A stretch of 64,000 nt of DNA from Gemmatimonadaceae bacterium (GTDB lineage Bacteria > Gemmatimonadota > Gemmatimonadetes > Gemmatimonadales > Gemmatimonadaceae): NCBI GenBank assembly GCA_035569435.1, contig DATMNB010000195.1, positions 4,894-68,893 on the forward strand, read 5' to 3'. A program made the position numbers and the translations under genes. Each line of letters opens with the position of its first letter. Within the stretch, counting starts at the first letter, position 1. Shown in pieces: positions 1 through 64,000 of the stretch. The notes beneath the pieces are model-generated. The model did no database searches, had not been told where the DNA came from, and saw nothing but the letters and a program-made list of their open reading frames with translations.

Positions 1-825
1 GCTGTCCTCCGCGGCGCGCAACATCTCGGCCGGCGTGGCGGCGACTTGGAGATAGTCGCGCCACTTCCCCGCGAACAACGTCGGGCCGACGCGCCAGTCC
101 CGTTCCGCACGCCGAGGCAGCGTGTCGCGCACGAACCGTTGGAAGCGCAGCAACGCGGAGTCGGCCGCGATACGGGCCGTGGCATAGCGCGCCACCGACG
201 GCGTGCGGCTCACGAACGCCGCGCCCGTCGCGTCAATGAGGTCGATCACGCCGCCGGTCTCTTCGACCGCGACCTGACGGAAGGTCGGGTTCGACGCCTG
301 CAGGATCGCCATCGCCTGGGCAATGAACGCCGGCACGCGCTCGACGCGCGACGTGAGATCGCGAGCCCGCGTCGCGGTGTCAGCGTACTCGAGGCTGATG
401 TTCGAGAACAACGTGCCGCCTAGGTCTTCCGCGTAGAGTTGCGGGCGCCACTCGTAGGCGCGCTCGTCGTCGAGCGCAAACAACGCGGAGGCCACGGCGT
501 TCTGCAGGACCGCGTAGTCGACCCGCGTTTCTGGATCGAGTCCGGCGACGCGGATGTGGGCGAGTTGGGCTTTCACGCCGCGGTAGAACGCGCGTTCGCG
601 GTCGAGCTCCGCCGGCGTGTATGCATCGAGGAGCCCATCGAGCTCGGTGACGCGGCCGATCGACGGATCGCGATACCGGTGCAGTCCGTCCTGCGTCGCC
701 GTGCCTGGCGTGAAGCTGATGGCTCGCAGCACGAACGCATTGGCCAGGGCGGCCACCGCGGGCGCCGCGTTCTGGGCGCCGGCAGCAAGCGGCAGACAGA
801 GCACGCCACACAACAGCCGTCTCAT
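1..825 (-). CDS. DUF885-like secreted protein, N-terminal 275 codons (gene runs off the left edge)
   Basis: Absent from the ORF track because there is no in-window stop. Hand translation of the minus strand from ATG 825..823 gives MRRLLCGVLCLPLAAGAQNAAPAVAALANAFVLRAISFTPGTATQDGLHRYRDPSIGRV...RVERVPAFIAQAMAILQASNPTFRQVAVEE...FAGKWRDYLQVAATPAEMLRAAEDS, open to nt 1. The N-terminus looks like a signal peptide. The DUF885 assignment is from memory of the family. The start overlaps the fahA stop (ATGA). Confidence 0.6.
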   Translation of the reverse strand, partial: MRRLLCGVLCLPLAAGAQNAAPAVAALANAFVLRAISFTPGTATQDGLHRYRDPSIGRVTELDGLLDAYTPAELDRERAFYRGVKAQLAHIRVAGLDPETRVDYAVLQNAVASALFALDDERAYEWRPQLYAEDLGGTLFSNISLEYADTATRARDLTSRVERVPAFIAQAMAILQASNPTFRQVAVEETGGVIDLIDATGAAFVSRTPSVARYATARIAADSALLRFQRFVRDTLPRRAERDWRVGPTLFAGKWRDYLQVAATPAEMLRAAEDS

Positions 826-2144
826 CCGCGCGATCCGCGCGATCCGCCCGATCTGTCCGATCCCGCGACGATCCCCCGGCACTCGCCAAATCCGATCCGC
901 GCCGCGCCGGGACGCGCGCAGAAGGCGCGCATGGTGATCTCATCGCCGTCCTCGAGGAACGCCCGCGTCTCGCCGCCCGGCAGTGTGATACGTTCGGCCC
1001 CTCGCCGCGTGCGCTCCAACAGGGAGCCAAGCGAGTCCGGGGTAGGACCAGAGATGGTCCCGCTGGCGAGCAGGTCGCCCGGACGGACGTTGCACCCGTT
1101 ACTGGTATGGTGGGCGAGCATCTGGGCGACGGTCCAGTACATGTCGCGGAAGTTGCCGCGACTCAAACGCACCGGCGGGGTCCCCGCCGCACGCATGGCG
1201 GCCGACGCGAGCCAGACGTCGATCGTGATGTCGATGCCGCCGTCGCCGGTCGCGGCGAGATAGGGCAGCGGAGCCGGATCGGAAGGCGGTCGCTCGAAGG
1301 CGGGCACGCGGAAGGGCGCCAACGCATCGAGCGTCACGACCCATGGCGAGACGGTCGTGGCGAAGCTCTTCGACAGGAACGGCCCAAGAGGTTGGTACTC
1401 CCAACTCTGGATGTCGCGCGCCGACCAATCGTTGACGAGGCAGAGGCCGAACACGTGCGACTCGGCGGCGTCGACCGGGACCGGCTCGCCGAGAGCGTTG
1501 CCTGGTCCGATGAAGAAACCCAGCTCGGTCTCGTAGTCCAGGGATCGCGTCGGCGCGAAGATGGGGTGATCCGCGTCCGGCACTTTGATCTGGCCGGCCG
1601 GCCGGAGAATCGACGTGCCGCTCGCGACCAGCGACGACGCGCGGCCGTGATAGCCGATCGGGACGTACTTATAGTTGGGGAGCAGCGGATTATCCGGGCG
1701 GAAGAGGCGCCCGACGTTGGTCGCGTGGAAGATCGACGCGTAGAAGTCGGTGTAGTCGCCGACAGCCGCCGGGAGTCCCAGCCGGACGTCGGATGCCCGC
1801 ACCAGTATCCGGTCGGCGAGCGGGCGATCGTCGCGCAGTCGGGCAGTATCCGCCCGGAGCAGGTGGCTGATCGCGCGGCGCAAGGCGGCCCATGACGCCC
1901 CGCCGAGTGCCATCAGGCCATTAAGGGTGTCACTCCGACAGGCGTGAGCGGCGGTCGCTGCGGCGGCGTCGCGGAACAGCCCGGCGTCGAGCGCCGCAAC
2001 CACATCGAACACCCGATCCCCGATCGCCACACCGACGCGAGACTCGAAGATGCCGAACGGCAAATTCTGGATCGGGAAATCAGTCTCTGGTGCCTGGGCC
2101 GATGCGACCCATGATTGGAGCTCCGGTGCGTGGGTCTCGTCCAC
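822..2144 (-). CDS. fahA: fumarylacetoacetase (fumarylacetoacetate hydrolase)
   Basis: 440-aa ORF with SWV...DFPIQNLPFGIF near the N-terminus and YVPIGYHGRASS, ETELGFFIG and LCLVNDWSARDIQSWEYQPLGPF motifs typical of FAH. GTG start at 2144 directly abuts the stop of the upstream ORF. Confidence 0.9.
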   Translation of the reverse strand: MDETHAPELQSWVASAQAPETDFPIQNLPFGIFESRVGVAIGDRVFDVVAALDAGLFRDAAAATAAHACRSDTLNGLMALGGASWAALRRAISHLLRADTARLRDDRPLADRILVRASDVRLGLPAAVGDYTDFYASIFHATNVGRLFRPDNPLLPNYKYVPIGYHGRASSLVASGTSILRPAGQIKVPDADHPIFAPTRSLDYETELGFFIGPGNALGEPVPVDAAESHVFGLCLVNDWSARDIQSWEYQPLGPFLSKSFATTVSPWVVTLDALAPFRVPAFERPPSDPAPLPYLAATGDGGIDITIDVWLASAAMRAAGTPPVRLSRGNFRDMYWTVAQMLAHHTSNGCNVRPGDLLASGTISGPTPDSLGSLLERTRRGAERITLPGGETRAFLEDGDEITMRAFCARPGAARIGFGECRGIVAGSDRSGGSRGSRG

Positions 2145-3080
2145 CTAGAGGCCGAGCCCCCGCAACTCATCGATGGGCTCCCGAAACGAACACGACCCAA
2201 ACGACAGCGCAAAGTTTGCCCGCGCGGCACGGATCGCCGGCGTCGTGGCGCGCCGATTCCCCCACGTCACCCCCTCGGCGTCGAACGCAAACGCGCGAGC
2301 CATCCGCTCATCCAACATCGCCACCGCATCCGCCGCCGGCACGCCGATGCGGACGAACGTCGCCGCGATGAACACGTTCATGAACCCGTGCATCGTGGCG
2401 GTCGGACTGTCCGGCTCATACGTGAGCCGGTAGTCCCCACGCACCGGGTGATGCAGTCCGGCCGTCGCCTTGAACGCCACCGCCGCCCGCGCGCAAGCGC
2501 GGAAGAACCGCACCAACTCCGCCGCCCCCGGAATCGCCTCTTCCGTCGTCCCCCCCGTCCGCACCTTGGCCCGCGCCCCGGCGTGCGACAATTCGGCGAT
2601 GAGCGGCGACGGATCGATCGTCGTCGGGATCTCCACGAACAACTCGATGTCCTCGGGCCGTGCCGCCACGAGCCGCGCGATGTCGGCCGCGCTCGCCGCC
2701 TTGCCCTCGATCGCATCAATCGTCGCGAACCCCGTCCCCCGCCCCACCCGGTGCCGTCGATTGAACTCGGCGACCCGCGCGAGGTCGCGATCCAGGTCGG
2801 GCCCGACGAGCGCGCTCACCCGCCACGGCGCGGCCGCCCGCCCACTCGCTCGCCCAAACAACGGCACCGCCTCGTCCTCGAGCTCCTCGAGCCGCGCCGC
2901 TCCCACGATGAACCGTCCGAGCGTGCGTCGATCCGTATCGCCGACATACGTCGCATAGCTCCGCACCGCCTGCCCCATCGCGAGCGCAGCCGGCGGAAAC
3001 AGTCCCGCATAGTCGACGAGCCCCGCGACCAGCGCGTCGACCGACGCCAATCGGGCCGGGGATGAAGAAACGGTCATCAC
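2145..3080 (-). CDS. conserved hypothetical protein (function not recognised)
   Basis: 311-aa ORF with GTG 3080 or ATG 3077 as start. Its stop (TAG 2147..2145) abuts the fahA start codon. Composition is balanced, unlike the Arg/Pro-rich shadow ORFs on the other frames. I recognise no motif. Confidence 0.5.
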   Translation of the reverse strand: MMTVSSSPARLASVDALVAGLVDYAGLFPPAALAMGQAVRSYATYVGDTDRRTLGRFIVGAARLEELEDEAVPLFGRASGRAAAPWRVSALVGPDLDRDLARVAEFNRRHRVGRGTGFATIDAIEGKAASAADIARLVAARPEDIELFVEIPTTIDPSPLIAELSHAGARAKVRTGGTTEEAIPGAAELVRFFRACARAAVAFKATAGLHHPVRGDYRLTYEPDSPTATMHGFMNVFIAATFVRIGVPAADAVAMLDERMARAFAFDAEGVTWGNRRATTPAIRAARANFALSFGSCSFREPIDELRGLGL

Positions 3081-3111
3081 GCCCTAATAATACCCATCCA
3101 ACCGGGCGTAG

Positions 3112-3603
3112 CTACGTATTCGCCTCGCGCCCACGCGCCGCCGCCCACGCGCCAAGCGCCGGGCCGACGCCCAGGATGACCAGGAGGACACGCCCAACCG
3201 GAACCGAGGTGTCGAGCACCGCCGATGCGTGGTTCTCCGGATCGTAGTGCACGACGACCGGCTGACCGGCCGCGTGCTCACTAAGCGCCCGCGCGGTCGC
3301 CTCGCGCGCGGACGGCGCCAGGATGCCGTATCGGGAGCTCGTGAACTGCTGCCCGTCCAACGCGTACGTATATGTCACGTGCAGCCGAGGCTCGATGATC
3401 CGGCGGTGCCCGCCGTATCTGCCGCTCGCGTACCCCACCGCGTCCCAGGTGATGGCCGCCGCGGTCATCGTGCCGGGCGCCACTGGCCACCGCGCCGTCG
3501 TCGCGACGCTCAGCAAGTCCATGGCGTTCAATGCGGCCACGCCCGCGCCGATGACGATGACGATCCATGCCATCGACGACAGCCCCGCCGTACGCGGACT
3601 CAC
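3112..3603 (-). CDS. small membrane protein, DUF3592-like
   Basis: 163 aa. N-terminal TM helix (MAWIVIVIGAGVAALNAM), central beta-rich segment (RLHVTYTYALDGQQFTSSRYG...PVVVHYDPENH) and C-terminal TM helix (VLLVILGVGPALGAWAAA). This topology matches DUF3592 as I remember it. Confidence 0.5.
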   Translation of the reverse strand: MSPRTAGLSSMAWIVIVIGAGVAALNAMDLLSVATTARWPVAPGTMTAAAITWDAVGYASGRYGGHRRIIEPRLHVTYTYALDGQQFTSSRYGILAPSAREATARALSEHAAGQPVVVHYDPENHASAVLDTSVPVGRVLLVILGVGPALGAWAAARGREANT

Positions 3604-3613
3604 GAGCGCGCGT

Positions 3614-5686
3614 CTACCAGATCCGAGGCTGCTCAGCGGCCGGGCGCACCATCGGGTCGCTGTCTTTGCACCCCCACGCGGCCTTGAACTCGGGCATGTT
3701 GCCGAACGGGCCGTTGACCCGCCACTTGGCCGGGGCGTGGTAGTCGAGCTTCACAAGTTGCCGGGCATAGGCCGGCCGATCGAGCTCGCGCCACACCTCG
3801 GCCCAGGCCAGAAAGAACCGCTGCTCCGGCGTAAAGCCGTCGATCGCCGGATGCGGGCCGTTGCCCAGGGCCTTCTCCATCGCCGAGTACGCGGTGGTGA
3901 GTCCGCCAAAGTCGGCGATGTTCTCGCCCAGGGTCAGCTCGCCGTCGACGTGCGTCGCGGAATCCAGCACGGTGTACGTCGAGAACTGCGTGGAGATTTT
4001 GTGCGCTTCGGTCTTGAACTTGGCCGCATCGTCCGCCGTCCACCAATCGGCCAGGTTGCCATGCTCGTCGTACTGCCGCCCCTGGTCATCGAACCCGTGC
4101 GTCATCTCGTGCCCGATCACCGCCCCCATCGCGCCATAGTTCACCGCGTCGTCGGCCGTGGGATCGTAGAACGGCGGCTGTAGGATGCCGGCCGGGAACA
4201 CGATCTCGTTCATGAGCGGGTTGTAGTACGCATTGACCGTCGGCGGCGTCATCCCCCACTCGGTGCGGTCCAAGGGCTTCCCGACCTTGGACCAATCCCG
4301 CACCGAGGCCCATTGCTCGGCCGCGCGGATGTTGGCGACATAGGTGCCGGGCGTGATGGTGACGGCGGTGTAGTCCTTCCATTTGTCGGGGTAGCCGATC
4401 TTGCGGGCGAACGCGGCCAGCTTGGTCTCCGCCCGGGCCTTGGTCGGGGCACTCATCCACGTCAGGTGGCTAATCCGCTCGTGCAGCTCGGTAACGAGGT
4501 TGGACACGATTCGCACGGCGCGGGCCTTGGCTTCGGGCGTGAAGGTTTCCTTCACGTACTCCTGGCCCAACAGCTCGCCCAGTCGGTTGTCGGTCGACGC
4601 AATGCACCGTTTCCAGAGCTCGAGGTTGGATGGCGCGCCAGAAAAGAGCTGGCTGAACGTGAAGTTCTCGGCAACGAACGGCGAGCCGAGCGCCGGCGCC
4701 GCGGCGTGGAGGGCGCGCCACCGCATGAGCACCCGCCAGTCGTCGAGCGACGCATGGGCCACGAGGCTGTCCACGGTCGTGAAGAACGCCGGCTGTTGGA
4801 GATCGACCGCCGAGACGGACGACGCGCCCTGCGCGGCAAAGAACGCGCGCCACGGCACGTGCGGGAGTCGGGTCTCGAGCGCGCCGACCGTCATCTTGTG
4901 GTAGTTCGCCTGCGGATCGCGAAGCTCGACGCGGGTCTTCGATGCGGCGGCCAGCGTGGTCTCGAACGCCAACACCGTCTGCGCCTCGGCCCGGGCCCGG
5001 TCGGGCGCATCGCCCGCCAGGGTGAGCATGGCGACCAGGTGCTGACGGTAGTGGTCGACGATGGCGCGCGACGCGCTGTCCGTCTGCACATAGTAGTCAC
5101 GGTCCGGCAGCGTCAGCCCACCCTGTCCCAGGTAGGCGATGACCGAGACCGCGTCTTTGGCATCCTGCGTCGACCCATCGGACCACGGCGCCAGCCCGGC
5201 CCGGTGTTCCAGGACGCCCAACGCCCGCACGAGATCATCACGGGTGCGGATCGCGGCGATCAGGTCGAATTCCGCCTTGAGGGGTGAGAGCCCGAGCTTG
5301 TCGCGGCCCACCGTGTCCATACAGCTCGCGTAGTAGGTGCCGATTTTCCACGATCCGGTCCCCGGCGTGAGCTGGCCCGCCGCCGCCGCCGCCGCGTCGC
5401 GGTCCAACAGGGTATGCAGCACGGCCTCGTTGCGGTCGAGGAGCTCCCGGAAGGAGCCGTACTGCGGATACACCGCGGGAATCGTCGTCCGCTTGAGCCA
5501 CCCGCCGTTGGCGAACTGGAAGAAGTCCGTGCAGGCCGCGCACGTCGTATCGAGGTTGGCGCGGTCGAGCGCCGGCGCATGGGTCGGTGCGTGGGTCGGT
5601 GCCTGCGCCTGCGCGCCGAGTGGTGCGACGAGCCGACACACGAGTACCGTGCCCAGCGCGGACCAGCGGGACGACGAAACCGACAT
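3614..5686 (-). CDS. M13 family zinc metallopeptidase (PepO / endothelin-converting-enzyme-like), secreted
   Basis: 690 aa with ATG at 5686 and a signal peptide. Carries the N-terminal C..C.DFFQFANGGW motif, zinc site VIGHEMTHGFDD (HExxH), downstream GENIADFGG, and a C-terminal ...PRIW. Paralog of 20379..22397. Confidence 0.9.
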   Translation of the reverse strand: MSVSSSRWSALGTVLVCRLVAPLGAQAQAPTHAPTHAPALDRANLDTTCAACTDFFQFANGGWLKRTTIPAVYPQYGSFRELLDRNEAVLHTLLDRDAAAAAAGQLTPGTGSWKIGTYYASCMDTVGRDKLGLSPLKAEFDLIAAIRTRDDLVRALGVLEHRAGLAPWSDGSTQDAKDAVSVIAYLGQGGLTLPDRDYYVQTDSASRAIVDHYRQHLVAMLTLAGDAPDRARAEAQTVLAFETTLAAASKTRVELRDPQANYHKMTVGALETRLPHVPWRAFFAAQGASSVSAVDLQQPAFFTTVDSLVAHASLDDWRVLMRWRALHAAAPALGSPFVAENFTFSQLFSGAPSNLELWKRCIASTDNRLGELLGQEYVKETFTPEAKARAVRIVSNLVTELHERISHLTWMSAPTKARAETKLAAFARKIGYPDKWKDYTAVTITPGTYVANIRAAEQWASVRDWSKVGKPLDRTEWGMTPPTVNAYYNPLMNEIVFPAGILQPPFYDPTADDAVNYGAMGAVIGHEMTHGFDDQGRQYDEHGNLADWWTADDAAKFKTEAHKISTQFSTYTVLDSATHVDGELTLGENIADFGGLTTAYSAMEKALGNGPHPAIDGFTPEQRFFLAWAEVWRELDRPAYARQLVKLDYHAPAKWRVNGPFGNMPEFKAAWGCKDSDPMVRPAAEQPRIW

Positions 5687-5778
5687 GCGGTGACCCCCGA
5701 AGAGTGGGTGCGGCAGTGGTGCGGCACGGCAATGATCGGGCTATTTCTGTTGTTTGACAACAGGTGACCGCCAAGGGA

Positions 5779-6738
5779 TCACACGGTCAACACAATCTTC
5801 CCCACGTGCGCCCCGCTCTCCATCCGGCGGTGCGCATCGGCGGCATCCGCCAACGGAAAGGTGGTATCGATCACCGGGCGCACCTGGCCGCGCTCCAGCA
5901 GCGGCCAGACATGCTCGCGCAGCTCGCGCGCGATAGCGCCCTTCTGGGCGACGGTGCGCGGACGCAGGGTGGACCCGGTGACCGTCAGTCGCTTGGTCAT
6001 GATCGGCCGCAGGTCGATCTCGGCGCGGCTCCCCTCCATGAACGCGATGCCGACCAGGCGGCCCTCGATGGCCAGTGCCCCGATGTTCTTGGCGAAATAC
6101 GGGGCGCCGACCATGTCGAGGACGACATCCACGGTGCCGGCATCGGCGGCCCAATCGGTGGTGCGATAGTTGAGCGCCACGTCCGCGCCCAGGCGGCGGC
6201 AGGCCTCACACTTCGCGTCGGTGCCGGCCGTCGTCACGACCCGCGCGCCAAACGCGTGCGCGAGTTGGATCGCCATGCAGCCGACGCCGGACGTGCCGCC
6301 GTGGATCAAGATCGTCTCGCCGGCCACCAGTCGACCGCGTTGGAAGACGTTGGTCCACACCGTGAACAACGCCTCGGGGAGGGCCGCGGCCTCGATGAGC
6401 GACACCCCTGACGGCACGGGCAAGCACTGGGGCGCTGGTGCCACGCAGTACTCGGCGTAACCGCCGCCGGCCAGGAGCGCGCACACCGCGTCGCCGGCAC
6501 GCCACTCCGTCACGTCGTCGCCGCACGCGACGACAGTGCCCGATACTTCCATCCCGAGGACCGGGGACGCGCCGGACGGCGGTGGATACTTACCCTCGCG
6601 CTGCAGCAGGTCGGCATGGTTGACGCCCGCCGCCGCGACCTTGATCAGAACGTCATCCGGACCCGGTCGCGGGATGTCCGCTCGAGCGATGACCATCTCG
6701 TCCGGCCCGCCCGGTGCGCGCACCACGATCTGCCGCAT
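5779..6738 (-). CDS. NAD(P)H:quinone oxidoreductase (MDR superfamily, Qor/PIG3-like)
   Basis: 319 aa with ATG at 6738. Shows the GVNHADLLQREGKYPPP region and IHGGTSGVG Rossmann motif of zeta-crystallin-type quinone oxidoreductases. Confidence 0.85.
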   Translation of the reverse strand: MRQIVVRAPGGPDEMVIARADIPRPGPDDVLIKVAAAGVNHADLLQREGKYPPPSGASPVLGMEVSGTVVACGDDVTEWRAGDAVCALLAGGGYAEYCVAPAPQCLPVPSGVSLIEAAALPEALFTVWTNVFQRGRLVAGETILIHGGTSGVGCMAIQLAHAFGARVVTTAGTDAKCEACRRLGADVALNYRTTDWAADAGTVDVVLDMVGAPYFAKNIGALAIEGRLVGIAFMEGSRAEIDLRPIMTKRLTVTGSTLRPRTVAQKGAIARELREHVWPLLERGQVRPVIDTTFPLADAADAHRRMESGAHVGKIVLTV

Positions 6739-6751
6739 GGGCGGAAAGCTA

Positions 6752-7639
6752 TCATTTCCCGTTCAACCCCGCGTTCTCAGCGGCGATCCGGCCGAGGACC
6801 GACCAATCCCGGTGCTCATACCCACGGGCCAGCGCCGTGATGAAGGCGTCACGCACCGTGCTGGCAAACGGCATGGGCACGCGCAGCGTATCCCCCGCCG
6901 CGAGCGCCAGCCGGACGTCTTTGAGCCCGAGCGGCGCGGCAAACCCCACCGTCTCGTCTCCCTCGCGTGCCACAAGATCGCTATAGGTGTGATAGATCGG
7001 CACGTTGAGAAAGCTCGTCGTCAACATCTCACGGTACGCGAGCGGATCGACGCCCCCCTTGCGCACGAGCGCAAACGCCTCGGCGGAGGCCTCGATGATG
7101 GAGGCGAGCAAGAAGTTATTCGACAACTTGATCAGGTTTGCGACCGATGGCTCGGTCCCCATATGATACGTGCGCTGCCCGATCACATCGAACACCGGCT
7201 GCACCGTCTGCACCGCGTCCTCGGCACCGGCGGCGATCACGAACAGCTTCCCGGCCGCCGCCACGTCCGGACGCCCCATCACGGGCGCGCTCACGTAGCG
7301 CGATCCTCGGTCGCGATGCGCCGCCGCCATTCGCTGGGCCAGCGCCACGCTGATCGTGCTCGACGACACGTGCACCGCGCCCGCGCCCATGGCGCCCAGA
7401 ATGCCATCGGGTTCAAAGACGACCTGTTCCACCGCCGCGTCGTCCGCGAGCATGGTCAGGACGACCTCGGCGTCCCGCGCCGCCTTCGCGGGGCTCGATG
7501 CCACCGTCGCGCCCTTCCCGCGTAACGTGTCGGCCTTTGCCGCGGTGCGATTGTAGACCGTCACCGCATGCCCCGCACCGAGCACACGCCCGGCGATCCC
7601 TTCGCCCATCCGTCCGAGTCCGATGATCGATATGCGCAT
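6752..7639 (-). CDS. NAD(P)-dependent oxidoreductase, 3-hydroxyisobutyrate/6-phosphogluconate dehydrogenase-like
   Basis: 295 aa. N-terminal Rossmann motif MRISIIGLGRMGEGIAGRVL..GH.VTVYNRT, followed by the HIBADH-type C-terminal helical domain. Confidence 0.8.
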   Translation of the reverse strand: MRISIIGLGRMGEGIAGRVLGAGHAVTVYNRTAAKADTLRGKGATVASSPAKAARDAEVVLTMLADDAAVEQVVFEPDGILGAMGAGAVHVSSSTISVALAQRMAAAHRDRGSRYVSAPVMGRPDVAAAGKLFVIAAGAEDAVQTVQPVFDVIGQRTYHMGTEPSVANLIKLSNNFLLASIIEASAEAFALVRKGGVDPLAYREMLTTSFLNVPIYHTYSDLVAREGDETVGFAAPLGLKDVRLALAAGDTLRVPMPFASTVRDAFITALARGYEHRDWSVLGRIAAENAGLNGK

Positions 7640-7657
7640 ACCGGCATCAATCGCCGG

Positions 7658-9685
7658 TCAGCGCTCCGCGTTCCACGCCCGGTACAGGGAATCTCTCGAG
7701 ACCGGCACGAACACCGGCACAGCGTCCGCCGCCGCGCTCGCTGCACGCAGGGCATAGATCGGCCGGTTCGGATACGCCGCGAGCAGGAGCGTATCGCCCT
7801 CGTGCAGGTCGCGGGCGTACACGTTCCCGTCGTCGAGCACAAGCAGCGGTGCGAGCGGCACGACGCCTGCCCTCGACTCGGCCACCCGCGCCAGGCACCG
7901 GCGCGAATAGGCGTATCCGCGCTCGACGCGCACGTTGGCGCCCGGCGCCAGCTTCACGGACTCGACCCGCGCCGAATCGCCCGTCAACGCCCGCAGCGCC
8001 GCCGTCGCGCTCGGGCCCGGATCGCCGCTTGCCTCGAGGTCGCGCAACGCGGCATCCAGCCGGCACGCATCGACCGACCGGTAGATCGACTCGCCATCGG
8101 CCGCCCTCACGCCGAGCGCCCACATGCGCACGACGAGCTGGGCTTCCCAGCTCTCGACGACGAGCACAAGCGCGCCACGGGGCACGCCTGCGCGCCGCGC
8201 CACGTCGGGAGTGGCCCACCGCTCGACCGTCATCGTATGGGCGTACTGATACGCCCGGGCGCCGATGTCGATCGTCGCCAGCAGCGCTGACGTCGCCAGC
8301 GTGTAGACAGCGACGCGACCCAGGAACTGCCCACGCGACCAGGCTAGTGGGAGACACCGCGCCGTCCAGAGGGCGATGACCGGCGCGAGCGCGAACACGA
8401 ACCGAGGCCCCAAGTAGAATCCGTCGTGCCAGTACGCGAGGTAGAGGCCGAGCACCAGCGCGGCGCTCGCGGCCAGATAGCGGTCGACGGGCTGCCACCG
8501 ACGGGAAAGCGCGAGCGCCACGGTCGCGGGGAGCAGCGCCGGGATCGGGGCTTCGTAGAGGTAGCGCTGGAGCTGTAAGAGGTACGTGTTGATGAGCTCG
8601 AGCCCGCGGGCCGGCGTGTGGACCTCGCCGGTCGGGGCCCGGTGGAACCCGAGCTCATGCCCGTGGCCCCACAGGAGGTCGTAGCCAAACAGCAGTGGCG
8701 CACCCGTGGTGCGCGCGTTCACGAGGAGCATGAGCGCGATTGGCACGGCGACACCGCCGGCCGCCGCGAGCGCATCGCGCCAGCGACGCGGATCGCGCCA
8801 CGCGCGCGCCACGTACCAGACCGCCGCGGGCAGCGCAAAGGCCAGCGCGTCGACTGGCCGGATCGTCGCCGCGACGCCAAACGCACACCCCGCGAGCGCC
8901 GCCAGCGTTGGCCGGGGCATCGCGCTCGCCATGCCGTGGGCCAGCGCCGCGGCACCAAGGAGGATCCACGCCAGCGCCGTGACGCAGTTCATGTACGTCC
9001 CGGACAGGAACATGACGAACGGCGCGAACGCGAACAGCACGAGGGCAGCGGCCGCCGTGCGGGAATCGGGTTCGGCGACGCGCAACACCCACGCGAACGC
9101 CAGCACCGCCAGCGCGCCGGCGATGGGGCCCGTGAGCCACGGGATGCCCAGGGCGGTCAGCGGCGCCAGCATCGCCGGGCCGCCCGGCGGATACTGCGAG
9201 AAGACGCGGCCGCCGGAGGTCACCATCTGGAGCGATGAGAAGAATTCGGGATGCGTCGGCGCCGGAAGCCATAGGCGACCCTGGGCGAAGATCTCGGCTT
9301 GGCGGAGCTGGGCGATTTCGTCGATCAGCATCGGCCGGCCGTTGAAAATCAGCTGGGCGATGGCGGCATAGGTGATGCCCGCGAGGACCGCCGCCGCGAT
9401 CGCGATCCGTGTGCGATCGGCCCCCACCCACTCGCCGGTGGCGCGCGCCGCGTGAGCCGGCCAGAGGGCCGGGATCCGGCGCGCGAGAATCGCCAGCACG
9501 ACGGCGATTCCGACGACCACGGCGCTGCCGCTGACCCAGCCGGCAAGCTGGTTCGGAAAGTCGTCGTAGTGGATCCCGTAGGGAACGCCGCCGATCCAAT
9601 CGACGAGCGGGAGGAACCCGAGCACCGCGAGCACCGCCGCCGCGATGGGCCCGGTCGGCTCGCGGCCTTCTTCTAGCTGTCTCAC
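7658..9685 (-). CDS. polytopic membrane protein, GT-C fold glycosyltransferase-like (ArnT/PMT family)
   Basis: The track ORF (to 9895) overlaps mnmG. The in-frame GTG at 9685 (VRQLEEGREPTGPIAAAVLAVLGFL...) lies 19 nt after the mnmG stop. There are about 12 predicted TM segments, then a soluble C-terminal domain of roughly 200 aa. The family call rests on topology and loose motif resemblance only. Confidence 0.5.
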   Translation of the reverse strand: MRQLEEGREPTGPIAAAVLAVLGFLPLVDWIGGVPYGIHYDDFPNQLAGWVSGSAVVVGIAVVLAILARRIPALWPAHAARATGEWVGADRTRIAIAAAVLAGITYAAIAQLIFNGRPMLIDEIAQLRQAEIFAQGRLWLPAPTHPEFFSSLQMVTSGGRVFSQYPPGGPAMLAPLTALGIPWLTGPIAGALAVLAFAWVLRVAEPDSRTAAAALVLFAFAPFVMFLSGTYMNCVTALAWILLGAAALAHGMASAMPRPTLAALAGCAFGVAATIRPVDALAFALPAAVWYVARAWRDPRRWRDALAAAGGVAVPIALMLLVNARTTGAPLLFGYDLLWGHGHELGFHRAPTGEVHTPARGLELINTYLLQLQRYLYEAPIPALLPATVALALSRRWQPVDRYLAASAALVLGLYLAYWHDGFYLGPRFVFALAPVIALWTARCLPLAWSRGQFLGRVAVYTLATSALLATIDIGARAYQYAHTMTVERWATPDVARRAGVPRGALVLVVESWEAQLVVRMWALGVRAADGESIYRSVDACRLDAALRDLEASGDPGPSATAALRALTGDSARVESVKLAPGANVRVERGYAYSRRCLARVAESRAGVVPLAPLLVLDDGNVYARDLHEGDTLLLAAYPNRPIYALRAASAAADAVPVFVPVSRDSLYRAWNAER

Positions 9686-9704
9686 ATGGTCAGGACGACC
9701 GCCG

Positions 9705-11618
9705 TCAGGCCGGCGTGACGTGCCCCAACCGCCGGCGCTCGACCTCGATGACCAGATTCTGCAGATCGTTGGGGTTGACCCCCGGGATGCCGGCCGCCTG
9801 CGCCAGCGTGCGCGGCTGAATCGTGGCCAGCTTTTGCCGGGCCTCGAACGACAGCGACTGCATCGTCTCGTACGGGAGCCCCGGATCGAGCGCAAACCCG
9901 CCGAGCCGCTTCAAGCGATCGGCCTGTTCCCGCTCCCGCTCGAAATAGCCGGCATACTTGATTTCCAGCTCCGCCGTGACGATTGCCTCGCGCGGCAACG
10001 CCTCGCCCACGCCGGCCGCGCCGAGCAGGGCGTCGAGCGACACGTGCTGGCGGCGCGCCAGCTCGACGACCCGCACGGGCTGCGTGAGTGGCGCGCTCCC
10101 CACGCCGCGGAGCAGCGCGTCGACCGACTCGGGCCGCACCGACGTGCGATCCGCGAGCGAGCGCGCCTCGTCCTCGGCCGCGAGCCGACGCTCGGCCGCC
10201 TCGCGCTCCGCGTCGCCGTACAGCCCGAGCGCGATGGCCGTCGGCCCGAGCCGGCGAATGGCATTGTCCTGCCGCACCGTCAGCCGAAACTCCGACCGCG
10301 ACGTGAACAGTCGGTACGGCTCATCGACGCCCCGCGTGACGAGATCATCGATCAACACGCCGATATACGAGCTCTCGCGCCCCAACACGAGCGGCGACCG
10401 GTCGAGCGCGGTCAGCCCCGCATTGAGTCCCGCGACGAGTCCCTGACCCGCCGCCTCCTCGTATCCGGTTGTGCCGTTGATCTGCCCCGCCAGGTACAGC
10501 CCCGGTAGCGCCTTGACCGCGAGCGTCGCGTCGAGCTGCGTTGGCGGGTAGTAGTCGTACTCGATCGCATACCCGGCGCGCGTCATGCGCACGGCCTCGA
10601 GCCCCGGGATCGATCGCAGCGCCTCGAGTTGCACCGTCGCCGGAAGCGACGTCGAGAGGCCATTCACGTACAACTCGGTCGTGTCGTGCCCCTCGGGCTC
10701 GAGGAAGATCTGGTGTCGCGCGGCCGCGGGGAACTTGACGATTTTGTCCTCGACCGACGGACAGTAGCGCGGGCCGCGCGAGGCGATCGCGCCGCCGTAC
10801 ATGGCCGAGCGGCCGATGTTGTCGGTGATGATCTGCTTGGTGTCGGCACCCGTGAACGTGATCCAACACGGCAGCTGGGCTGGGTGACGTGTTCTATTGG
10901 AATCACGCCGAGATGTCGGCCAGAAGTGCGACCAGGAATAGTCGAACGCCTCGATCTCGCTCTCCTGCTGCTCGAGCGCCGTGAAGTCGACGGAGCGCCC
11001 GTCGATGCGCGGCGGCGTGCCGGTCTTGAACCGCCCGACGGTCAGGCCGACCGCCTCGAGCTGCTCGGCCAGATGCGTGGACGGCGCTTCCCCGGCCCGG
11101 CCGCCCGCCACCTGCCTGTCGGTCCCAATATGGATGCGGCCGCGCAGGAACGTCCCCGACGTCACGACCACCTGCCGCGCGCCAAACCGCCGCCCTTCGA
11201 CCGTTTCGACCCCCGCAATGCGTCCACCCTCGATGAGCAGCCGCGCGACGGTCCCTTGCACCGTGTGCAGCCCGGGCTGCTGTTCGATCAGCGACCGCAC
11301 CGCCCGCCGATACAGCCCCCGGTCACACTGCGCCCGCGGCGCCCACACCGCGGGCCCCTTGCTCCGGTTGAGCATCCGAAACTGCACGGTCGCCAGATCG
11401 GTCGCCCGCCCCATGATCCCACCCAGCGCATCGACTTCGCGCACGACGGTCCCCTTGGCGACGCCCCCGATGGCCGGATTGCACGACATCTGGCCGATCG
11501 TCTCGAGCGCACTCGTGATGAGCACGACGCGCGCGCCGACCCGCGCGGCCGCAACTGCGGCCTCGGTTCCGGCGTGGCCCGCCCCGATGACGATGACGTC
11601 GGCGACTGATTCAAGCAT
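9705..11618 (-). CDS. mnmG: tRNA uridine 5-carboxymethylaminomethyl modification enzyme MnmG (GidA)
   Basis: 637 aa. FAD-binding N-terminus [15 protein letters not shown] and [12 protein letters not shown] motifs. Colinear with GidA over the full length. Confidence 0.95.
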
Positions 11619-11664
11619 GCGTAAAGATTAGCGACTATCCCGAGGGGACGCCTATACTTAGGCG

Positions 11665-11955
11665 ATGCCCCTCACCATCCCCCCTGGGAGCCCAACGCTG
11701 CTGATTCGCCGCGAGGCATTCGAGCGTGCGGGGCTCCAGCGCGTGGCGTTCGACGAGCGATTCAATCTCACCGCTGACGAGTTTCGGGTCGAAGGCCAGC
11801 TGATCGCCGTGGGCCCGCTCGTCGGCGAGGACGCGGTGGCGGGCGCCATCGAAGAACTCGAGGCGGTGGGGCTCGTCTACTTTGACGACTTCTTCGAGCT
11901 GAGTGGGAACTGGCCGGAGTGGCTCCGGCTACTGGCGCTTACTGCCGCCAGCTAA
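11665..11955 (+). CDS. hypothetical protein (96 aa)
   Basis: ATG at 11665, divergent from mnmG, with a TATACT-like element upstream. Acidic, balanced composition. No motif recognised. The 3' end overlaps the convergent small ORF by 17 nt. Confidence 0.4.
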   Translation: MPLTIPPGSPTLLIRREAFERAGLQRVAFDERFNLTADEFRVEGQLIAVGPLVGEDAVAGAIEELEAVGLVYFDDFFELSGNWPEWLRLLALTAAS

Positions 11956-12160
11956 GCGCATCCAGCTCCTCGGCGGGCACGCGAGACCACTCGGCTGGAT
12001 AGTGCCAGACACGGCGGATCGCGCCGGGTGAGCTGAACAGCAGGCAGCGGTCGCCGCGCGCGCCCGGCGTATGGCGTGCGTCGACTTCGACCACATGCCA
12101 CAACGTGCCGGCCCGGTCAATGAACTCGCGGGCGGCGACCACTGCTGCCACGTCACGCAT
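11939..12160 (-). CDS. hypothetical small protein (73 aa)
   Basis: ATG at 12160 is preceded by a GAGGA Shine-Dalgarno sequence 7 nt upstream (minus strand ...TAGAGGAAAACTTATG). The track ORF starts 10 codons earlier. No family recognised. Confidence 0.45.
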   Translation of the reverse strand: MRDVAAVVAAREFIDRAGTLWHVVEVDARHTPGARGDRCLLFSSPGAIRRVWHYPAEWSRVPAEELDALSWRQ

Positions 12161-12222
12161 AAGTTTTCCTCTACGCAAGCTGGGGGCCACGCCGTCGGTC
12201 GATAGCCACTAATGACCGGTCG

Positions 12223-12753
12223 TCAAAGGGCGATCAAGCCACGCCTTAGTCCAACGGCCGCCGCCTCGGCGCGGGTCGAGACGCCCAGCTTCTCAAATAC
12301 AGCGGCCACATGGGCTTTGACCGTGTGATCCGAGATCCCGAGCCGCGCGGCGATCGTCTTGTTGCCGAGCCCATCGGCGAGCATCGAGAGGACCTGACGC
12401 TCCCGAGTCGTAAGCAAGGCGCCGGCCACCCGGGTCGGCTCAGGGGCGTCGGCCAAGTCAGGGTGCAGGACGAGCAGTCCGGCCGCCACCGCCTGCACGG
12501 CGGCCGCAATCTCCTCGGGCCCGCTCTCCCGCGGGAGCGCCGCCCGCGCCCCGGCCCGCAGTGCCGCGGCCCCGGCCCCGGCGATCAGGGCGACCACCGG
12601 CGCGCCGCCGGCGGGTGGCAATGCCGCGAGTCCCCGGTTGCCCGTGTCGATGACGAGGACATCGGGGTCGGCATCGACGACCGCCAGCCCGGGGTGCCGC
12701 GACAACGCCACGCGCAGCGCGCCGTCGTCCGACACCACGAGCACGCGCGTCAC
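12223..12753 (-). CDS. LuxR/FixJ-type DNA-binding protein with short, atypical receiver-like N-domain
   Basis: C-terminal HTH: LTTRERQVLSMLADGLGNKTIAARLGISDHTVKAHVAAVFEKLGV. The N-terminal ~100 aa resemble a truncated REC domain (VLVVSDDG...VLVIDTG...VVALIAG). GTG start at 12753 overlaps the protease stop (GTGA). Confidence 0.8.
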   Translation of the reverse strand: MTRVLVVSDDGALRVALSRHPGLAVVDADPDVLVIDTGNRGLAALPPAGGAPVVALIAGAGAAALRAGARAALPRESGPEEIAAAVQAVAAGLLVLHPDLADAPEPTRVAGALLTTRERQVLSMLADGLGNKTIAARLGISDHTVKAHVAAVFEKLGVSTRAEAAAVGLRRGLIAL

Positions 12754-13625
12754 GGCCGCTCGGCGATCGTAACCGACATCTCCCGCGCCTCACCCGCGCG
12801 CACCACCCGGACGACGACCGTCCGACCGATCCGATCCCCCGCGAGCACCGTCATGAGATCATCGGCATCACCCACCGAGACACCGTCGATCGCCACAAGC
12901 ACATCCCCGAGCAGCACCCCACTACGCTCGGCCGGGCTCTCTGGCTCGACGCCGACGACAATCGTCCCGGTCGACCCATCGCGGAGACGCACCGGCTGGA
13001 TCCCCACGCCGAGATAGCCGCGCCGAATCCGTCCCGACGCCAACAACTGGTCGACGACCCGATCGACCGTGGACACGGGAATGCTGAACGCCGCCCCCCG
13101 CGCCAACGCCGAGTTGTTGATCCCGGCAATGGCACCGGCGGCAGTGACGAGCCCGCCCCCGGAGAAGCCATCGAGTACGCGCAGATCGAGCCGCAGCTCC
13201 CGATCGATGACCCCTCCGCGCCACGTCCGCCACCCCGGACCAAGCGCGCTCACGATTCCAAAGCTCGCCGTCACGTCCGCGCCGGGCCGCCCGACGGCCA
13301 GCACCGGCTGCCCGACCGCCAAGGTGTCTGACGCCACGAGCTCCGCCACGGTGACGCCGGTGCCGTCGATCCGAAGCACCGCGAGATCCGTTGTCGGATC
13401 GCGTCCCGCAAGTGTTGCCGGCCGCTTCGCCCCGCCCGCCACCGTGACTGAAATGTCCTGCTCGCGCTTGATCGTGTGGCTCGCGGCGACGATCACGCCG
13501 TCGCGCCAATAAATCCCACTCGCCGGAATGCGCGGCCGAGCGTGGATCGCGACGATCGACCGCGCCGCGTGGGTTACCGCTTGGGGCAGACGCCCAAGCG
13601 TGTCATTCGAAAGTGTCGTAGCCAT
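12750..13625 (-). CDS. S1C (HtrA/DegP-like) trypsin-fold serine protease with C-terminal PDZ domain, no signal peptide
   Basis: 291 aa. Triad candidates are His (AASHTI), Asp (TDLAVLRI) and Ser (DGFSGGGL). PDZ-like segment: YLGVGIQPV...VVGVEPESPAERSGVLLGDVLVAIDG. ATG at 13625 has a GGAGGA SD 6 nt upstream. The N-terminus is hydrophilic. Confidence 0.85.
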   Translation of the reverse strand: MATTLSNDTLGRLPQAVTHAARSIVAIHARPRIPASGIYWRDGVIVAASHTIKREQDISVTVAGGAKRPATLAGRDPTTDLAVLRIDGTGVTVAELVASDTLAVGQPVLAVGRPGADVTASFGIVSALGPGWRTWRGGVIDRELRLDLRVLDGFSGGGLVTAAGAIAGINNSALARGAAFSIPVSTVDRVVDQLLASGRIRRGYLGVGIQPVRLRDGSTGTIVVGVEPESPAERSGVLLGDVLVAIDGVSVGDADDLMTVLAGDRIGRTVVVRVVRAGEAREMSVTIAERP

Positions 13626-13691
13626 CCGAGTCCTCCAAGGTGTGACTCTAGGATGGCCGCGCGCGTGCCCGGTTCGTTATTGGCCGATCGG

Positions 13692-13970
13692 CTAGCCCTT
13701 CTTGGTCAGCTCCGCCGGCGTCGGCGCGTGCGGCGTCACAGCCCCATGCCGCAGCATCCCTTCCCACCCACAGGCGATGCACCAACTGGTGCGGAGGAAT
13801 GGCATGAGTCTATTCCACCACTTGGACTGCACGCGGAGCGTCGGCGCGTCGCAGTTTGGGCATTGGTCGCCCTTGGGCAGGATGAAGTAGAAGAAGATCG
13901 TGGCCGCGGCAATGCGCAGGACGAAGATCAAGCCAAAGAATCCGAGGAAGATCATCGCGTCCGACGACAT
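13692..13970 (-). CDS. small membrane protein with C-terminal CxxC...CxxC zinc-ribbon
   Basis: 92 aa. One TM helix (MIFLGFFGLIFVLRIAAATIFFYFIL) followed by CPNC...(22 aa)...CIAC. ATG at 13970 with a GAAGGAG SD upstream. Confidence 0.6.
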   Translation of the reverse strand: MSSDAMIFLGFFGLIFVLRIAAATIFFYFILPKGDQCPNCDAPTLRVQSKWWNRLMPFLRTSWCIACGWEGMLRHGAVTPHAPTPAELTKKG

Positions 13971-14015
13971 GGCTACTCCTTCGCCGTCCTTGGCGGCGGG
14001 TCATGCGCTGTGTCT

Positions 14016-14546
14016 CTACAACCGGGCCTCGACCTGTGCCCAGGGCTCCACATAGGCAATGCCGTTCTCCACGCGCTCGATCGCGACATCTGTGCCGGGT
14101 GTCAAGCGCGCGTCGTCCAGTCCGTGCGCCGTCGCGGTATGGTGCGCGCCGCCGACGTCATAGGTGATCACCCCGGTGATACCGTCGGCGTGCACTTCGA
14201 TGACGCGGGCGATGCACCCTTGCAGCTCATAGCGCTCGTCGACCACTTCGGCTTTGGCGCCGGGGATCGCCCAGCCCGCAACGAGCACGAGCGCGAGGAC
14301 GGCGCTGACGGCGCCGATCACTGCCGCCAGCAGCAGATCCATGGCGGACGACAGCGTCGTGAATCGATCGAGAAAGAATCCCGCGAGGCCGAACACGGTC
14401 GCGAAGCCCGCGATGGTGGGCAGGTTGAGTGAGAACCGGCGCACGGTCGCCCGGGGTGCGCGTTCCACGCCATGCAACATGGCGAAGACGCCAAGGAGCA
14501 CCCCGACGACGAAGCAGCCGATGAAGCCGACGCGGAGATCAAGCAC
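14016..14546 (-). CDS. NfeD-like membrane protein (TM helices plus C-terminal OB-fold-like domain)
   Basis: The track ORF is over-extended into the upstream gene. In-frame GTG at 14546 gives VLDLRVGFIGCFVVGVLLGVFAML..., three to four TM helices, then a soluble tail (LQGCIARVIEVHADGITGVITYDVGG...GTDVAIERVENGIAYVEPW) resembling the NfeD OB domain. Overlaps the upstream stop by 8 nt. Confidence 0.45.
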   Translation of the reverse strand: MLDLRVGFIGCFVVGVLLGVFAMLHGVERAPRATVRRFSLNLPTIAGFATVFGLAGFFLDRFTTLSSAMDLLLAAVIGAVSAVLALVLVAGWAIPGAKAEVVDERYELQGCIARVIEVHADGITGVITYDVGGAHHTATAHGLDDARLTPGTDVAIERVENGIAYVEPWAQVEARL

Positions 14547-15372
14547 CGAGGTATCTCCGGAACCAGGCGATCGTCCGCGGCCACGCGTCGCGTGTCGCGG
14601 CGGCATTGGCGCCATCCTGGCCGTCCTGCGCGCGCAGGAAACCGTGACCGGCGCCGGGGTATGTGTGCGGGTCGTAGACCTTATGGAGCATCCGCATTGC
14701 GGAATCCGTGCCGGGGACGGTGGGTGTGACGCGAGTATCACTACCGCCGTAGAGACCCAGGACCGGCGCGCGCGCCGTGCCCAGGGAATCGGGCGGTGTG
14801 CCATAGTACACCACAGCCGCCTTCAAGGGCAGTGGCGTCGCCGGCGAGTGCACGTCGTGCGCGAATGATACGCCGCCACCCCAACAAAAGCCGATGATCC
14901 CGTAGGCAGGCCGGGCCGAAGGCAGGTGGACGCCATAGGCCGCGACCGCATCGAGCGTGCGTTGGAGGGCCGCCGGATCCAGCGTGCGAATCGCGGACAT
15001 GGCCGCGTCCATCGGCACACTATCCGCTGGGCCCGGGAGCTTGCCCGTCAGCAAGTCGGGGACGATGGCAATGAAGCCGTCGGCCGCGAGCTGGTCACCG
15101 ACCGCTCGGGTCCAGATGGTCATGCCGAAGATCTCGTGGATCACGACCACGACGGGGGCTTTGTGGCTGACTTGGGGATAGAAGACCCAGGCGTGGACGC
15201 TGTCGCCGAGCCCACCTGGAGTCGGGATCATGACGTCTTCGCGGTGTCGGGGCGAGGCCGCGAGCCGGGCCGCGGCGGTGGCGGCCGAGGGCGGGAGCGA
15301 CGGCTCCGGCAGCCGACGGGCGGGCGCAGCGGCGGCGGATAGTCCAACGAGTAGCAGCGCGGGGACGCGCAT
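14539..15372 (-). CDS. dienelactone hydrolase family protein, secreted
   Basis: 277 aa with ATG at 15372 and a signal-like N-terminus MRVPALLLVGLSAAAA. DLH hallmarks: VVVIHEIFGM, nucleophile elbow GFCWGG (Cys) and the GAGHGF His motif. Confidence 0.8.
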   Translation of the reverse strand: MRVPALLLVGLSAAAAPARRLPEPSLPPSAATAAARLAASPRHREDVMIPTPGGLGDSVHAWVFYPQVSHKAPVVVVIHEIFGMTIWTRAVGDQLAADGFIAIVPDLLTGKLPGPADSVPMDAAMSAIRTLDPAALQRTLDAVAAYGVHLPSARPAYGIIGFCWGGGVSFAHDVHSPATPLPLKAAVVYYGTPPDSLGTARAPVLGLYGGSDTRVTPTVPGTDSAMRMLHKVYDPHTYPGAGHGFLRAQDGQDGANAAATRDAWPRTIAWFRRYLGA

Positions 15373-15441
15373 CGGGCCTCGGGTTCGAGTTCTTGGGGTG
15401 CGAAAATATGGCCAAAGCCCCTAGGCCGGATAGGGGGCTTG

Positions 15442-15485
15442 CGATATATCTTTGGCCTGGTTACGATATATCGTACGTTATATCT
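15442..15485. promoter_or_regulatory. three copies of CG(A/T)TATATC in the AT-rich divergent promoter region; candidate PadR operator
   Basis: CGATATATC occurs at 15442..15450 and at 15464..15472. The second copy sits inside the perfect 12-bp palindrome ACGATATATCGT (15463..15474). CGTTATATC occurs at 15477..15485. The sites lie 27-70 nt upstream of the padR ATG, in one of the few AT-rich stretches of the window. Confidence 0.45.
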
Positions 15486-15511
15486 TAACCCTATTGAGAG
15501 GTGTAGTTCGC

Positions 15512-16129
15512 ATGTTTGGAGGACACAGAGGTCGGCATGGCCGGCACCACGACTGCCGCGGGGCACGCGGCGAAGGGCCGTGGGGATTTGACCCGCGGTG
15601 GATGGGTGGGTTCTGGGGCGGCGCCGGTGGTCGTGGTCGCGGCGGGCGCCCAGGTAGGATGTTCGAGCCAGGGGATCTCAAGTACGTGATCCTGCAGCTG
15701 CTCTCCGAGAAGCCGCGGCATGGCTACGAGATCATCAAGGCGCTCGAGGAGCGGTTTGGCGGGACGTACTCGCCGAGCCCGGGGGCGGTGTACCCGACGT
15801 TGACCTTCCTCGAAGACACGGGCTATGCCCGGACCACGACGGAGCCGAGTGGGAAGAAGGTCTACGAGATCACTGACGAAGGGCGCGCGTACCTCGAGCA
15901 GAACCGGGGCGCGGTCTCGGATATCTTCGACCGCATTGGGCAGTTCGCGGACAGCTTCTTTGGCGTGCCGATGGAGGAGATTCACCGCGCGTTCAAGAAC
16001 GTGGCGCGGGCGACGTACTCCAACGCCATGCGCCTGCGCGATCCCGCGCAGCTGGCCAAGATCCGCGAGATCCTGGAGCGCGCCGCGGCCGACATCGAGG
16101 CCGCGTCCAAGCCAAGCACCACCGTGTAG
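15512..16129 (+). CDS. PadR family transcriptional regulator
   Basis: Winged-helix core DLKYVILQLLSEKPRHGYEIIKALEERFGGTYSPSPGAVYPTLTFLEDTGY. I prefer the ATG at 15512 (MFGGHRGRHG...) over the track start at 15452, which lies inside the AT-rich promoter. The N-terminal leader is unusually Gly/Arg/His-rich. Confidence 0.85.
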   Translation: MFGGHRGRHGRHHDCRGARGEGPWGFDPRWMGGFWGGAGGRGRGGRPGRMFEPGDLKYVILQLLSEKPRHGYEIIKALEERFGGTYSPSPGAVYPTLTFLEDTGYARTTTEPSGKKVYEITDEGRAYLEQNRGAVSDIFDRIGQFADSFFGVPMEEIHRAFKNVARATYSNAMRLRDPAQLAKIREILERAAADIEAASKPSTTV

Positions 16130-16151
16130 TGCCGGATGGCTGGACGCGAGC

Positions 16152-16580
16152 TTACACGAGCTTCGCGTCCAGCTCCAGGGCGACGTTGCCTTTCAGGGCT
16201 GCCGATACCGGGCAGCCCTCTTTCGTCGCCTGCGCCGCGGCCTGGAACTTGGCGGCATCGACGCCAGGGACGGTCGCACGGACGGTCAGCTTCATCGTCG
16301 TGATCTTGAACCCCGCGGCCTGCTTCTCGATCGTACACGCCGCGCTCGTCTCGACCCGCGTCGCCGGCGTTCCCGCCTGCTCGAGCGCGGCGCTCAGCGC
16401 CATGCTGTAACAGGCCGCTTCGGCGGCGGCGAGCAACTCTTCCGGATTCGACCCCGGACTCTGCTCGAACCGCGACCCAAACGAGTACGATCCCTGGACC
16501 GTGCCACTCTCCGCACGGTAGCTCCCCTTACCCTTCGCGAGGCCGCCTTCCCACACGGCCGTTGCATGACGTGTTGGCAT
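16152..16580 (-). CDS. osmC: OsmC family peroxiredoxin
   Basis: 142 aa. AVWEGGLAKGKG...PEELLAAAEAACYSMAL...ATKEGCPVS, with the two conserved Cys of OsmC. Confidence 0.9.
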   Translation of the reverse strand: MPTRHATAVWEGGLAKGKGSYRAESGTVQGSYSFGSRFEQSPGSNPEELLAAAEAACYSMALSAALEQAGTPATRVETSAACTIEKQAAGFKITTMKLTVRATVPGVDAAKFQAAAQATKEGCPVSAALKGNVALELDAKLV

Positions 16581-16594
16581 GGGCGGAAATATAG

Positions 16595-17602
16595 CTACGC
16601 TGACATTGCCTCAGGCGCGCGGAGCGCGTGGGACAGGAAGCCCGCCACCCGCCGCTCGGCGTAATAGATGGGACGCCACGGGACCGTCCCACTGATGAAC
16701 CCGACGTGTCCTCCCTCCGGGACGAACTCGATCGTCAGCGCCGGATTGACGCGCCCCACGGCGCGCACGTCGTCGAGGACCGCCGGCGGCAGAAACGGAT
16801 CGTCGACGGCACTGAGCAGCAATGTCGGCCGCCGAACGCCGCCCAGGAAGCGCAGCGCGCTCGACTGCGTGTAGTAGTCAGTCGCGTCCGCGAACCCGTG
16901 CAACGGCGCCGTCACGAGCTCATCGAAGTCGCGAATCGACCGCACCGCATCGAGCCGCGCGCGATCGTAGAGATTGGGGTACTGCTCGAGTTTCGCGTAC
17001 GCCTTGCGTTTGAGCGACTTCATGAAGCTCGCCTGATACACGCGCGCGAACCCGCGGTCGATGTGATCGGCCCCGCGGTCCAGGTCAAACGGCACCGAGA
17101 CCGCCACCGCCGCACGGATCGCGGCCGGCACCGCATCGCCGCGCTCGCCCAGGTACTTGAGCAGCACGTTGCCACCGAGCGAGAACCCCGCCATCACGAG
17201 CGGCGTGTTCGGGAACTCGCCCATGATGCGCTCGAGGGCGAAGGCGAGATCGCCGGTCTCCCCCGAATGATAGAACCGCCGCGCGCGATTGAGCGTGCCG
17301 CCGCAGGACCGAAAGAGCACGAGATCGGCGCTCCAGCCGCGGCGGGCGACTTCGGCCAGCGTGCCCTGCACGTAGTGCGACCGCACTGTCCCCTCGAGCC
17401 CGTGCAACAGCACCAGCCGCGGCCGATCCGCCGGCGCGTCGAGGCGCTCGATGTCGAGCACGTCGCCGTCGGGCGTATCCCACTGCTCGCGCCGCGTCGC
17501 AACCACCGGGATCCGCCGCACGAGCTTCCCCCAGATCGTACGCGCGTGTGCTCCGGGGACCCACCACGCGGGCCGATAGTGGACATCGTTCATCGTTGAC
17601 AC
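16595..17602 (-). CDS. alpha/beta hydrolase (YheT/ABHD1-3-like)
   Basis: 335 aa. LLHGLEG, nucleophile elbow GFSLGGN, and a C-terminal GGHVGF His motif. Start is GTG 17602 or ATG 17593. Confidence 0.8.
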   Translation of the reverse strand: MSTMNDVHYRPAWWVPGAHARTIWGKLVRRIPVVATRREQWDTPDGDVLDIERLDAPADRPRLVLLHGLEGTVRSHYVQGTLAEVARRGWSADLVLFRSCGGTLNRARRFYHSGETGDLAFALERIMGEFPNTPLVMAGFSLGGNVLLKYLGERGDAVPAAIRAAVAVSVPFDLDRGADHIDRGFARVYQASFMKSLKRKAYAKLEQYPNLYDRARLDAVRSIRDFDELVTAPLHGFADATDYYTQSSALRFLGGVRRPTLLLSAVDDPFLPPAVLDDVRAVGRVNPALTIEFVPEGGHVGFISGTVPWRPIYYAERRVAGFLSHALRAPEAMSA

Positions 17603-17648
17603 AATGTAACCCAGGCGCTAGCCGGGTGATGTAGATTTCGGGCTCCCT

Positions 17649-18002
17649 ATGATGGAAGTCCAAGTTTTCGGTACAAAGAAAGATCCCGCCACCCGCTCCG
17701 CCCTTCGGTTCTTCGCCGAGCGCCGCATCAAGACGCACTTTGTCGACCTGCGCGAGCGCGCGGCGTCGCCGGGCGAGCTGCAGCGATTCGCCCAGAAATT
17801 CGGCGTGGCCGCACTGCTCGACCGCGATGGGAAGCGGTTCGCCGAGCGCGGGTTGCGCGCGGCGCAGTATTCGGACGTCCGGTGGCTCGACACGCTGGCC
17901 GACGATCCGATGCTCTTGCGCGTGCCCCTCGTGCGGTGGCAGCACAAGCTGACGATCGGGCCGGCCGAGGACACCTGGACGACGTGGGTGGCGGAAGGAT
18001 GA
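17649..18002 (+). CDS. ArsC/Spx/YffB-family thioredoxin-fold protein (lacks the N-terminal Cys)
   Basis: 117 aa. VQVFGTKKDPATRSALRFFAERRIKTHFVDL fits the family N-terminus, but the usual CxxC/CxxS position reads DPAT. The stop overlaps the ABC-F start (ATGA). Confidence 0.7.
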   Translation: MMEVQVFGTKKDPATRSALRFFAERRIKTHFVDLRERAASPGELQRFAQKFGVAALLDRDGKRFAERGLRAAQYSDVRWLDTLADDPMLLRVPLVRWQHKLTIGPAEDTWTTWVAEG

Positions 18003-19927
18003 CGCAGCTCGCGATGAGCGGCGTCGGCGTGTCGTTTGGCGCGACGCGGCTGCTCGATGATGTCACGTTCACCGTCGGCGCCGGCGACAAGTGGGGCGTC
18101 GTCGGGCGGAATGGGTCTGGGAAGACCACGCTGTTCCGGCTCATCACCGGCGTCATGGAGCCGACACGCGGCCAGGTCACGCGCGTGGGCGGCTTACGGA
18201 TCTCGCTGCTCGAGCAGCACCGCGATTTTGGCGGCGCGACGACGGTGTGGGAGGCGGCCGCGGGGTCGTTTGCCGAGCTGTTGGAGCTGGAGCAGTCGCT
18301 GGCGGACCAGGCGGCCGCGCTGGCGACGCACTCCGACGATGCGGCGCTCGCGCGCTACGGGCACGATCTCGAACGGTTCGAGCATGAAGGCGGCTATCAG
18401 ATTGCCTCACGCGTCGACGCCGTGCTGCACGGGCTGGGGTTCGATCCCGCCGAGGCGCGGACGCGGCCGCTCGAGGCGCTGAGCGGCGGCGAGCGCGGGC
18501 GGCTCGGGTTGGCGCGGCAGCTCGTGACGCCGGCGGATGTGCTGCTCCTCGACGAGCCGACCAACCATCTCGATCTGGAGACGTCGCGCTGGTTGGAGCA
18601 GTACCTCGCCGAGACCGACGAGACTGTGATTCTAGTGAGCCACGACCGCGCCTTCCTGGCGGCGGTCGTCGATCACGTGCTGCACGTCGAGGGCGGGACG
18701 GCGACGGCGTACACGGGGGGCTACGAGGCGTTTGTCATGCAACGGGCCGAGCGGCGCCTCTCGCTGCAGCGGTCGGTCGACAAGCAGCGGAAGGTGATCG
18801 CCAACGAGGAAGACTACATTCGGCGCAACATTGCCGGGCAGAACACCAAACAGGCTAAGGGGCGGCGCAAGAAGTTGGAGCGGCTCCCGCGACTGAGTGC
18901 GCCGCCCGGCGAGGATGGGGCGATGGCGCTGCGGCTCGACGTCGCCGAGCGGGGCGGGGACCAGGTCGTGTCAGCCGAAAAGGTGCGGATCACCGTCGAC
19001 GACCGGGTGCTCGTCGATGACGTGACCGCGTGGGTCACGCGCGGGGATCGGGTCGGGATCATCGGGCCCAACGGGGCCGGGAAGTCGACGTTTCTGCGCG
19101 CGCTCGTCGGTGAACACCCGGTCGACGCGGGGGTGCTGCGGATCGGCGGGTCGATCCGGGTCGCGCACTACCGACAGGACATGGGGCAGGTGCCGCTCGA
19201 TCGCACCCTCTACGAGGTGATCAACGATTTGCGGCCCCTCTGGACACGGGGGCAGATCCAGTCGCATCTGGGGCGATTTGGGTTTTCCGGTGACGAGGCG
19301 CAGCGGCGGGCCGATTCCCTCTCGGGTGGCGAGCGGGCGCGCGTGGCGTTGGCGATCATGATGCTCGAGGGGGCGAACCTGCTCATCCTCGATGAGCCGA
19401 CGAATCACCTCGACGTGGAGTCGATCGAGGCGTTGGAGGATGCCGTCGAGCGGTATCCGGGGACGGTCTTGCTCGTGAGCCACGACCGGGCGTTGTTGCG
19501 GGCGTTGGCGACGCGGGTGTGGGTGCTCGACGCGCAGCGGATCGGGGTGTTTGACGGGACGTTTGCCGAGTGGGAGGAGTACGGCGAGGATCGCGCGCGT
19601 GCGGCGGCCGCCGCGGCCGCCGAGGCGGCGCAGGCCGCGGCTCGCCGCAAAGTGCAGGCGAAGCCCGCTCCTGCCCCCGCCGCCGTGCGGACAAACGGCG
19701 AGCGCGCCACGCGGGCCGCGCGGCGGGCGGCCGAGGTGGCGGAAGCACGGGTGGCGGATGCCGAGGCCGTGGTCAATCGGTTGACGGCCGAGGCGGCGGA
19801 TCCGGAGCTGTACGCGACGCCGGAAGGGGCCGCGCGCGGGGCACGGATCGGCGCCGATCTCGACCGGGCGCGCCAGGCGCTCGATGCCGCGCTCGAGGCG
19901 TGGGCGGCGGCCACCGAAATCACGTGA
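17999..19927 (+). CDS. ABC-F family ATPase (Uup/YheS-like, two ABC domains, no TM domain)
   Basis: ATG at 17999 (MTQLAMSGVGVSFG...). Two Walker A motifs (GRNGSGKTT, GPNGAGKST), two signatures (LSGGERGRL, LSGGERARV) and two Walker B motifs (LLLDEPTNHLD, LILDEPTNHLD). C-terminal tail is Ala-rich coiled coil. Confidence 0.9.
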   Translation: MTQLAMSGVGVSFGATRLLDDVTFTVGAGDKWGVVGRNGSGKTTLFRLITGVMEPTRGQVTRVGGLRISLLEQHRDFGGATTVWEAAAGSFAELLELEQSLADQAAALATHSDDAALARYGHDLERFEHEGGYQIASRVDAVLHGLGFDPAEARTRPLEALSGGERGRLGLARQLVTPADVLLLDEPTNHLDLETSRWLEQYLAETDETVILVSHDRAFLAAVVDHVLHVEGGTATAYTGGYEAFVMQRAERRLSLQRSVDKQRKVIANEEDYIRRNIAGQNTKQAKGRRKKLERLPRLSAPPGEDGAMALRLDVAERGGDQVVSAEKVRITVDDRVLVDDVTAWVTRGDRVGIIGPNGAGKSTFLRALVGEHPVDAGVLRIGGSIRVAHYRQDMGQVPLDRTLYEVINDLRPLWTRGQIQSHLGRFGFSGDEAQRRADSLSGGERARVALAIMMLEGANLLILDEPTNHLDVESIEALEDAVERYPGTVLLVSHDRALLRALATRVWVLDAQRIGVFDGTFAEWEEYGEDRARAAAAAAAEAAQAAARRKVQAKPAPAPAAVRTNGERATRAARRAAEVAEARVADAEAVVNRLTAEAADPELYATPEGAARGARIGADLDRARQALDAALEAWAAATEIT

Positions 19928-19935
19928 GGCGTCCA

Positions 19936-20328
19936 ATGGCATCACCGCGGTCCATCGTCATGCTGCTCATGCTGTTTATGCTGGTCTTTGCCGCCGCAGC
20001 GCCGGGCGCGGGGGCGCAGGGGATGGACAGCACGCATCACGACACGGCCGCGGCCCGGCGGTTCGTGGAAAAGGGCGATGCGGCCATGGCCGCCCACGCG
20101 CCCGACTCTGCGCGTGCGGCCTATGAAAAGGCCATCCAGTACGACGCCGACGACATCGATGCGATCCTCAAGATGGCCACGATCCTGATCGACGAGGGCC
20201 ACGGCGGCTACGCCCGCGACCTGTTGACGTTCGCCCTGAAACGGCATCCCACCGATCCCCGGCTGCTGCACTACCACTACGTGCGCCGCGGCGCCGACAC
20301 CACGGGCGCGGCGACAGTCGGCCCCTGA
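19936..20328 (+). CDS. small secreted TPR-like protein
   Basis: ATG at 19936 gives MASPRSIVMLLMLFMLVFAAAAPGAGAQG (signal peptide). This is followed by helical repeats (AAYEKAIQYDADDIDAILKMATILIDEGHGGYARDLLTFALKRHP). Confidence 0.55.
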   Translation: MASPRSIVMLLMLFMLVFAAAAPGAGAQGMDSTHHDTAAARRFVEKGDAAMAAHAPDSARAAYEKAIQYDADDIDAILKMATILIDEGHGGYARDLLTFALKRHPTDPRLLHYHYVRRGADTTGAATVGP

Positions 20329-20378
20329 CGGCCTTGTCCCGGCCTTTCGCCGGGCGGCAATTGGCAGCATCATAGCGG

Positions 20379-22397
20379 ATGCTCATACTCGCCGCCTCGC
20401 TCCTCCTGCTCGGCCTTCCCGCCGCATCCGACACCGTCCCGACCGTCCACGGGATCGACCCCGCGAACCTCGATACGACCTGCGCGCCATGCCAGGATTT
20501 CTATCAGTTCGCCACAGGTGGATGGACCAAGACGCATCCGATCCCGGCGGCGTTCCCGAGGTGGGGAAGCTTCGACGAGCTCGCCGAGCGTAACCGCCTG
20601 GTCCTGCGCGAAGTCCTGGACGTGGCCGTGCGTGACACCGCGTCCGCCAAGGCGCCGAGCACGCGCAAGGTCGGCGTCTTCTACGCCAGTTGCATGGATT
20701 CGACGGGCGCCGAGGCCGATGGCCTGCAACCGCTCAAGCCGGAGCTCGATCGGATCGCCGCGATGACGACGCTGACGAGTCTCCGCGCCGAGTCGGCGCG
20801 ACTCCAACGACTGGGGATCCCAGCGCCGTTTGGGTTCGCGATCCAGCCCGATCTCAAGCACAGCCGCCAGGAAGCGCTGTATGTCGCGCAGGGCGGCCTC
20901 GGCCTCCCCGACCGGGACTACTACACCAAGACCGACTCGGCGTCAGCCGGGATCCGGGCGCAGTACGCGGCGCACGTCGGCCGTCTGCTGACACTCGGCG
21001 GCATGGAGCCCGCCGACGCGCGCGCCGCGGCCGATAAGATTCTTGGCCTAGAAACGACGCTGGCGAGAGCGTCGATGACGCGCGTCGAGCGGCGCGATCC
21101 GTACAACACGTATCACAAGATGACGCTGGCCGGCGCCGACTCGGTCACGCCCCATCTCGACTGGCGCGCCTGGATGGATGATGTCGGCGCCGCGCGGCAG
21201 CCCGCGCTCATCGTCAATCAACCCAAGTTCTTTTCGGCGCTCGACTCGCTGCTCGTCGCGGTGCCCGTCGATGCCTGGCGGCTGTATTTCCGGTTTCATC
21301 TGCTGGACACCGCCTCGCCCACGCTCGACTCGGCGTTCGTCAATGAGAACTTCCGCTTTGAGCAGGTGCTCTCCGGCACACCGGCCATGCTCCCGCGCTG
21401 GCAGCGGTGCCTGCGCGCGACCGATGGCGCGATGGGCGAAGCGCTCGGGCAGGCCTATGTCACCCGGACGTTCTCGCCCGCCGCGCGGGCCCGGGCGCGC
21501 GCACTGGTCAAGAATCTGGAAGGGGTCCTGCGCGACGACCTGCGCACGCTTGCGTGGATGACGCCCACCACCCGGCGCCGCGCGATCGCCAAGCTCGATG
21601 CGTTCGCCGAGAAGATCGGCTATCCCGACAAGTGGCGCGACTATACGGCGCTCACCGTGCGGCACGGGCCGTACGTCACCAACTGGCTGGCGGCGCGGGC
21701 ATTCGATGTCGAGCGCCGGATCCGCAAGCTGGGGCGCCCCGTCGACCGGACCGAGTGGACGATGACGCCGCCGACCGTCAACGCGTACTACAACAGCACG
21801 ATGAACGAGATCGTGTTTCCGGCGGGGATCCTCCAGCCGCCGTTCTTCGACCCGCTCGCGGACGACGCGGTCAACTACGGGGGGATCGGCGCGGTCATCG
21901 GCCACGAGATGACGCACGGGTTCGACGACCAGGGGCGGAAGTCAGACGGCGAGGGCAACCTCCGCGACTGGTGGACCACCGAGGACGCGACGCAGTACAC
22001 CGAGCGCGCCGAGCGTGTGGCCACGCAGTTCGACGGCTACGTCGCGGTGGATTCGGTCCACGTCAACGGGAAGCTCACGCTCGGCGAGGATATCGCCGAT
22101 CTGGGCGGGGTCAAGATCGCCTACGCGGCGATGGAGCGCGCGCTGGCCGGGAAGCCACGGACCAAGATCGGGGGCTTTACGCCGGAGCAGCGGTTCTTTC
22201 TCAGCTGGGGGCAGATCTGGCGGCAGAATATCCGGCCGGCGTTTGCGCGGACGTTGGCGCTCACGGATCCGCATGCGCCGAGCCATTGGCGCGTCAATGG
22301 ACCGCTGTCCAACCTGCCGGAGTTCGCCGCCGCGTGGGGGTGCAAGCCGGGCGACCCGATGGTGCGGCCACCCGAGGTGCGGGCCGAGATCTGGTGA
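20379..22397 (+). CDS. M13 family zinc metallopeptidase, second paralog
   Basis: 672 aa. Signal peptide, C.PCQDFYQFATGGW, VIGHEMTHGFDD, GEDIADLGG, and a C-terminal ...AEIW. Colinear with 3614..5686. Confidence 0.9.
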   Translation: MLILAASLLLLGLPAASDTVPTVHGIDPANLDTTCAPCQDFYQFATGGWTKTHPIPAAFPRWGSFDELAERNRLVLREVLDVAVRDTASAKAPSTRKVGVFYASCMDSTGAEADGLQPLKPELDRIAAMTTLTSLRAESARLQRLGIPAPFGFAIQPDLKHSRQEALYVAQGGLGLPDRDYYTKTDSASAGIRAQYAAHVGRLLTLGGMEPADARAAADKILGLETTLARASMTRVERRDPYNTYHKMTLAGADSVTPHLDWRAWMDDVGAARQPALIVNQPKFFSALDSLLVAVPVDAWRLYFRFHLLDTASPTLDSAFVNENFRFEQVLSGTPAMLPRWQRCLRATDGAMGEALGQAYVTRTFSPAARARARALVKNLEGVLRDDLRTLAWMTPTTRRRAIAKLDAFAEKIGYPDKWRDYTALTVRHGPYVTNWLAARAFDVERRIRKLGRPVDRTEWTMTPPTVNAYYNSTMNEIVFPAGILQPPFFDPLADDAVNYGGIGAVIGHEMTHGFDDQGRKSDGEGNLRDWWTTEDATQYTERAERVATQFDGYVAVDSVHVNGKLTLGEDIADLGGVKIAYAAMERALAGKPRTKIGGFTPEQRFFLSWGQIWRQNIRPAFARTLALTDPHAPSHWRVNGPLSNLPEFAAAWGCKPGDPMVRPPEVRAEIW

Positions 22398-22403
22398 GCG
22401 CCG

Positions 22404-23141
22404 CTAGGCGGTGAGCACGAGGACGTCGTACAGCGCGTGCGTCCAGGCGGTGATCCCAAAGCCGCGCAGGAGATAGACGACGCTGAACGCGACGCCGCCC
22501 AGGAGTCGAAACAGAAACGAATCGAGCCTGAGCGGGTCGCCGTAGGGGCCGATGTAGTGGAACGCCGAGAAGATCGTGGCCGAGATGATGACGGCGACCG
22601 TGCCCGCGGTGGCGCGTTTCCAGCCGAGGAGTCGCTCGCCGAGGGCGGCGATGCCTGAGACGAGGATCACGCGGAACAGCAGTTCCTCGTAGATCCCCGC
22701 GCCGAGCGCGAGCATGATGCGTGTGGCGAGGGCGGAGTGGGCGAGCGGACCGCCGCCCACGATCGCCAATCTCAGGTGCAGGATGTTGGCGGTGATTGTG
22801 CCGATGACGGTGCCGAACACGGCCGCCAGCAGGCAGGATTCGGCGAGCATCCCGACGAACACGGCAGGCACGAGGCGGCCGCCGGAGCGGAGATCCCGGG
22901 CCACGAGCCAGATGGCCGGGCCGATGACGGCCACGGCAAAAGCGATCGGCTCGTACCGTCCAAAGACGGCGAAGAAGGCTTCCTGGAGGAGGACGTCGGC
23001 ACCGTTGCGCACGCCGCCCGTCGTGGTGCGGGAGAGTGTGGTCGCCAGCCCCTGGTAGGCGATGAGCAGGGGCATGGCGAAGAGGAGACTGTATCGCGGG
23101 GCGCGCGTATCAGACCAATATGACGATCGTCGGGTAGGCAC
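22404..23141 (-). CDS. CPBP family intramembrane glutamic endopeptidase (CAAX protease/Abi)
   Basis: Motifs EELLFRVIL (EExxxR), FSAFHY (FxxxH) and HALYDV (HxxxD/N), in a polytopic protein. Start is uncertain: GTG 23141 keeps the first TM helix (YSLLFAMPLLIAY); ATG 23075 is the alternative. The track start at 23438 is over-extended. Confidence 0.75.
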   Translation of the reverse strand: MPTRRSSYWSDTRAPRYSLLFAMPLLIAYQGLATTLSRTTTGGVRNGADVLLQEAFFAVFGRYEPIAFAVAVIGPAIWLVARDLRSGGRLVPAVFVGMLAESCLLAAVFGTVIGTITANILHLRLAIVGGGPLAHSALATRIMLALGAGIYEELLFRVILVSGIAALGERLLGWKRATAGTVAVIISATIFSAFHYIGPYGDPLRLDSFLFRLLGGVAFSVVYLLRGFGITAWTHALYDVLVLTA

Positions 23142-23164
23142 GGCAGCAATATAGAATTCGACGC

Positions 23165-25357
23165 GTGTGGACGTTTGTCGTCGCCGCGCAGATGGCAGTA
23201 CAGTTGGCAGCGCAGTCGGCGGTCGCCAGCGCCGACTCCATCTACGCCACGCCCGCACTGCGCGCCGTGGTGGCGCTGGCGGCTGACCACAACCGACGAC
23301 CGCCGCCGACTCTACAGTCGTATCGGGCGCGTATCGAGAGCGAGCTCGCGGCGCTGGTGCGGCGGGCCGACGGAACCGAAGGGACGATCGAGATCGAGCA
23401 GGTCGCCAGCGACGCGCGGTGGCGACGTAGCGGGACATACGAACAGCACATCATCGGGTATCGGGCCCAACTTGCGGCCCTGGCGCCATCACTCGTGGGG
23501 CTCGTGCGCCAGTCGTGGACGGTGCCGGTGTTGTACGGCAACCGATTGAGTTTGCTGTTTGGGGTCGACACCAGCCGGGCGGCACGGAGCCGCGATTCGA
23601 CCATCGTGGTGATGCATCCCTTGGCCGAGGATCGAGAGCGGATCTATCGGTATACGGGGGGAGACACCGTGGCCACGCTGCGCGTGCCCGGCGCCGCGCG
23701 CGCGATTCCTCTGGTGCGGGTGCACGTCGAGCCGAGCGCGCATTTGCGCACGCGGGCGTTGGTGTTTCGTGGGGATCTCTACCTCGACGCCACGACGGAT
23801 CAGCTCGTGCGCATGCGGGGCGTCTTTGCCCTGGTGGACGGTCATCGCGGGCTGCGCGCGGTGGTGCTGCAGTCAGTGTTCGTGATCGATCTGACGAACG
23901 CCGAGATCGACGGGGCGTACTGGCTCCCGGCCGACCAGCGCATCGAGGCGCAGGTCGCCTCGCCGTTCGCTGGTACTGGGCGCATCGTGGTCCGGGTGCG
24001 GTCGCACTATTCGCGCTATGTGGTGAACGATACCGGTGTCGGTCCGATGGTCGGCGACACCTTGATGTGGGGTCCGCATCCCGTGACGTATGCGCCGTCG
24101 GACAGCGTGACGCGCTACGGCGGCTGGACGCTGCCGCTCGGCGCGGCGACCACGGCAGTGCGTGCGGCGGACTACGACGATCTGGCGCCCGACTATTGGC
24201 GTCCGACCGGACGCCCGAGGCTCGACTGGCGGGTCGACCGGTTCTCGGATTTTCTGCGGGTCGATCGTGTGGAGGGGCTGTACACCGGGTACGGCGCGGC
24301 CCTCCGCTTTCGTGACGCGGCGCCGGGGCTCGTGGCGCACGGCAACGTCGGCTACGCGTGGACGGAGCGGACGATGCGGGGCGCGGTCGGTCTCGATTGG
24401 ACGCGGCCCGATGCGTCGCTCGTGGCGGGCGTGCGTGTCGAGCGGGCGCTCGACAACACCAACGATTTTCGCACGTCGTTTGCCGACGGGCCGACGATCG
24501 AGGCGTTGGTGGCGCAGGACGACTATGACTATGTCGACCGGCGGCGGGCGACGGTGTTCGCCGAGCGGGCGTGGGGCGCGTCGCGCGATGTCGTGGCGCG
24601 GGTGGAGGCCGGTGCGGGCGATGACCGTGGTGAGGCGCGGCGGGTGCTCAGGCCGCCGATCTTTCCGTGGGTGTTCGTTGGGGATTCCACGTTTCGGGTG
24701 AACCGCGGGGTGTTGCCGGGCGGATACGGGCGTGTGGCGGTCACGGTGGCGTTGCACCCTGACGTCGACGCGGGCTACGCGACGCCCGGGTTTGGGGTCC
24801 GGCTCCGCGACGAGTGGGCGGGGGGCGATCTGTCGTGGAACCGCGCCGAGGCGCGGATCGTCGAGCGGCAGCCGGTCGGGCCGTTCACGCTCCTCGGCCG
24901 TGGGGATGCCGGGATCGTGACGGGGACGGTGATTCCGCCGCAACAGTTGTTCGAGTTGGGGTTCGACGAAGGGCTCACGTCGTACAACTACAAGCAATTC
25001 GCCGGCGATCGCGCCGCGTTGCTGCAGGGCGAGATTCAGTATGCGCTGCCGATTCGGGCGCTGTCGCGGCCGATACGGTTGCCGGGCGGGTTCTTTCTCC
25101 CGGGTCCGGCGCCGGCGTTGGCCGCTGGGGTGCAGTCCGGGTGGACGGAGGTTGGGACGGCGGCCGCGGCACGGGCAGTGGCGCAGCTCAACGCCCCATC
25201 GGCGCCGACGCATGGGCTGCGGTCATCGATCGATCTGCTGGTGCGGGCGTTTGGCGGCGCCGTCGGCGTGGGAGCGGCCCGAGCGGTGGGTGACGCGGCG
25301 GGCGCGGTGCATGGGCGGAACTGGACGGCGTTCGTCGCCCTGGGCGCCGCGTTCTAA
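23165..25357 (+). CDS. large hypothetical protein, possibly an outer-membrane beta-barrel
   Basis: 730 aa. The C-terminal half is rich in alternating beta-strand-like segments with Gly/aromatic residues (GLYTGYGAALRF, GNVGYAWTE, GRVAVTVALH). It ends ...FVALGAAF, an aromatic C-terminal residue as in OMP beta-signals. The N-terminus lacks a clear signal peptide, so the start (GTG 23165 or ATG 23192) is uncertain. Confidence 0.35.
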   Translation: MWTFVVAAQMAVQLAAQSAVASADSIYATPALRAVVALAADHNRRPPPTLQSYRARIESELAALVRRADGTEGTIEIEQVASDARWRRSGTYEQHIIGYRAQLAALAPSLVGLVRQSWTVPVLYGNRLSLLFGVDTSRAARSRDSTIVVMHPLAEDRERIYRYTGGDTVATLRVPGAARAIPLVRVHVEPSAHLRTRALVFRGDLYLDATTDQLVRMRGVFALVDGHRGLRAVVLQSVFVIDLTNAEIDGAYWLPADQRIEAQVASPFAGTGRIVVRVRSHYSRYVVNDTGVGPMVGDTLMWGPHPVTYAPSDSVTRYGGWTLPLGAATTAVRAADYDDLAPDYWRPTGRPRLDWRVDRFSDFLRVDRVEGLYTGYGAALRFRDAAPGLVAHGNVGYAWTERTMRGAVGLDWTRPDASLVAGVRVERALDNTNDFRTSFADGPTIEALVAQDDYDYVDRRRATVFAERAWGASRDVVARVEAGAGDDRGEARRVLRPPIFPWVFVGDSTFRVNRGVLPGGYGRVAVTVALHPDVDAGYATPGFGVRLRDEWAGGDLSWNRAEARIVERQPVGPFTLLGRGDAGIVTGTVIPPQQLFELGFDEGLTSYNYKQFAGDRAALLQGEIQYALPIRALSRPIRLPGGFFLPGPAPALAAGVQSGWTEVGTAAAARAVAQLNAPSAPTHGLRSSIDLLVRAFGGAVGVGAARAVGDAAGAVHGRNWTAFVALGAAF

Positions 25358-26295
25358 AACTCGCCTACAAAACCGATCTCGGGTTCCAAATGTTGGTCGA
25401 ACTTCTCGGCCACTGCCTCCTGGGCGATGGCGATGAGCTCGCGGACATCGCGGGCCGTAGCGTGGCCCAGGTTAACCATGATGTTGGCGTGGATGTACGA
25501 GATCTGGGCGTCGCCGTGGCGGAAGCCTTTGAGGCCGCAGGCATCGATCAGGCGACCGGCGCCGACGCCCTCGATCTTCTTGAAGATCGAGCCGGCGCTC
25601 GGGTGGAACTCGAGCCACGGGTGCCGGGAGCCGCGCCAGCTCAGGTTCTCTTGCAGGATGCGTTGCATCGTTGCCTGCTCGCCGGGCTCGAGCTGGAAGG
25701 TGACGGCGAGCACTGTGTCGTGTGTCTCGTGCAGGATGCTCGTGTCGTAGCCGAATCGCATCCCCGCGCGATCGATCGATACGCGCTCGCCCGTGGCGCG
25801 TGTGACCAGGTCGCACGACGTGACGATCTCCTCAATGAACATCGTGCGGTCGCGTGCTGGTGCCGGTGAGAGAAAGTGCAGATTCTGCCACACGGCGCCG
25901 CCAACGGTGCTTGGGATCCCGATGTAGTGTTCCAACCCGGACCATCCCCGCCGAACGGCCTCGGGAATGAGGTCGCCAACGCGCGCGCCGCTCTCGACCC
26001 ACAGCGCGCCGTTGTCGCCAAAGCGGTGCGCGGCGGCGAGATTTCGGATCACGAGGCCGCGGAACCCGCGGTCGCCCACGAGGATGTTGGCGCCGAGGCC
26101 GAGGACGAAATACGGGATCCCGAGCTCGCGCGCGGCGGCCACCGCATTTGCGAGATCGTCAGACGAGGTAGCATCGTACAGGAGATCGGCTGGCCCGCCG
26201 ATACGAAAGGTCGTAAATGGGGCCAGCAACGCATTGCGCGTGAGCCGCGTAGGGTCCAGCGTGGCGTCGAGGGCGTTCAACCGAGATAGTGTCAT
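25354..26295 (-). CDS. murB: UDP-N-acetylenolpyruvoylglucosamine reductase
   Basis: ATG at 26295 (MTLSRLNALD...). APFTTFRIGGPADLL, FVLGLGANILV.D.GFRG and SAGSIFK motifs. 313 aa, a typical MurB length. The track ORF is over-extended by 101 codons. Confidence 0.9.
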   Translation of the reverse strand: MTLSRLNALDATLDPTRLTRNALLAPFTTFRIGGPADLLYDATSSDDLANAVAAARELGIPYFVLGLGANILVGDRGFRGLVIRNLAAAHRFGDNGALWVESGARVGDLIPEAVRRGWSGLEHYIGIPSTVGGAVWQNLHFLSPAPARDRTMFIEEIVTSCDLVTRATGERVSIDRAGMRFGYDTSILHETHDTVLAVTFQLEPGEQATMQRILQENLSWRGSRHPWLEFHPSAGSIFKKIEGVGAGRLIDACGLKGFRHGDAQISYIHANIMVNLGHATARDVRELIAIAQEAVAEKFDQHLEPEIGFVGEF

Positions 26296-26359
26296 AATGC
26301 CAACAGCAAAATGCCGGGTCGAGGCGCGCGTCGCCACCTCACGCGCTGGCGCGCGTGAG

Positions 26360-27796
26360 GTGCTTGTCGGTTTGAAGGGTGCGCCCAAGGGGCGCACCCC
26401 GAGCGCGAGCAACCTGCTCGGCGCGATGATAGTTGCGTTCCTGGTGCTTGTCGCGCAGCCCGCGCAGGCGCAGCGGGCGGAGCTCGAGAAGTCGATCCAA
26501 CGTCGCGTCCTCGACAACGGCCTCGAGGTGATCGTCGTCGAGAACCACGGCGTCCCCCTGGCGACCGTGGAGATCGACGTCAAGAACGGCTCGTACACCC
26601 AGACCCCGCCCTACGCCGGCCTGGCGCACATGTACGAGCACATGTTCTTCCGCGCCAACCAGCAGTACCCCGCCCCGGGCGCCTTCGTCGACCGGGCGTC
26701 GGAGCTCGGCGCCGTGTTCAACGGCACGACCTCCGAGGAGCGGGTCGACTACTACGTCACCCTCCCCGCCGACAGCATCGCCGGCGGGATGCGATTCCTG
26801 GCCGCAGCCCTCCGCCACCCGCTCTTTCTCCCCGGCGAGCTGGCGCGCGAGAAAGAAGTCGTCCTCGGCGAGTACGACCGCCAGGAAGCGAGCCCCTACT
26901 TTGTCCTCGACCAGGCGATGGGCCAGAAGCTCTGGCCCGGCAACTTCAGCCGGAAAAACGTGATCGGCGACCGCACGGTCGTCCGCAACGTGACGCCCGA
27001 CCAGATGCGCGAGATCCAACGCCGCTACTACATCCCCAACAACTCGTTGCTCCTCGTCACGGGCGACGTCGACCCGCAGGAAGTGTTCTCGCTCGCGCGC
27101 ACGATCTACAGCGACTGGCCCCGCGGGCCCGACCCGTTTGTGGCGGACCCGATCCCGCCCATGCCGCCACTCAGCGGCAACCAGGCCGTGATCGCCGAGA
27201 CGCCCGTTAGCGCCGTGACAATCGAGATGCAGTGGCAAGGCCCGAGCGTGCGCGCTGATGCCGTGTCGACCTACTCGGCCGACGTATTCTCGGATGTGCT
27301 CAACCAGCCCGGATCGGGATTTCAGCAGCGGTTGGTCGACAGCGGGCTCTTTCAGGGCGTTGTCGTCAACTACTACACGCTGGATCACGTGGGTCCGATC
27401 ACGATCAGCGGCCAGACGTCGCCCGACAAACTGGCCCGGGCGATGGCGGCGCTCGATCAGGAGATCTCGCATTTCGCCGATCCGGGGTACATCACGCCGG
27501 AGCAGCTGGCGCAGGTGAAGGCGCAGCGGGCCGTGTCGACGGCGTTCACAACCGAGCGGACGACCGGGTACACGCACATCATCGGGTTCTGGTGGGCCGT
27601 GGCGAGTCTCGATTATTTCATGGGGTACGTCGACAACATGGCGACGCGCACGACCACCGATCTGGCGGCGTATGCGCGCCGATACATCGTGGGCAAGCCG
27701 CACGTGACCGGTGTGCTGCTGTCCCCGGCCGATCGCCAGGCGCTCAATCTCACGGAATCCGCCTTGATCGGCGGGAGCACGAGGGCCAGCCAATGA
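26360..27796 (+). CDS. M16 (pitrilysin/insulinase) family zinc peptidase, active-site subunit
   Basis: Inverted zinc motif HMYEH (HxxEH) in GLAHMYEHMFFRA. Signal peptide if started at GTG 26360 (VLVGLKGAPKGRTPSASNLLGAMIVAFLVLVAQPAQA). ATG 26426 is the alternative start. Confidence 0.85.
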   Translation: MLVGLKGAPKGRTPSASNLLGAMIVAFLVLVAQPAQAQRAELEKSIQRRVLDNGLEVIVVENHGVPLATVEIDVKNGSYTQTPPYAGLAHMYEHMFFRANQQYPAPGAFVDRASELGAVFNGTTSEERVDYYVTLPADSIAGGMRFLAAALRHPLFLPGELAREKEVVLGEYDRQEASPYFVLDQAMGQKLWPGNFSRKNVIGDRTVVRNVTPDQMREIQRRYYIPNNSLLLVTGDVDPQEVFSLARTIYSDWPRGPDPFVADPIPPMPPLSGNQAVIAETPVSAVTIEMQWQGPSVRADAVSTYSADVFSDVLNQPGSGFQQRLVDSGLFQGVVVNYYTLDHVGPITISGQTSPDKLARAMAALDQEISHFADPGYITPEQLAQVKAQRAVSTAFTTERTTGYTHIIGFWWAVASLDYFMGYVDNMATRTTTDLAAYARRYIVGKPHVTGVLLSPADRQALNLTESALIGGSTRASQ

Positions 27797-29139
27797 ACTC
27801 GTGCTTGAGCGCGCGCACGGCATTCGTGGCGCTGCTGATGGCCGTCCCGCTCGGCGCGCAGGGCCCGACGCAGGCCCCGCTCAGTCCCGCCGCGGCCGAC
27901 AGCACGACCTCGCGCTTCGTCGTGGCCGGAATCCCGGTCATTCTCCGCCGCTCGACGTCGGCCAACGTCGTGACCGCCGACGTCTATCTCCTCGGTGGCA
28001 CGCGACAGACGACCGATGCCACGGCCGGCATCGAGCCCTTCCTCCTCGACGTCTCCGAGCAGGGCACGCGCCACTACTCCAAGACGGTCCTCCGCCACGT
28101 CATGGCGACGCTCGGCACGTCGATCGCCATCGACCCCACGCCCGATTGGACCTCGATCGGCGTGCGCGCCACACCGTCGACGTTCGACTCGACGTGGGAT
28201 GTCCTGGCCGACCGCCTCATGTACCCGACGATCGACACGACCGAGGTCGAGCTCCTCCGCACGCAATACGCCTCGGCGGTCCGCCAACGCCGCGACTCGC
28301 CGGACGCGCTCCTCGAGTATCTGGCCGACAGCGTCACCTACCCACACCACCCGTACGGCCGCGCGGTCGCCGGCACCGAGCGCTCGGTGGCCGCGATCAC
28401 CGTGCGGCAGCTCAGGCAGTACGAGGCGACGCAGATGGTCCGCTCGCGCATGCTGATCGTTGTCGTCGGCAACGTCGACCGCCCGCGTGTCGAACGCCTC
28501 ATCCAGCGCACCCTCGCCAAGCTCCCGCCCGGCACCTACACCTGGACGCTTCCCACGCCCGCGCTGCCCCACCCGATGGCGCTCGTGACCGACGAGCGCC
28601 ACCTCCCCACCAACTACATCCTCGGCCACTTCCAGGGTCCGCCCGCCACGAGTCCGGATTATCAGGCCCTCCGCGTGGCGCTGGCCGTCCTCTCGGGCCG
28701 GCTGTTCGCCATCATCCGTGACGAGCGCAACCTCTCGTATGCCGTGAACGCGCCGTTCGTCGAGCGCGCCATCGGCGAGGGCGGCCTCTACGTCACGACC
28801 GTTGCGCCCGACTCGGTCCTGACGATCATGCGCCACGAGGTCGCGCAGCTCCAAACCAACATCGTCGACCCCGACGCCTTGGGTCGCCTCGTCCAGCAGT
28901 TCATCACGGAGTACTTCCTCGACAACGAGACCAACGCCGACCAGGCCAATTTCCTGGCACGCGCCGAGCTCTATCGCGGCGACTATCGTACGGCGCAGGG
29001 CGATCGGTTTGTCGCCGAGCTGCGGCACGTCAACCCGTTTGACATCCAACGGGTGGCGCGGCAGTACATGCGGGATATCTCGTTCGCATATGTTGGCGAC
29101 ACGACCAAGCTCTCGCCGGCGGCGGTCAGGGGGTTCTAA
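27793..29139 (+). CDS. M16 family peptidase, non-catalytic partner subunit (no HxxEH)
   Basis: ATG at 27793 overlaps the upstream stop (ATGA). Signal peptide MNSCLSARTAFVALLMAVPLGAQG. M16 fold-like sequence without a zinc motif. Confidence 0.8.
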   Translation: MNSCLSARTAFVALLMAVPLGAQGPTQAPLSPAAADSTTSRFVVAGIPVILRRSTSANVVTADVYLLGGTRQTTDATAGIEPFLLDVSEQGTRHYSKTVLRHVMATLGTSIAIDPTPDWTSIGVRATPSTFDSTWDVLADRLMYPTIDTTEVELLRTQYASAVRQRRDSPDALLEYLADSVTYPHHPYGRAVAGTERSVAAITVRQLRQYEATQMVRSRMLIVVVGNVDRPRVERLIQRTLAKLPPGTYTWTLPTPALPHPMALVTDERHLPTNYILGHFQGPPATSPDYQALRVALAVLSGRLFAIIRDERNLSYAVNAPFVERAIGEGGLYVTTVAPDSVLTIMRHEVAQLQTNIVDPDALGRLVQQFITEYFLDNETNADQANFLARAELYRGDYRTAQGDRFVAELRHVNPFDIQRVARQYMRDISFAYVGDTTKLSPAAVRGF

Positions 29140-29169
29140 GGCTAACCAGCAGCGCGCCTCACACGTGGC

Positions 29170-29358
29170 CTACGCAGATACCTTTTGCGCTTGCGCCTTA
29201 ATCAGCTGTACGAGAACGCGGAGCGCCGCGTTGACACTCTCCGGCGTGTGAAACACCTCGGCCACGTCATCGTCGAGCCGCACGACATTCGACCCAGCCG
29301 CGTAACGCGCCGCGTGCAACAAAGCGTAAGTCCACGCGCACCTGCTAATTCTGTGCAC
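29170..29358 (-). CDS. short ORF with an antitoxin-like C-terminus (possible remnant)
   Basis: 62-codon ORF with a GTG start, in a lower-GC 414-bp gap. The C-terminal VRLDDDVAEVFHTPESVNAALRVLVQLIKAQ resembles the LDxDV..xF...xxVNxALR tail I associate with small type II antitoxins. The N-terminal part is unconvincing. No partner toxin ORF was found. Confidence 0.25.
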   Translation of the reverse strand: MHRISRCAWTYALLHAARYAAGSNVVRLDDDVAEVFHTPESVNAALRVLVQLIKAQAQKVSA

Positions 29359-29553
29359 TTTGGGCGCGACCCAAGCCCGCGCGGAACACTAGGTTATGGC
29401 TGGGCTCGGTCGGGTCGCTCCGCACGACCACCAGGATTGTTCACTGTGGACGTGGCGTGAGCTGGCGCCTGAAAATGGCCACGCGAGGCGATGCAGAGGG
29501 TAGTCGACCTTGCGCTCGCGCGCGTAAAACATACTCACATTGAGACTGCGGGT

Positions 29554-30375
29554 CTACCCGATGATCGCGACCATGTCCAAGATGCGAAGCCCTAACTCGC
29601 GATCGCCCTCGACCTGCACCTGAGCGGCGGCCACGTCGCGGCGCATAGCCTTGGTAAAGATGCGCCAGGCAATCTCCTGGGGAATGACGACGCGCGCCAT
29701 CGGGGTATCGACTGAGTCCTCCGCGAGCCGCCATGAGAGGTGGTCGCGCCGGAGCATCCATGTGCCGCCACAGTCGCCGGCGATGTCGAACCGCAGGAGC
29801 GTGCCCGGCGCTGCCGCGGTGTCGCGGTAGGTGAATGGCAACGCACGCATGAAGCAGTCGAGGACCGGGCGATACAGCTCGGGGGTCATGATCGCTGGCC
29901 GGTCCACGGCGAGGCGGATCTGCTGCTGGTGGTGCCAGCGCTCGGTGTACTCGCGCGCCGTGTCAAACCAGTTTGGCGACGTCGTGTCGCCGGCCCAACT
30001 CACCGCGAACGTCGCCGGCGCGAATGGGTCGAGTGACTGATGATACTCGGCGCTCTCGCGGGAGGCATCTGCCATCAGGGCAATGAGCACGCGTGGGCTC
30101 AGCCGGCGGTAGACCGTCACGCTTCGTTGGTTGAGCTGATCCACAAGGGCCACGAGGGAGTGCGCCGGCGTCGGGTCGTCCACGTATCCATCGCGCACCC
30201 GGGAGAGTTTGCGGAGCTGCGTGTCCAGCAGGTGCGCCGCCACGTCTTTGACTTTCCATTGTGGCGCCAACGTTTGCCGTTCCCACTCGTCCGGACCGAG
30301 CGACTCGAGGAGCTCGATGAGCAGCCGCTCGATCTTGGGGAACAGATGCGCCGTCACGATCGGGCGGACAGGCAC
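29554..30375 (-). CDS. DinB/maleylpyruvate-isomerase-N-terminal-domain family protein (TIGR03083-like)
   Basis: 273 aa with GTG at 30375. N-terminal four-helix DinB-like region with W.VKDVAAHLLD (metal-binding His), followed by a C-terminal SCP2-like region. Confidence 0.65.
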   Translation of the reverse strand: MPVRPIVTAHLFPKIERLLIELLESLGPDEWERQTLAPQWKVKDVAAHLLDTQLRKLSRVRDGYVDDPTPAHSLVALVDQLNQRSVTVYRRLSPRVLIALMADASRESAEYHQSLDPFAPATFAVSWAGDTTSPNWFDTAREYTERWHHQQQIRLAVDRPAIMTPELYRPVLDCFMRALPFTYRDTAAAPGTLLRFDIAGDCGGTWMLRRDHLSWRLAEDSVDTPMARVVIPQEIAWRIFTKAMRRDVAAAQVQVEGDRELGLRILDMVAIIG

Positions 30376-30378
30376 GGA

Positions 30379-31461
30379 TCAGGACGTGGGTTTGGCCCGC
30401 AGGTATTGGTCCGGCCACGGCACGTTCGTCTTGAGCGTGTGCGCCGCGTGGAGCGGCCAGTACGGATCGCGCAACAGCTCGCGCGCGATGAACACGATGT
30501 CGGCCTGCTCCTCGCGCAGGATCGCCTCGGCTTGCTCAGGTGCGACGATCATGCCGACCGTCCCCGTCATGACGCGGGCATCCCGACGCACGCGCTCGGC
30601 GAGCGAGACCTGATAGCCCGGCGCCATCGGCGGGCCTAGGTACTTGGCCGTGTTGCCACCCGATGAGCAGTCGACGAGATCGACGCCGAGCGGCCCGAGC
30701 AGCCGCGCGAGGGCGACCGAGTCCTCGATCGTCCACCCGGTGTCGACCCAATCGGTCGCCGAGAGTCGGACAAACAACGGCAACCGCTCGGGCCACACCT
30801 CGCGGACTGCGCGCACGGTGTCGAGCAGCAACCGGGTCCGGTTCTCGAACGACCCCCCGTACCGGTCGGTGCGCTTGTTGGAAAGCGGCGAGAGAAACTC
30901 GTGCAGGAGATACCCATGCGCCGCATGGATCTCGATGACGCGAAAGCCCGCCGCGTACGCCCGCCGTGCCGCCGCGGCAAACGCCGCGGTGACCTCGTGG
31001 ATGCCCGCTTCGTCGAGCGCCTCGGGCACGATCCAGCCCTCGGCGAAGGCGATCGGGCTGGGCGCCCAGATGGGCCGCCACCCCCCGTCGGCCACCGAGA
31101 CCGACCCGGTCCCCTCCCACGGTCGCCGCGTGCTGGCTTTGCGTCCGGCGTGCGCAAGCTGCACCCCGGCCACGCCGCCGTGCGCGTCGATGAATTGCGT
31201 CACCCGCGCCAAGGGGTCGATGTGCGCGTCGCTCCAGATCCCTAAGTCCTGCGGGCTGATGCGCCCATCGGCGGTCACGGCCGTCGCCTCGGTGAAGACG
31301 AGGCCCGCGCCGCCCACCGCGCGGCTGCCCAGGTGCACGAGGTGCCAGTCGTTGGCCAGCCCATCGACGGACGAATACTCACACATGGGCGACACCACGA
31401 TCCGATTGCGGAGCGTGATGTCGCGCAGGGTGAGCGGCGAGAAGAGCGCCGCGGTGCTCAA
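30379..31461 (-). CDS. namA: NADPH dehydrogenase, Old Yellow Enzyme family (YqjM/NamA type)
   Basis: 360 aa, colinear with B. subtilis YqjM as I recall it: LFSPLTLRDITLRNRIVVSPMCEYSS, GRISPQDLGIWSD, QLAHAGRKA, IEIHAAHGYLLHEFLSPLSNKRTD.YGGS.ENR, GRELLRDPYW. TTG start overlaps the upstream stop (TTGA). Confidence 0.9.
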   Translation of the reverse strand: MSTAALFSPLTLRDITLRNRIVVSPMCEYSSVDGLANDWHLVHLGSRAVGGAGLVFTEATAVTADGRISPQDLGIWSDAHIDPLARVTQFIDAHGGVAGVQLAHAGRKASTRRPWEGTGSVSVADGGWRPIWAPSPIAFAEGWIVPEALDEAGIHEVTAAFAAAARRAYAAGFRVIEIHAAHGYLLHEFLSPLSNKRTDRYGGSFENRTRLLLDTVRAVREVWPERLPLFVRLSATDWVDTGWTIEDSVALARLLGPLGVDLVDCSSGGNTAKYLGPPMAPGYQVSLAERVRRDARVMTGTVGMIVAPEQAEAILREEQADIVFIARELLRDPYWPLHAAHTLKTNVPWPDQYLRAKPTS

Positions 31462-32201
31462 AATGTCCGCGTGTTGCCGGGCCGTAGGATCATGACGCGC
31501 GAGTCACCTGCAAAGGCCGTGCGCACGTCCGCCTCGGTGGCCAATCCGGGGAACGTCGCGTAGTGCATCGGGATGATGGCCGTCGGATGAAAGTATTTCG
31601 TGATCGCCAACTTGGCCGTCTTGGGATCTTCGTTGTACGGTCCGCCCCCGACCTGCAACAGAATGACCGTCGGGTGGTAGATCTCCTGAATCAACGCCAT
31701 GTCGCCAAAGATCCAGGTATCGCCGGTATCGTAGATCGTCTGACCGTTGGTGAACTCGAGCACAAACCCGACTGGTCGCCCCGGCTCACTGGAATGCACG
31801 GCCGTCACGAGATGGATCGTGACGTCGCCGATCTTGAACGTCCCGCCGACGTTGCCGCCCAGCGTCTGCTTCTCGGGCAACCCCTGCGCCGCCACCCACT
31901 CGTAAGCGCTCACGACCGGTGCCCCCGACGCCACGGCAATCGCCTTGGCGTCGGCGCTATGGTCAGAGTGGGAGTGTGTGACGAGAATCGCCGCCGGCTT
32001 GTAGTGGCTCAGGTCCTTGAGCGAGTCCGGCACGCTCGGGTTCTCTGTGATCCACGGATCGAGTAACAGCTGGGTCCCGCCGGGCGAGGTGACCAGAAAC
32101 GCCGCGTGCCCGAGCCACTGCACCTTCACCTTGCCCTGCGCCTGTGCGGTGGTGGCCATCGCCAGTCCCGCGATTCCCATCAACAGCGCGCGTCGACCCA
32201 T
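31458..32201 (-). CDS. metallo-beta-lactamase-fold hydrolase (UPF0173-like) with signal peptide
   Basis: 247 aa. MGRRALLMGIAGLAMATTAQAQG is a signal peptide, possibly Tat-type given the RR. WLGHAAFLV and VTHSHSDH (HxHxDH) motifs. Confidence 0.8.
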   Translation of the reverse strand: MGRRALLMGIAGLAMATTAQAQGKVKVQWLGHAAFLVTSPGGTQLLLDPWITENPSVPDSLKDLSHYKPAAILVTHSHSDHSADAKAIAVASGAPVVSAYEWVAAQGLPEKQTLGGNVGGTFKIGDVTIHLVTAVHSSEPGRPVGFVLEFTNGQTIYDTGDTWIFGDMALIQEIYHPTVILLQVGGGPYNEDPKTAKLAITKYFHPTAIIPMHYATFPGLATEADVRTAFAGDSRVMILRPGNTRTF

Positions 32202-32235
32202 GCCGTGGTTCTCCGTAAGGTGTGAATGTACCGCA

Positions 32236-32850
32236 TTAATGCCGCTGGGCCGCGCGCCGTTCCAAGGTCAGCCGGACATCATCCAACCCAACGCCGAGGG
32301 CGCGGAGCGCGACGAGGGTATGATACACGACGTCGGCCGCCTCGTCCGTCGCGCGATCCCGGTCGCCATCCGCGCACGCGGCCACCAGTTCCGCCATCTC
32401 CTCGCCGAGCTTCTTGAGTCGCAGGTTGCGGTCGCCAAGGAGCCGGCGCGTGTAGCTGGACTCGTCGGCCCCCGCGGCCGGGGTGGCCCTGGCGGCGAGC
32501 GTCCGGTCGAGCGTCGAGAGCGCATCGCCCCCCGCGCCATTGAAACAACTGACGGCTCCGGTGTGGCAGGCCGGTCCACGGGGCTCGACCAGCGCCAACA
32601 CCGTGTCGCCATCGCAGTCGGCCGTGAGCGACACGACGCGCTGCGTGTTGCCACTTGTGGCGCCCTTGTGCCACAGTCCGCGGCGTCGCGAGAAATAGTG
32701 CATCTCGCCCGTGGCCACCGTCCGCTCCAATGCCTCGCGATTGCTGAGCGCGACCATGAGCACGGCGCCAGTCACGGCGTCCTGCGCGACCACCGTCACC
32801 AGGCCTCCGCCTTTGTCGAAGTCGAGCGCATCGAGATCGAGACCGATCAC
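32236..32850 (-). CDS. hisIE: bifunctional phosphoribosyl-AMP cyclohydrolase / phosphoribosyl-ATP pyrophosphatase
   Basis: GTG at 32850 ([24 protein letters not shown]...) overlaps the hisN stop (GTGA). HisI motifs: [27 protein letters not shown]. HisE tail: YT..LL...N...KK.GEE..E. Confidence 0.9.
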
Positions 32851-33602
32851 GGCTCCTCCACGAGCGCCGCGCGCACCACGTCGGCCAGGGCGAGATTGGT
32901 CGCGATGCCGCCTCCGCCAAACGCTGTCGAGCGCCCCTGCCAGTCGGTGAACGCCCCGCCGGCCTCGGTGACCACCACGAAGGGCGCGGCCGCGTCCCAC
33001 ACCTGCATCGTGCTGTCCGCCATGACCTCGGCGCGTCCGGTCGCGACCATCAGATAGCCAAACCCGTCGCCCCACGTCCGCGCCACTGAGGCCGCCGCGG
33101 TCAACGCGCCCCATCGGTTGGCGCGGTCGGGCCGATCAAAGAATCGGTCATCACTCGTCACGATCGTCGCCTTGGCGAGCGTGCCGACCGAGGACACGTG
33201 GCATCGCGTCCCGTTGTGCCACGCGCCCTCGCCGCGTGCGGCGATGACAAGCTCACCGGCCGCGGGACAGTATACGGCGCCACCCAGGATCGCGTCACCC
33301 TCGGCGACGGCAATGAGCGTCGCCCACAGCGGCACGCCGCGCACAAAGGCTTTCGTGCCATCGATCGGATCGATGATCCAGAGACGCCGGGCATTCGGGC
33401 GCACGACGCCGTGTTCCTCGCCGAGGATCCCGTCTTTGGGGAAATGCCGCTCGATCCATTGGCGCGCAACCATCTCAGCGCCGCGGTCGGCCTCGGTGAC
33501 GGGCGAGCCATCAGATTTCGTCTCGACGGCCAACCCGGTCTTGAACCGGGCCAACGCCGCGTCGCCAACGGCGCGGGCGAGGTCGCTCACTGCCTGCAGC
33601 AT
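32847..33602 (-). CDS. hisN: inositol-monophosphatase-family histidinol-phosphate phosphatase
   Basis: ATG at 33602 ([13 protein letters not shown]...). IMPase motifs: [35 protein letters not shown]. The function is inferred from its position inside the his operon and from hisB being monofunctional. Confidence 0.75.
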
Positions 33603-34360
33603 ATCCCGGCCTCCGTCATGGCGTGCTTGATCCGGCCCACGGTCGTCATGCCATCGTGCACGATCCCCGCGACGAGCGCCGCGTCGGCGCGGCCCGCGTC
33701 GCCGAGCACGGCGCAGACGTCGGCCTCGGAGCCGGCGCCGCCAGAGGCGATCACCGGCACATCGACCGCCTCGACGACGGCCCGCGTGAGCGCCACGTCG
33801 TAGCCGGCCCGACCGCCATCGCGGTCGATGCTCGTCAGCAGGATCTCGCCCGCGCCGCGCGCGACGCATTCGGCGGCCCAGCTCACGGCGTCCAGGTCCG
33901 TTGGCGTGCGACCGCCCTGGACGAAGACGCGCCACGGCGAGCCCGGCATCGTGGGATCGTGCGCGGCATCGATGCTGGCCACCACGCATTGGGCGCCGAA
34001 GCGGTCGGCGGCTTCGGTCAGGACCGCTGGACGGCGGACGGCCGCCGAGTTGATGCTGACCTTGTCGGCTCCCGATCGTAAGGCCCGGGCGACGTCGTCG
34101 CTCGACCGGACGCCGCCGCCGATCGTGAGGGGCACAAAGAGCCGCTCGGCAGTCGAACGCGCCACATCGAGGAGCGTCGCGCGGGCCTCGGCGCTGGCCG
34201 AGATGTCGAGGAAGACGATCTCGTCGGCGCCGTCGGCCTCGTAGCGCTCGGCCAGCGCCACCGGGTCACCGATGTCGCGGAGGTCGACGAAGCGGACGCC
34301 TTTCACGACACGGCCTCCGTTGACGTCGAGGCAGACAATCACCCGTCGTCGTAGCATCAC
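33587..34360 (-). CDS. hisF: imidazole glycerol phosphate synthase, cyclase subunit
   Basis: 257 aa. RVIVCLDV..GRVVKG..F, PLTIGGGVRS and ASGGAG motifs. Confidence 0.95.
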   Translation of the reverse strand: MMLRRRVIVCLDVNGGRVVKGVRFVDLRDIGDPVALAERYEADGADEIVFLDISASAEARATLLDVARSTAERLFVPLTIGGGVRSSDDVARALRSGADKVSINSAAVRRPAVLTEAADRFGAQCVVASIDAAHDPTMPGSPWRVFVQGGRTPTDLDAVSWAAECVARGAGEILLTSIDRDGGRAGYDVALTRAVVEAVDVPVIASGGAGSEADVCAVLGDAGRADAALVAGIVHDGMTTVGRIKHAMTEAGICCRQ

Positions 34361-34890
34361 GTCGACTCGACGGCGCCTTTGGTACTGAACACCGCGCCAC
34401 TCTCGACGAGGGCGTCGCGCAACGCCAGGCCCAGCGCCTTGAACGCCGCCTCGACGACGTGGTGGCGATCGTGCCCGCGCAACACGCGAATGTGCAGCGT
34501 GACATTGGCGTTGTCAGCAAACGACCGCATCCAGTGGTCATAGAGCGAGCTCGGAAGCGGCCCCCGATAGTACGGCCGTCCACCAGTGTCCAGCGACACA
34601 TGCACGAGCGCATCGTCCATGCCGATCGTCCGATCGCCGTACCGCGCCGCCGTGGCGGGGACGAGCCGCGCCACGGCCGTGCCCATGGCGATCCCCACGT
34701 CTTCGATCAGATGATGCTTGAGATCCCCGGCCGCGGTGATCGAGAGGTCGAACGCCGCATAGCGCGCCAGCGTGACCATCATGTGATCGAGAAACGGCTG
34801 CCCGGTGACGACACTGGCCTGCCCCTCACCGCGCGCCACTTCGATCCGAATGCGGGTCTCCTTGGTGGCCCGCGTGATGACGATGCTCAT
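34357..34890 (-). CDS. hisB: imidazoleglycerol-phosphate dehydratase (monofunctional)
   Basis: ATG at 34890 overlaps the hisA stop (ATGA). TKETRIRIEV, FLDHMM, DLKHHLIEDVGIA and GHDRHHVVEAAFKALG motifs. At 177 aa there is no phosphatase domain. Confidence 0.95.
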   Translation of the reverse strand: MSIVITRATKETRIRIEVARGEGQASVVTGQPFLDHMMVTLARYAAFDLSITAAGDLKHHLIEDVGIAMGTAVARLVPATAARYGDRTIGMDDALVHVSLDTGGRPYYRGPLPSSLYDHWMRSFADNANVTLHIRVLRGHDRHHVVEAAFKALGLALRDALVESGAVFSTKGAVEST

Positions 34891-35600
34891 TCGCCAAATT
34901 CTCCGGCCGCGGCGCGCGGGTCGATCGCGCCCGTGTAGAGCGCCATCCCAATGACGGCCGCCGCGACACCGCGGTGTGCCAGGGCGCGCAGATCGTGCAA
35001 CGTCGTGATCCCGCCCGCCGCGTACACGGGGAACGCGGCCGCCTCGGCCACGTCTTCCATGAGCGGCAGATCGGTGCCCTGCAACTGCCCTTCGCGGTGC
35101 ACGGCCGTCACGAGCACGCCGGCCAGCGGCAACGCGTTCAACTCCTCGATCGCGTCGAGCACGTTGAGCGGGAGCGACCGCGCCCACCCCCGCGTCACGA
35201 CCCGCCGGTCGCGCACGTCCGCGGCGACGATGAGCACGCCGGGGAACCGCGAGGTCATCTCGTCCAGCCAGTCGCTGTCCTCCATGGCCCGTGTCCCGAC
35301 GATGACGCGCGCGGCCCCGTCGGCGAGCAGCTCTTCGATCCGCCCGCCATCGCGCACCCCGCCCCCCACCTGGACCTCGGCGTCAGTCGCGCCGAGGATG
35401 TCGCGGACCATGCCGATGTTGGAACCGCGCCCGGTCGCCGCATCGAGGTCGATCAGGTGCAACGCGCGGAAGCCGGCGTCGAGCCACGCGCGCGCCACGG
35501 CGACGGGATCCGAGAGCCGGACGCTTTCCCGCTCGTACGCACCACCTACGAGCTGCACACAGGCGCCGCCGCGGAGGTCTACTGCTGGGAGGGCAATCAC
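34887..35600 (-). CDS. hisA: 1-(5-phosphoribosyl)-5-[(5-phosphoribosylamino)methylideneamino]imidazole-4-carboxamide isomerase
   Basis: GTG at 35600 (VIALPAVDLRGG.CVQLVGG) overlaps the hisH stop (GTGA). LHLIDLDAA, VQVGGGVR and AAGGI motifs. Confidence 0.9.
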   Translation of the reverse strand: MIALPAVDLRGGACVQLVGGAYERESVRLSDPVAVARAWLDAGFRALHLIDLDAATGRGSNIGMVRDILGATDAEVQVGGGVRDGGRIEELLADGAARVIVGTRAMEDSDWLDEMTSRFPGVLIVAADVRDRRVVTRGWARSLPLNVLDAIEELNALPLAGVLVTAVHREGQLQGTDLPLMEDVAEAAAFPVYAAGGITTLHDLRALAHRGVAAAVIGMALYTGAIDPRAAAGEFGE

Positions 35601-36193
35601 GCGAGTGTGCTCACGAACGCCTGCACAAACCGGACGCCCGGCGAGGAGCTCTTCTCGGGATGGAACTGGACACCGACGGTGCGCCGCCAACGGACGGCGG
35701 CCGGGAACCGGTCGCCCCCCTCTTCGGTCCACGCCGTCACCGACGTCAGATCGGTCGGCCGACAGATGTAACTATGAGCATAGTAGACCACGTCCAGCGG
35801 CGCGACGCTGAGCAGCGGGTCAGTCGCGGATTCGACCGCGTTCCACCCGATGTGCGGTACCCGTGGCGCAACCAACCGGGTCACGCGCCCCGGAATGACG
35901 CCCAGCCCGGCACCGCCGCCCTCGTCGCTGCCATCAAAGAGCAGCTGCATGCCGAGGCAGATCCCGAGGCACGGCAGCCCGCCCTCGAGCGCGGCGGCCA
36001 TTGCCGCACGTCCAGGCGCCAACCGGTCCGCCGCCGCGCCAAACGCACCGACGCCCGGCAACACCAACGCATCGGTGTCCAACGCGGCCACCGGATCGGT
36101 CTCGATACGCACGTCGACTCCGGGCGCGGCCAGCGCCTTCGCCAGCGAGTGCAAGTTCCCCGCGCCGTAGTCGAACACGGTGACCCGCCTCAT
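35597..36193 (-). CDS. hisH: imidazole glycerol phosphate synthase, glutamine amidotransferase subunit
   Basis: ATG at 36193 (MRRVTVFDYGAGNLHSLAKAL) overlaps the hisC stop (ATGA). Catalytic GICLGMQLL, HIGWN and FHPEKS motifs. Confidence 0.95.
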   Translation of the reverse strand: MRRVTVFDYGAGNLHSLAKALAAPGVDVRIETDPVAALDTDALVLPGVGAFGAAADRLAPGRAAMAAALEGGLPCLGICLGMQLLFDGSDEGGGAGLGVIPGRVTRLVAPRVPHIGWNAVESATDPLLSVAPLDVVYYAHSYICRPTDLTSVTAWTEEGGDRFPAAVRWRRTVGVQFHPEKSSSPGVRFVQAFVSTLA

Positions 36194-37221
36194 GACCCGG
36201 CTCTTGCCGCGAGTGCCTCGAGGCACTGTGCCATGAGCGGCCACGGGCCGATCGTGATGCGAATGCCGTCCGGATATCCGCGAACGCCGATCCCGCGCGC
36301 GCACAGCGCCGTCACGATTCCCGCGCTCGGCTGCGACGTGTGCGCGAACACAAAGTTGCCAAACGACGGCACCACCCGAACCCCCGGGATCGCCGCCAGC
36401 GCCTGCTCGAACCGCCGGCGGTTGGCAACCGCCTCTGCGACGTGCTCGGCCACCCACTCCCGATCTTCCGTGAGCGCCGCATACGCGGCCTGCTCAGCGA
36501 CCACGTTCACCTTGTACGGCCCTCTCGACTTCTCCACCTCGGCGATCAGCGCCGGCGCCGCGGCGCCGTACCCGATCCGAAGCCCTGCCAGCCCAAACGC
36601 CTTCGACATGGTGCGCGTGATCAAGAGCCGGTCCGACCGCGCCAGCAGGTCGACCGACGACACGCCGGCAAACTCGGCATATGCCTCGTCGATCATGACG
36701 ACCCCCGGCGCGTCGGCGACAACTCGCTCGATCGTCGCGCGCGAGACGAGCGTGCCCGTGGGATTGTTGGGCGAGCAGAGATACATGATCCGCGCGCCCG
36801 TCGCGAGCAGCCCGTCAGCATCGGCGTCGTAGTCGGCCGTGAGCGGCACCGGCACCGCCACCAGCCCATTCATGCGCGCGAACGTCGAAGCCATCGGGAA
36901 CGTCGGATCGAGATACGCAAACCGCTCCCCGGGATCGGCGAACGCGCGAATGGCCGAATCAATCACATCGTCGGAGCCGCACCCCGTGACGATCATCTCG
37001 GGCTCGACGCCGAGATAGTCGGCCAGCACGCCCTTGAGCCCGCGGGCGTAGACGTTGGGATACTTTGTCGCGCCCGTCGCCGCCGCCTGCGCCGCGGCCC
37101 GGGCGGCCGGTGGCATCCCCCACAAGTTCGTGTTGTCGCTCAGATCGATCGCGCATCGCTCCCGCTCGGTGCCATAGAGGGCGATGTCGCGATACACCGC
37201 CCGCCCGGTCATGGGCGTCAT
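36190..37221 (-). CDS. hisC: histidinol-phosphate aminotransferase
   Basis: 343 aa. Class II aminotransferase with NPNNPTG, the PLP Lys in TMSKAFGLAGLRIGY, and IRITIG. ATG at 37221 overlaps the hisD stop (ATGA). Confidence 0.9.
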   Translation of the reverse strand: MTPMTGRAVYRDIALYGTERERCAIDLSDNTNLWGMPPAARAAAQAAATGATKYPNVYARGLKGVLADYLGVEPEMIVTGCGSDDVIDSAIRAFADPGERFAYLDPTFPMASTFARMNGLVAVPVPLTADYDADADGLLATGARIMYLCSPNNPTGTLVSRATIERVVADAPGVVMIDEAYAEFAGVSSVDLLARSDRLLITRTMSKAFGLAGLRIGYGAAAPALIAEVEKSRGPYKVNVVAEQAAYAALTEDREWVAEHVAEAVANRRRFEQALAAIPGVRVVPSFGNFVFAHTSQPSAGIVTALCARGIGVRGYPDGIRITIGPWPLMAQCLEALAARAGS

Positions 37222-38519
37222 GTGTCACCCCACGCCGCGGCCGCGGCAGCGTGCGCCGGGAGATGTTCGGCGGTGGCGAACGCCGCCGCGTCGGCCGCCA
37301 ACCGCCCGGCCGCCACTCGATCGACGCGCTGATACGTCGTCCACCGCACGAAATCCATCGTCGATAACCCTGAATACGACCGCGCCAGGCCGCCAGTCGG
37401 CAGCACGTGGTTCGCGCCCGTGAGATAATCCCCAAAGACCACCGAGCTCGTCTCCCCGAAGAATACCGTCCCGACATTACGAACCCCGGCGAACGCACCC
37501 GCAGGATCGGCGATCGCCAGCAACAGGTGCTCGGGCGCCCACTCGTTCACGAGCGCGATGGCTTCGTCGACCGACTGCGCCACGAGCAGTGCGCCTCGTG
37601 TCGCCAACGACTCGGCGATGATCACGTGTCTGGGCTGGGCAACCGCAAGTGTTTCAATGGCATTGGCAATCCGCCGGGCCACTGCCGCCCCGATCGCCAC
37701 GACGACCACCGCCGCCTGCGGGTCGTGCTCGGCTTGGGCCATGACCTCCCGCGCCACGATCTCCGGATCAGCCGCGCGGTCCGCCACGACGAGCAACTCG
37801 CTCGGGCCCGCCGGCGAGTCGATCCCCACGACGCTCGCCACCTGCAACTTGGCCTCGGCCACATACGCGTTGCCCGGCCCCACGATCCGGTCCACGCGTG
37901 GAATGGTTCGCGTCCCATAGGCCATCGCCGCGATCGCGCCGGCGCCACCGACCGCGAACACCCGATCGACGCCGGCCAGCTCGGCCGCCGCGAGAATCAC
38001 CGGCGCGGGCTCACCAGGCTGCGTCGGCGGAGAACACACAATGACCTCGCCGACCCCCGCCACGCGCGCCGGGATCGCGCCCATGAGCAGACTGCTCGGA
38101 TAGGTCGCCCGCCCACCGGGCGCATACACGCCGACCCGCCCAATCGGATCGGGCCGCCGCCCGACCATCACGCCGGGCTCGGTCTCGATCTCCATCGCCT
38201 CCGGCAGGAACGCCCCATGCGCGGCGCGCAGGTTGCGCGCGCTCCGCTCCATGGCGAGGCGCAGCGCGGGTGGGATCGTGCTGAGCGCGGCACGCCACCG
38301 CTCGCGCGGGATCTCGATCGACGGCAGCGTTACCCCATCCAACTCGCGGGCGAGCTCGGCCAGCGCGCTGTCCCCGGCATCGCGCACGCGCGCAATGACC
38401 GCCGTGGTCGCACATCTCACCACATCGATATCCGCGGCACCAGCACGACAATACAGCGCGGCCCGATCCGCGGGACTGAGCGCGGCGATCGCCCCCGTAA
38501 ACCGAAAGATCCCGCTCAC
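37218..38519 (-). CDS. hisD: histidinol dehydrogenase
   Basis: GTG at 38519 overlaps the hisG stop (GTGA). VGVYAPGG.A.YPSS, QAEHD and GDY..G.NHVLPT motifs. 433 aa; the track ORF is over-extended by 150 codons. Confidence 0.95.
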   Translation of the reverse strand: MSGIFRFTGAIAALSPADRAALYCRAGAADIDVVRCATTAVIARVRDAGDSALAELARELDGVTLPSIEIPRERWRAALSTIPPALRLAMERSARNLRAAHGAFLPEAMEIETEPGVMVGRRPDPIGRVGVYAPGGRATYPSSLLMGAIPARVAGVGEVIVCSPPTQPGEPAPVILAAAELAGVDRVFAVGGAGAIAAMAYGTRTIPRVDRIVGPGNAYVAEAKLQVASVVGIDSPAGPSELLVVADRAADPEIVAREVMAQAEHDPQAAVVVVAIGAAVARRIANAIETLAVAQPRHVIIAESLATRGALLVAQSVDEAIALVNEWAPEHLLLAIADPAGAFAGVRNVGTVFFGETSSVVFGDYLTGANHVLPTGGLARSYSGLSTMDFVRWTTYQRVDRVAAGRLAADAAAFATAEHLPAHAAAAAAWGDT

Positions 38520-39367
38520 GGCATCAACCGTTCGATGCGCGTGACGAGAATGCCCTCGGCGCCGAGCGCCTTGAGGCCCGCGATCGTGCGATAGACCGTG
38601 TTGGATGCAACGACCGCGTGGACAGCGACCATCGTCCCGCCGTTCAAGACATCGATGACGGTGGGTCCATTGAGCCCCGGCAACACCGCGGTCACGCGAT
38701 CGAGCGCATGACGCGGCACGTTGGCCATGAGATAGCGCGTCCCACGCGCGCGGAGCACGGAGGCCAGGGCAGTGACCAGGTCGTTCAGACCGGTCGTGCC
38801 CGGCGCGGCGACGAGTCGGGCCGTCGACTCGAGCACGGTGGTGATCTCGCGCAGCCCATTGACCTTGAGCGTCGAGCCCGTCGATGTCAGATCGACGACG
38901 ATGTCGGCGATCCCCAAGTGCGGCGCGACCTCGCAGGCGCCGGAGACCGGGACAATGGTCGCCGGGCATCCGGCGTCCTCGAAGAACCGATGCGTGAGGC
39001 GTGGGAACACAGTTGCGACACGAAACGGCGTCGGGGCCGCTTGCAGGTCGGCGAACGACGTGACTGCGCTCTCCTCGTGTGCGGCGACGACGAGCCGGCA
39101 GGCACCGAACTCGAGGTCAAGCAGCGTGTCGAGCTCGCGCTGCGATTCGGCCACGAGATCCCAGCCGGTCACACCCGCGTGCGCGGCACCGTCCGCGACG
39201 AACTCGGGGATGTCCTGCGCCCGGACGAAGATGGCCTCGAACTCGCCGCCGAGCGATGCAGTGAGCGCTCGATCGCCGCGCGAGCGCACACCAAGTCCCG
39301 CATCCTCGAAGAGGCCGCGTGTGTCGTCGGCCAGACGGCCTTTGTTTGGCAATGCAATGCGTAGCAT
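38516..39367 (-). CDS. hisG: ATP phosphoribosyltransferase, long form
   Basis: 283 aa. MLRIALPNKGRL, DIVVDLTSTGSTLK..GL, and a C-terminal regulatory domain, so a HisZ-independent type is expected. Confidence 0.95.
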   Translation of the reverse strand: MLRIALPNKGRLADDTRGLFEDAGLGVRSRGDRALTASLGGEFEAIFVRAQDIPEFVADGAAHAGVTGWDLVAESQRELDTLLDLEFGACRLVVAAHEESAVTSFADLQAAPTPFRVATVFPRLTHRFFEDAGCPATIVPVSGACEVAPHLGIADIVVDLTSTGSTLKVNGLREITTVLESTARLVAAPGTTGLNDLVTALASVLRARGTRYLMANVPRHALDRVTAVLPGLNGPTVIDVLNGGTMVAVHAVVASNTVYRTIAGLKALGAEGILVTRIERLMP

Positions 39368-39380
39368 GAGTTTCCCGGAT

Positions 39381-39413
39381 AAACAAAAAAGGCCCGTCCT
39401 CTGCGGACGGGCC
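39381..39413 (-). terminator. intrinsic terminator (attenuator) between the His leader peptide and hisG
   Basis: Minus strand reads GGCCCGTCC-GCAGA-GGACGGGCC: a perfect 9-bp stem (39413..39391) followed directly by TTTTTTGTTT (39390..39381). It ends 13 nt before the hisG ATG. Confidence 0.85.
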
Positions 39414-39442
39414 TGGCGTGAGAGCGCGGACTGGGTGTTACA

Positions 39443-39526
39443 TCACCCGACGCACGCCACAACGCCTCGACCCGTCGGGCCGTGGCCATGGTGCGCATGA
39501 TGATGCTGCTGCAAGATCACGTTCAT
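39443..39526 (-). CDS. hisL: his operon leader peptide, 27 codons, six His in eight consecutive codons
   Basis: Too short for the ORF track. Minus strand: ATG AAC GTG ATC TTG CAG CAG CAT CAT CAT GCG CAC CAT GGC CAC GGC CCG ACG GGT CGA GGC GTT GTG GCG TGC GTC GGG TGA, i.e. MNVILQQHHHAHHGHGPTGRGVVACVG. Located 29 nt upstream of the terminator hairpin. Confidence 0.8.
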   Translation of the reverse strand: MNVILQQHHHAHHGHGPTGRGVVACVG

Positions 39527-39633
39527 GAGCCCAACCTAAGGTGATGTGGGCAGATTGCCAAGGCCGTCCTGAGCGAATACGTTGATCGGGACTCCTGAGT
39601 GAATTGGCACTGACGATTTGGAGGCTTTTTCGT

Positions 39634-40167
39634 ATGCGGATCTACCAGCTGACCCTCGCGACAGGCATGATGGCACTCGCCGCCTGCAGCGGCGGTGACA
39701 AAGGTGCGAGCGGTGGCAGCATGATGAGGGACACGACTTCAGCGCCGGCAGCAGCGCCCAAGGACACGACGGCGGCAGCGGCGGCGCCAGCAGCAGGGGC
39801 AGCGCCGGCGGCAGCAGCGGCGGCGATCACGGGTAAGACCGTGACGGTGAACATGATCGGCGACGCCAAGGGCTATCGCTTCGAGCCGGCGACGATCACG
39901 CTCAAAGTCGGCGATGGGATCAAGTTTGTGAACGTGACGGGCGGCCCGCACAACGTGACGTTCTGGGCCGATAGCATCCCGGCTGGTGCGGCCGCCGCGC
40001 TCGGCGCCAACATGCCGAACACGACGTCGCCGTTGACGGGCCCGCTCCTGATCGCGCCCAACGACACGTACACGGTGTCGTTTGCTGGGACCAAGGCGGG
40101 GTCGTACAAGTTCTACTGCACGCCGCACCTGGCACTCGGCATGAAGGGTTCGATTACGGTTCAGTAG
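39634..40167 (+). CDS. lipoprotein cupredoxin (plastocyanin/pseudoazurin-like type 1 copper protein), copy A
   Basis: ATG at 39634 with a GGAGG SD at 39620. Lipobox-like MALAAC|SGG, then an Ala/Thr-rich linker, then a cupredoxin domain with ligand candidates GGPHNV (His) and YCTPHLALGM (Cys, His, Met). Confidence 0.85.
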   Translation: MRIYQLTLATGMMALAACSGGDKGASGGSMMRDTTSAPAAAPKDTTAAAAAPAAGAAPAAAAAAITGKTVTVNMIGDAKGYRFEPATITLKVGDGIKFVNVTGGPHNVTFWADSIPAGAAAALGANMPNTTSPLTGPLLIAPNDTYTVSFAGTKAGSYKFYCTPHLALGMKGSITVQ

Positions 40168-40178
40168 TCCGTAGGCGT

Positions 40179-41873
40179 GTGACTGACGTTCGCCCGCCGT
40201 CTGGCGGGCTGGCACAATGGCTGGCGGCGCGAGCGCGCAATGCGCTCCGCCGCCCGCTTCGCATCGGGGGCGTGAGCGCGCTCGTGTTTGTGACGGCGCT
40301 GCTCACGCTCGTGCTGATCCCGCGGCATGCGAGTCGGACGGCGCGACTCCTGATGCCGTCGCCGAGTGACTATCCGGATACGGCGCTGCTCCTCCGCCAG
40401 ACGCGGAGCGCCGATTCCCTGAAGGACGCCGCGGACTCGGTGGTCGCGCGCCTCCAGGTGCGCGCGACACGGCTGGCGGCGGCGGACACGTTGCCCACGG
40501 ACTTGGCGGCACGGCGTGACTCGCTCGTCGTCCAGGACGCCGAGTTGTCGCGCGCGCTGCAGCGAGCCGAGATGTCGCCGCTTGCGGCGTCGTTTCAGGC
40601 GCTGGGGGCGGTGCGGGAGCTGCGGGGCGATCCGCATGTCGCGCTGCTCGTCGATTCGCTCGGTGATGTGGCGCGGGCGCGCGCGGCCTTTGGCGAGGCG
40701 GGGGGTGTCGATCCGATCTACGTCGCGTTGACCGCGCGGCTCAACGCCATCGGACGATCGATCCAAGGGATCGCCGAAGCGCGGCGCGATGCCGTGCGCG
40801 CGGAGTTGGCGCGGTTGGGTGGGAGCGCGTCGGCGTCGGCGGTGGCCGCGGCGACGGTGCGCGCGCGGGCGCGGCAGGATTCGGTCGCGCGCCGGGACTC
40901 GATCGCGCGCGCCGAGTTGGGGGAAGCGCGGCAGCGAGTAACGGCGCTGCAGGCGCGCGTCGAGCGGGCGCGCGAGCTGACCAACGTGAGCGCGCCGCCG
41001 ATCGATCTGTTGGCGGCGGCGATCGTACTGGGGGCGGCGCTCGGGTTCGCGGTGACCTTTGGCGTCGAGGTCTGGAAGCCGCGGGTGGCGGACGCTGGGG
41101 AAGCCGAGCGAACGACGGGGGTACGGACGCTCGCGGTGTTGGCGCCGCCGGTGCCCAACGCGGAGCGCGCGCGGCGGAGCACCGATCGGACGGTGTCGCC
41201 CCTCATCGACGCATCGTCGACAGAGTATCGGTTGCTCTATCTCGGCCTGGCCGGCGCGGGGTTGCCGCTCGTGACGGTGACCGGCGACGAGAGCGACGTT
41301 GTGGCGACGGTGGCCGCCAACATCGCCGTCGCCGGCGCACTCGACTCACGAAGTACATTGCTCGTGGATGCTGATCCGCGGGTCGCGGCGGCGACGGGGA
41401 TCGTCGCGGCACGATTGGCGCCTGGGGTGTCGGACGTGTTGGCCGGCACCGTGAGTTGGCCCGAGGCGATCGTACCGGTCGTGATCGGGCGGGACCGGTC
41501 ACTCGATGTGATCCCTGCGGGCGGCGACCCGCGCGCGGCGTGGCCGGCGCAACACGGCTCGGCGCTCTCGGCCGAGTCGCTGCGCGCCGAGCTCTCGCGG
41601 TTGGCGCGGCGCTACGACCTGCTGGTCATCGCGGCCCCCGCCGGTTTGGCGCAGGTCGGGCCCGACTCGGTCTTACCGGGCCCCGACGTCGTGCTCGCCG
41701 CGCGCATCGCCTACACGACATTGGCCCGTCTCACGGCCGCGGCCAACGCGCTCCGCACGTCCGGCATGCAACTGCGCGGCGTCGTGCTCTGGGATGCCGA
41801 CTCCGCCCCGCTCGCTCCGCACCGGCGACTGCATGCGCGACCGGGGAGCTTGCCCGCGGTCACGATTACCTAG
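40179..41873 (+). CDS. polysaccharide co-polymerase (Wzz/Wzc, GumC-like) with degenerate C-terminal P-loop domain
   Basis: 564 aa with GTG at 40179. TM1 (GVSALVFVTALLTLVLI), a coiled-coil periplasmic region of about 250 aa, and TM2 (LLAAAIVLGAALGFAVTFGV). The C-terminal MinD/BY-kinase-like domain has Walker A replaced by TGDESDVVAT, Walker A' retained (LLVDADPR) and Walker B degraded (YDLLVIAAPAG). There is no C-terminal Tyr cluster. Confidence 0.65.
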   Translation: MTDVRPPSGGLAQWLAARARNALRRPLRIGGVSALVFVTALLTLVLIPRHASRTARLLMPSPSDYPDTALLLRQTRSADSLKDAADSVVARLQVRATRLAAADTLPTDLAARRDSLVVQDAELSRALQRAEMSPLAASFQALGAVRELRGDPHVALLVDSLGDVARARAAFGEAGGVDPIYVALTARLNAIGRSIQGIAEARRDAVRAELARLGGSASASAVAAATVRARARQDSVARRDSIARAELGEARQRVTALQARVERARELTNVSAPPIDLLAAAIVLGAALGFAVTFGVEVWKPRVADAGEAERTTGVRTLAVLAPPVPNAERARRSTDRTVSPLIDASSTEYRLLYLGLAGAGLPLVTVTGDESDVVATVAANIAVAGALDSRSTLLVDADPRVAAATGIVAARLAPGVSDVLAGTVSWPEAIVPVVIGRDRSLDVIPAGGDPRAAWPAQHGSALSAESLRAELSRLARRYDLLVIAAPAGLAQVGPDSVLPGPDVVLAARIAYTTLARLTAAANALRTSGMQLRGVVLWDADSAPLAPHRRLHARPGSLPAVTIT

Positions 41874-42309
41874 ATTCATAGCGCATCTCGTTGTTCGCGA
41901 CGAATCCCAGTCGTTCGTACATCGACCGCCCCGCGGCCGAGGCGTGGAGGACGACGCGGGTAATCCCCTCGGCCTGCGTCCAGCCGAGAATGGCGTGCAT
42001 GACGAGCACCGCGATCCCGCGGCGGCGCCAGGCGGGGTCGGTGTAGATGTTCACGATCAGGGCTTCCTCGTCGACGACCCGATCCGGATGCGCATGGTCG
42101 GGGCGTGGGAGCAGCTTGCGCCGCTGCGCGCCGCCGCCGGCCACGAGGAGCGTGGGCTGCTCGAGGGGAGCGGCAACCCACGCTACGTATGCGCCATCGG
42201 TGAGCGCGGTCTCGAAAAAGGTGACCGAGCGCACGGTCAACTCCTCGGCCGCGGACGCGTCCACTCGGCCCATCTCCTGAAACATCATGACCCGTTGCCG
42301 CGCGAGCAC
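41866..42309 (-). CDS. GNAT family N-acetyltransferase (start codon uncertain)
   Basis: The C-terminal ~150 aa of the 555-aa track ORF form a GNAT: ...IYTDPAWRRRGIAVLVMHAILGWTQAEGITRVVLHASAAGRSMYERLGF (acetyl-CoA motif R/Q-x-x-G-x-A). The first in-frame canonical start is GTG 42309. GNAT-like sequence (VSVRRATVADAP) continues upstream to about 42348 with no ATG/GTG/TTG. Confidence 0.7.
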   Translation of the reverse strand: MLARQRVMMFQEMGRVDASAAEELTVRSVTFFETALTDGAYVAWVAAPLEQPTLLVAGGGAQRRKLLPRPDHAHPDRVVDEEALIVNIYTDPAWRRRGIAVLVMHAILGWTQAEGITRVVLHASAAGRSMYERLGFVANNEMRYESR

Positions 42310-42344
42310 CGGCGCATCGGCGACCGTCGCGCGACGGACGGAGA

Positions 42345-42905
42345 CTACTGCACCGTGATCTTCGCAATCATGCCGAGCGCCAGGTGTGGCGTGCAGTAGT
42401 AGTGGTACGTCCCCGCCGGCGCTCCCGCGAACGACACGATGTACGTCTGATTGGGGGTCACGAGGAGTGGCCCCGAGAGCGGTGATGTCGTCCCGGGCAT
42501 GGCCTTCCCGAGGACCGCTGCTGCCCCCGAGGGAATGCTGTCCGACCAGAAGGTCACGTTGTGCGGTCCACCCGTGGCGTTCACCCATTTCACTCCGTCC
42601 CCTGCCTTGAGCGTGATCGTGGCCGGCTCGAACCGATATCCCTTCGCATCGCCGACCATCTGCACCGAGACTGTCTTGCCAGTGATCGCCGGCGCCACAT
42701 CGCCGGCGGCGGTACTGGTGCTGTTGGCCGGCGCCGCGGCCGTGGTCGTCGGCGCCGCCGGTGTCGTGGTCGACGTAGACGCGCCCGCGGCCGACGCTGC
42801 CTTCGCGCTCGCAGCCGCATCGTCCCCGGTCGACGTACATCCGGCGCCGGCGAACAGCCCCGCCGCGGCTGCTGCGGCGATGAGTCCAGTGTAATAGCGA
42901 GTCAT
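42345..42905 (-). CDS. lipoprotein cupredoxin, copy B (paralog of 39634..40167)
   Basis: ATG at 42905 (MTRYYTGLIAAAAAAGLFAGAGC...). Ala/Thr/Ser-rich linker, then a cupredoxin domain about three-quarters identical by eye to copy A, including GGPHNVTFW and YCTPHLALGM and the same ...ITVQ end. Confidence 0.85.
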   Translation of the reverse strand: MTRYYTGLIAAAAAAGLFAGAGCTSTGDDAAASAKAASAAGASTSTTTPAAPTTTAAAPANSTSTAAGDVAPAITGKTVSVQMVGDAKGYRFEPATITLKAGDGVKWVNATGGPHNVTFWSDSIPSGAAAVLGKAMPGTTSPLSGPLLVTPNQTYIVSFAGAPAGTYHYYCTPHLALGMIAKITVQ

Positions 42906-43038
42906 GTTCGGCGAACCCCCGTGAGGTAGTTGGTTGTGGCGTTCCGTGAGCAAGGCGCGCACCGACGGCTACGATGTGGGCCGAGTGCGCCGAGCGGGCT
43001 GGAGCGCGACACCACCGCGCGCGTATGCTTTGCGGGCC

Positions 43039-43473
43039 ATGTGGTCCGACACGCTTCTGCTCGCCGAGCGAGCCGCCCTGCTCCGGCTCGCCATGTGGGC
43101 CGCCGCGAGTGTGGTGGCCGGGACGGCGGTGTTTGCGCTGCTCGCGGTCAGGCGGATGCGGTCGCCGCTCCTGGACGGGTTCGCACTGCAGATGGTGATC
43201 TGGGGCACCATAGGGGTGGCGCGCGTCCTCGAGGGGATGGGGGCACTGACGCCGCGCGATCTGTCGGCGGCGACGCGGCTCGATCGGTGGGTGTGGCTGC
43301 TCACGGGGCTCGATGTTGGCTTGGTCGCGGTCGGCGCGACGGTGGCGATCACCGGATGGTTGCTCGGCCGGCGGTTGGGCGTGATCGGCGCGGGCATCGG
43401 TGTCATCGTGCAGGGCGCCGCGCTCTTCGCGTTGGATGCCCGGTTTGCCACGATACTGAGCGGGCTCGTCTGA
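43039..43473 (+). CDS. small integral membrane protein (about 4 TM helices)
   Basis: ATG at 43039 (MWSDTLLLAERAALLRLAMWAAASVVAGTAVFALLAV...). Hydrophobic helices throughout. No family recognised. Confidence 0.5.
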   Translation: MWSDTLLLAERAALLRLAMWAAASVVAGTAVFALLAVRRMRSPLLDGFALQMVIWGTIGVARVLEGMGALTPRDLSAATRLDRWVWLLTGLDVGLVAVGATVAITGWLLGRRLGVIGAGIGVIVQGAALFALDARFATILSGLV

Positions 43474-43526
43474 TCGTAGCGGGCGGGGTTGCTCGGCGGG
43501 CCGCTCGGGGCGATCTTCGACAAACG

Positions 43527-44153
43527 GTGTCAACCACGGGCTACTCCGATCGTGTCAACCACGCGTTTGCGTTCGCGGCCAAACACCACGACACGCAGGT
43601 GCGCAAAGGGACAGCGCTCCCGTATCTGACCCGGCCCCCGAATGTCGCGGTGATCCTGACGCGCTACGGTCAGCCGGAAGACACGGTGTTGGCGGGCATT
43701 CTCCATTCCGTGGTCGAGGGCTCCGTGCGCGATGGGTTCACGCGCGATGAGCTCGACGACTGGATCGGCGCCAAGTTTGGCAGCCATGTCCTGGAGACCG
43801 CGCTCGCGGTCGCCGAGCGTCGGACAGACGACAGCGGGGTGGAGCTGTCACCCGAGGAGCGGAAGGCCGACGCCGTGGCGCGTCTCGCCGCCGCACCCGA
43901 GGCCGCGCGCTGGGTCTGCGCGGCCGACGCGCTGCACAGCGCGAGCACGATCCTCGCCGACTTGAAGCGCACCGAGTATCCCGAGACTGTCTGGGCGCGC
44001 ACGCATCGCGGGCGCGAAGGCACGATACGCTGGTACCGCCACGTCTACGATCGGCTCGTGACCGTCGGATTCTCGGCGTTGATCATGGGCGAATTGGCGG
44101 AGACCGTCGAGGCCCTCGAGCGCCGCGGCACGGCGGCTGTCGCGCAGTCGTAA
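43527..44153 (+). CDS. HD_4 (RelA/SpoT/Mesh1-type hydrolase) domain protein with substituted metal ligands
   Basis: GTG at 43527 (VSTTGYSDRVNHAFAFAAKHHDTQVRKG.ALPY...). It aligns by eye to the Mesh1/SpoT hydrolase N-terminus (A..KH..Q.RK....PY), but NHP reads TRP and LHD.VED reads LHSVVEG. Confidence 0.65.
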   Translation: MSTTGYSDRVNHAFAFAAKHHDTQVRKGTALPYLTRPPNVAVILTRYGQPEDTVLAGILHSVVEGSVRDGFTRDELDDWIGAKFGSHVLETALAVAERRTDDSGVELSPEERKADAVARLAAAPEAARWVCAADALHSASTILADLKRTEYPETVWARTHRGREGTIRWYRHVYDRLVTVGFSALIMGELAETVEALERRGTAAVAQS

Positions 44154-44171
44154 CTCATCGCGTCGCGGCAG

Positions 44172-44522
44172 ATGTTCTCTGGCGCGCACGTCATTCTCTA
44201 CAGTAAGAACGCCGAGGCGGACCGCGCGTTTTTCCGCGATGTCCTCGGTTTCGCGTCCGTGGATGCCGGTCATGGCTGGCTGATCTTCGCCCTACCGCCG
44301 GCAGAAGCCGCCGTTCATCCGTCCGACGCGAGTCTCGCCCACGAGCTCTATTTCATGTGCGACGATCTGAACGCCGAAATTTCTGCCCTCGCACAGAAAG
44401 GCGTGACGTGCTCTCCGGTGCAGGAGCCGCGGTGGGGTTCCACTACGAAGATGCGGCTTCCCGGTGGAGGCGAGGTCGGCCTCTATCAACCCAAGCATCC
44501 GACGGCAGTAGGGCGACCCTGA
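44172..44522 (+). CDS. VOC/glyoxalase-fold small protein
   Basis: 116 aa. HVILYSKNAEADRAFFRDVLGF...GWLIFALPP.E.AVHP...HELYFMCDDL... matches the single-domain glyoxalase/bleomycin-resistance-like pattern. Confidence 0.6.
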   Translation: MFSGAHVILYSKNAEADRAFFRDVLGFASVDAGHGWLIFALPPAEAAVHPSDASLAHELYFMCDDLNAEISALAQKGVTCSPVQEPRWGSTTKMRLPGGGEVGLYQPKHPTAVGRP

Positions 44523-44523
44523 T

Positions 44524-45219
44524 TCAGCTGTAGCGGAACGCGTCCAGGCACGCCTGGAGGCGCGGCACGGTATCATCGACCGTGGGCACCCGCAGCCCGA
44601 TCGCATGGTCCGGCCAGCGGATGATCACGACGCGCGGCGCACGCCGCGTGATCCGTCGCCCGAGCCACGTGCGTGGCAGCGAGCGCACGTGCAGTGTCAC
44701 TTCGCGAATCGGCCCGATGTCGACCGCCGGCGGCTTGCCCGTCGGCGCCGGTCGCTTCCGTTCCCACCAACGTGGTGTCCCAGCGGCCCGCGCCTGAAAG
44801 CGGAGCCCAGCGGCGCCCACGTACAGCACACCGGCCAGCGTGAGTCGCGGCGCGACGATCGCGCTGCATGGCAGCCGCCACTCGTAGCCCGCCCGCTCAG
44901 GCGGTCCCGGCACGAGACGCGGATCGCCCGCGTAGAGCGCATCGGCCAGCCGCTCTTGCCGCTTCCGCCGGCCGCGCACGGTGAACCGACTCACGAGGAG
45001 CCCATTCAACGCACCGCCCCAGATCGCGAACGCCGCCGCGACGAGCGCACTGCTCCGCCACGCCTCGCCGTGCAACGTCCAATCGACGTTGAGCACAAAC
45101 CACGTGATGCCAAATCCCACGCCATATACCGCGAACAAATAGCGCGGCCACCCGTCCCAGAACCCCGTATCATCGACTGAGTACGCCGCGCGCGGCACCA
45201 GGTTTTGCATCATCCTCAT
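44524..45219 (-). CDS. hypothetical membrane protein (two TM helices plus a basic soluble domain, possibly PH/GRAM-like)
   Basis: 231 aa with ATG at 45219. TM helices YLFAVYGVGFGITWFVLNV and ALVAAAFAIWGGALNGLLV, followed by an Arg-rich soluble region. First gene downstream of mcr on the same strand. Confidence 0.45.
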   Translation of the reverse strand: MRMMQNLVPRAAYSVDDTGFWDGWPRYLFAVYGVGFGITWFVLNVDWTLHGEAWRSSALVAAAFAIWGGALNGLLVSRFTVRGRRKRQERLADALYAGDPRLVPGPPERAGYEWRLPCSAIVAPRLTLAGVLYVGAAGLRFQARAAGTPRWWERKRPAPTGKPPAVDIGPIREVTLHVRSLPRTWLGRRITRRAPRVVIIRWPDHAIGLRVPTVDDTVPRLQACLDAFRYS

Positions 45220-45297
45220 GACGATCGAACACCGACGCGATCACCGCGACGCGGTGTCTGTATGGTTCCGGAACAGTCGCGGAAACGTACACTCATC

Positions 45298-48200
45298 TCA
45301 CACCGTGATGGCCATCCCACGATAGATGCGTGAGCGATAACGGCTTTCGTCCTCGCCCACAATCGGCGCGCTCTCCAGCAGCACCGCGCGCGCGAATCGT
45401 TCCAGCTCCTCGGCTGTTTCCGCGGCGTTCTGCGGCTCCTCGACGCGGGCGCGGCGCGTGAGGTTGATCTGATTCACGGGCACCCCGTGAATCAACCGCT
45501 CGTTCTCGACGCCGAGCGTCGCCGTGAGCGCGTGCAGCGTCGTCTTCATGACGTTGGCCAGGGCAAACGCCTCGGGCGATGCCCCCGCCGGCACATCGGG
45601 CGCGACGAGGACGAGCCGCACGTCATCGAGTAACGACACCTTGCGGGCGACCCGGAAGTGGTGCGTCACGTTGCCTTCGACGAGCTCGCGAAACTCCGCC
45701 GAGTCGAGTCGCGACTCGCCATCGGCATCGAACAGGACGTCAGGCAGCGCCGTGAAGGGCGTGGAGATGACGGCCGCCGGATGCCCCCACGCGGCGAGCG
45801 CGGCGTCCATGCCTTCTTCGATCTCCCCTTCTACGACAAGAGTCTCGATCCGACTGCCATCAACGAGCGACCGCACGACCGCTTGCGCCGCGCCCGCCGT
45901 GCGCGTGAGCAACACCACGCGGGCCACGTCGCACTGGGCGATGAACGCCGCCGCCGCGCGGGCCATGTGTGGGACCAAGTGCTCGCCGATCACCCAGACC
46001 GTCGTGTCGCGCATGGCATCCAGCCGGACGCGCTTGGCCCCGCCAAACAACTCGCGCTCGGTGACCGATCGTTCCAGGTGCAACCCGCCCGATGGCTGGA
46101 ACGTCTCGCCCGAGACCGCGCGGTCGGCCATGAAGTAGACCGCCGCCAGCGCCACCTCCATCTCGGTTGGCATCTTGCGGAGGTGCAGCATGGAGAGCAC
46201 GCCCTTGCGCACTTTGTCCGCCTCGCGCGCGATGTCGGTCGCGGAGAAGAACGGCTCCGGCGGCGCCGCCACCTGCATCGTGTGCGAGGCCACGAGGTAC
46301 CCACCGAGCCGGAGCCGGCCCACGAGCTTGGCGGCGATCTCGGATGTCATGAGGAACCGCTCGCACGATGGCCCATCGTGAACCGGGCCGACCCGCCGGT
46401 CGATCGCCACCGCGAGCGCGCGGAGCGGCGCCGGCATCTCGGTCGCGTGCGCCACAGTCCCGACATCGTTGGAGCAGAGCGCATCGAGCGCCGCGCTCGC
46501 GCTCACGCCGGCGCGGATGGACTCGATGACCGCCGCATACACGGCGTTGAGTCGCCGATTCTCGAGAATGAGCTTGCCCCGCCGCTGAAAGAGGCCGGGT
46601 TTCCCGCCGGTCCCGCGCAGCCGGTCCCCATCGACCGGCCCCGGCGAGATGGCGTTGATCTGAATCTCCGGCCCGAGAAATCGCGCCAGGTTCTCGACCA
46701 GCGCCCGCTGCCCGGCCTTGGACACCGCGTAGTCCGCGCGGTTGGGGTACGGGACCGCGACGTACTTTTCCCCGCCGAAGTACGACGACACGTTGACGAT
46801 ATAGCCCGACCCCTGGCGCTTCATGCGGGGCGCCAGCATCCGAATCAACGAGTAGTTGGAGATGAGATTGGCGTCGAGCGTCGCCCGCCACGCGTCGACC
46901 GGCATATCGACGACCATCTCCTCGGCGCCCGCCACGCCGGCGTTGTTGATCAGGTAGTCCACGCGCCCAAACACGCGGAGCGTCTCCTCGGCCGCCTGCT
47001 CGAGCGACGCGTCATTGGCGACATCGACCCCCGCCACATACCGCACGCGATCGCCGGCCGCATAATACCCGATCTCGATCAACTCATCGACGATCCGCTC
47101 CCGCATCTCCGCCAACTGCGCCTCGCCGCGCGCCACGAGCATCACGCGCGCGCCGGCCACAGCCAGCAAGCGCGCGATCTGTCCGCCGATGCCCGCCGAT
47201 GCGCCGGTGACGAGGGCGACCTTGCCCAGATGGATGCCCATGAGGCTTTCCATCCAGCCAAACGTCGCGCGCCGCGCGCCGGTGGCTTCGGCGATGGAGT
47301 CGGGGAGGTAGAGATTCACCTGACGAATGCGGCGCGGGCTGTAGAGCAGTCGCGCCGCCTGCCCGGCGGCAAACGGGAGCGCCTCGGCTTCGTGGTTGCT
47401 CCAACGAATGATCTGGTTCCCCCACTCGACCCAGCGCCGCGTCCCGGCGCGCACCTGCTCCGCGGTCTCATCGCGCCAGACGCGGATCAACTCCTCGGTG
47501 GCGGCGCGCAACAGATCGCCGTAGGCGTTGCCCATGCCATCGTCGCCGTTGCTCATGAAGATCGTGCGGGGGTTGAGCCGCAGCTGATCGCCCCGCGCCG
47601 CCCAGTACCGCGTCAACGCGCGGGCGATCGCCAGCGCGCCCGTGAGCTCGCCCTCGATGAAATCGTTGAGATCGGCATCGCTGACTTCCGAGAGTGGGGC
47701 CCAGAAGCGGTCAGGCCCGAACGCGGGCAGGATGATCGCACCGCCGATGGTCAGTTGCGTGGCGTCGAGCGCGGGGCCAAGGGTCTCGGGCTTGGTGCGG
47801 TCGAACCGGATGGGGTGGATGCGGCTGTCGCTCCCCGGGATATTGCCTTTGGTACTGCCGGAGGTTTCGAGCGCGTCGATGGCGGTCCGCACCTCGAGGT
47901 CGGTGGAGAAGCCGAGGATGACGCTCGCGCCGCAGCGGGCCTGGACACGGGCCACGGCGAGCGCGTCGCCGACCTGTTCGCCCGCCGCCACGAGCACGGC
48001 CGCATCGGCCGCGTCGACCGTGCGGAGGGCCGGCCGCGACACCCAGGTGCTGCGACTCTCCTGGCGCACGGTCATGCCGTGCGTGATCTCAAAGTTGTGT
48101 CCGTTGATCGCGGCCGACTCATCGGAGCCGAGAAACACGATCATCGCCGCGACATCGCCGACCGTGGGGCACCTGCGCTCAGGCGGCAGGCCATCACGCA

Positions 48201-48906
48201 CGCGGGCCAGGGTCATCATCCCAAAGAAATCCGAGGCGGTCGTCCCGTTTGCTGCGCCTCGCAGCGCATCCATCGATTTGAACACCGACCGAATGCGCTC
48301 GCTCTCGATCGGCCCCGGGAACACGGTGTTGACGCGGATGCCACGGGGCCCAAGCTGTCCGGCGAGTTGGCGCGACAGGGCGTTGAGCGCGGCTTTGGGG
48401 ATCACGTAGGCGGCGCGCCCGTAGTACTGGGTGCGCGAGAAGATCGTCGAGACGTTGATCACCGACGCCCCGGGCGCCAGGTGCGGGGTCGCGGCGCGCA
48501 CGGCGTTCCAACTCACGCCCAGAATGTTGCGCGCGGCGTCGGCGACGGTCTCGCCGTCGATCTCGGCGCGCGAGAACGGGAGTTGCGCGATGGGCGCCCG
48601 CGGGCCGGCCGAGCCCGCGTTGTTGACCAGAATATCGAGGCGGCCGCAGTCGGCCAGCGCGTGAGCGATGCCGGTCCGCGTGGCCGCCGGGTCGCCGCCA
48701 TCAAACGCCACCACGAACGCCCGTTGGGCCGGCGCCTCCGTCTCGGCGAGCAGGCGCCGGCGGGCGAGATCGAGCTTGGCCGCCGTGCGGCCGGCCATGA
48801 CGATGGTCGCGCCTTCGGTGAGATAGCGGCGGCAGATCTCGACGCCGATGTTGCCGGCGGCCCCAGTGATCAGAGCGACCTTGCCACTCAACCGGCCGGT
48901 GGTCAT
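45298..48906 (-). CDS. mcr: bifunctional malonyl-CoA reductase (malonyl-CoA -> malonate semialdehyde -> 3-hydroxypropionate), Chloroflexus type
   Basis: 1202 aa from ATG 48906 (MTTGRLSGKVALITGAAGNIG...). Colinear by eye with C. aurantiacus Mcr as I remember it: DILVNNAGSAGP, VINVSTIFSR..YYGR..YV.PKAALNALS, GIRVNT.FPGPIES.RIR.VF. A second SDR module reads HLGKVALVTGASAGIGGQIARLLA..GARVML.AR, YLINNAG.AG.EEMV.DMP...W, NVSSYFGGEKY.A.PYPNRADYAVSKAGQRA, PEIQINAI.PGPV.GDRLRGTG. The C-terminus is ...RIYRGMAITV. The start overlaps the pcs stop (ATGA). Confidence 0.9.
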   Translation of the reverse strand: MTTGRLSGKVALITGAAGNIGVEICRRYLTEGATIVMAGRTAAKLDLARRRLLAETEAPAQRAFVVAFDGGDPAATRTGIAHALADCGRLDILVNNAGSAGPRAPIAQLPFSRAEIDGETVADAARNILGVSWNAVRAATPHLAPGASVINVSTIFSRTQYYGRAAYVIPKAALNALSRQLAGQLGPRGIRVNTVFPGPIESERIRSVFKSMDALRGAANGTTASDFFGMMTLARVRDGLPPERRCPTVGDVAAMIVFLGSDESAAINGHNFEITHGMTVRQESRSTWVSRPALRTVDAADAAVLVAAGEQVGDALAVARVQARCGASVILGFSTDLEVRTAIDALETSGSTKGNIPGSDSRIHPIRFDRTKPETLGPALDATQLTIGGAIILPAFGPDRFWAPLSEVSDADLNDFIEGELTGALAIARALTRYWAARGDQLRLNPRTIFMSNGDDGMGNAYGDLLRAATEELIRVWRDETAEQVRAGTRRWVEWGNQIIRWSNHEAEALPFAAGQAARLLYSPRRIRQVNLYLPDSIAEATGARRATFGWMESLMGIHLGKVALVTGASAGIGGQIARLLAVAGARVMLVARGEAQLAEMRERIVDELIEIGYYAAGDRVRYVAGVDVANDASLEQAAEETLRVFGRVDYLINNAGVAGAEEMVVDMPVDAWRATLDANLISNYSLIRMLAPRMKRQGSGYIVNVSSYFGGEKYVAVPYPNRADYAVSKAGQRALVENLARFLGPEIQINAISPGPVDGDRLRGTGGKPGLFQRRGKLILENRRLNAVYAAVIESIRAGVSASAALDALCSNDVGTVAHATEMPAPLRALAVAIDRRVGPVHDGPSCERFLMTSEIAAKLVGRLRLGGYLVASHTMQVAAPPEPFFSATDIAREADKVRKGVLSMLHLRKMPTEMEVALAAVYFMADRAVSGETFQPSGGLHLERSVTERELFGGAKRVRLDAMRDTTVWVIGEHLVPHMARAAAAFIAQCDVARVVLLTRTAGAAQAVVRSLVDGSRIETLVVEGEIEEGMDAALAAWGHPAAVISTPFTALPDVLFDADGESRLDSAEFRELVEGNVTHHFRVARKVSLLDDVRLVLVAPDVPAGASPEAFALANVMKTTLHALTATLGVENERLIHGVPVNQINLTRRARVEEPQNAAETAEELERFARAVLLESAPIVGEDESRYRSRIYRGMAITV

Positions 48907-51900
48907 TGCGCGGCCCACGCTTCGAGCAGCTCGGTCTTGGTGCGCAGGCCCAGCACGGGGAGCGCGTGGTTGCAGACGTAGCTCGCCCCCGCGTGCCGAT
49001 TCTCCCACATCGCCTGGTGGGCGCCGGGCATGTCGTGCCAGGCGACGACCACGGGCTCGGTGACGTCGAGCAGGCCCGCGTCGACCATCTGGTTCATGCG
49101 CACGACTTCGTAGGCGTTGGAGAGGTGCGTGCCGAGGATCGTCGCCGTTGGCATGAAGATCCGGCGCTGGCGCATCCAGACCTGCGGCGCGTGGAAGGCG
49201 TAGCGGCGGCCGCCCATGTCCTCGACGTAGACGACGCGGCCTGTGAACGGTTTGACGAGCGAGGTTGATGCGCCGAGGGCGTCGTGGCCGGCGCGTTCAA
49301 CGATGAGGTCGGGGTAGCCGCGCGGGTTGTCCGGGGACCGGAGGAGTTTGCCGATCGCGGCGCCCAGCGGCTTCATCGTGCGGTCCTGGAAGGCGCGGAC
49401 GGCCTCGCGGTGGGCGTCGGTGTCGGTCTTGGGGTCGGGGAGCGGGGGCATCGTCGACGGCCAGTCAAAGTCGTCGCCCTCGCGGCGGTGGAGTCCCGCG
49501 AGGGACACGACGCCGCGGACGGCCTCGCCAAAGCCCAGGGATTGGACGAACTCGCGTTGGGCGTCGGTGTAGGTGACGACGACGATGCGGGCGTGTGCTG
49601 CGCGGGCGGCCTCGATGCATTCCAGGCCGACGAGGTCGACGAGCGACGACTCCGTGGTCGCGGTGCCGTAGTAGATGAGGACGGCCTCGTTGGGCTGGAG
49701 GCCCGCGCGTCGCAACATTGTCGCTGGCGGTACCGTTCCAGGCTTGCCCACGAAGGTGAAGTAGTACCCCGACGTCGCACCGTAGAACGTGAGCGTGCCC
49801 CCGAGTTCCAGCAGCTGGAACGAACGTGGGAACGCGGTCTCGCCCGCGTGCGACACGACGTAGTCAGCGAGTCTTCCCCCATTTCTGGCCCGGAACTCAT
49901 CGGCCAATACCGTACCAGCCCCCTCCCAGTTTGCGGCATCATCAAGGGGTACAGCGCGAAACACATTCGCAAAGCGCGGGTCCCGCCGGTTGATCGCCGC
50001 ACTCGCGCCTTGCGACTCGATGAAGGCCGCGCGCTCCGCCGACGAAACGAGGCCGACGACCGAGAGACCGGCGCGGGCCGCGCTCTTCACGGCTTCGAGC
50101 CCGGTCCCGGTGGCCGCGCCTTCGACAAACACGGTCTTGCCGGGCTCAATGGCGAGCGTGGTGAACAACGCCCGCACGACGGTCCCCAGGTTCAGGACGT
50201 AGGAGCCCGCGGCTTCCAGCGTGAGATCTTGCGGGATCGGAAAGAGCTGCGGCCCCTGGACCTTCACGAACTGCTGATGCGACCCGTCGGGCGTCTCGTA
50301 ACCCTGGATGTGAAAATCAGCGAACATCGGGTCGCGGGCGGCGAGCGGTGAGAGCACGTCGCTCTGCCCCGAGTAGATCGTCACCAGATCGCCGACACGA
50401 AGCCGCCCCTCGGCTTTGACCTCCGACCCGAGTGCGGCGATGAGACCAACCCCGCCCGAGCCCGTGACGTGCGCGTCGGCGTCATGGACATCGAACTGCG
50501 ACACCGGGATCCCCGTGATCGCCCAGATGTCGTTGTAGTTGACCTCCGACGCCAACACGTACACGAGCGCCTCGTTTGGCCCGGGCAACTCCACCGGGAG
50601 CACCACCTGGCGCTCGGCCACCGCGGGGTCGCCGTGCCGTGGCGCACCCGTCTCGGGATCGCGCACCGCCGCAAACGCGTACTGATAGCGTGGGATCGGC
50701 GTGTGGCCCGGGAAGAATGGCGACCCGATCGGTAGCATGTCGTCTGCCACGACGGCGCGGCGGGTCGGCAGCGGCGCGCTCCGCTTGTCGAGAAACGCCC
50801 GGATGCCGGCCTTCCCCTCCTCGGGATCGACGACGGCACGCGCGAAGAGCTCGGCTTCGTGCCGGAGCCCGGCATCGAGTCCATGCGTCAGCCCAAACTG
50901 TACGGCATCGAGCGCCCGCTCGACGGCCAACGACCGACCCGCGTACGCCGCCTGGCGAATGAGGCGCTCGATCTCAGGGTCATCCAGGACGGCGTGCAGT
51001 GTCGCGTTGCTCGGGGTTTGCCAGGTCGCGACCTGTTCGCGGCGGCGGGCCAGTGCCTCGACCAGGGCGCCAGTGCCATCGACGACAAACTGCCGCGCGA
51101 GCATCGACGCAACGCTCACCACGTCGTCGCTGTGCTCGGCCAACCGATCGATCACGCCGAGGGCGTGCGCGTCGGGCGCGGTGACCGTGCGTCCGCCGAT
51201 GATGATCTCCACCGCGTGTCGGAGCCCCGCGACGCCCAGCTGGTCGCTGAGGAGCCGCGGGAGGCGCTGCGTGCCCCCATAGCCCGGGAGGAGCCGAAGC
51301 CGAATCTCCGGTTGGCCAAAGAGAGCCGTTGGCTCGGCGACCCGATAGTGACAGGCCAACGCGAACTCCAATCCCCCGCCCAGCGCCACGCCGTTGATCG
51401 CCGCGATCCACGGCTTGGCGCTGCGCTCGATCTTGCGGAACGCCAGATGGGCGTTGTTGGGCAACGGGAGCGCTTCCTCGAGCGTGGTCGCCTCATCGAG
51501 CAACTGGCGGATGTCGGCGCCAGCGACGAACGATGACGTGCCATCGCCGGTCACGATCACCGCCCGCACGTCATCGCGGCGACTCAGGTGCTCGACGACG
51601 GTATTGAGCTCGTCGAGCGCCCGCTCGTTGAGGGCGTTGACGGGAGGGTTCGTCACCGTGACCGTCGCCACGCGTACGTTGGGCGTCACGACATTGTACT
51701 GCACGCGAAAGTACCGGTAACTCTGGAGCAGCCGTTGCTCCTCACTCACGCGTTGTCGCGCGCGCCAGCTCTCGATCGCGACGCGGAGCTCCGTCAGACT
51801 CTCGGGGTTCTTGAGCGTCGTGGCATCGCCGACCGGCTGGTCTTCGACGAGCGCGCGGACCATGCGGCGCATGTACTTGCCGCTCCGCGTCTCGGGAAAC

Positions 51901-54194
51901 TGCGAGACCTCGATAAAGTCCGACGGCACGGCCACGGCGCCTTTCTCCTGTCGCACCAACTCGGCGAGCCGGCGCCGATCCTCCACGGTCAGGCGTCGCG
52001 ACGTTTTCACGAACGCGATGGGCGTCAATCCCTTCTCGCGGTGCGGCGCGCCGACGACCACGACATTGCCGACCGGCGAGTCGGGATTGACCTGCTTGTC
52101 CCGCAGGATCGCGCCTTCAATCTCTTCGGTCCCCATGCGATGGCCGGAGACGTTGATCACGTCGTCACTCCGGCCGTGGAGGCTAAAGCTGCCGTCCTCG
52201 TACTGGACGGCGAAATCGCCCTGCGTGTAGACCAATGCGCCCGGCCACCGTTGCCAGTACGTCTTGGCGTACCGCGCGTCATCGCCCCAGATGGTCCGCG
52301 CAAGGTACGGGTAGGGCGCCAGGATGACGATCTCGCCTTTTTCCCCCGGCGCCGCCGACCGGCCCTCGGCATTCCACACGTCGCCGATCACCCACGGCAG
52401 CGGGTACGTGTGCCCATCCGCCCGCAGCGGGAAATCGGCATTCCCATAGAAGTGCGTCCAGGCGATCCCGCCGTGCTCGGTGGCCCAGTAGGAGTTGGTA
52501 TACTGGGGCGTCACCAACTCCATGCCATACTGCTGCACCGCCGGCGACACCGGCTCGGCGCAGAACGTCGCCACGCGCAGCGACGAGAGATCGTACTGTC
52601 GCACGTCGAGCTCATTCTGGGCGTCCTGCATGACCGTCTTGAGAAAGGTCACGCCGGCCTTGAAGATCGTCACGCCGTAGCGCTCGATGATTGAGGCGAA
52701 CCGCCCGGCCGAGGGGAAGACGGGCGCGCACTCGGCGATGACCGTCGTGACGCGCGTGGTGAGTGCCGCCGAGATCATGTAGCTCTGCCCGGTAATCCAC
52801 CCCGGGTCGGCGATCACGTACATCACGTCGCCGGGATGGGCATCGAAGGCCACGCGCATGGTGTGGGCGATGCCGGCGACCCACCCGCCGTGGACGTGCA
52901 CGACACCCTTGGGTTTCCCCGTCGAACCGGACGTGTAGATGAAGAACAGCGGACACTCGGCGTCGACGGGCACCGGGCGCGACGTCGCCCAGATTGCCGC
53001 CACGAACTCGCGGTCGGGGAGCGCCAGGAGCTCGGCTTCGGTCACCACGTGCACGCCCGCTGCCTGCGCGCGAGACAGCAGGGTCGCGGCCGCCTGCTCG
53101 GTCAACTCGTGGCTCCAGCGATCGCGCTCCGGCCGCCAGAGCAACTCGGGCTGCGCGGTGTGCCGCACGACGACTACTGCCTCGACGCGCGGCGGCGACT
53201 CGACGAGGGCCTGGGCGACCGCCGTGCGGATGCGACTCGCGTGCGCCGCGTCGAGGCCCATCTCGTCGAGCGCGCGGCCGATGCCGCGCATGACGTCACG
53301 GCGTTCCAGGGTGATCTCATCGGCCACGGCCGCGCGCGCCGAAGCGACGAGTCGCTCCGCATCGACATCGAGCGCCAGTAACCGATCGCGGACCAGCGCG
53401 AGCGCCGTCTCGACGGGCACGTAGTTGTCGAGCGCCGGGTCGGTGTACGCCTCCTTGAACGGCACGATCTGCGCGTTCCGATACCCGCCGTCCGCCGTAA
53501 TGATCACGCGCGCGCCGGCGTCGTGGATCCGGTCGCTCAGCGTCTTGTCCGAGAACCCGCCAAAGACGGGCGTGTAGACGATACCGAGTCGCTTGGCGGC
53601 CTCGGTATAGTAGATCTGCTCCGGGATGTTGGGCATGTTGAGCGCGATCCGGTCGCCGCGCCGGAGCCCGAGCGATTCGAGGGCCAGGGCCGCCTTGGCT
53701 GTCTCCCAGAGGAGCTGCTTGCGCGTGACGGGATACGCCTCGACCGGCCCACCGCGGCCGCCGTCCTGCGACTGGTCCCAGCGATCGCCCTCGACCAGGA
53801 GGGCCGTCTCATCGCCGTGGCCGGCGAGCACGTGCCGGTCGACCTCGTTGAAGGCCGCGTTGGTCAGGGCACCGCTGAACCACCGATAGAACGGCGCGTC
53901 GTCGGCGTCGAACGCCCGCGTCCACGGCGTGTGATCGGCGCCGTACGGCGCGCGCACCGGCGCGCCGGTGCGCGCATCGTATCCGGTCCACGCCTGCGCG
54001 GCATCGTCCCACGTGATCCAGGCGCCCAACGTCGGATCAAACCAGTGGATCTCACGCGCGGCGATCCTGCCGTGAAACGCGCCCGGATCTTGGGCACACG
54101 CAGCTCGTGCCCTCTCCCAGTCCGCGCGCGTGCGGATCGGGTTGACGCTCGGCTTGACGGGGTGGGTGGGGCGCGCCGACGCTCGTGTCGCCAT
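48903..54194 (-). CDS. pcs: trifunctional propionyl-CoA synthase (3-hydroxypropionyl-CoA synthetase / dehydratase / acryloyl-CoA reductase), Chloroflexus type
   Basis: 1763 aa with ATG at 54194. Domain order: an AMP-forming acyl-CoA synthetase (FFIYTSGSTGKPKGVVHVHGG, SGHRMGTEEIEGAILRD, ETRSGKYMRR); an enoyl-CoA hydratase (VATVTVTNPPVNALNERALDEL...SFVAGADIRQL...AAINGVALGGGLEFALACHYRVA); and an MDR enoyl reductase (VLASEVNYNDIWA, VEGAATGTGLEAVKSAARAGL, HQAMWENRH). Colinear by eye with C. aurantiacus Pcs. Confidence 0.9.
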   Translation of the reverse strand: MATRASARPTHPVKPSVNPIRTRADWERARAACAQDPGAFHGRIAAREIHWFDPTLGAWITWDDAAQAWTGYDARTGAPVRAPYGADHTPWTRAFDADDAPFYRWFSGALTNAAFNEVDRHVLAGHGDETALLVEGDRWDQSQDGGRGGPVEAYPVTRKQLLWETAKAALALESLGLRRGDRIALNMPNIPEQIYYTEAAKRLGIVYTPVFGGFSDKTLSDRIHDAGARVIITADGGYRNAQIVPFKEAYTDPALDNYVPVETALALVRDRLLALDVDAERLVASARAAVADEITLERRDVMRGIGRALDEMGLDAAHASRIRTAVAQALVESPPRVEAVVVVRHTAQPELLWRPERDRWSHELTEQAAATLLSRAQAAGVHVVTEAELLALPDREFVAAIWATSRPVPVDAECPLFFIYTSGSTGKPKGVVHVHGGWVAGIAHTMRVAFDAHPGDVMYVIADPGWITGQSYMISAALTTRVTTVIAECAPVFPSAGRFASIIERYGVTIFKAGVTFLKTVMQDAQNELDVRQYDLSSLRVATFCAEPVSPAVQQYGMELVTPQYTNSYWATEHGGIAWTHFYGNADFPLRADGHTYPLPWVIGDVWNAEGRSAAPGEKGEIVILAPYPYLARTIWGDDARYAKTYWQRWPGALVYTQGDFAVQYEDGSFSLHGRSDDVINVSGHRMGTEEIEGAILRDKQVNPDSPVGNVVVVGAPHREKGLTPIAFVKTSRRLTVEDRRRLAELVRQEKGAVAVPSDFIEVSQFPETRSGKYMRRMVRALVEDQPVGDATTLKNPESLTELRVAIESWRARQRVSEEQRLLQSYRYFRVQYNVVTPNVRVATVTVTNPPVNALNERALDELNTVVEHLSRRDDVRAVIVTGDGTSSFVAGADIRQLLDEATTLEEALPLPNNAHLAFRKIERSAKPWIAAINGVALGGGLEFALACHYRVAEPTALFGQPEIRLRLLPGYGGTQRLPRLLSDQLGVAGLRHAVEIIIGGRTVTAPDAHALGVIDRLAEHSDDVVSVASMLARQFVVDGTGALVEALARRREQVATWQTPSNATLHAVLDDPEIERLIRQAAYAGRSLAVERALDAVQFGLTHGLDAGLRHEAELFARAVVDPEEGKAGIRAFLDKRSAPLPTRRAVVADDMLPIGSPFFPGHTPIPRYQYAFAAVRDPETGAPRHGDPAVAERQVVLPVELPGPNEALVYVLASEVNYNDIWAITGIPVSQFDVHDADAHVTGSGGVGLIAALGSEVKAEGRLRVGDLVTIYSGQSDVLSPLAARDPMFADFHIQGYETPDGSHQQFVKVQGPQLFPIPQDLTLEAAGSYVLNLGTVVRALFTTLAIEPGKTVFVEGAATGTGLEAVKSAARAGLSVVGLVSSAERAAFIESQGASAAINRRDPRFANVFRAVPLDDAANWEGAGTVLADEFRARNGGRLADYVVSHAGETAFPRSFQLLELGGTLTFYGATSGYYFTFVGKPGTVPPATMLRRAGLQPNEAVLIYYGTATTESSLVDLVGLECIEAARAAHARIVVVTYTDAQREFVQSLGFGEAVRGVVSLAGLHRREGDDFDWPSTMPPLPDPKTDTDAHREAVRAFQDRTMKPLGAAIGKLLRSPDNPRGYPDLIVERAGHDALGASTSLVKPFTGRVVYVEDMGGRRYAFHAPQVWMRQRRIFMPTATILGTHLSNAYEVVRMNQMVDAGLLDVTEPVVVAWHDMPGAHQAMWENRHAGASYVCNHALPVLGLRTKTELLEAWAAQ

Positions 54195-54203
54195 TTAGAA
54201 ATA

Positions 54204-54695
54204 CTACGCGATGGCGCGTTCGTCGTATGGGGCCTTGGCCGCGCCCAGCCGCTGGCGCAACCGCGCGGCGTCGTCCGGCGTCGCGTGCATGACGATGGAG
54301 AACCCGCGCGCCGGCCGGTCCCAGGGCTCACCGTCGGTGACCGGCGTCGTCCATGTCCGGCGCGCGTTGGCCAGGAGCTCGATCCAGGCCGCGAAGGCCG
54401 GCTCGCTCGCCGGCGTCGAGAGCACGTGCGCGGCATCCTGGATCACGAGGACATACCGGTTGGCCGGCAGCCACTCGAGATCGGTCAGGCACTCGTCGAG
54501 GGCCGCCAGGTTCTCACCGAAGTAGTACGGGAACTGGAGCGCCGCCGCGATCTCGTCATAGAAGCCGGGCGGCTCGGTCATCTTGCGGCCGCGCAGCACG
54601 CGGACGGCGGCTTCGACGTCCTCGCGCGCGGTCGCCCAGGCCCAGTCGGTGAGCGTCGATGCGTCGGAAATCACCAGCGTGAACGGCGCGGTCAT
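54204..54695 (-). CDS. barstar-family ribonuclease inhibitor
   Basis: 163 aa. The FPYYFGENLAALDECLTDLEWL motif is typical of barstar (PF01337-like). ATG at 54695 overlaps the RNase stop (ATGA). The stop lies 9 nt before the pcs ATG. Confidence 0.75.
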   Translation of the reverse strand: MTAPFTLVISDASTLTDWAWATAREDVEAAVRVLRGRKMTEPPGFYDEIAAALQFPYYFGENLAALDECLTDLEWLPANRYVLVIQDAAHVLSTPASEPAFAAWIELLANARRTWTTPVTDGEPWDRPARGFSIVMHATPDDAARLRQRLGAAKAPYDERAIA

Positions 54696-55057
54696 GGTGG
54701 GGTGTCAGGGGTCATGCGGATGAACGTCCGATAGTGGTCGGGCGTGAAGTAGGCGCTGCCGTCGGTGCCGGTGATCAACCGCTCGGCGCCGCGATTGACG
54801 CCGCGCACCCATGGGTGCACGTCCCATTCCTGGTAGCGGATCGGGGAGCCGTCGGCCGCCACGCGCGGGAGCGTGGCACCGCCGTCTCGTCCATCGTCGA
54901 AGAACCGTGTGCCGCCCCGATAGCCCGCTGGGGCGCGGCCGGTCTGCCGGATGGCGGTGAGCGTCGATCGCGCGTAGTCGGGCACTGCCGTCGTGGTATG
55001 ATCGGCGGCAATGCAGGCCGTCATCAGGCCAAACAGCAGGAGCGCGCGCATGATCAT
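54692..55057 (-). CDS. secreted guanyl-specific ribonuclease (RNase Sa/barnase/N1-T1 superfamily)
   Basis: ATG at 55057 (MIMRALLLFGLMTACIAADH..., signal or lipoprotein-like). C-terminal YQEWDVHP...NRGAERLITGTDGSAYFTPDHYRTF matches the RNase Sa catalytic Glu/Arg/His pattern (Y.E[YW].V.P......RG..R......G..Y[YF]T.DHY.TF). The start overlaps the adh stop (ATGA). Confidence 0.8.
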   Translation of the reverse strand: MIMRALLLFGLMTACIAADHTTTAVPDYARSTLTAIRQTGRAPAGYRGGTRFFDDGRDGGATLPRVAADGSPIRYQEWDVHPWVRGVNRGAERLITGTDGSAYFTPDHYRTFIRMTPDTPP

Positions 55058-56043
55058 CGAGACGGGATGAGCACCGCGGCCCCTGTGAGGCGACCGGAGC
55101 GGAGATCCGCCAACGCGCGGTTCGCGTGCGCGAGCGGGTACGTCGTGATCCGCGTGCGCACCGGGACCGTGGGTGCGACGGAGAGAAACGCGCTCGCGTC
55201 CTGTCGCGTGAGGTTGGCGACCGAGCGCACGCTGCGTTCTTCCCACAGGATGTCGTACGGAAAGGCTGGGATGTCACTCATGTGAATCCCGGCGCACACG
55301 ACCGTGCCGCCGCGATCGACGGCCCGGAGCGCCGTCGGGACGAGCGCGCCGACGGGGGCGAAGATGATCGCGGCGTCGAGCGGTTCCGGCGGAGCACTAT
55401 CGGACCCGCCCGCCCACTCGGCGCCGAGCGACAGGGCAAAGGCCTGCGCCGCATCATCGCCCGGGCGCGTGAACGCAAAGACGCGGCGGCCCTCGGCGAC
55501 CGCGACCTGCGCGATCAGGTGCGCCGACGCGCCAAAGCCGTAGAGGCCGAGTCGGTGCGCGTGGCCCGCGGCTTGGAGCGAGCGAAAGCCGATGAGGCCG
55601 GCGCACAGGAGCGGCGTGGCCTCGGCGTCGGCGTAGCCGTCGGGGATGGCGACGCAGTACCGCTCGTCGGCGACCGTGCAGTCCGCGTAGCCTCCGTTCA
55701 CATGGTAACCGGTGAATCGGGCGGCCGTGCACAGGTTCTCGCGGCCACTCTGACAATAGACGCAGGTCTGATCGGTCCAGGCCAGCCAGGGGACGCCGAC
55801 GCGGGCGCCGATGTCGAACCGCGTCGCGTCGGGTCCGCGCGCCTCGACGCGTCCGACGATTTCGTGGCCGGGGATGAGCGGGAGTTTGGGGTCGTCCAAC
55901 TCGCCGTCGACGATGTGCAGATCGGTGCGGCACACGCCACAGGCGGCGACCCGGATCAGGAGCTGCCGGGGGCCGGGGATGGGGGTGGGCACTTCGGTAA
56001 ACCGAAGCGCGTGCTTGGGCGCATCGAGCAGCATCGCATGCAC
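55054..56043 (-). CDS. zinc-dependent alcohol dehydrogenase (MDR family)
   Basis: 329 aa. ACGVCRTDLHIVDGE...PLIPGHEIVGRV (catalytic Zn) and the structural Zn Cys cluster C.YC.SG.ENLC. Start is GTG 56043 or ATG 56034. Confidence 0.85.
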   Translation of the reverse strand: MHAMLLDAPKHALRFTEVPTPIPGPRQLLIRVAACGVCRTDLHIVDGELDDPKLPLIPGHEIVGRVEARGPDATRFDIGARVGVPWLAWTDQTCVYCQSGRENLCTAARFTGYHVNGGYADCTVADERYCVAIPDGYADAEATPLLCAGLIGFRSLQAAGHAHRLGLYGFGASAHLIAQVAVAEGRRVFAFTRPGDDAAQAFALSLGAEWAGGSDSAPPEPLDAAIIFAPVGALVPTALRAVDRGGTVVCAGIHMSDIPAFPYDILWEERSVRSVANLTRQDASAFLSVAPTVPVRTRITTYPLAHANRALADLRSGRLTGAAVLIPSR

Positions 56044-56111
56044 GAGCGCAATCTAGGAGCTCGACGAAGGTCGAGCTCTGTCCAACCGACTGGCTTTAGC
56101 AGGTGCTGATT

Positions 56112-57305
56112 TCAGCCACCTGCCAAAGCCCGTGGCGCGAGGCCGATGTCGGGGAGGGCGTGGCGCTCGACCCACCGGCGAAAGTAGGGGTCGTCGAAGG
56201 TCATGCCCTCGGCGAGAATCTCATCCTCGACCAAGCGACGCGCCGTCGCGTACACCGTGCTCTTGGGGCCGAGCCCGTATCGCGCGATCGTGTCGGCGGC
56301 CGTGAGCTCGGCGCCGGGCTGCGCGGCGACTGCGCGGAGCACGCGTTGGGCAGGATGCGAGAGCGAGGTCCAGAGCTTCGCGAGCAGTGCGCCCTGCTCT
56401 GTCACGAGGCGATCGAACGACCGGCGAACGCCGTCGGGTTCGGTGGCCACTTCGCCCTCGGCGTCGGCCGCGTCCCAGACGGCGCGGGCAAGCTGGACAA
56501 TGTCGCGCGTGCGCGGGCCGGCGAGCGAGACGACAATCGTAGTGCCGGCGGGGTCGAATGGAACGCCGGTGTCGTCGGCGCGCGCAGCGATCCAGTCGGC
56601 CATGACGGTCGGGTCGATGGGCGCGAAGTGCATCGTGTCGGCGAGCTTCCAGAACGCGCGGTCTTTGCTGGCGATCATCTGCTCGATGAGGGATCGGGCC
56701 GAGCCCGCCATGACGTAGGCGATCGCGCGGTGCCGTTGCATCGCGCCGCGGAGCGCCCACTCGGCGTCGGTGCCGCCCCAGTCGTGGATGCGTTGGAACT
56801 CGTCGAGGCCGACGCCGAGTGCGGCGTGTCGACGGTCGAGCTCCGCCTCGATGGCGTCGAGGACGTCGGGGACGAGGCGGTGGGGCTCGGGCGGGTCGGC
56901 GTTGACGCCGCCAAAGTCGAGGCCCACTTGGGGCAAGCCGCCGTCGGTTGGGAGCGAAAGGGTGAGGTTGAGTCGGAGGCGTTGGGCGATGCCGCGGAGC
57001 GCGTCACGCCATGGGGTGCCGATCTCGGCGTGGACGGCGGAGAGAATCCGGTTGGCTGCATCAGCCGGGCCCGAGGCGGTGGAGAGATCGACGATCGCGA
57101 CCGGGTGGCCGGTTTCCCGTACACGCGCGGCCGCGCACTCGAGCGTGGCCGATTTGCCGAGCCGGCGATCGCCGTAGACGATCAGTTTTCCGCCCGGTTC
57201 GGTCAGGGCGCGGGCGATCCGGTCGAGTTCCTCGACCCGGTCGGCCATCTCGCCAGGGCGGGGTAAGACCCCTATCGTGAAGGGGTTAGTGGGATCACGT
57301 TTCAT
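56112..57305 (-). CDS. ATP-binding protein, archaeal-ATPase/ORC-like AAA with C-terminal winged-helix-like region
   Basis: ATG at 57305 (MKRDPTNPF...); the track ORF is over-extended by 106 codons. Walker A GDRRLGKSAT and Walker B GVGLDEFQ. The C-terminal ~100 aa (LSHPAQRVLRAVAA...TVYATARRLVEDEIL) look like a wHTH. Confidence 0.6.
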   Translation of the reverse strand: MKRDPTNPFTIGVLPRPGEMADRVEELDRIARALTEPGGKLIVYGDRRLGKSATLECAAARVRETGHPVAIVDLSTASGPADAANRILSAVHAEIGTPWRDALRGIAQRLRLNLTLSLPTDGGLPQVGLDFGGVNADPPEPHRLVPDVLDAIEAELDRRHAALGVGLDEFQRIHDWGGTDAEWALRGAMQRHRAIAYVMAGSARSLIEQMIASKDRAFWKLADTMHFAPIDPTVMADWIAARADDTGVPFDPAGTTIVVSLAGPRTRDIVQLARAVWDAADAEGEVATEPDGVRRSFDRLVTEQGALLAKLWTSLSHPAQRVLRAVAAQPGAELTAADTIARYGLGPKSTVYATARRLVEDEILAEGMTFDDPYFRRWVERHALPDIGLAPRALAGG

Positions 57306-57328
57306 GGTCCATAATATATGGACCCGAC

Positions 57329-57568
57329 TTAGTGTCCGCCAGCGGCGCTGAACAGCGAGACCACAAAATGGTAGATCCCCGCCACAAGCGTCCGCGCGCC
57401 ATGTGACACGGAATCCTCGCTCACCGCGCCGATCGCGATCAGGAGGATCGCCACGATGGCCACGGCGATGAGGGGTTTCACGGCAGCGCGGACGACGCCG
57501 AGTATGACGAGGACGACGAGGGCGAAGCAGATCCAGGTGGCGATCGTGGCGGCGCTCAAGTGGTTCAC
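57329..57568 (-). CDS. small two-TM membrane protein
   Basis: 79 aa, almost entirely hydrophobic (IATWICFALVVLVILGVV; LIAVAIVAILLIAIGAV). GTG at 57568 overlaps the CPBP stop (GTGA). Confidence 0.5.
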   Translation of the reverse strand: MNHLSAATIATWICFALVVLVILGVVRAAVKPLIAVAIVAILLIAIGAVSEDSVSHGARTLVAGIYHFVVSLFSAAGGH

Positions 57569-58506
57569 GTAGGCACCCCAGGACGGCGTGTCGTGAGCAT
57601 GATGATCGGGACGATCGCCCCAAATGCGGCGAGCACGAAGATGCTTCCCTCAGGGCCGACAGTGCCGCCGCTCAGCCAGGAGGCGCCAATGGGGTGGGTG
57701 GCCATGAGATGGCCAGGGACCATCAGGCCGCTGTCGGGGACGCCGTAGAGATACGACTGGCCCCAGTCCCAGGCGGCGTGGGCGCCGATGGGCCACCACA
57801 GGGAGCCGGTGCGGTAGAGCGCAAAGCAGAAGACAAGACCAGCAGTGCCAGCGCTCACGAGGCCGATCGCCCGCTCGCCGGGGTTCCCCAAATGCAGGAG
57901 CCCGAACCCAACAGACAGCAACACGGCGGCCGGCCAGAAGCCAATGCCGCGCGCGAGGGTCGACTGGAGGTAGCCGCGGACCAGGACTTCCTCGGCCATG
58001 CCGACCATCAGGAAGGCAAAGCCCAACGCCAGCGCGTCGAGGACGAGCGTCGAGCCATGCAGGAGTTGTCCATCAAAGGCCAAGTGTCCCGTGGCAACGA
58101 GCAAGCCGACGAGCCCGGAGATGAGCACCAGCCCCCAGAGCGCGCCGACGACGAAGCGCCGAAGCCACTGGCGATCGCGTAGCCCGTAGTTCAGTACCGA
58201 TCGTCCTTCGATCCGCGCCATGATCGCGGTCGCGACGAGGACGGTGAACACGATCGATGTCTCGCTGAGGGCGAGCCCGGCCGACGTCTCTCCGCGGGGA
58301 ACGCCGGGGATGTGCCTCAGGACAAACAACACTGCTGCCCCGATCGCAAAGAGCAGGGCAACGAAGATCAGGATGCTCCAGCCGGCCCGGATGCCGTTCG
58401 GGCCTACGAAAATCCAGTGGAGCGTCGAGGGCGCGTCTGGCTGCGGGCCAGACGGCACGAGCTCAGGCGGCGCCGACCCCTGCTGTTCCGTAGGTCCGAT
58501 TGACAT
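57565..58506 (-). CDS. CPBP family intramembrane glutamic endopeptidase (CAAX protease/Abi), second copy
   Basis: Motifs EEVLVRGYL (EExxxR), FGLLHLGN (FxxxH) and HAAWDW (HxxxD/N), in a polytopic protein. ATG at 58506 (track TTG at 58515). The 5' end overlaps the ispG 3' end by 44 nt. Confidence 0.75.
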
Positions 58507-59707
58507 AGTCCTCAAGGATCTCGAGAAACTCGGGGACGATGCTGTCGCCCTTGAGCGTCACGGTCAGTTTGCCATCGACGTACACCGGCGCCTTCGGCTC
58601 CTCGAACGTGCCGGGCAGCGAGATCCCGATGTTGGCGTGCTTGGACTCGCCGGGCCCATTCACGATGCACCCCATGACCGCGACGCGCATGTCCTCGACC
58701 CCCGCGTACTGCTCTCGCCACACCGGCATCTGCTCGCGGAGATACGTCTGGATGTCCTCGGCCATGTGCTGAAAGAACGTCGACGTCGTCCGCCCGCATC
58801 CTGGGCACGCCGTCACTTGTGGCGTGAAGCTCCGGAGCCCGAGCGACTGCAGGATCTGCTGGGCGACGAGCACTTCCTCGGACCGATCCCCGTTGGGCTT
58901 GGGGGTCAGCGAGACGCGGATCGTGTCCCCGATCCCCTCGGCCAGCAGGATCGACAGCCCGGCGGTGCTGGCGATGATGCCTTTGCTCCCGAGGCCGGCT
59001 TCGGTGAGCCCGAGGTGGAGTGGATAGTCGCTCCGTCGGGCCAGCAACCGATAGACGTCGACGAGGTCAGGCACGAGGCTGACCTTGGCCGAGATGAGGA
59101 TCCGCTCGTGCGCCAGCCCGACGTGCTCGGCAAGCTCCGCCGAGCGCATGGCGCTCTGGAGCATGGCTTCGATCTGCACGTCGCGGAAATCGAGCGGGTC
59201 GGTGCGGCGCGCGTTCTCGTCCATCATCTCGGTCAGGAGATCCTGGTCGAGGGATCCCCAGTTGACCCCGATGCGCACGGGCTTGTCGTTGGCGACGGCG
59301 ATCTCGACGATCTGCCGAAAGTGTTCGTCGCGGCGCTTGCCGCCGACGTTCCCCGGGTTGATGCGGTACTTGGCCAGGACCCGGGCGCACTCGGGGTACT
59401 TGGTGAGCAGGAGGTGGCCGTTATAGTGAAAATCGCCGACGAGCGGCGCCGTGACCCCTTGGTCGGCGACCCGCGCGGCGATCTCGGGGACGGCGGCCGC
59501 GGCCTCGTCGTTGTTCACCGTGATCCGCACCAACTGCGACCCCGCCCGCGCCAGGAGCACGACCTGATCGGCCGTGGAGACCGGGTCGGCGGTGTCGGTG
59601 TTCGTCATCGACTGGACGACGACCGGGTGGTCGGACCCGATCGGGACGCCGCCGACGACGGCGGTGACGGTCTTGCGGCGGACGTAGGGGGAGGGGGAGC
59701 GGCTCAT
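58463..59707 (-). CDS. ispG: 4-hydroxy-3-methylbut-2-en-1-yl diphosphate synthase
   Basis: ATG at 59707 ([36 protein letters not shown]). The CPGCGRT and [10 protein letters not shown] motifs supply the [4Fe-4S] ligands. Confidence 0.95.
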
Positions 59708-59736
59708 GGTAACTAATTTACGCCGCCCGCCGTACT

Positions 59737-60183
59737 TTGGTGTCAACTCCCTTTGTCCTGAGGCAGCGTGTGACGAGCACCCAACGGCCAGCGGCACCGA
59801 GCGAACGGCACAAGTCACGGCACTGGGGGCTCATCGCGTTCGGCGCGCTCGTTGTGCTCCCGGCGGCGTTCATCGCCCTCTACACGTGGGCCACGCTGTC
59901 GTGGACGTACTCCAGCGGTGAGCGGGTGGGCTACGTCCAGAAGTTCTCGCAGAAAGGCTATGTCTGTAAGACCTGGGAAGGCGAGCTGACGGTGGTCACC
60001 CAGCCCGGGATCCCGCCGACGACGTTTGCCTTCACGGTCCGCGACGATTCGGTGGCGGCGGCGATCAACGCGCAACTCGGCAAGCGCGTGGCCCTCGAGT
60101 ACCGGCAGCACAAAGGAGTCCCCACGAGCTGCTTTGGGGAGACCGAGTATTACGTGTCCGGGGTGAAGCCCGCAGGTCTGTAG
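59737..60183 (+). CDS. hypothetical membrane-anchored protein
   Basis: One N-terminal TM helix ([22 protein letters not shown]), then a soluble domain of about 100 aa ([23 protein letters not shown]...[12 protein letters not shown]). Start is uncertain: TTG 59737 or GTG 59770. Confidence 0.5.
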
Positions 60184-60213
60184 GGTCCTAAACAAATGTC
60201 GGATAGCCGACTC

Positions 60214-60241
60214 TTGCCCTTTTTCCAGGCGTACATATATT
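60214..60241 (+). promoter_or_regulatory. candidate sigma-70-type promoter for the cold-shock gene
   Basis: TTGCCC (60214..60219), a 16-nt spacer, then TATATT (60236..60241), in an AT-rich gap. This would give a long 5' UTR of about 80 nt, as is usual for csp genes. Pattern match only. Confidence 0.35.
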
Positions 60242-60324
60242 CGCCCGCGATAATGGGGTTATTTGGCTTTGTCGGGGGTACGGCGCGCTCCGCTCCCTAG
60301 ACAAATTTCTTATCAGGAGTAGGA

Positions 60325-60540
60325 ATGCGTACCACCGGGAAAGTGAAGTGGTTCAACGATGCGAAGGGGTTCGGGTTCATCACGCCGGACAACGGACAGA
60401 AGGACTGTTTCGTCCACTACAGCGCGATTCAGGGCAACGGCTTCAAGTCGTTGGCTGAGGGTGACGTTGTGGAGTTCGACATCGTGCAGGGCCAGAAGGG
60501 CCCGGCCGCGGAGAACGTCGTGAAGGCGGGCGCTCGGTAA
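60325..60540 (+). CDS. cspA: cold-shock protein, CspA family
   Basis: 71 aa. [15 protein letters not shown] (RNP1) and CFVHYSAI (RNP2). A GGAGTAGGA-type SD lies upstream. Confidence 0.95.
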
Positions 60541-60585
60541 CACTCGCTGTCGGCGGGCAGGCGCGGTTGCACATCAGTTGGTCAA

Positions 60586-60617
60586 AGGGGCACCCTACAC
60601 GGGTGCCCCTTTCTCTT
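60586..60617 (+). terminator. intrinsic terminator downstream of the csp gene
   Basis: AGGGGCACCC-TACAC-GGGTGCCCCT, a perfect 10-bp stem (60586..60610), followed by TTCTCTT. Confidence 0.7.
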
Positions 60618-60629
60618 GGGAGTAGGCTC

Positions 60630-61160
60630 ATGCCCGTTCTTACTGCTGCCCGTCGTCTCGTAGTTGCCGCCGCCATCGCCGTCGCGGCAGTTGCCCCCGC
60701 GGCCCAAGCCCAGGGGTACTTTGGCCTCGGCGGCGGCGGCGCGTTCCCCGTCGGGCAGGCCGGCCGGCAGCTGGCCATCGGCTACAACGCCCTGGGCTTT
60801 ATTGGATTCGGTGCGCCTGACATCCCGCTCGGCGTGCGCTTCGATGGCATGTACAATCACTTTCAGTACAAGCACGCCACAAACGCGAGCGAGACCCTCT
60901 GGACCGGCAACGCCAACTTGGTGGCGCCGCTCTCCCAGGGGCCGCTGGTCCCCTACCTGATCGGCGGCGTCGGCTACTACGCGCGCAACACGTCCTTTGC
61001 CAACAGCAACACGGGCGCATTCGGTGTGAATGGCGGCCTCGGCGTGCGGACATGGGGCGCCAGTCGATTCGGCATCTTCCTCGAGGCTCGCTACCACTAC
61101 GCCTTCACCCGCAACCCCGGCCAGGCGATCGTGCCGATTACGGTCGGGGTCATCTTCTAG
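60630..61160 (+). CDS. small outer-membrane beta-barrel protein (8-stranded OmpA/OmpW-like porin-family fold)
   Basis: ATG at 60630. Signal peptide MPVLTAARRLVVAAAIAVAAVAPAAQAQG, then alternating Gly/aromatic beta-strand segments. Terminal ...ITVGVIF ends in a C-terminal Phe beta-signal. Confidence 0.75.
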   Translation: MPVLTAARRLVVAAAIAVAAVAPAAQAQGYFGLGGGGAFPVGQAGRQLAIGYNALGFIGFGAPDIPLGVRFDGMYNHFQYKHATNASETLWTGNANLVAPLSQGPLVPYLIGGVGYYARNTSFANSNTGAFGVNGGLGVRTWGASRFGIFLEARYHYAFTRNPGQAIVPITVGVIF

Positions 61161-61169
61161 CGCGGGCGT

Positions 61170-64000
61170 CTAGCGCGGCCCGCCGGGTGGGTTCTTGACG
61201 CTGTCGGGCACACGTTTCCATTGCTCCGGCGTCAGGATCTTCTGCGCCCGATCGATGGCGTCGCGCTGCAGCGCGCGTGCCCGTTGCAGCTGCGGCCGGA
61301 CGAGGGCGATCATGGACCCGGGGTCGGGGTTGGCGCCCATCTTCTTGAGTTGCGTTTGCACCTGACCCTTCAGACTGTCGACGCGCACGGCGAGCGAGTC
61401 GGAGTCGGCCTGGAGCGCCGTGATCTCCGTCGGCGTGAGTTGCAATGAATCGCGAAGTGCCAGAATCGACGCGAACGGATTCGGGAACCGCTCGGCGAAC
61501 CGCTGGGCGATCAGCTGGCTGAGGGGGACCGGCGGGCCGCCGCCAGCGCCCGGGCCGCCTCCACCACCAGGCTCGCGCCCGCCGCCCTCTCCGCCGCCGC
61601 GGCCGCCGCCCCCGCCGCCAAAGATCGAGCGCAGTTGGTCGGCATTGATGTCGCCAAACGCGTATCGCACCTGGAGCGCCAGTTGGAACGGGGCACTGTA
61701 CGCGCCGTACGCGGTATACGGCTGCCCAAAGTGTTGGTTGACCGTGTAGATGTACCGATTGGTCGTCGCGTCGAATCCCTTGACGTACAAGAGAATCGGA
61801 TCAGGCGGAAACGACTGCCCCCACCCGGCCAGGTGGTTGGGGCCGTGGACGAGATCATCAAGGCCGGTCAGCGTGTTAATGAGCAAGAGCGACAGCGTGA
61901 GCTTCCGCTGCAACCCGAAGTACGCCGGCCGGTAGTTGATCTGGATGTCGATCCCTGGCACCCACGGCCCCAAGCAGCTGTTCCGGGCCGCGATCTGCCC
62001 CAGTTGGCTGTTGAGACAGTCCTTGATGCGACCGGGCGCGTTGGCCAGGAGCTGCCGCATCGGTCCGGCTAGCGCGCTGTCGTCCGAGCTGGCGACCGTC
62101 GTCGGGTTGAACACAAATGCCCGGTCGTTGCGCGCGCCGTCGCCGTTGATGTCCTGGCTCACGAGCGGCGAGAACGGCTGCCCGGACGTGACTTTCACGA
62201 TCGACGTGATCTCGAGTGACGGGATGAGCGGCCAGGAGATCGTGCCGATGAATTGGTGCGTGCGCTGGAGATCGCTCGTGCCCCACTCCGCCACGTTGGG
62301 GCTGCCGCCGCCGTTCGTCGGGGAGGTGAACCCGTAGCCCGCGGAGCCGCCGGCAAACGAGGATTCGTCGCGGATGTGTGAGTAGGTGTAGGACACCTGA
62401 TAGCTGATCCCACCAAACGAGAAGCCGTTGAGCGCGACGGTGGCCTGCCGTGTGTCCGACTGAAGGGCCGAGTTGATGTCGTACACGTTGCCAAACGACG
62501 ACTGGACCCGGGAGCCGGCGAGATTGGTCGTGCCGGTCGTGGGGTCGACGACCGTCGTATAGACGGGACGATTCCCCTCGTTGGGGAGGAAGAACTTGGG
62601 AGTAGTGTTCAGGTTGGCATCGCTCACGCCAAAGAGGTGGGTCCCGCGGGCGTATGTGAAATCGACCGATGCGTTGACGGTCCCAAAGAACCGCTTGGAC
62701 ACCCCGAGCGACCCGCGCCAGGCGCGTGGCGACTCGAAATCGCGGTTGAAGGCGCTCACCGTGCGCAGGCTATCGAATTGCGGCGCGCTCGGGCAGTTGG
62801 ACGGCACGGGAATCGAGCCGTTGAAGTACCCAGGCCAATCGGCGCCATTGAACGGGATATTGGGCGCCGTGCAGACCGTCTGCGACTCGGCGCCGGGGAA
62901 CCCGGTCTGCGACTGCGCCGAGGAGAAGAGCGAGGTCGGCGCGTTCGCCCGGAACTCGCCAAACCCGCCGCGGAACACGGCCGAGGGCGGGCCGCCCTGG
63001 GACGTACGCAAGATGTACTGGAACCCGACGCGCGGGCTGGCGTGAATTTCCGAGGGCCAGTCGTTGGTGTTCAGGTGAAACAGTCGCTCGATATCCGGGT
63101 TCTCGGCCGGCGCGCCGCGGAACTCCGTGCCCTCGACGCGCAGGCCGTAGGTCAGCTGGAGAGGCGACGTCGGGATCCAGGTGTCGCCGATGTAGACCGC
63201 GCCGCTCGTGACGCCGCCGTGGCCGGCGATCGCGTTGAACGTGCGCGAGAACGACGCCGGCGAGTCGTTCTCAAAGGCGCTGATCGAGTTGAAACTATAC
63301 GTCCCGTTTCTGCCGAACTGCTGGAGCTGCGAGAACTCGCTGAAATCGAAGAGCGTGCCGAGCCGCACCCGGTGGCCGCCGCTCGGCGAGATCCAGGAGA
63401 TCTCGTCGGCGCTCTCCCAGAGATCGCTCGCGGTCGTCGATGGCAGGCCCGGGTTCCCGCCAAACTGCAGGGTGCTCACGCCGGACGTCTCGGTATCGAG
63501 GTCGGGCAGCGGATTGATCCGCCCCGAAAGGCCGTCGAGGTAGCCGGTGTTCGTCGTGTAATCGCGCTGGGCATAGGTGCGGAGCTCGTTCACCATGCTG
63601 CCCGAGAAGTGCGAGGTGAGCGCGACGAGGAGCCCGCCGCCCGCGCCATCGACGTGGCCGCCGACGGTGGGGAGCGTATTGGGGTTGACGCGCGTGCCAT
63701 CCTGCAAGCGGCCGCGGAAGTCGCCGCGCACGACGAGGGAGTTATTGTCGTCGATGATGAGGTCAAAGCGCTGAAAGGCGGTCAGGTTCTCGTACAGGCG
63801 CATGGCCGGCACGCCCGGCGCGGTCAGCGGGACGCCTTTCTGTCGCAGCGCCTGAATGAACTTGGCCACCGAGTCGGGGTTCACGCCGAGCGCGGTGAGG
63901 GTCGTCGGGCCGGCGTTGAGCAGATCGATCAGATCGTCAGATCGACGCGTCAGCTGGAAGGCGCTGAAGGAGAACAGCCGATCCTTGACGATCGGCCCGC
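61170..64000 (-). CDS. TonB-dependent-receptor-like outer-membrane beta-barrel protein with a C-terminal extension (5' end outside the window)
   Basis: The reading frame stays open from the track start (GTG 63884) to nt 64000 (hand-translated ...GPIVKDRLFSFSAFQLTRRSDDLIDLLNAGPTTLTALG-VNPDS...), so the gene is N-terminally truncated by the window. It has long beta-barrel-like sequence with Gly/aromatic strands. ...LALQVRYAF is followed by a Gly-rich linker and a helical tail of about 120 aa. Confidence 0.7.
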   Translation of the reverse strand, partial: GPIVKDRLFSFSAFQLTRRSDDLIDLLNAGPTTLTALGVNPDSVAKFIQALRQKGVPLTAPGVPAMRLYENLTAFQRFDLIIDDNNSLVVRGDFRGRLQDGTRVNPNTLPTVGGHVDGAGGGLLVALTSHFSGSMVNELRTYAQRDYTTNTGYLDGLSGRINPLPDLDTETSGVSTLQFGGNPGLPSTTASDLWESADEISWISPSGGHRVRLGTLFDFSEFSQLQQFGRNGTYSFNSISAFENDSPASFSRTFNAIAGHGGVTSGAVYIGDTWIPTSPLQLTYGLRVEGTEFRGAPAENPDIERLFHLNTNDWPSEIHASPRVGFQYILRTSQGGPPSAVFRGGFGEFRANAPTSLFSSAQSQTGFPGAESQTVCTAPNIPFNGADWPGYFNGSIPVPSNCPSAPQFDSLRTVSAFNRDFESPRAWRGSLGVSKRFFGTVNASVDFTYARGTHLFGVSDANLNTTPKFFLPNEGNRPVYTTVVDPTTGTTNLAGSRVQSSFGNVYDINSALQSDTRQATVALNGFSFGGISYQVSYTYSHIRDESSFAGGSAGYGFTSPTNGGGSPNVAEWGTSDLQRTHQFIGTISWPLIPSLEITSIVKVTSGQPFSPLVSQDINGDGARNDRAFVFNPTTVASSDDSALAGPMRQLLANAPGRIKDCLNSQLGQIAARNSCLGPWVPGIDIQINYRPAYFGLQRKLTLSLLLINTLTGLDDLVHGPNHLAGWGQSFPPDPILLYVKGFDATTNRYIYTVNQHFGQPYTAYGAYSAPFQLALQVRYAFGDINADQLRSIFGGGGGGRGGGEGGGREPGGGGGPGAGGGPPVPLSQLIAQRFAERFPNPFASILALRDSLQLTPTEITALQADSDSLAVRVDSLKGQVQTQLKKMGANPDPGSMIALVRPQLQRARALQRDAIDRAQKILTPEQWKRVPDSVKNPPGGPR

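Follow-up and report, generated by a model that had tools for sequence, protein, structure and literature searches.

A predicted histidine-specific transcription attenuator with a probably leaderless leader peptide mRNA upstream of hisG in Gemmatimonadota and Myxococcota

Introduction

Does the short histidine-rich open reading frame located upstream of hisG in the DNA stretch described here belong to a switch that couples transcription of the his operon to the supply of histidine, and if so, how widely is such a switch distributed? In enterobacteria, the hisL leader senses His-tRNA through stalling of the ribosome (PMC9413887). According to a survey from 2010, leader-peptide systems had until then been known from Proteobacteria and Actinobacteria only, and Firmicutes were added by that survey (PMC2965389), while a review of his regulation from 2022 comprises Gammaproteobacteria and a few Firmicutes (PMC9413887). 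For the 64 kb of DNA that were analysed as a whole, in the following referred to as the window (GC content of 68%), the initial annotation had proposed the logic of a hisL-like attenuator outside Gammaproteobacteria. The comparative tests described below, which revealed a conserved His-run ORF, a conserved terminator and a competing antiterminator, support this proposal.

Results and Discussion

Leader open reading frame and terminator upstream of hisG

The leader ORF and all further elements of the locus are compiled in Table 1. Codons 8-15 of the ORF read CAT CAT CAT GCG CAC CAT GGC CAC, which places histidine at codons 8, 9, 10, 12, 13 and 15. When all six frames of the window were searched for stretches of eight codons with at least six histidines, this run was the only one found, and none occurred in 200 shuffled sequences. 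Since the run is unique in the window and absent from all 200 shuffles, it lies beyond the expectation by chance. The stop codon TGA (39445..39443) is followed after 29 nt by a hairpin with a perfect 9-bp GC stem, composed of GGCCCGUCC (39413..39405), the loop GCAGA and GGACGGGCC (39399..39391), and directly thereafter by UUUUUUGUUU. The terminator word showed one occurrence in the window compared to an expectation of zero, and the hairpin was recovered by the terminator scan, which gave 3 sites for this region compared to 0.3 expected. A second copy of the attenuator element was sought in the window, and none was found.

The product of hisG (283 amino acids) matched TIGR00070 with an E-value of 1e-61 as well as HisG_C, and eight further his genes follow downstream. 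The statements of the initial annotation on the sequence could all be reproduced, among them the 27-codon minus-strand ORF at 39526..39443 with six histidines in eight codons, which is exact to the base when the sequence is read again, the hairpin and U-tract at 39413..39381, which begin 29 nt after the TGA and end 13 nt before hisG, and the position of hisG at the head of a nine-gene his operon. Since only 13 nt lie between the U-tract and the ATG of hisG, this gene can be expressed only by read-through of the terminator. Upstream of the leader, a cupredoxin gene is located on the plus strand (about 39634..40167). It is oriented divergently, and the terminator is therefore not the end of an upstream co-directional unit. 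As a side observation, the gene for this copper-binding protein and the his leader have a common promoter region of roughly 110 nt.

Table 1. Position of the attenuator elements and the his genes in the window, with the evidence on which each element is based
Feature	Position	Strand	Evidence or remark
Predicted -35 box TTGGCA	39556..39561	-	17 nt upstream of the -10 box
Predicted -10 box TAGGTT (TAnnnT)	39533..39538	-	ends 6 nt before the leader AUG
Predicted leader-peptide ORF MNVILQQHHHAHHGHGPTGRGVVACVG*	39443..39526	-	27 codons and TGA; ATG at 39526
Putative regulatory His-codon run, codons 8-15, 6 His in 8	39482..39505	-	unique in the window; family-wide His-codon counts
Region 1 (R1) GCCACGGCCC, predicted 5' arm of the anti-antiterminator, with the last His codon (CAC)	39477..39486	-	window MFE; 88.2% paired; -15.0 kcal/mol
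Region 2 (R2) GACGGGUCGAGGCGU, pairs with R1 or R3	39462..39476	-	best leader partner of R3 in 58/60
Region 3 (R3) ACGCCAGGCCCGUCC, 5' arm of the terminator and 6 nt upstream, pairs with R2 or R4	39405..39419	-	2:3 core 94.8% paired
Region 4 (R4) GGACGGGCC, 3' arm of the terminator	39391..39399	-	3:4 helix 93.3% paired; terminator scan; -22.4 kcal/mol
U-tract UUUUUUGUUU	39381..39390	-	sequence and terminator scan; U-tract in 93/94 metagenome loci
hisG, long-form ATP phosphoribosyltransferase, first regulated gene	38516..39367	-	ATG at 39367, 13 nt past the U-tract
hisD, hisC, hisH, hisA, hisB (IGPD), hisF, hisN, hisIE, remainder of the operon	32236..38519	-	

Conservation and distribution of the element

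The closest relatives of the HisG protein belong to Gemmatimonadaceae and Myxococcaceae and share 67-75% identity with it. Among the GTDB species genomes, the top matches were MAGs of Gemmatimonadaceae and Gemmatimonas with up to 75% identity, while proteins of about 70% identity were found in Myxococcaceae and Archangiaceae (Myxococcus, Corallococcus, Pyxidicoccus, Hyalangium) and in two MAGs assigned to 'Candidatus Eisenbacteria'. For these two carriers (L050 and L067), the binning of the MAGs could be wrong. Furthermore, the HisG of the window is an exact match to an environmental metagenome contig.

As a check, the initial annotation had proposed to look for a His-run mini-ORF and a terminator upstream of hisG in related genomes. 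An automated scan of 80 orthologous loci, covering up to 450 nt upstream of hisG, detected the mini-ORF in 70 of them. Inspection of the ten negative loci revealed seven complete leaders, one leader cut by the end of the contig, one locus of which the contig retains the terminator only and one locus with neither, which raises the count to about 78 of 80. A GC hairpin with a U-tract precedes hisG in every leader-bearing locus, the stem being perfect in 70 of 81 cases and containing one G·U pair or one mismatch in 10 more. Two types of leader peptide can be distinguished, a Gemmatimonadota type (…HHHAHHGHGPTGRG…) and a Myxococcota type (…HHHHAHHRLGPDGT.RRAHAW…). Since both types can be aligned at the nucleotide level and comprise an identical terminator word, they are considered as one family. 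With its GC content of 68% and its leader of the Gemmatimonas type, the window most likely stems from a member of Gemmatimonadota, a lineage distant from Gammaproteobacteria. Two Myxococcaceae MAGs deviate from this picture: in one (L071), a closely related hisG comprises neither leader nor terminator upstream, and in the other (L075) a divergent short leader, MSPVSVSQHAHHHGPHGPVRAG, is combined with a different terminator word (GGGCCCGUG…).

Metagenomes were searched independently with a 29-base pattern that covers R2, R3 and R4 only, and more than 119 loci were returned. Where enough downstream sequence was available, hisG was located 8-230 nt past the terminator in 71 of 72 loci, and the element therefore seems to be dedicated to the his operon. 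Every locus selected in this way showed a His run, except for one truncated by its contig (L147) and two chance matches (L114 at 2171..2277 and L176). The latter two lie within a coding region of the opposite strand and show neither U-tract nor His run, and were rejected. The false positives of the pattern thus amount to roughly 2 in 119. The HisG identity of about 70% across phyla, together with leader RNAs that can be aligned, suggests an inter-phylum transfer of the operon with its attenuator.

Promoter and start of the leader transcript

A predicted promoter precedes the leader ORF of the window at a short distance (Table 1). The same arrangement was found in 57 of 58 Gemmatimonadota-type loci, in which TTGACN is followed after 17-18 nt by TAnnnT and, after a further 5-10 nt with a mode of 6-7, by an in-frame start codon (ATG in 54 and GTG in 3 of the 57). 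In the shuffled control, this spacing occurred in 3.9%. The arrangement recurred in 84 of 94 distinct metagenome loci, and 79 of these 84 start with ATG. The Myxococcota type, as judged by eye, shows TTGACG, 17-18 nt, TA[AC][CT][CG][AC], exactly 7 nt and GTG or ATG. A strict sigma-70 scan, which requires at least 4 of 6 matching positions per hexamer, missed the promoter of the window, as TAGGTT scores 3 of 6; it was recovered when positions were compared across the family.

Since the -10 box is located 5-10 nt from the AUG, transcription is expected to begin directly at the start codon or no more than about 3 nt away from it. A Shine-Dalgarno (SD) sequence was sought before 77 leader ORFs; an SD-like 4-mer was present in only 2 of the 77, and none was found for the ORF of the window. 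The mRNA of the leader peptide is therefore probably leaderless, the start site being predicted from the promoter spacing.

Pairing segments and competing helices

Four segments, R1 to R4, can form helices that compete for R2 and R3. In an alignment of 60 sequences, the helix 1:2 was paired to 88.2%, 2:3 to 84.6% (94.8% in its core) and 3:4 to 93.3%, compared to 22-61% for controls with a slid register (29-61% in the case of 1:2). The median energies were -12.8 kcal/mol for 1:2, -24.6 kcal/mol for 2:3 and -20.9 kcal/mol for 3:4, and the corresponding values for the window were -15.0, -24.6 and -22.4 kcal/mol, those for 2:3 being duplex values that do not include loop closure. When the best partner of R3 was sought anywhere in the leader, the result was R2 for 58 of 60 sequences, the median z being -3.07 compared to shuffled R2. 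The antiterminator R2:R3 uses the same R3 strand as the terminator, while the hairpin R1:R2 would sequester the antiterminator strand and R1 contains the last His codon.

The evidence for these helices is conserved complementarity and not covariation. Paired columns are almost invariant, so that true covariation within R1-R4 is nearly absent, with no meaningful signal for 3:4 or 1:2. The extension of 2:3 showed a weak signal, with 16 cells changed on both sides, which was matched by 1 of 500 shuffles (a count that is not to be read as a probability).

The pairings listed in the initial annotation can be judged against these data. Its core antiterminator, GACGGGUC (39476..39469) with GGCCCGUC (in 39420..39406), was right and corresponds to the conserved helix 2:3. 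For the second antiterminator segment, UGGCGUG (39459..39453) with CACGCCA, the complementarity is real in the window, but across the family it was paired to only 42%, in the middle part of the alignment, which is poor. The segment that is used family-wide is the adjacent GGCG(U), in the window GGCGU at 39466..39462, which pairs with (A)CGCC. Similarly, the complementarity of CCCGACG (39479..39473) and CGUCGGG (39452..39446) exists, but with 67.7% pairing it was no better than the slid and shuffled controls. As a conserved anti-antiterminator it was therefore rejected; conservation was seen instead for the local hairpin GCCACGGCCC/GGGUCGAGGC at 39486..39464, paired to 88%.

In all 60 sequences, no in-frame stop codon occurs until past R2, and the stop codon lies between R2 and R3, 9-35 nt past R2 and with 19-44 nt remaining up to R3. 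His run and terminator are spaced at a steady distance of about 91-107 nt, while the position of the stop codon drifts.

Selection on codons and on RNA structure

The His codons are interchangeable across the family, with 173 CAU and 182 CAC. This indicates that selection acts on the identity of the His codons, i.e. on their decoding. A different picture was obtained for the codons in R1 and R2. Where a wobble position takes part in a base pair, it is fixed (C in 60/60 for column 48, G in 59/60 for column 54, and either U or C, facing a G, for column 57), whereas the wobbles at the hairpin loop (column 51) and at an internal mismatch (column 61) vary. Since paired wobbles are fixed and unpaired ones vary, selection on the RNA structure is indicated for R1 and R2. 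In our reading, the near-invariance of these columns results from the fact that GGCCCG(U/A)C and its complement serve several pairings and at the same time code for Gly-Pro-Thr-Gly.

This signature argues for a translated sensor that is followed by an RNA switch, and against a functional peptide. According to the latter explanation, the ORF would encode a small His-rich peptide with a function of its own, for example in metal binding, equipped with its own terminator and located upstream of hisG by coincidence. The motif HHHAHHGHGPTGRG is indeed conserved in the peptide, as would be expected in this case. However, the wobbles of GPTGRG are fixed only where they are base-paired, so that the apparent conservation of this motif can be attributed to the constraint of RNA pairing, and both the C-terminus and the position of the stop codon vary. 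Moreover, the element precedes hisG in 71/72 loci that were chosen independently of hisG, and the 13 nt before hisG in the window leave no room for a separate promoter of this gene. An independent role of the peptide is thus considered to be extremely improbable.

With a slight preference over the opposite view, we regard the leaders as one leaderless His-attenuator family that occurs in Gemmatimonadota, in Myxococcota (Myxococcaceae/Archangiaceae) and possibly in Eisenbacteria, that may have spread together with the operon as a cassette, and in which the 9-nt terminator word GGCCCGUCC would be frozen across the distance between phyla by several pairing roles and by coding.

Proposed mechanism of the switch

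Taken together, the element is best described as a histidine-specific ribosome-mediated transcription attenuator of the hisGDCHABFN(IE) operon, a function that we deduce from sequence comparison and to which a probability of about 85% is assigned. The ORF with its codon bias, the four complementary segments, the terminator, the conserved geometry and the spacing of the promoter are seen in the sequences, whereas translation of the ORF, the transcription start site, the structure adopted in each state and the response to histidine are the parts of this reading that we infer. Transcription would start at or near the leader AUG (39526) from the promoter TTGGCA-17-TAGGTT, and a ribosome could bind the 5'-terminal AUG immediately after its emergence and then track the polymerase. 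With ample His-tRNA(His), the ribosome would pass the His run, melt and cover R1 and R2 and reach the stop codon. R2 would then either be occluded or return to its pairing with R1 in the local hairpin at 39486..39464, so that R3 could pair with R4 and the RNA polymerase would terminate at the U-tract, 13 nt ahead of hisG. Under a shortage of charged tRNA(His), the ribosome would stall at the later His codons and cover R1, leaving R2 (39476..39462) free to capture the emerging R3 (39419..39405). No terminator would be formed in this case, and the operon would be transcribed. If the ribosome stalled on the first His codons instead, R1 would remain uncovered. We know of no studies on transcription-translation coupling in Gemmatimonadota or Myxococcota.

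The two states were modelled by folding. When full-length leaders were folded with ribosome masks, the MFE structure retained the terminator nearly regardless of the mask, and the textbook pattern was obtained in 6 of 77 cases. Since the terminator is the most stable local hairpin, this equilibrium test on full-length leaders is uninformative. In transcripts truncated before R4, with the footprint of a ribosome on the His codons, R3 was paired to about 80%, and this pairing dropped only when the footprint at the last His codon covered R2 itself. Without a stalled ribosome, 2:3 was often the MFE structure of the truncated transcript too, with R3 paired to 64%. Folding of the truncated transcripts thus supports the availability of the antiterminator, and not a discrimination between the two states. 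As equilibrium folding does not separate the states, the switch would have to rest on kinetics or on occlusion by the ribosome.

The formation of 2:3 without a ribosome in equilibrium folding would also be compatible with a switch operated by a trans-acting factor, either a protein or a tRNA, in which the His-rich ORF would be an untranslated by-product of constraints on the RNA. The lack of an SD sequence on the leader ORF and the constraint of R1 and R2 at the RNA level point in the same direction. However, the structured segments are preceded by the His codons, in which synonymous changes occur but histidine is retained, an in-frame start codon is found at a fixed distance from the -10 box (ATG in 54/57 and 79/84), and the frame is open until past R2 in 60/60. 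Furthermore, there was no match to a T-box or another Rfam family, the T-box having been covered by Rfam scans of the window and of five relatives. The involvement of such a factor in place of the translating ribosome is therefore judged to be very unlikely.

A further question is whether the attenuator acts mainly or additionally on translation, the hairpin and U-tract occluding ribosome binding at hisG until translation of the leader opens them. In the MFE structure of the window, the U-tract pairs with GGGAAA just 5' of the hisG ATG (39368..39390, minus strand), and this is the only SD-like element of hisG in the window. In addition, a metagenome subgroup of eight loci (L086, L095, L096, L109, L115, L132, L165 and L186) was observed in which the ATG of hisG abuts the U-tract, GGACGGGC(C)TTTTTTTATGCT. 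Here, no room is left for an SD sequence of hisG, and the hairpin falls inside the footprint of a ribosome at the hisG start, so that control in this subgroup may be both transcriptional and translational. Its members failed the strict promoter test. For the family as a whole, a canonical intrinsic terminator of hairpin and U-tract is found in 93/94 loci, and the distance between terminator and hisG ranges from 8 to about 230 nt, so that occlusion cannot be general. Control acting mainly or additionally on translation is accordingly rated as unlikely compared to attenuation of transcription.

Comparison with known attenuators

The leader was compared to the described families. RF00514 (His_leader) was not recovered in the window at E<=10, nor in five relatives at E<=1, and no leader-peptide match was obtained at E<=10 with Pfam, including PF08047, and NCBIfam. 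None of 10 leader peptides had an exact counterpart among 15 billion predicted proteins, and nothing on a his leader or on his attenuation in Myxococcus or Gemmatimonadetes was found in the searchable literature. As far as can be judged from these comparisons, it is a new cross-phylum, probably leaderless RNA family of an old mechanism that is absent from Rfam, Pfam and NCBIfam.

With hisL (RF00514/PF08047), the leaders of Gemmatimonadota and Myxococcota share a short His-run ORF upstream of hisG, alternative hairpins, an intrinsic terminator and, according to the proposed mechanism, the sensing of His-tRNA by a stalling ribosome, while no similarity in sequence or structure was detectable. 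The hisL peptide of E. coli comprises 7 consecutive histidines, whereas the run in the window is interrupted, with 6 in 8 codons. In addition, the ORF of the window runs 12 codons past the His run, through R1 and R2, and comprises no SD sequence, its mRNA probably being leaderless, and the lineages are different ones, namely Gemmatimonadota and Myxococcota.

In its predicted architecture, the element resembles trpL of E. coli as described by the Yanofsky model (PMC4007540), since 1:2, 2:3 and 3:4 compete, the regulatory codons are located just upstream of or within region 1, and a ribosome at the stop codon interferes with region 2. It differs from trpL in the amino acid sensed and in the leaderless initiation proposed for the window family. 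Moreover, R2 and R3 are set apart by a variable insertion of ~40-70 nt in which the stop codon is located.

Leaderless leader peptides also occur in Actinobacteria, as known from the attenuators of Corynebacterium and from Cys-rich sORFs of mycobacteria. For Deinococcus deserti, the main text of the respective paper describes 14 putative attenuation leader peptides that start at the 5' end of the transcript, and its authors contrast them with the SD-preceded leaders of E. coli (PMC4007540). The window family, with a start codon predicted to lie at the 5' end, a -10 box closely before it and no SD sequence, would resemble these leaders, and in both cases the peptide is enriched in the cognate residue and precedes genes of amino-acid biosynthesis or tRNA synthetases (PMC4007540). 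Compared to the sites predicted here from the spacing, the start sites of D. deserti were, as described there, measured by dRNA-seq, and the phyla are different; the word 'histidine' does not appear in the main text of that paper (PMC4007540).

The nearest precedents for histidine outside Gammaproteobacteria are predictions in Firmicutes. They comprise his attenuators in the B. cereus group, Peptostreptococcaceae and Erysipelotrichales (PMC9413887) and hisS/hisZ attenuators in bacilli (PMC2965389). As in the present case, a His leader with terminator and antiterminator was predicted by comparative genomics (PMC9413887, PMC2965389). The Firmicutes predictions are confined to narrow groups and show 3-5 consecutive His codons, whereas the window family covers two or three phyla with a near-invariant terminator.

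Attenuation of his by a leader peptide is hereby extended to phyla for which no prior description was found in the searchable literature. The understanding of the attenuation mechanism itself is unchanged, and the occurrence of the element is not surprising in principle. With more than 200 loci, it represents a clean and widespread RNA family, common in soil metagenomes, which lends itself to an Rfam model and to the annotation of genomes. It also provides a neat case of a sequence frozen by overlapping constraints of coding and pairing. Myxococcus xanthus would offer a genetically tractable host for studies on how leaderless mRNA sustains the tight coupling of ribosome and polymerase on which attenuation depends.

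Composition of the his operon

The order of the genes downstream of the attenuator, hisG-D-C-H-A-B-F-N-IE, differs from the enterobacterial order G-D-C-B-H-A-F-I. In the window, hisB encodes a monofunctional IGPD, and a separate hisN for histidinol-phosphatase is located inside the operon. Several of the his ORFs overlap at their junctions (window 32236..39367, minus strand).

Follow-up and report, generated by a model that had tools for sequence, protein, structure and literature searches.

The 64-kb stretch of DNA analysed here (the window) belongs to a soil-type Gemmatimonadaceae MAG and not to a relative of Chloroflexus, in keeping with an earlier sequence-only reading that had placed the genes below in a non-Chloroflexus context. 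The named best matches of MnmG, encoded on the same contig, are Gemmatimonadaceae only. Two long reading frames lie where that reading, which gave no strand, had put them; both are on the minus strand. Together with the genes immediately upstream, they form the following series:

55054..56043, minus strand: gene of the zinc-dependent alcohol dehydrogenase (ADH) family (NCBIfam TIGR02822, 365 bits against a cut-off of 283.5)
54692..55057, minus strand: barnase-family ribonuclease gene, start approximate (Pfam PF00545; tblastn with the barnase of the related locus L083)
54204..54695, minus strand: barstar-family ribonuclease inhibitor gene (Pfam PF01337, E=6.6e-22)
48903..54194, minus strand: pcs, predicted trifunctional propionyl-CoA synthase (Pfam order, 6EQO alignment, family motifs, HWZ59708.1)
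48903..48906, minus strand: ATGA overlap of the pcs stop and the mcr start, a translational-coupling arrangement (read from the sequence)
45298..48906, minus strand: mcr, predicted bifunctional malonyl-CoA reductase with four tandem SDR domains (8HI4 alignment, conserved residues, HWZ59707.1)

The pcs frame starts with ATG and encodes 1763 aa, and mcr encodes 1202 aa from the ATG at 48906. A mechanical call extends the mcr frame to a GTG at 49008; position 48906 is the supported start because, in the alignment with Roseiflexus Mcr, residue 2 of the 1202-aa protein falls opposite residue 3. The junction reads ...gcgcaATGAcc..., the pcs TGA (48905..48903) and the mcr ATG (48906..48904) sharing a stretch of four bases, and the overlap previously claimed can thus be seen directly in the letters. 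Proteins identical to both are already in NCBI under the two HWZ accessions listed. A long antisense ORF (45658..48981, plus strand) was rejected as a high-GC artefact, the GC3 signature being missing from its frame. Scans of the window for tRNAs and Rfam families were both empty, and a promoter scan of the window returned no promoter-like site, with terminator-like sites at chance level.

Pfam places ACAS_N/AMP-binding/AMP-binding_C at residues 88-773 of Pcs, ECH_1 at 841-1044 and ADH_N/ADH_zinc_N at 1205-1475, which bears out the order of synthetase, hydratase and MDR reductase read earlier. The protein matches PDB 6EQO colinearly from end to end (2403 bits, query 21-1762), query residues 21-642 and 636-1762 pairing with residues 24-682 and 698-1841 of the 6EQO chain. 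We take 6EQO to be the Pcs of Erythrobacter sp. NAP1, its PDB title being only 'acetyl-coenzyme A synthetase'. Both proteins have the same three-domain order, although the window Pcs, at 1763 aa compared with 1850 aa, is about 90 residues shorter; part of this difference is a gap around 6EQO residues 683-697. The ligase region contains YTSGSTGKPKG (420-430), GRSDDVINVSGHRMGTEEIE (674-693) and SGK (771-773), the crotonase region GGGLE (939-943) and QPE (961-963), and the reductase region GAATGTG (1359-1365). From general knowledge of these superfamilies, the motifs presumably represent the adenylation motifs, the A10 lysine, the two crotonase glutamates and the dinucleotide-binding glycines of the reductase. 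Pcs is predicted to be a trifunctional propionyl-CoA synthase (EC 6.2.1.36 / 4.2.1.116 / 1.3.1.84) that combines 3-hydroxypropionate-CoA ligase, 3-hydroxypropionyl-CoA dehydratase and acrylyl-CoA reductase in one polypeptide.

Mcr runs colinear with Roseiflexus Mcr 8HI4 from end to end, in a single aligned stretch (query 2-1202 with 3-1229, 1238 bits). It also matches 8HJW (1164 bits), and the best match of its C-terminal half is Porphyrobacter Mcr-C 6K8S (819 bits). Pfam recognises two adh_short stretches, and all the motifs quoted in the sequence-only reading were found, namely GKVALITGAAGNIG, YVIPK, GKVALVTGASAGIGG, YAVSK and the C-terminal RIYRGMAITV. The structural study of the Roseiflexus enzyme (RfxMCR) singled out 14 residues, 12 of which were essential or important by mutagenesis; every one of the 14 is conserved in the window Mcr. 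In SDR1, T165/Y172/R175/Y178/K182 of RfxMCR correspond to T154, Y161, R164, Y167 and K171, and the Thr-Tyr-Lys triad and YxxRxxY motif lie inside VSTIFSRTQYYGRAAYVIPK. S731/Y743/R746/Y749/K753 correspond to S708, Y720, R723, Y726 and K730. Moreover, R785, L795, R799 and R1164 are kept as R762, L772, R776 and R1137. In RfxMCR, the set from S731 to R1164 makes up the CoA-acylating aldehyde-dehydrogenase site of SDR3/ED/SDR4. The two enzymes share four tandem SDR domains, the same catalytic triads, the YxxRxxY motifs and the malonyl-CoA-binding arginines.

The closest homologues of this protein carry a K14468-type malonyl-CoA reductase label at JGI, and the window Mcr is itself predicted to be a bifunctional malonyl-CoA reductase of the Chloroflexus type (EC 1.2.1.75 + 1.1.1.298). 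The claimed colinearity with Pcs and Mcr holds over the full alignments to 6EQO and 8HI4, beyond chance or domain-level similarity, and the proposed check of catalytic residues found none of the tested set missing. At the level of sequence, the two ORFs are confirmed as genuine Pcs and Mcr orthologues with intact active sites.

Roseiflexus is a hot-spring bacterium, a filamentous anoxygenic phototroph. The source paper of the RfxMCR structure describes it as a photosynthetic green non-sulfur bacterium. Autotrophy is proven for the Roseiflexus/C. aurantiacus system; the window host is a high-GC Gemmatimonadaceae bacterium. The arrangement of the genes differs as well. In C. aurantiacus, the genes are scattered over the genome (PMC3150298): mcr is Caur_2614, pcs, unlinked to it, is Caur_0613, and the mcl/mch/mct cluster is Caur_0173-0180. 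In the window, pcs and mcr overlap. The pair of the proteobacterial aerobic-phototroph type has the same order as the window, with pcs directly upstream of mcr. Compared with this NAP1-type system, the window differs in host phylum, which is Gemmatimonadota.

Such pairs turned out to be common. The sequence-only reading had mentioned 'a few' aerobic phototrophic proteobacteria; carriers of this kind do exist, but their number and breadth were understated. A genome scan yielded 274 relatives, and in 70/70 informative loci, that is, loci outside Chloroflexus with enough upstream DNA, the gene immediately before mcr, on the same strand, is pcs. These loci span three phyla, comprising Gemmatimonadota, Alpha-, Beta- and Gammaproteobacteria, and Myxococcota. 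The junctions in relatives are overlapping or short, mostly <150 nt, with start calls approximate. Directly after mcr, 25 Sphingomonadales loci carry accA (NF004344, 440 bits against a cut-off of 357), which the window lacks at this place, and nine Gemmatimonadota loci carry an acyl-CoA thioesterase II gene. Neighbour-joining (NJ) trees of Pcs and of Mcr, built with 50 replicates and with labelled outgroup names limited to Bdellovibrionota and Thermochlorobacter MAGs, give the same major split with 100% bootstrap each. A clade of 90 gemmatimonad, proteobacterial and myxobacterial sequences (100% NJ bootstrap) contains the window, whose own clade also reaches 100%. Two Mcr relatives, P0270 and P0271, were ruled out as the Roseiflexus protein. 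pcs-mcr is a conserved two-gene module, carried by many Gemmatimonadota and Proteobacteria and by a myxobacterium, widespread and already reported, to which the window adds one member.

In both trees, the window's gene lineage is distinct from the main Gemmatimonadaceae MAG clade, to which its Mcr is about 59–60% identical. Both trees place the cultured Gemmatimonas groenlandica TET16 (CP053085.1), of the same phylum and with the same adjacent pcs-mcr, together with the window clade; its identity to the window is 61% for Mcr and 66% for Pcs. The published description of G. groenlandica makes no mention of pcs-mcr. The flanks differ between the lineages: dap genes in G. groenlandica, tesB and a penicillin-acylase-like gene in the main MAG clade, and in the window lineage an upstream context of its own, ADH with or without barnase-barstar.

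The closest relatives of the window pair are the loci L082 and L083 (Pcs 79–80% identity, Mcr 76–78%), and all three have the order ispG-ADH-pcs-mcr-HD-DUF6992-cupredoxin...hisGDC in common. GC is flat at about 0.69 over the pair and its flanks, as had been stated earlier for the flanks. The tetranucleotide distance between the pair and the rest of the window (0.0089) is inside the range of other segments, the RSCU correlation is 0.97–0.98 and GC3 is 0.87. The reading frames of both genes are intact and their codon use is host-like. The comparison of codon and tetranucleotide usage, proposed as a check for horizontal transfer, gave no signal in either measure, and recent transfer was rejected. 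On this genomic evidence, the module is shown to be old and vertically kept in the window lineage, where its position is constant, with ispG/ADH on one side and the his operon on the other. Ancient transfer of pcs-mcr between phyla, as a unit, is implied by the gene trees.

From the enzymology of the family, the C-terminal half of Mcr (SDR3-ED-SDR4) would reduce malonyl-CoA to malonate semialdehyde, and the N-terminal half (SDR1-SDR2) would reduce this to 3-hydroxypropionate, at a total cost of 2 NADPH. Pcs would then activate 3-hydroxypropionate with ATP and CoA, dehydrate the product to acrylyl-CoA and reduce acrylyl-CoA with a third NADPH to propionyl-CoA. Overall, malonyl-CoA + 3 NADPH + ATP would yield propionyl-CoA.

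We somewhat favour, as the best explanation overall, an intact chromosomal pcs-mcr operon kept vertically as a module and serving as a mixotrophic first half of the 3-hydroxypropionate bi-cycle. Taken separately, the role itself is about evenly balanced: the pair, a housekeeping acetyl-CoA carboxylase and a route from propionyl-CoA to succinyl-CoA would constitute this first half under mixotrophic conditions. It would amount to NADPH-consuming assimilation of acetyl-CoA with co-fixation of bicarbonate, for which obligate autotrophy is not required. In line with this role, the 70/70 adjacency and the 25 loci in which accA follows mcr indicate that carbon enters as acetyl/malonyl-CoA and passes through both enzymes rather than through Pcs alone. 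The steps before and after the pair are assumed, as the window has no acc, pcc, epimerase or mutase gene. In a survey of Gemmatimonadota, soda-lake MAGs were the only ones with a complete gene set for turning propionyl-CoA into succinyl-CoA (PMC10581226); if this applies here, the fate of propionyl-CoA is in doubt.

Alternatively, the pair could be part of a complete 3-hydroxypropionate bi-cycle whose other genes lie elsewhere in the genome and which supports autotrophic or strongly mixotrophic CO2 fixation, a reading that we consider somewhat unlikely. Pfam, applied to about 50 ORFs, and tblastn, seeded with C. aurantiacus Mcl (100% identical to PDB 4L7Z) and with Burkholderiales Mch and CoA-transferase, concur with the earlier statement that no other bi-cycle gene is present: the 64-kb window holds no mcl, mch, mct, meh, smt, acc, pcc or mutase gene, nor one for methylmalonyl-CoA epimerase. 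This absence is weak evidence, because Chloroflexus scatters these genes and Gemmatimonadaceae MAGs with complete sets have been published. According to Garritano et al. 2022, two Gemmatimonadaceae MAGs have the entire gene set of the bi-cycle. Part of it is a glyoxylate operon resembling that of Chloroflexus, to whose proteins Mcl is 78% and Mch 73% identical. These inventories suggest a full bi-cycle over a half pathway. Gemmatimonadota were also flagged by a 2026 survey that used mcr and mcl as markers. That the module co-occurs with the second cycle is seen in Burkholderiales. The Rubrivivax-like loci L011 and L019 carry the same pcs-mcr unit (Mcr 58–59% and Pcs about 65% identical to the window), joined there to smtA/smtB/mct-like CoA-transferases, Mcl and mesaconyl-CoA hydratase, none of which the window contains. 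The Mcl of both loci is 81% identical to C. aurantiacus Mcl 4L7Z. Among the Mcl homologues listed as matches (at least 79% identity; at least 8000 matches at E<=1e-80), no gemmatimonad name occurs.

Against the complete cycle, no second-cycle gene lies within 10 kb of the pair in any of the 19 Gemmatimonadota loci or in the window, and the window's gene lineage differs from the main Gemmatimonadaceae MAG clade. No gemmatimonad has been demonstrated to grow autotrophically (PMC11316326), and phototrophy or chemolithotrophy genes are not enriched in the genomes flagged by the 2026 survey. A stand-alone module rather than a full cycle, as proposed in the sequence-only reading, may exist in this genome but does not follow from the window.

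Bernhardsgrütter and colleagues reportedly described, in 2018, how Pcs sequesters toxic acrylyl-CoA inside a closed reaction chamber. This would suit an improbable second alternative, in which the pair handles external or internal 3-hydroxypropionate or acrylate, for example from the breakdown of DMSP, beta-alanine or uracil, with Pcs detoxifying acrylyl-CoA and Mcr acting as an auxiliary enzyme or a pure redox valve. Such co-assimilation through bi-cycle enzymes has been discussed for Chloroflexus and other MAGs, and the thioesterase II gene found after mcr in some Gemmatimonadota would also fit. However, the strict adjacency of pcs and mcr and their linkage to accA speak against it, and no transporter or DMSP/acrylate gene adjoins the pair in the window. 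Finally, it is scarcely credible that the ORFs are generic SDR and acyl-CoA ligase fusions (e.g. polyketide-like) without Mcr/Pcs function, or decayed copies: the NCBI names of the pair are generic ('SDR family oxidoreductase', 'AMP-binding protein'), NCBIfam has no model specific to either protein and the best full-length ligase matches stay below curated cut-offs, but colinearity over the full length with the solved structures of Mcr and Pcs, conservation of every tested catalytic and substrate-binding residue, and intact frames with host-like codon use effectively refute this reading.

Mcr and Pcs are the two signature enzymes of the bi-cycle; outside Chloroflexota, aerobic phototrophic proteobacteria were the first in which they were noticed. 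Marker genes of the bi-cycle in Gemmatimonadota are already published (PMC9802188; bioRxiv 10.64898/2026.09.02.748891), and current knowledge of the pathway is unchanged by the window, which is one more carrier, intact and vertically inherited, from a distinct gemmatimonad lineage. The wider comparison may be more useful, as it reveals a strictly conserved cassette in at least three phyla, linked in Sphingomonadales to accA and in certain Burkholderiales to the complete glyoxylate branch. The cultivable G. groenlandica offers an experimental handle on CO2 co-fixation by abundant soil and freshwater bacteria. It is unlikely that members of the window's Gemmatimonadaceae lineage, perhaps along with G. 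groenlandica, run functional 3-hydroxypropionate-based CO2 assimilation, be it the full bi-cycle or a closed variant. If they do, no phylum other than Chloroflexota would have been shown to use this mode of assimilation before Gemmatimonadota, and the pcs-mcr cassette, passed from phylum to phylum as one unit, would be a mobile 'entry ticket' to the pathway.

An ADH gene conserved directly upstream of pcs is a feature of the window's sub-lineage; the window gene is 74–75% identical to those of L082 and L083, and the L082 ADH gene abuts the pcs start. In the window, the barstar gene ends 9 bp before the pcs start and is overlapped by the barnase gene by 4 bp. The L083 barnase matches window positions 54713..55042 at 52% identity in tblastn. 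The barstar gene is present in L083 and missing from L082, and is probably an inserted passenger outside the pathway.

The assignment of the window's gene pair to propionyl-CoA synthase (Pcs) and malonyl-CoA reductase (Mcr), made in the sequence-only reading, is right, as judged from full-length matches to two reference structures (6EQO and 8HI4) and from conserved residues. Direct reading located both ORFs on the minus strand, and the motifs quoted for them were all found in the translations. The pair and its direct neighbours, with counterparts in two related loci (L082 and L083), are as follows:

44524..45219, minus strand: 231-aa ORF directly 3' of mcr, with host-like GC3
45298..48906, minus strand: mcr, downstream gene of the pair, ATG at 48906, 1202 aa
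48903..54194, minus strand: pcs, upstream gene of the pair, ATG start, 1763 aa
54204..55057, minus strand: barnase-family ribonuclease gene and barstar inhibitor gene, overlapping by 4 bp, between the Zn-ADH gene and pcs
55054..56043, minus strand: zinc-dependent alcohol dehydrogenase (Zn-ADH) family gene (TIGR02822), kept upstream of pcs in the window's sub-lineage
L082 3652..4665 and L083 2692..3735: Zn-ADH counterparts, directly upstream of pcs apart from the barnase-barstar insertion in L083

The pcs stop and mcr start overlap as claimed: at the junction gcgcaATGAcc, the pcs TGA and the mcr ATG have four bases in common. Mechanically, the mcr ORF extends to a GTG at 49008; the start at 48906, which gives the N-terminus MTTGRLSGKVALITGAAGNIG, is well supported, since residue 2 aligns with residue 3 of the Roseiflexus malonyl-CoA reductase.

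In the 1763-aa Pcs, Pfam assigns residues 88-773 to an acetyl-CoA-synthetase-like ligase, 841-1044 to a crotonase domain and 1205-1475 to an MDR reductase, which is the proposed order of ligase, hydratase and MDR reductase. Searching all PDB chains matched Pcs over query 21-1762 with 6EQO (1850 aa, 2403 bits), which we take to be the propionyl-CoA synthase of Erythrobacter sp. NAP1. The next best matches are single-domain enzymes, acetyl-CoA synthetases at ~330 bits and a crotonyl-CoA carboxylase/reductase at 190 bits. In Pcs, the ligase keeps its adenylation motifs and the A10 lysine, the crotonase domain its two glutamates and the reductase its glycine motif; these assignments follow general family knowledge.

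Mcr carries two SDR matches in Pfam and aligns over query 2-1202 (1238 bits) with 8HI4, the full-length structure of Roseiflexus castenholzii Mcr (RfxMCR; PMC10470521). Its C-terminal half best matches Porphyrobacter dokdonensis Mcr-C (6K8S, 819 bits). The RfxMCR residues needed according to mutagenesis or simulation (PMC10470521) all have identical counterparts in the window Mcr:

RfxMCR T165, Y172, R175, Y178, K182: window T154, Y161, R164, Y167, K171
RfxMCR S731, Y743, R746, Y749, K753: window S708, Y720, R723, Y726, K730
RfxMCR R785: window R762
RfxMCR L795: window L772
RfxMCR R799: window R776
RfxMCR R1164: window R1137

The alignments thus run end to end with both reference enzymes, and mere domain-level similarity is ruled out by these full-length matches and the conserved active-site residues. 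On this evidence, the window Pcs and Mcr are orthologues of the characterised enzymes. The predicted function of the pair follows from orthology: Mcr and Pcs would convert malonyl-CoA, with 3 NADPH and ATP, to propionyl-CoA via malonate semialdehyde, 3-hydroxypropionate, 3-hydroxypropionyl-CoA and acrylyl-CoA. No dedicated Mcr/Pcs model was found in NCBIfam, which explains the generic names of the exact NCBI matches (Pcs, HWZ59708.1; Mcr, HWZ59707.1; MAG TPA: Gemmatimonadaceae bacterium, 69,242-bp contig); close Mcr homologues are already named malonyl-CoA reductase by JGI's KEGG-based pipeline.

The pair is compositionally indistinguishable from the remaining window. In tetranucleotide usage it lies at a distance of 0.0089, where other equal-length window segments average 0.0097 and 25 of 38 of them deviate more; its RSCU correlates at 0.97-0.98 with that of the pooled window genes, whose GC3 is 0.855 against 0.87-0.88 in the pair. 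Tetranucleotide and codon usage of 45298..54194 accordingly show no signal of recent horizontal transfer. The named best matches of the housekeeping protein MnmG (9705..11618) are all from Gemmatimonadaceae. The closest relatives on long contigs, L082 (461 kb) and L083 (92 kb), show 79-80% identity in Pcs and 76-78% in Mcr, and the L082 contig also encodes an MnmG with 81% identity to that of the window. All three have in common the order ispG - ... - Zn-ADH - pcs - mcr - HD-domain - DUF6992 - cupredoxin - ... - hisG hisD hisC. Host-like composition and this common gene order mark pcs-mcr as an old chromosomal resident in the window's sub-lineage.

The Zn-ADH gene of L082 abuts pcs or overlaps its start, a hint that ADH, pcs and mcr ancestrally formed one operon. 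The barnase-barstar genes, which end 9 bp before the pcs ATG, occur in the window and L083 and are absent from L082; they look like a later insertion, a variable passenger within an otherwise conserved gene string. The 231-aa ORF matches nothing in Pfam or NCBIfam and is missing from L082 and L083, in which mcr is followed within 10-70 bp by the HD-domain gene.

The Mcr family is compact: 1109 homologous proteins came up at E<=1e-50, and an exhaustive search of representatives gave only 135 clusters at E<=1e-30, ~25 of them full length. Scanning one genome per GTDB species gave 274 relatives. The best 80 loci belong to ~15 Gemmatimonadaceae/Gemmatimonadales MAGs and otherwise to many Sphingomonadales, Burkholderiales (Rubrivivax, Ideonella), Rhodospirillales, Acetobacteraceae, Caulobacterales, Parvularculaceae and Lysobacterales, with one Polyangiaceae MAG. 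In all 70 loci with enough upstream DNA, mcr is immediately preceded by pcs in the same orientation, with junctions from overlap to ~170 nt (start calls are approximate), whereas in C. aurantiacus the two genes are unlinked (PMC3150298). Gemmatimonas groenlandica, an aerobic phototroph in culture, carries the pair too (L001, CP053085.1, 1209484-1233236), adjoining lysine-biosynthesis (dap) genes; neither its species description nor three later Gemmatimonadota genomics papers mention pcs/mcr. The MAG ES-bin-51 (L007), puf+/bch+ according to that genomics literature, also carries mcr.

Neighbour-joining gave the same major split, with 100% support, for 94 Mcr and for 58 Pcs sequences. One side holds the window clade, G. 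groenlandica, Polyangiaceae, Acetobacteraceae, Caulobacteraceae and one Burkholderiales MAG (L026), joined in the Mcr tree by the Lysobacterales MAG L015, which the Pcs tree lacks; the other holds the main Gemmatimonadaceae MAG clade, Sphingomonadales, most Burkholderiales and Parvularculaceae. The matching split suggests that both genes travel together, and since gemmatimonads stand on both sides, Gemmatimonadota probably gained or exchanged the cassette at least twice.

In 25 Sphingomonadales loci, accA (acetyl-CoA carboxylase carboxyltransferase alpha; score above the curated cut-off) immediately follows mcr (e.g. L022 12600..13535), a string that fits flux from acetyl-CoA through malonyl-CoA into the pair. 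An acyl-CoA thioesterase II gene comes next after mcr in nine Gemmatimonadota loci. In two Burkholderiales MAG loci (L011 13..4216; L019 14557..20532), pcs-mcr adjoins genes for family-III CoA-transferases (three in tandem in L019), mesaconyl-CoA hydratase and an Mcl with 81% identity to that of C. aurantiacus. This is the glyoxylate branch of the 3-hydroxypropionate bi-cycle, so both halves are physically linked outside Chloroflexota. A search for these branch genes in the window and in the regions flanking the other 18 gemmatimonad loci gave none.

We favour, at about an even chance, a half-cycle role in mixotrophic, NADPH-consuming acetyl-CoA assimilation with bicarbonate co-fixation. The sequence-only reading had argued for a stand-alone module from the lack of other bi-cycle genes in 64 kb; none was indeed found, but the argument is weak, because Chloroflexus disperses these genes (PMC3150298), two Gemmatimonadaceae MAGs from glacier forefield soil have complete sets with a Chloroflexus-like glyoxylate operon (Garritano et al. 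2022), and a 2026 preprint flags Gemmatimonadota by mcr plus mcl (bioRxiv 10.64898/2026.09.02.748891). A full bi-cycle in this organism nevertheless seems rather unlikely, given that no gemmatimonad is known to grow autotrophically (PMC11316326) and that the window's pair belongs to another gene lineage than the main Gemmatimonadaceae MAG clade. Handling of 3-hydroxypropionate/acrylate, or a pure redox valve, takes up the remaining probability.

Literature or databases already record the enzymes, their adjacency outside Chloroflexota and their occurrence in Gemmatimonadota; the window adds a further carrier from a distinct gemmatimonad gene lineage. Of most use among the by-products are the strictly kept pcs-mcr cassette in different phyla, its linkage elsewhere to accA or the glyoxylate branch, and its occurrence in a cultivable gemmatimonad, which together make the role of the pair experimentally approachable.

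Elsewhere in the window, a his operon (32236..39367, minus strand) comprises hisG, hisD, hisC, a glutamine amidotransferase gene, IGP dehydratase, hisA/hisF, an inositol-monophosphatase-like gene and hisIE; the L082 and L083 loci also reach into it, ending after its start (hisG, hisD, hisC, glutamine amidotransferase, hisA/hisF). Plastocyanin/azurin-type cupredoxin genes (39604..40167, plus strand; ~42348..42686, minus strand) stand either side of a conserved 534-564-aa protein without assigned function, an arrangement that recurs in L083. Two long ORFs with coding-like GC3, 7658..9895 (minus strand, 745 aa) and 23165..25357 (plus strand, 730 aa), match no Pfam family. The window further encodes M13-family metallopeptidase paralogues (3614..5686, minus strand; 20379..22397, plus strand) and an M16 peptidase gene pair (25967..29139, plus strand).
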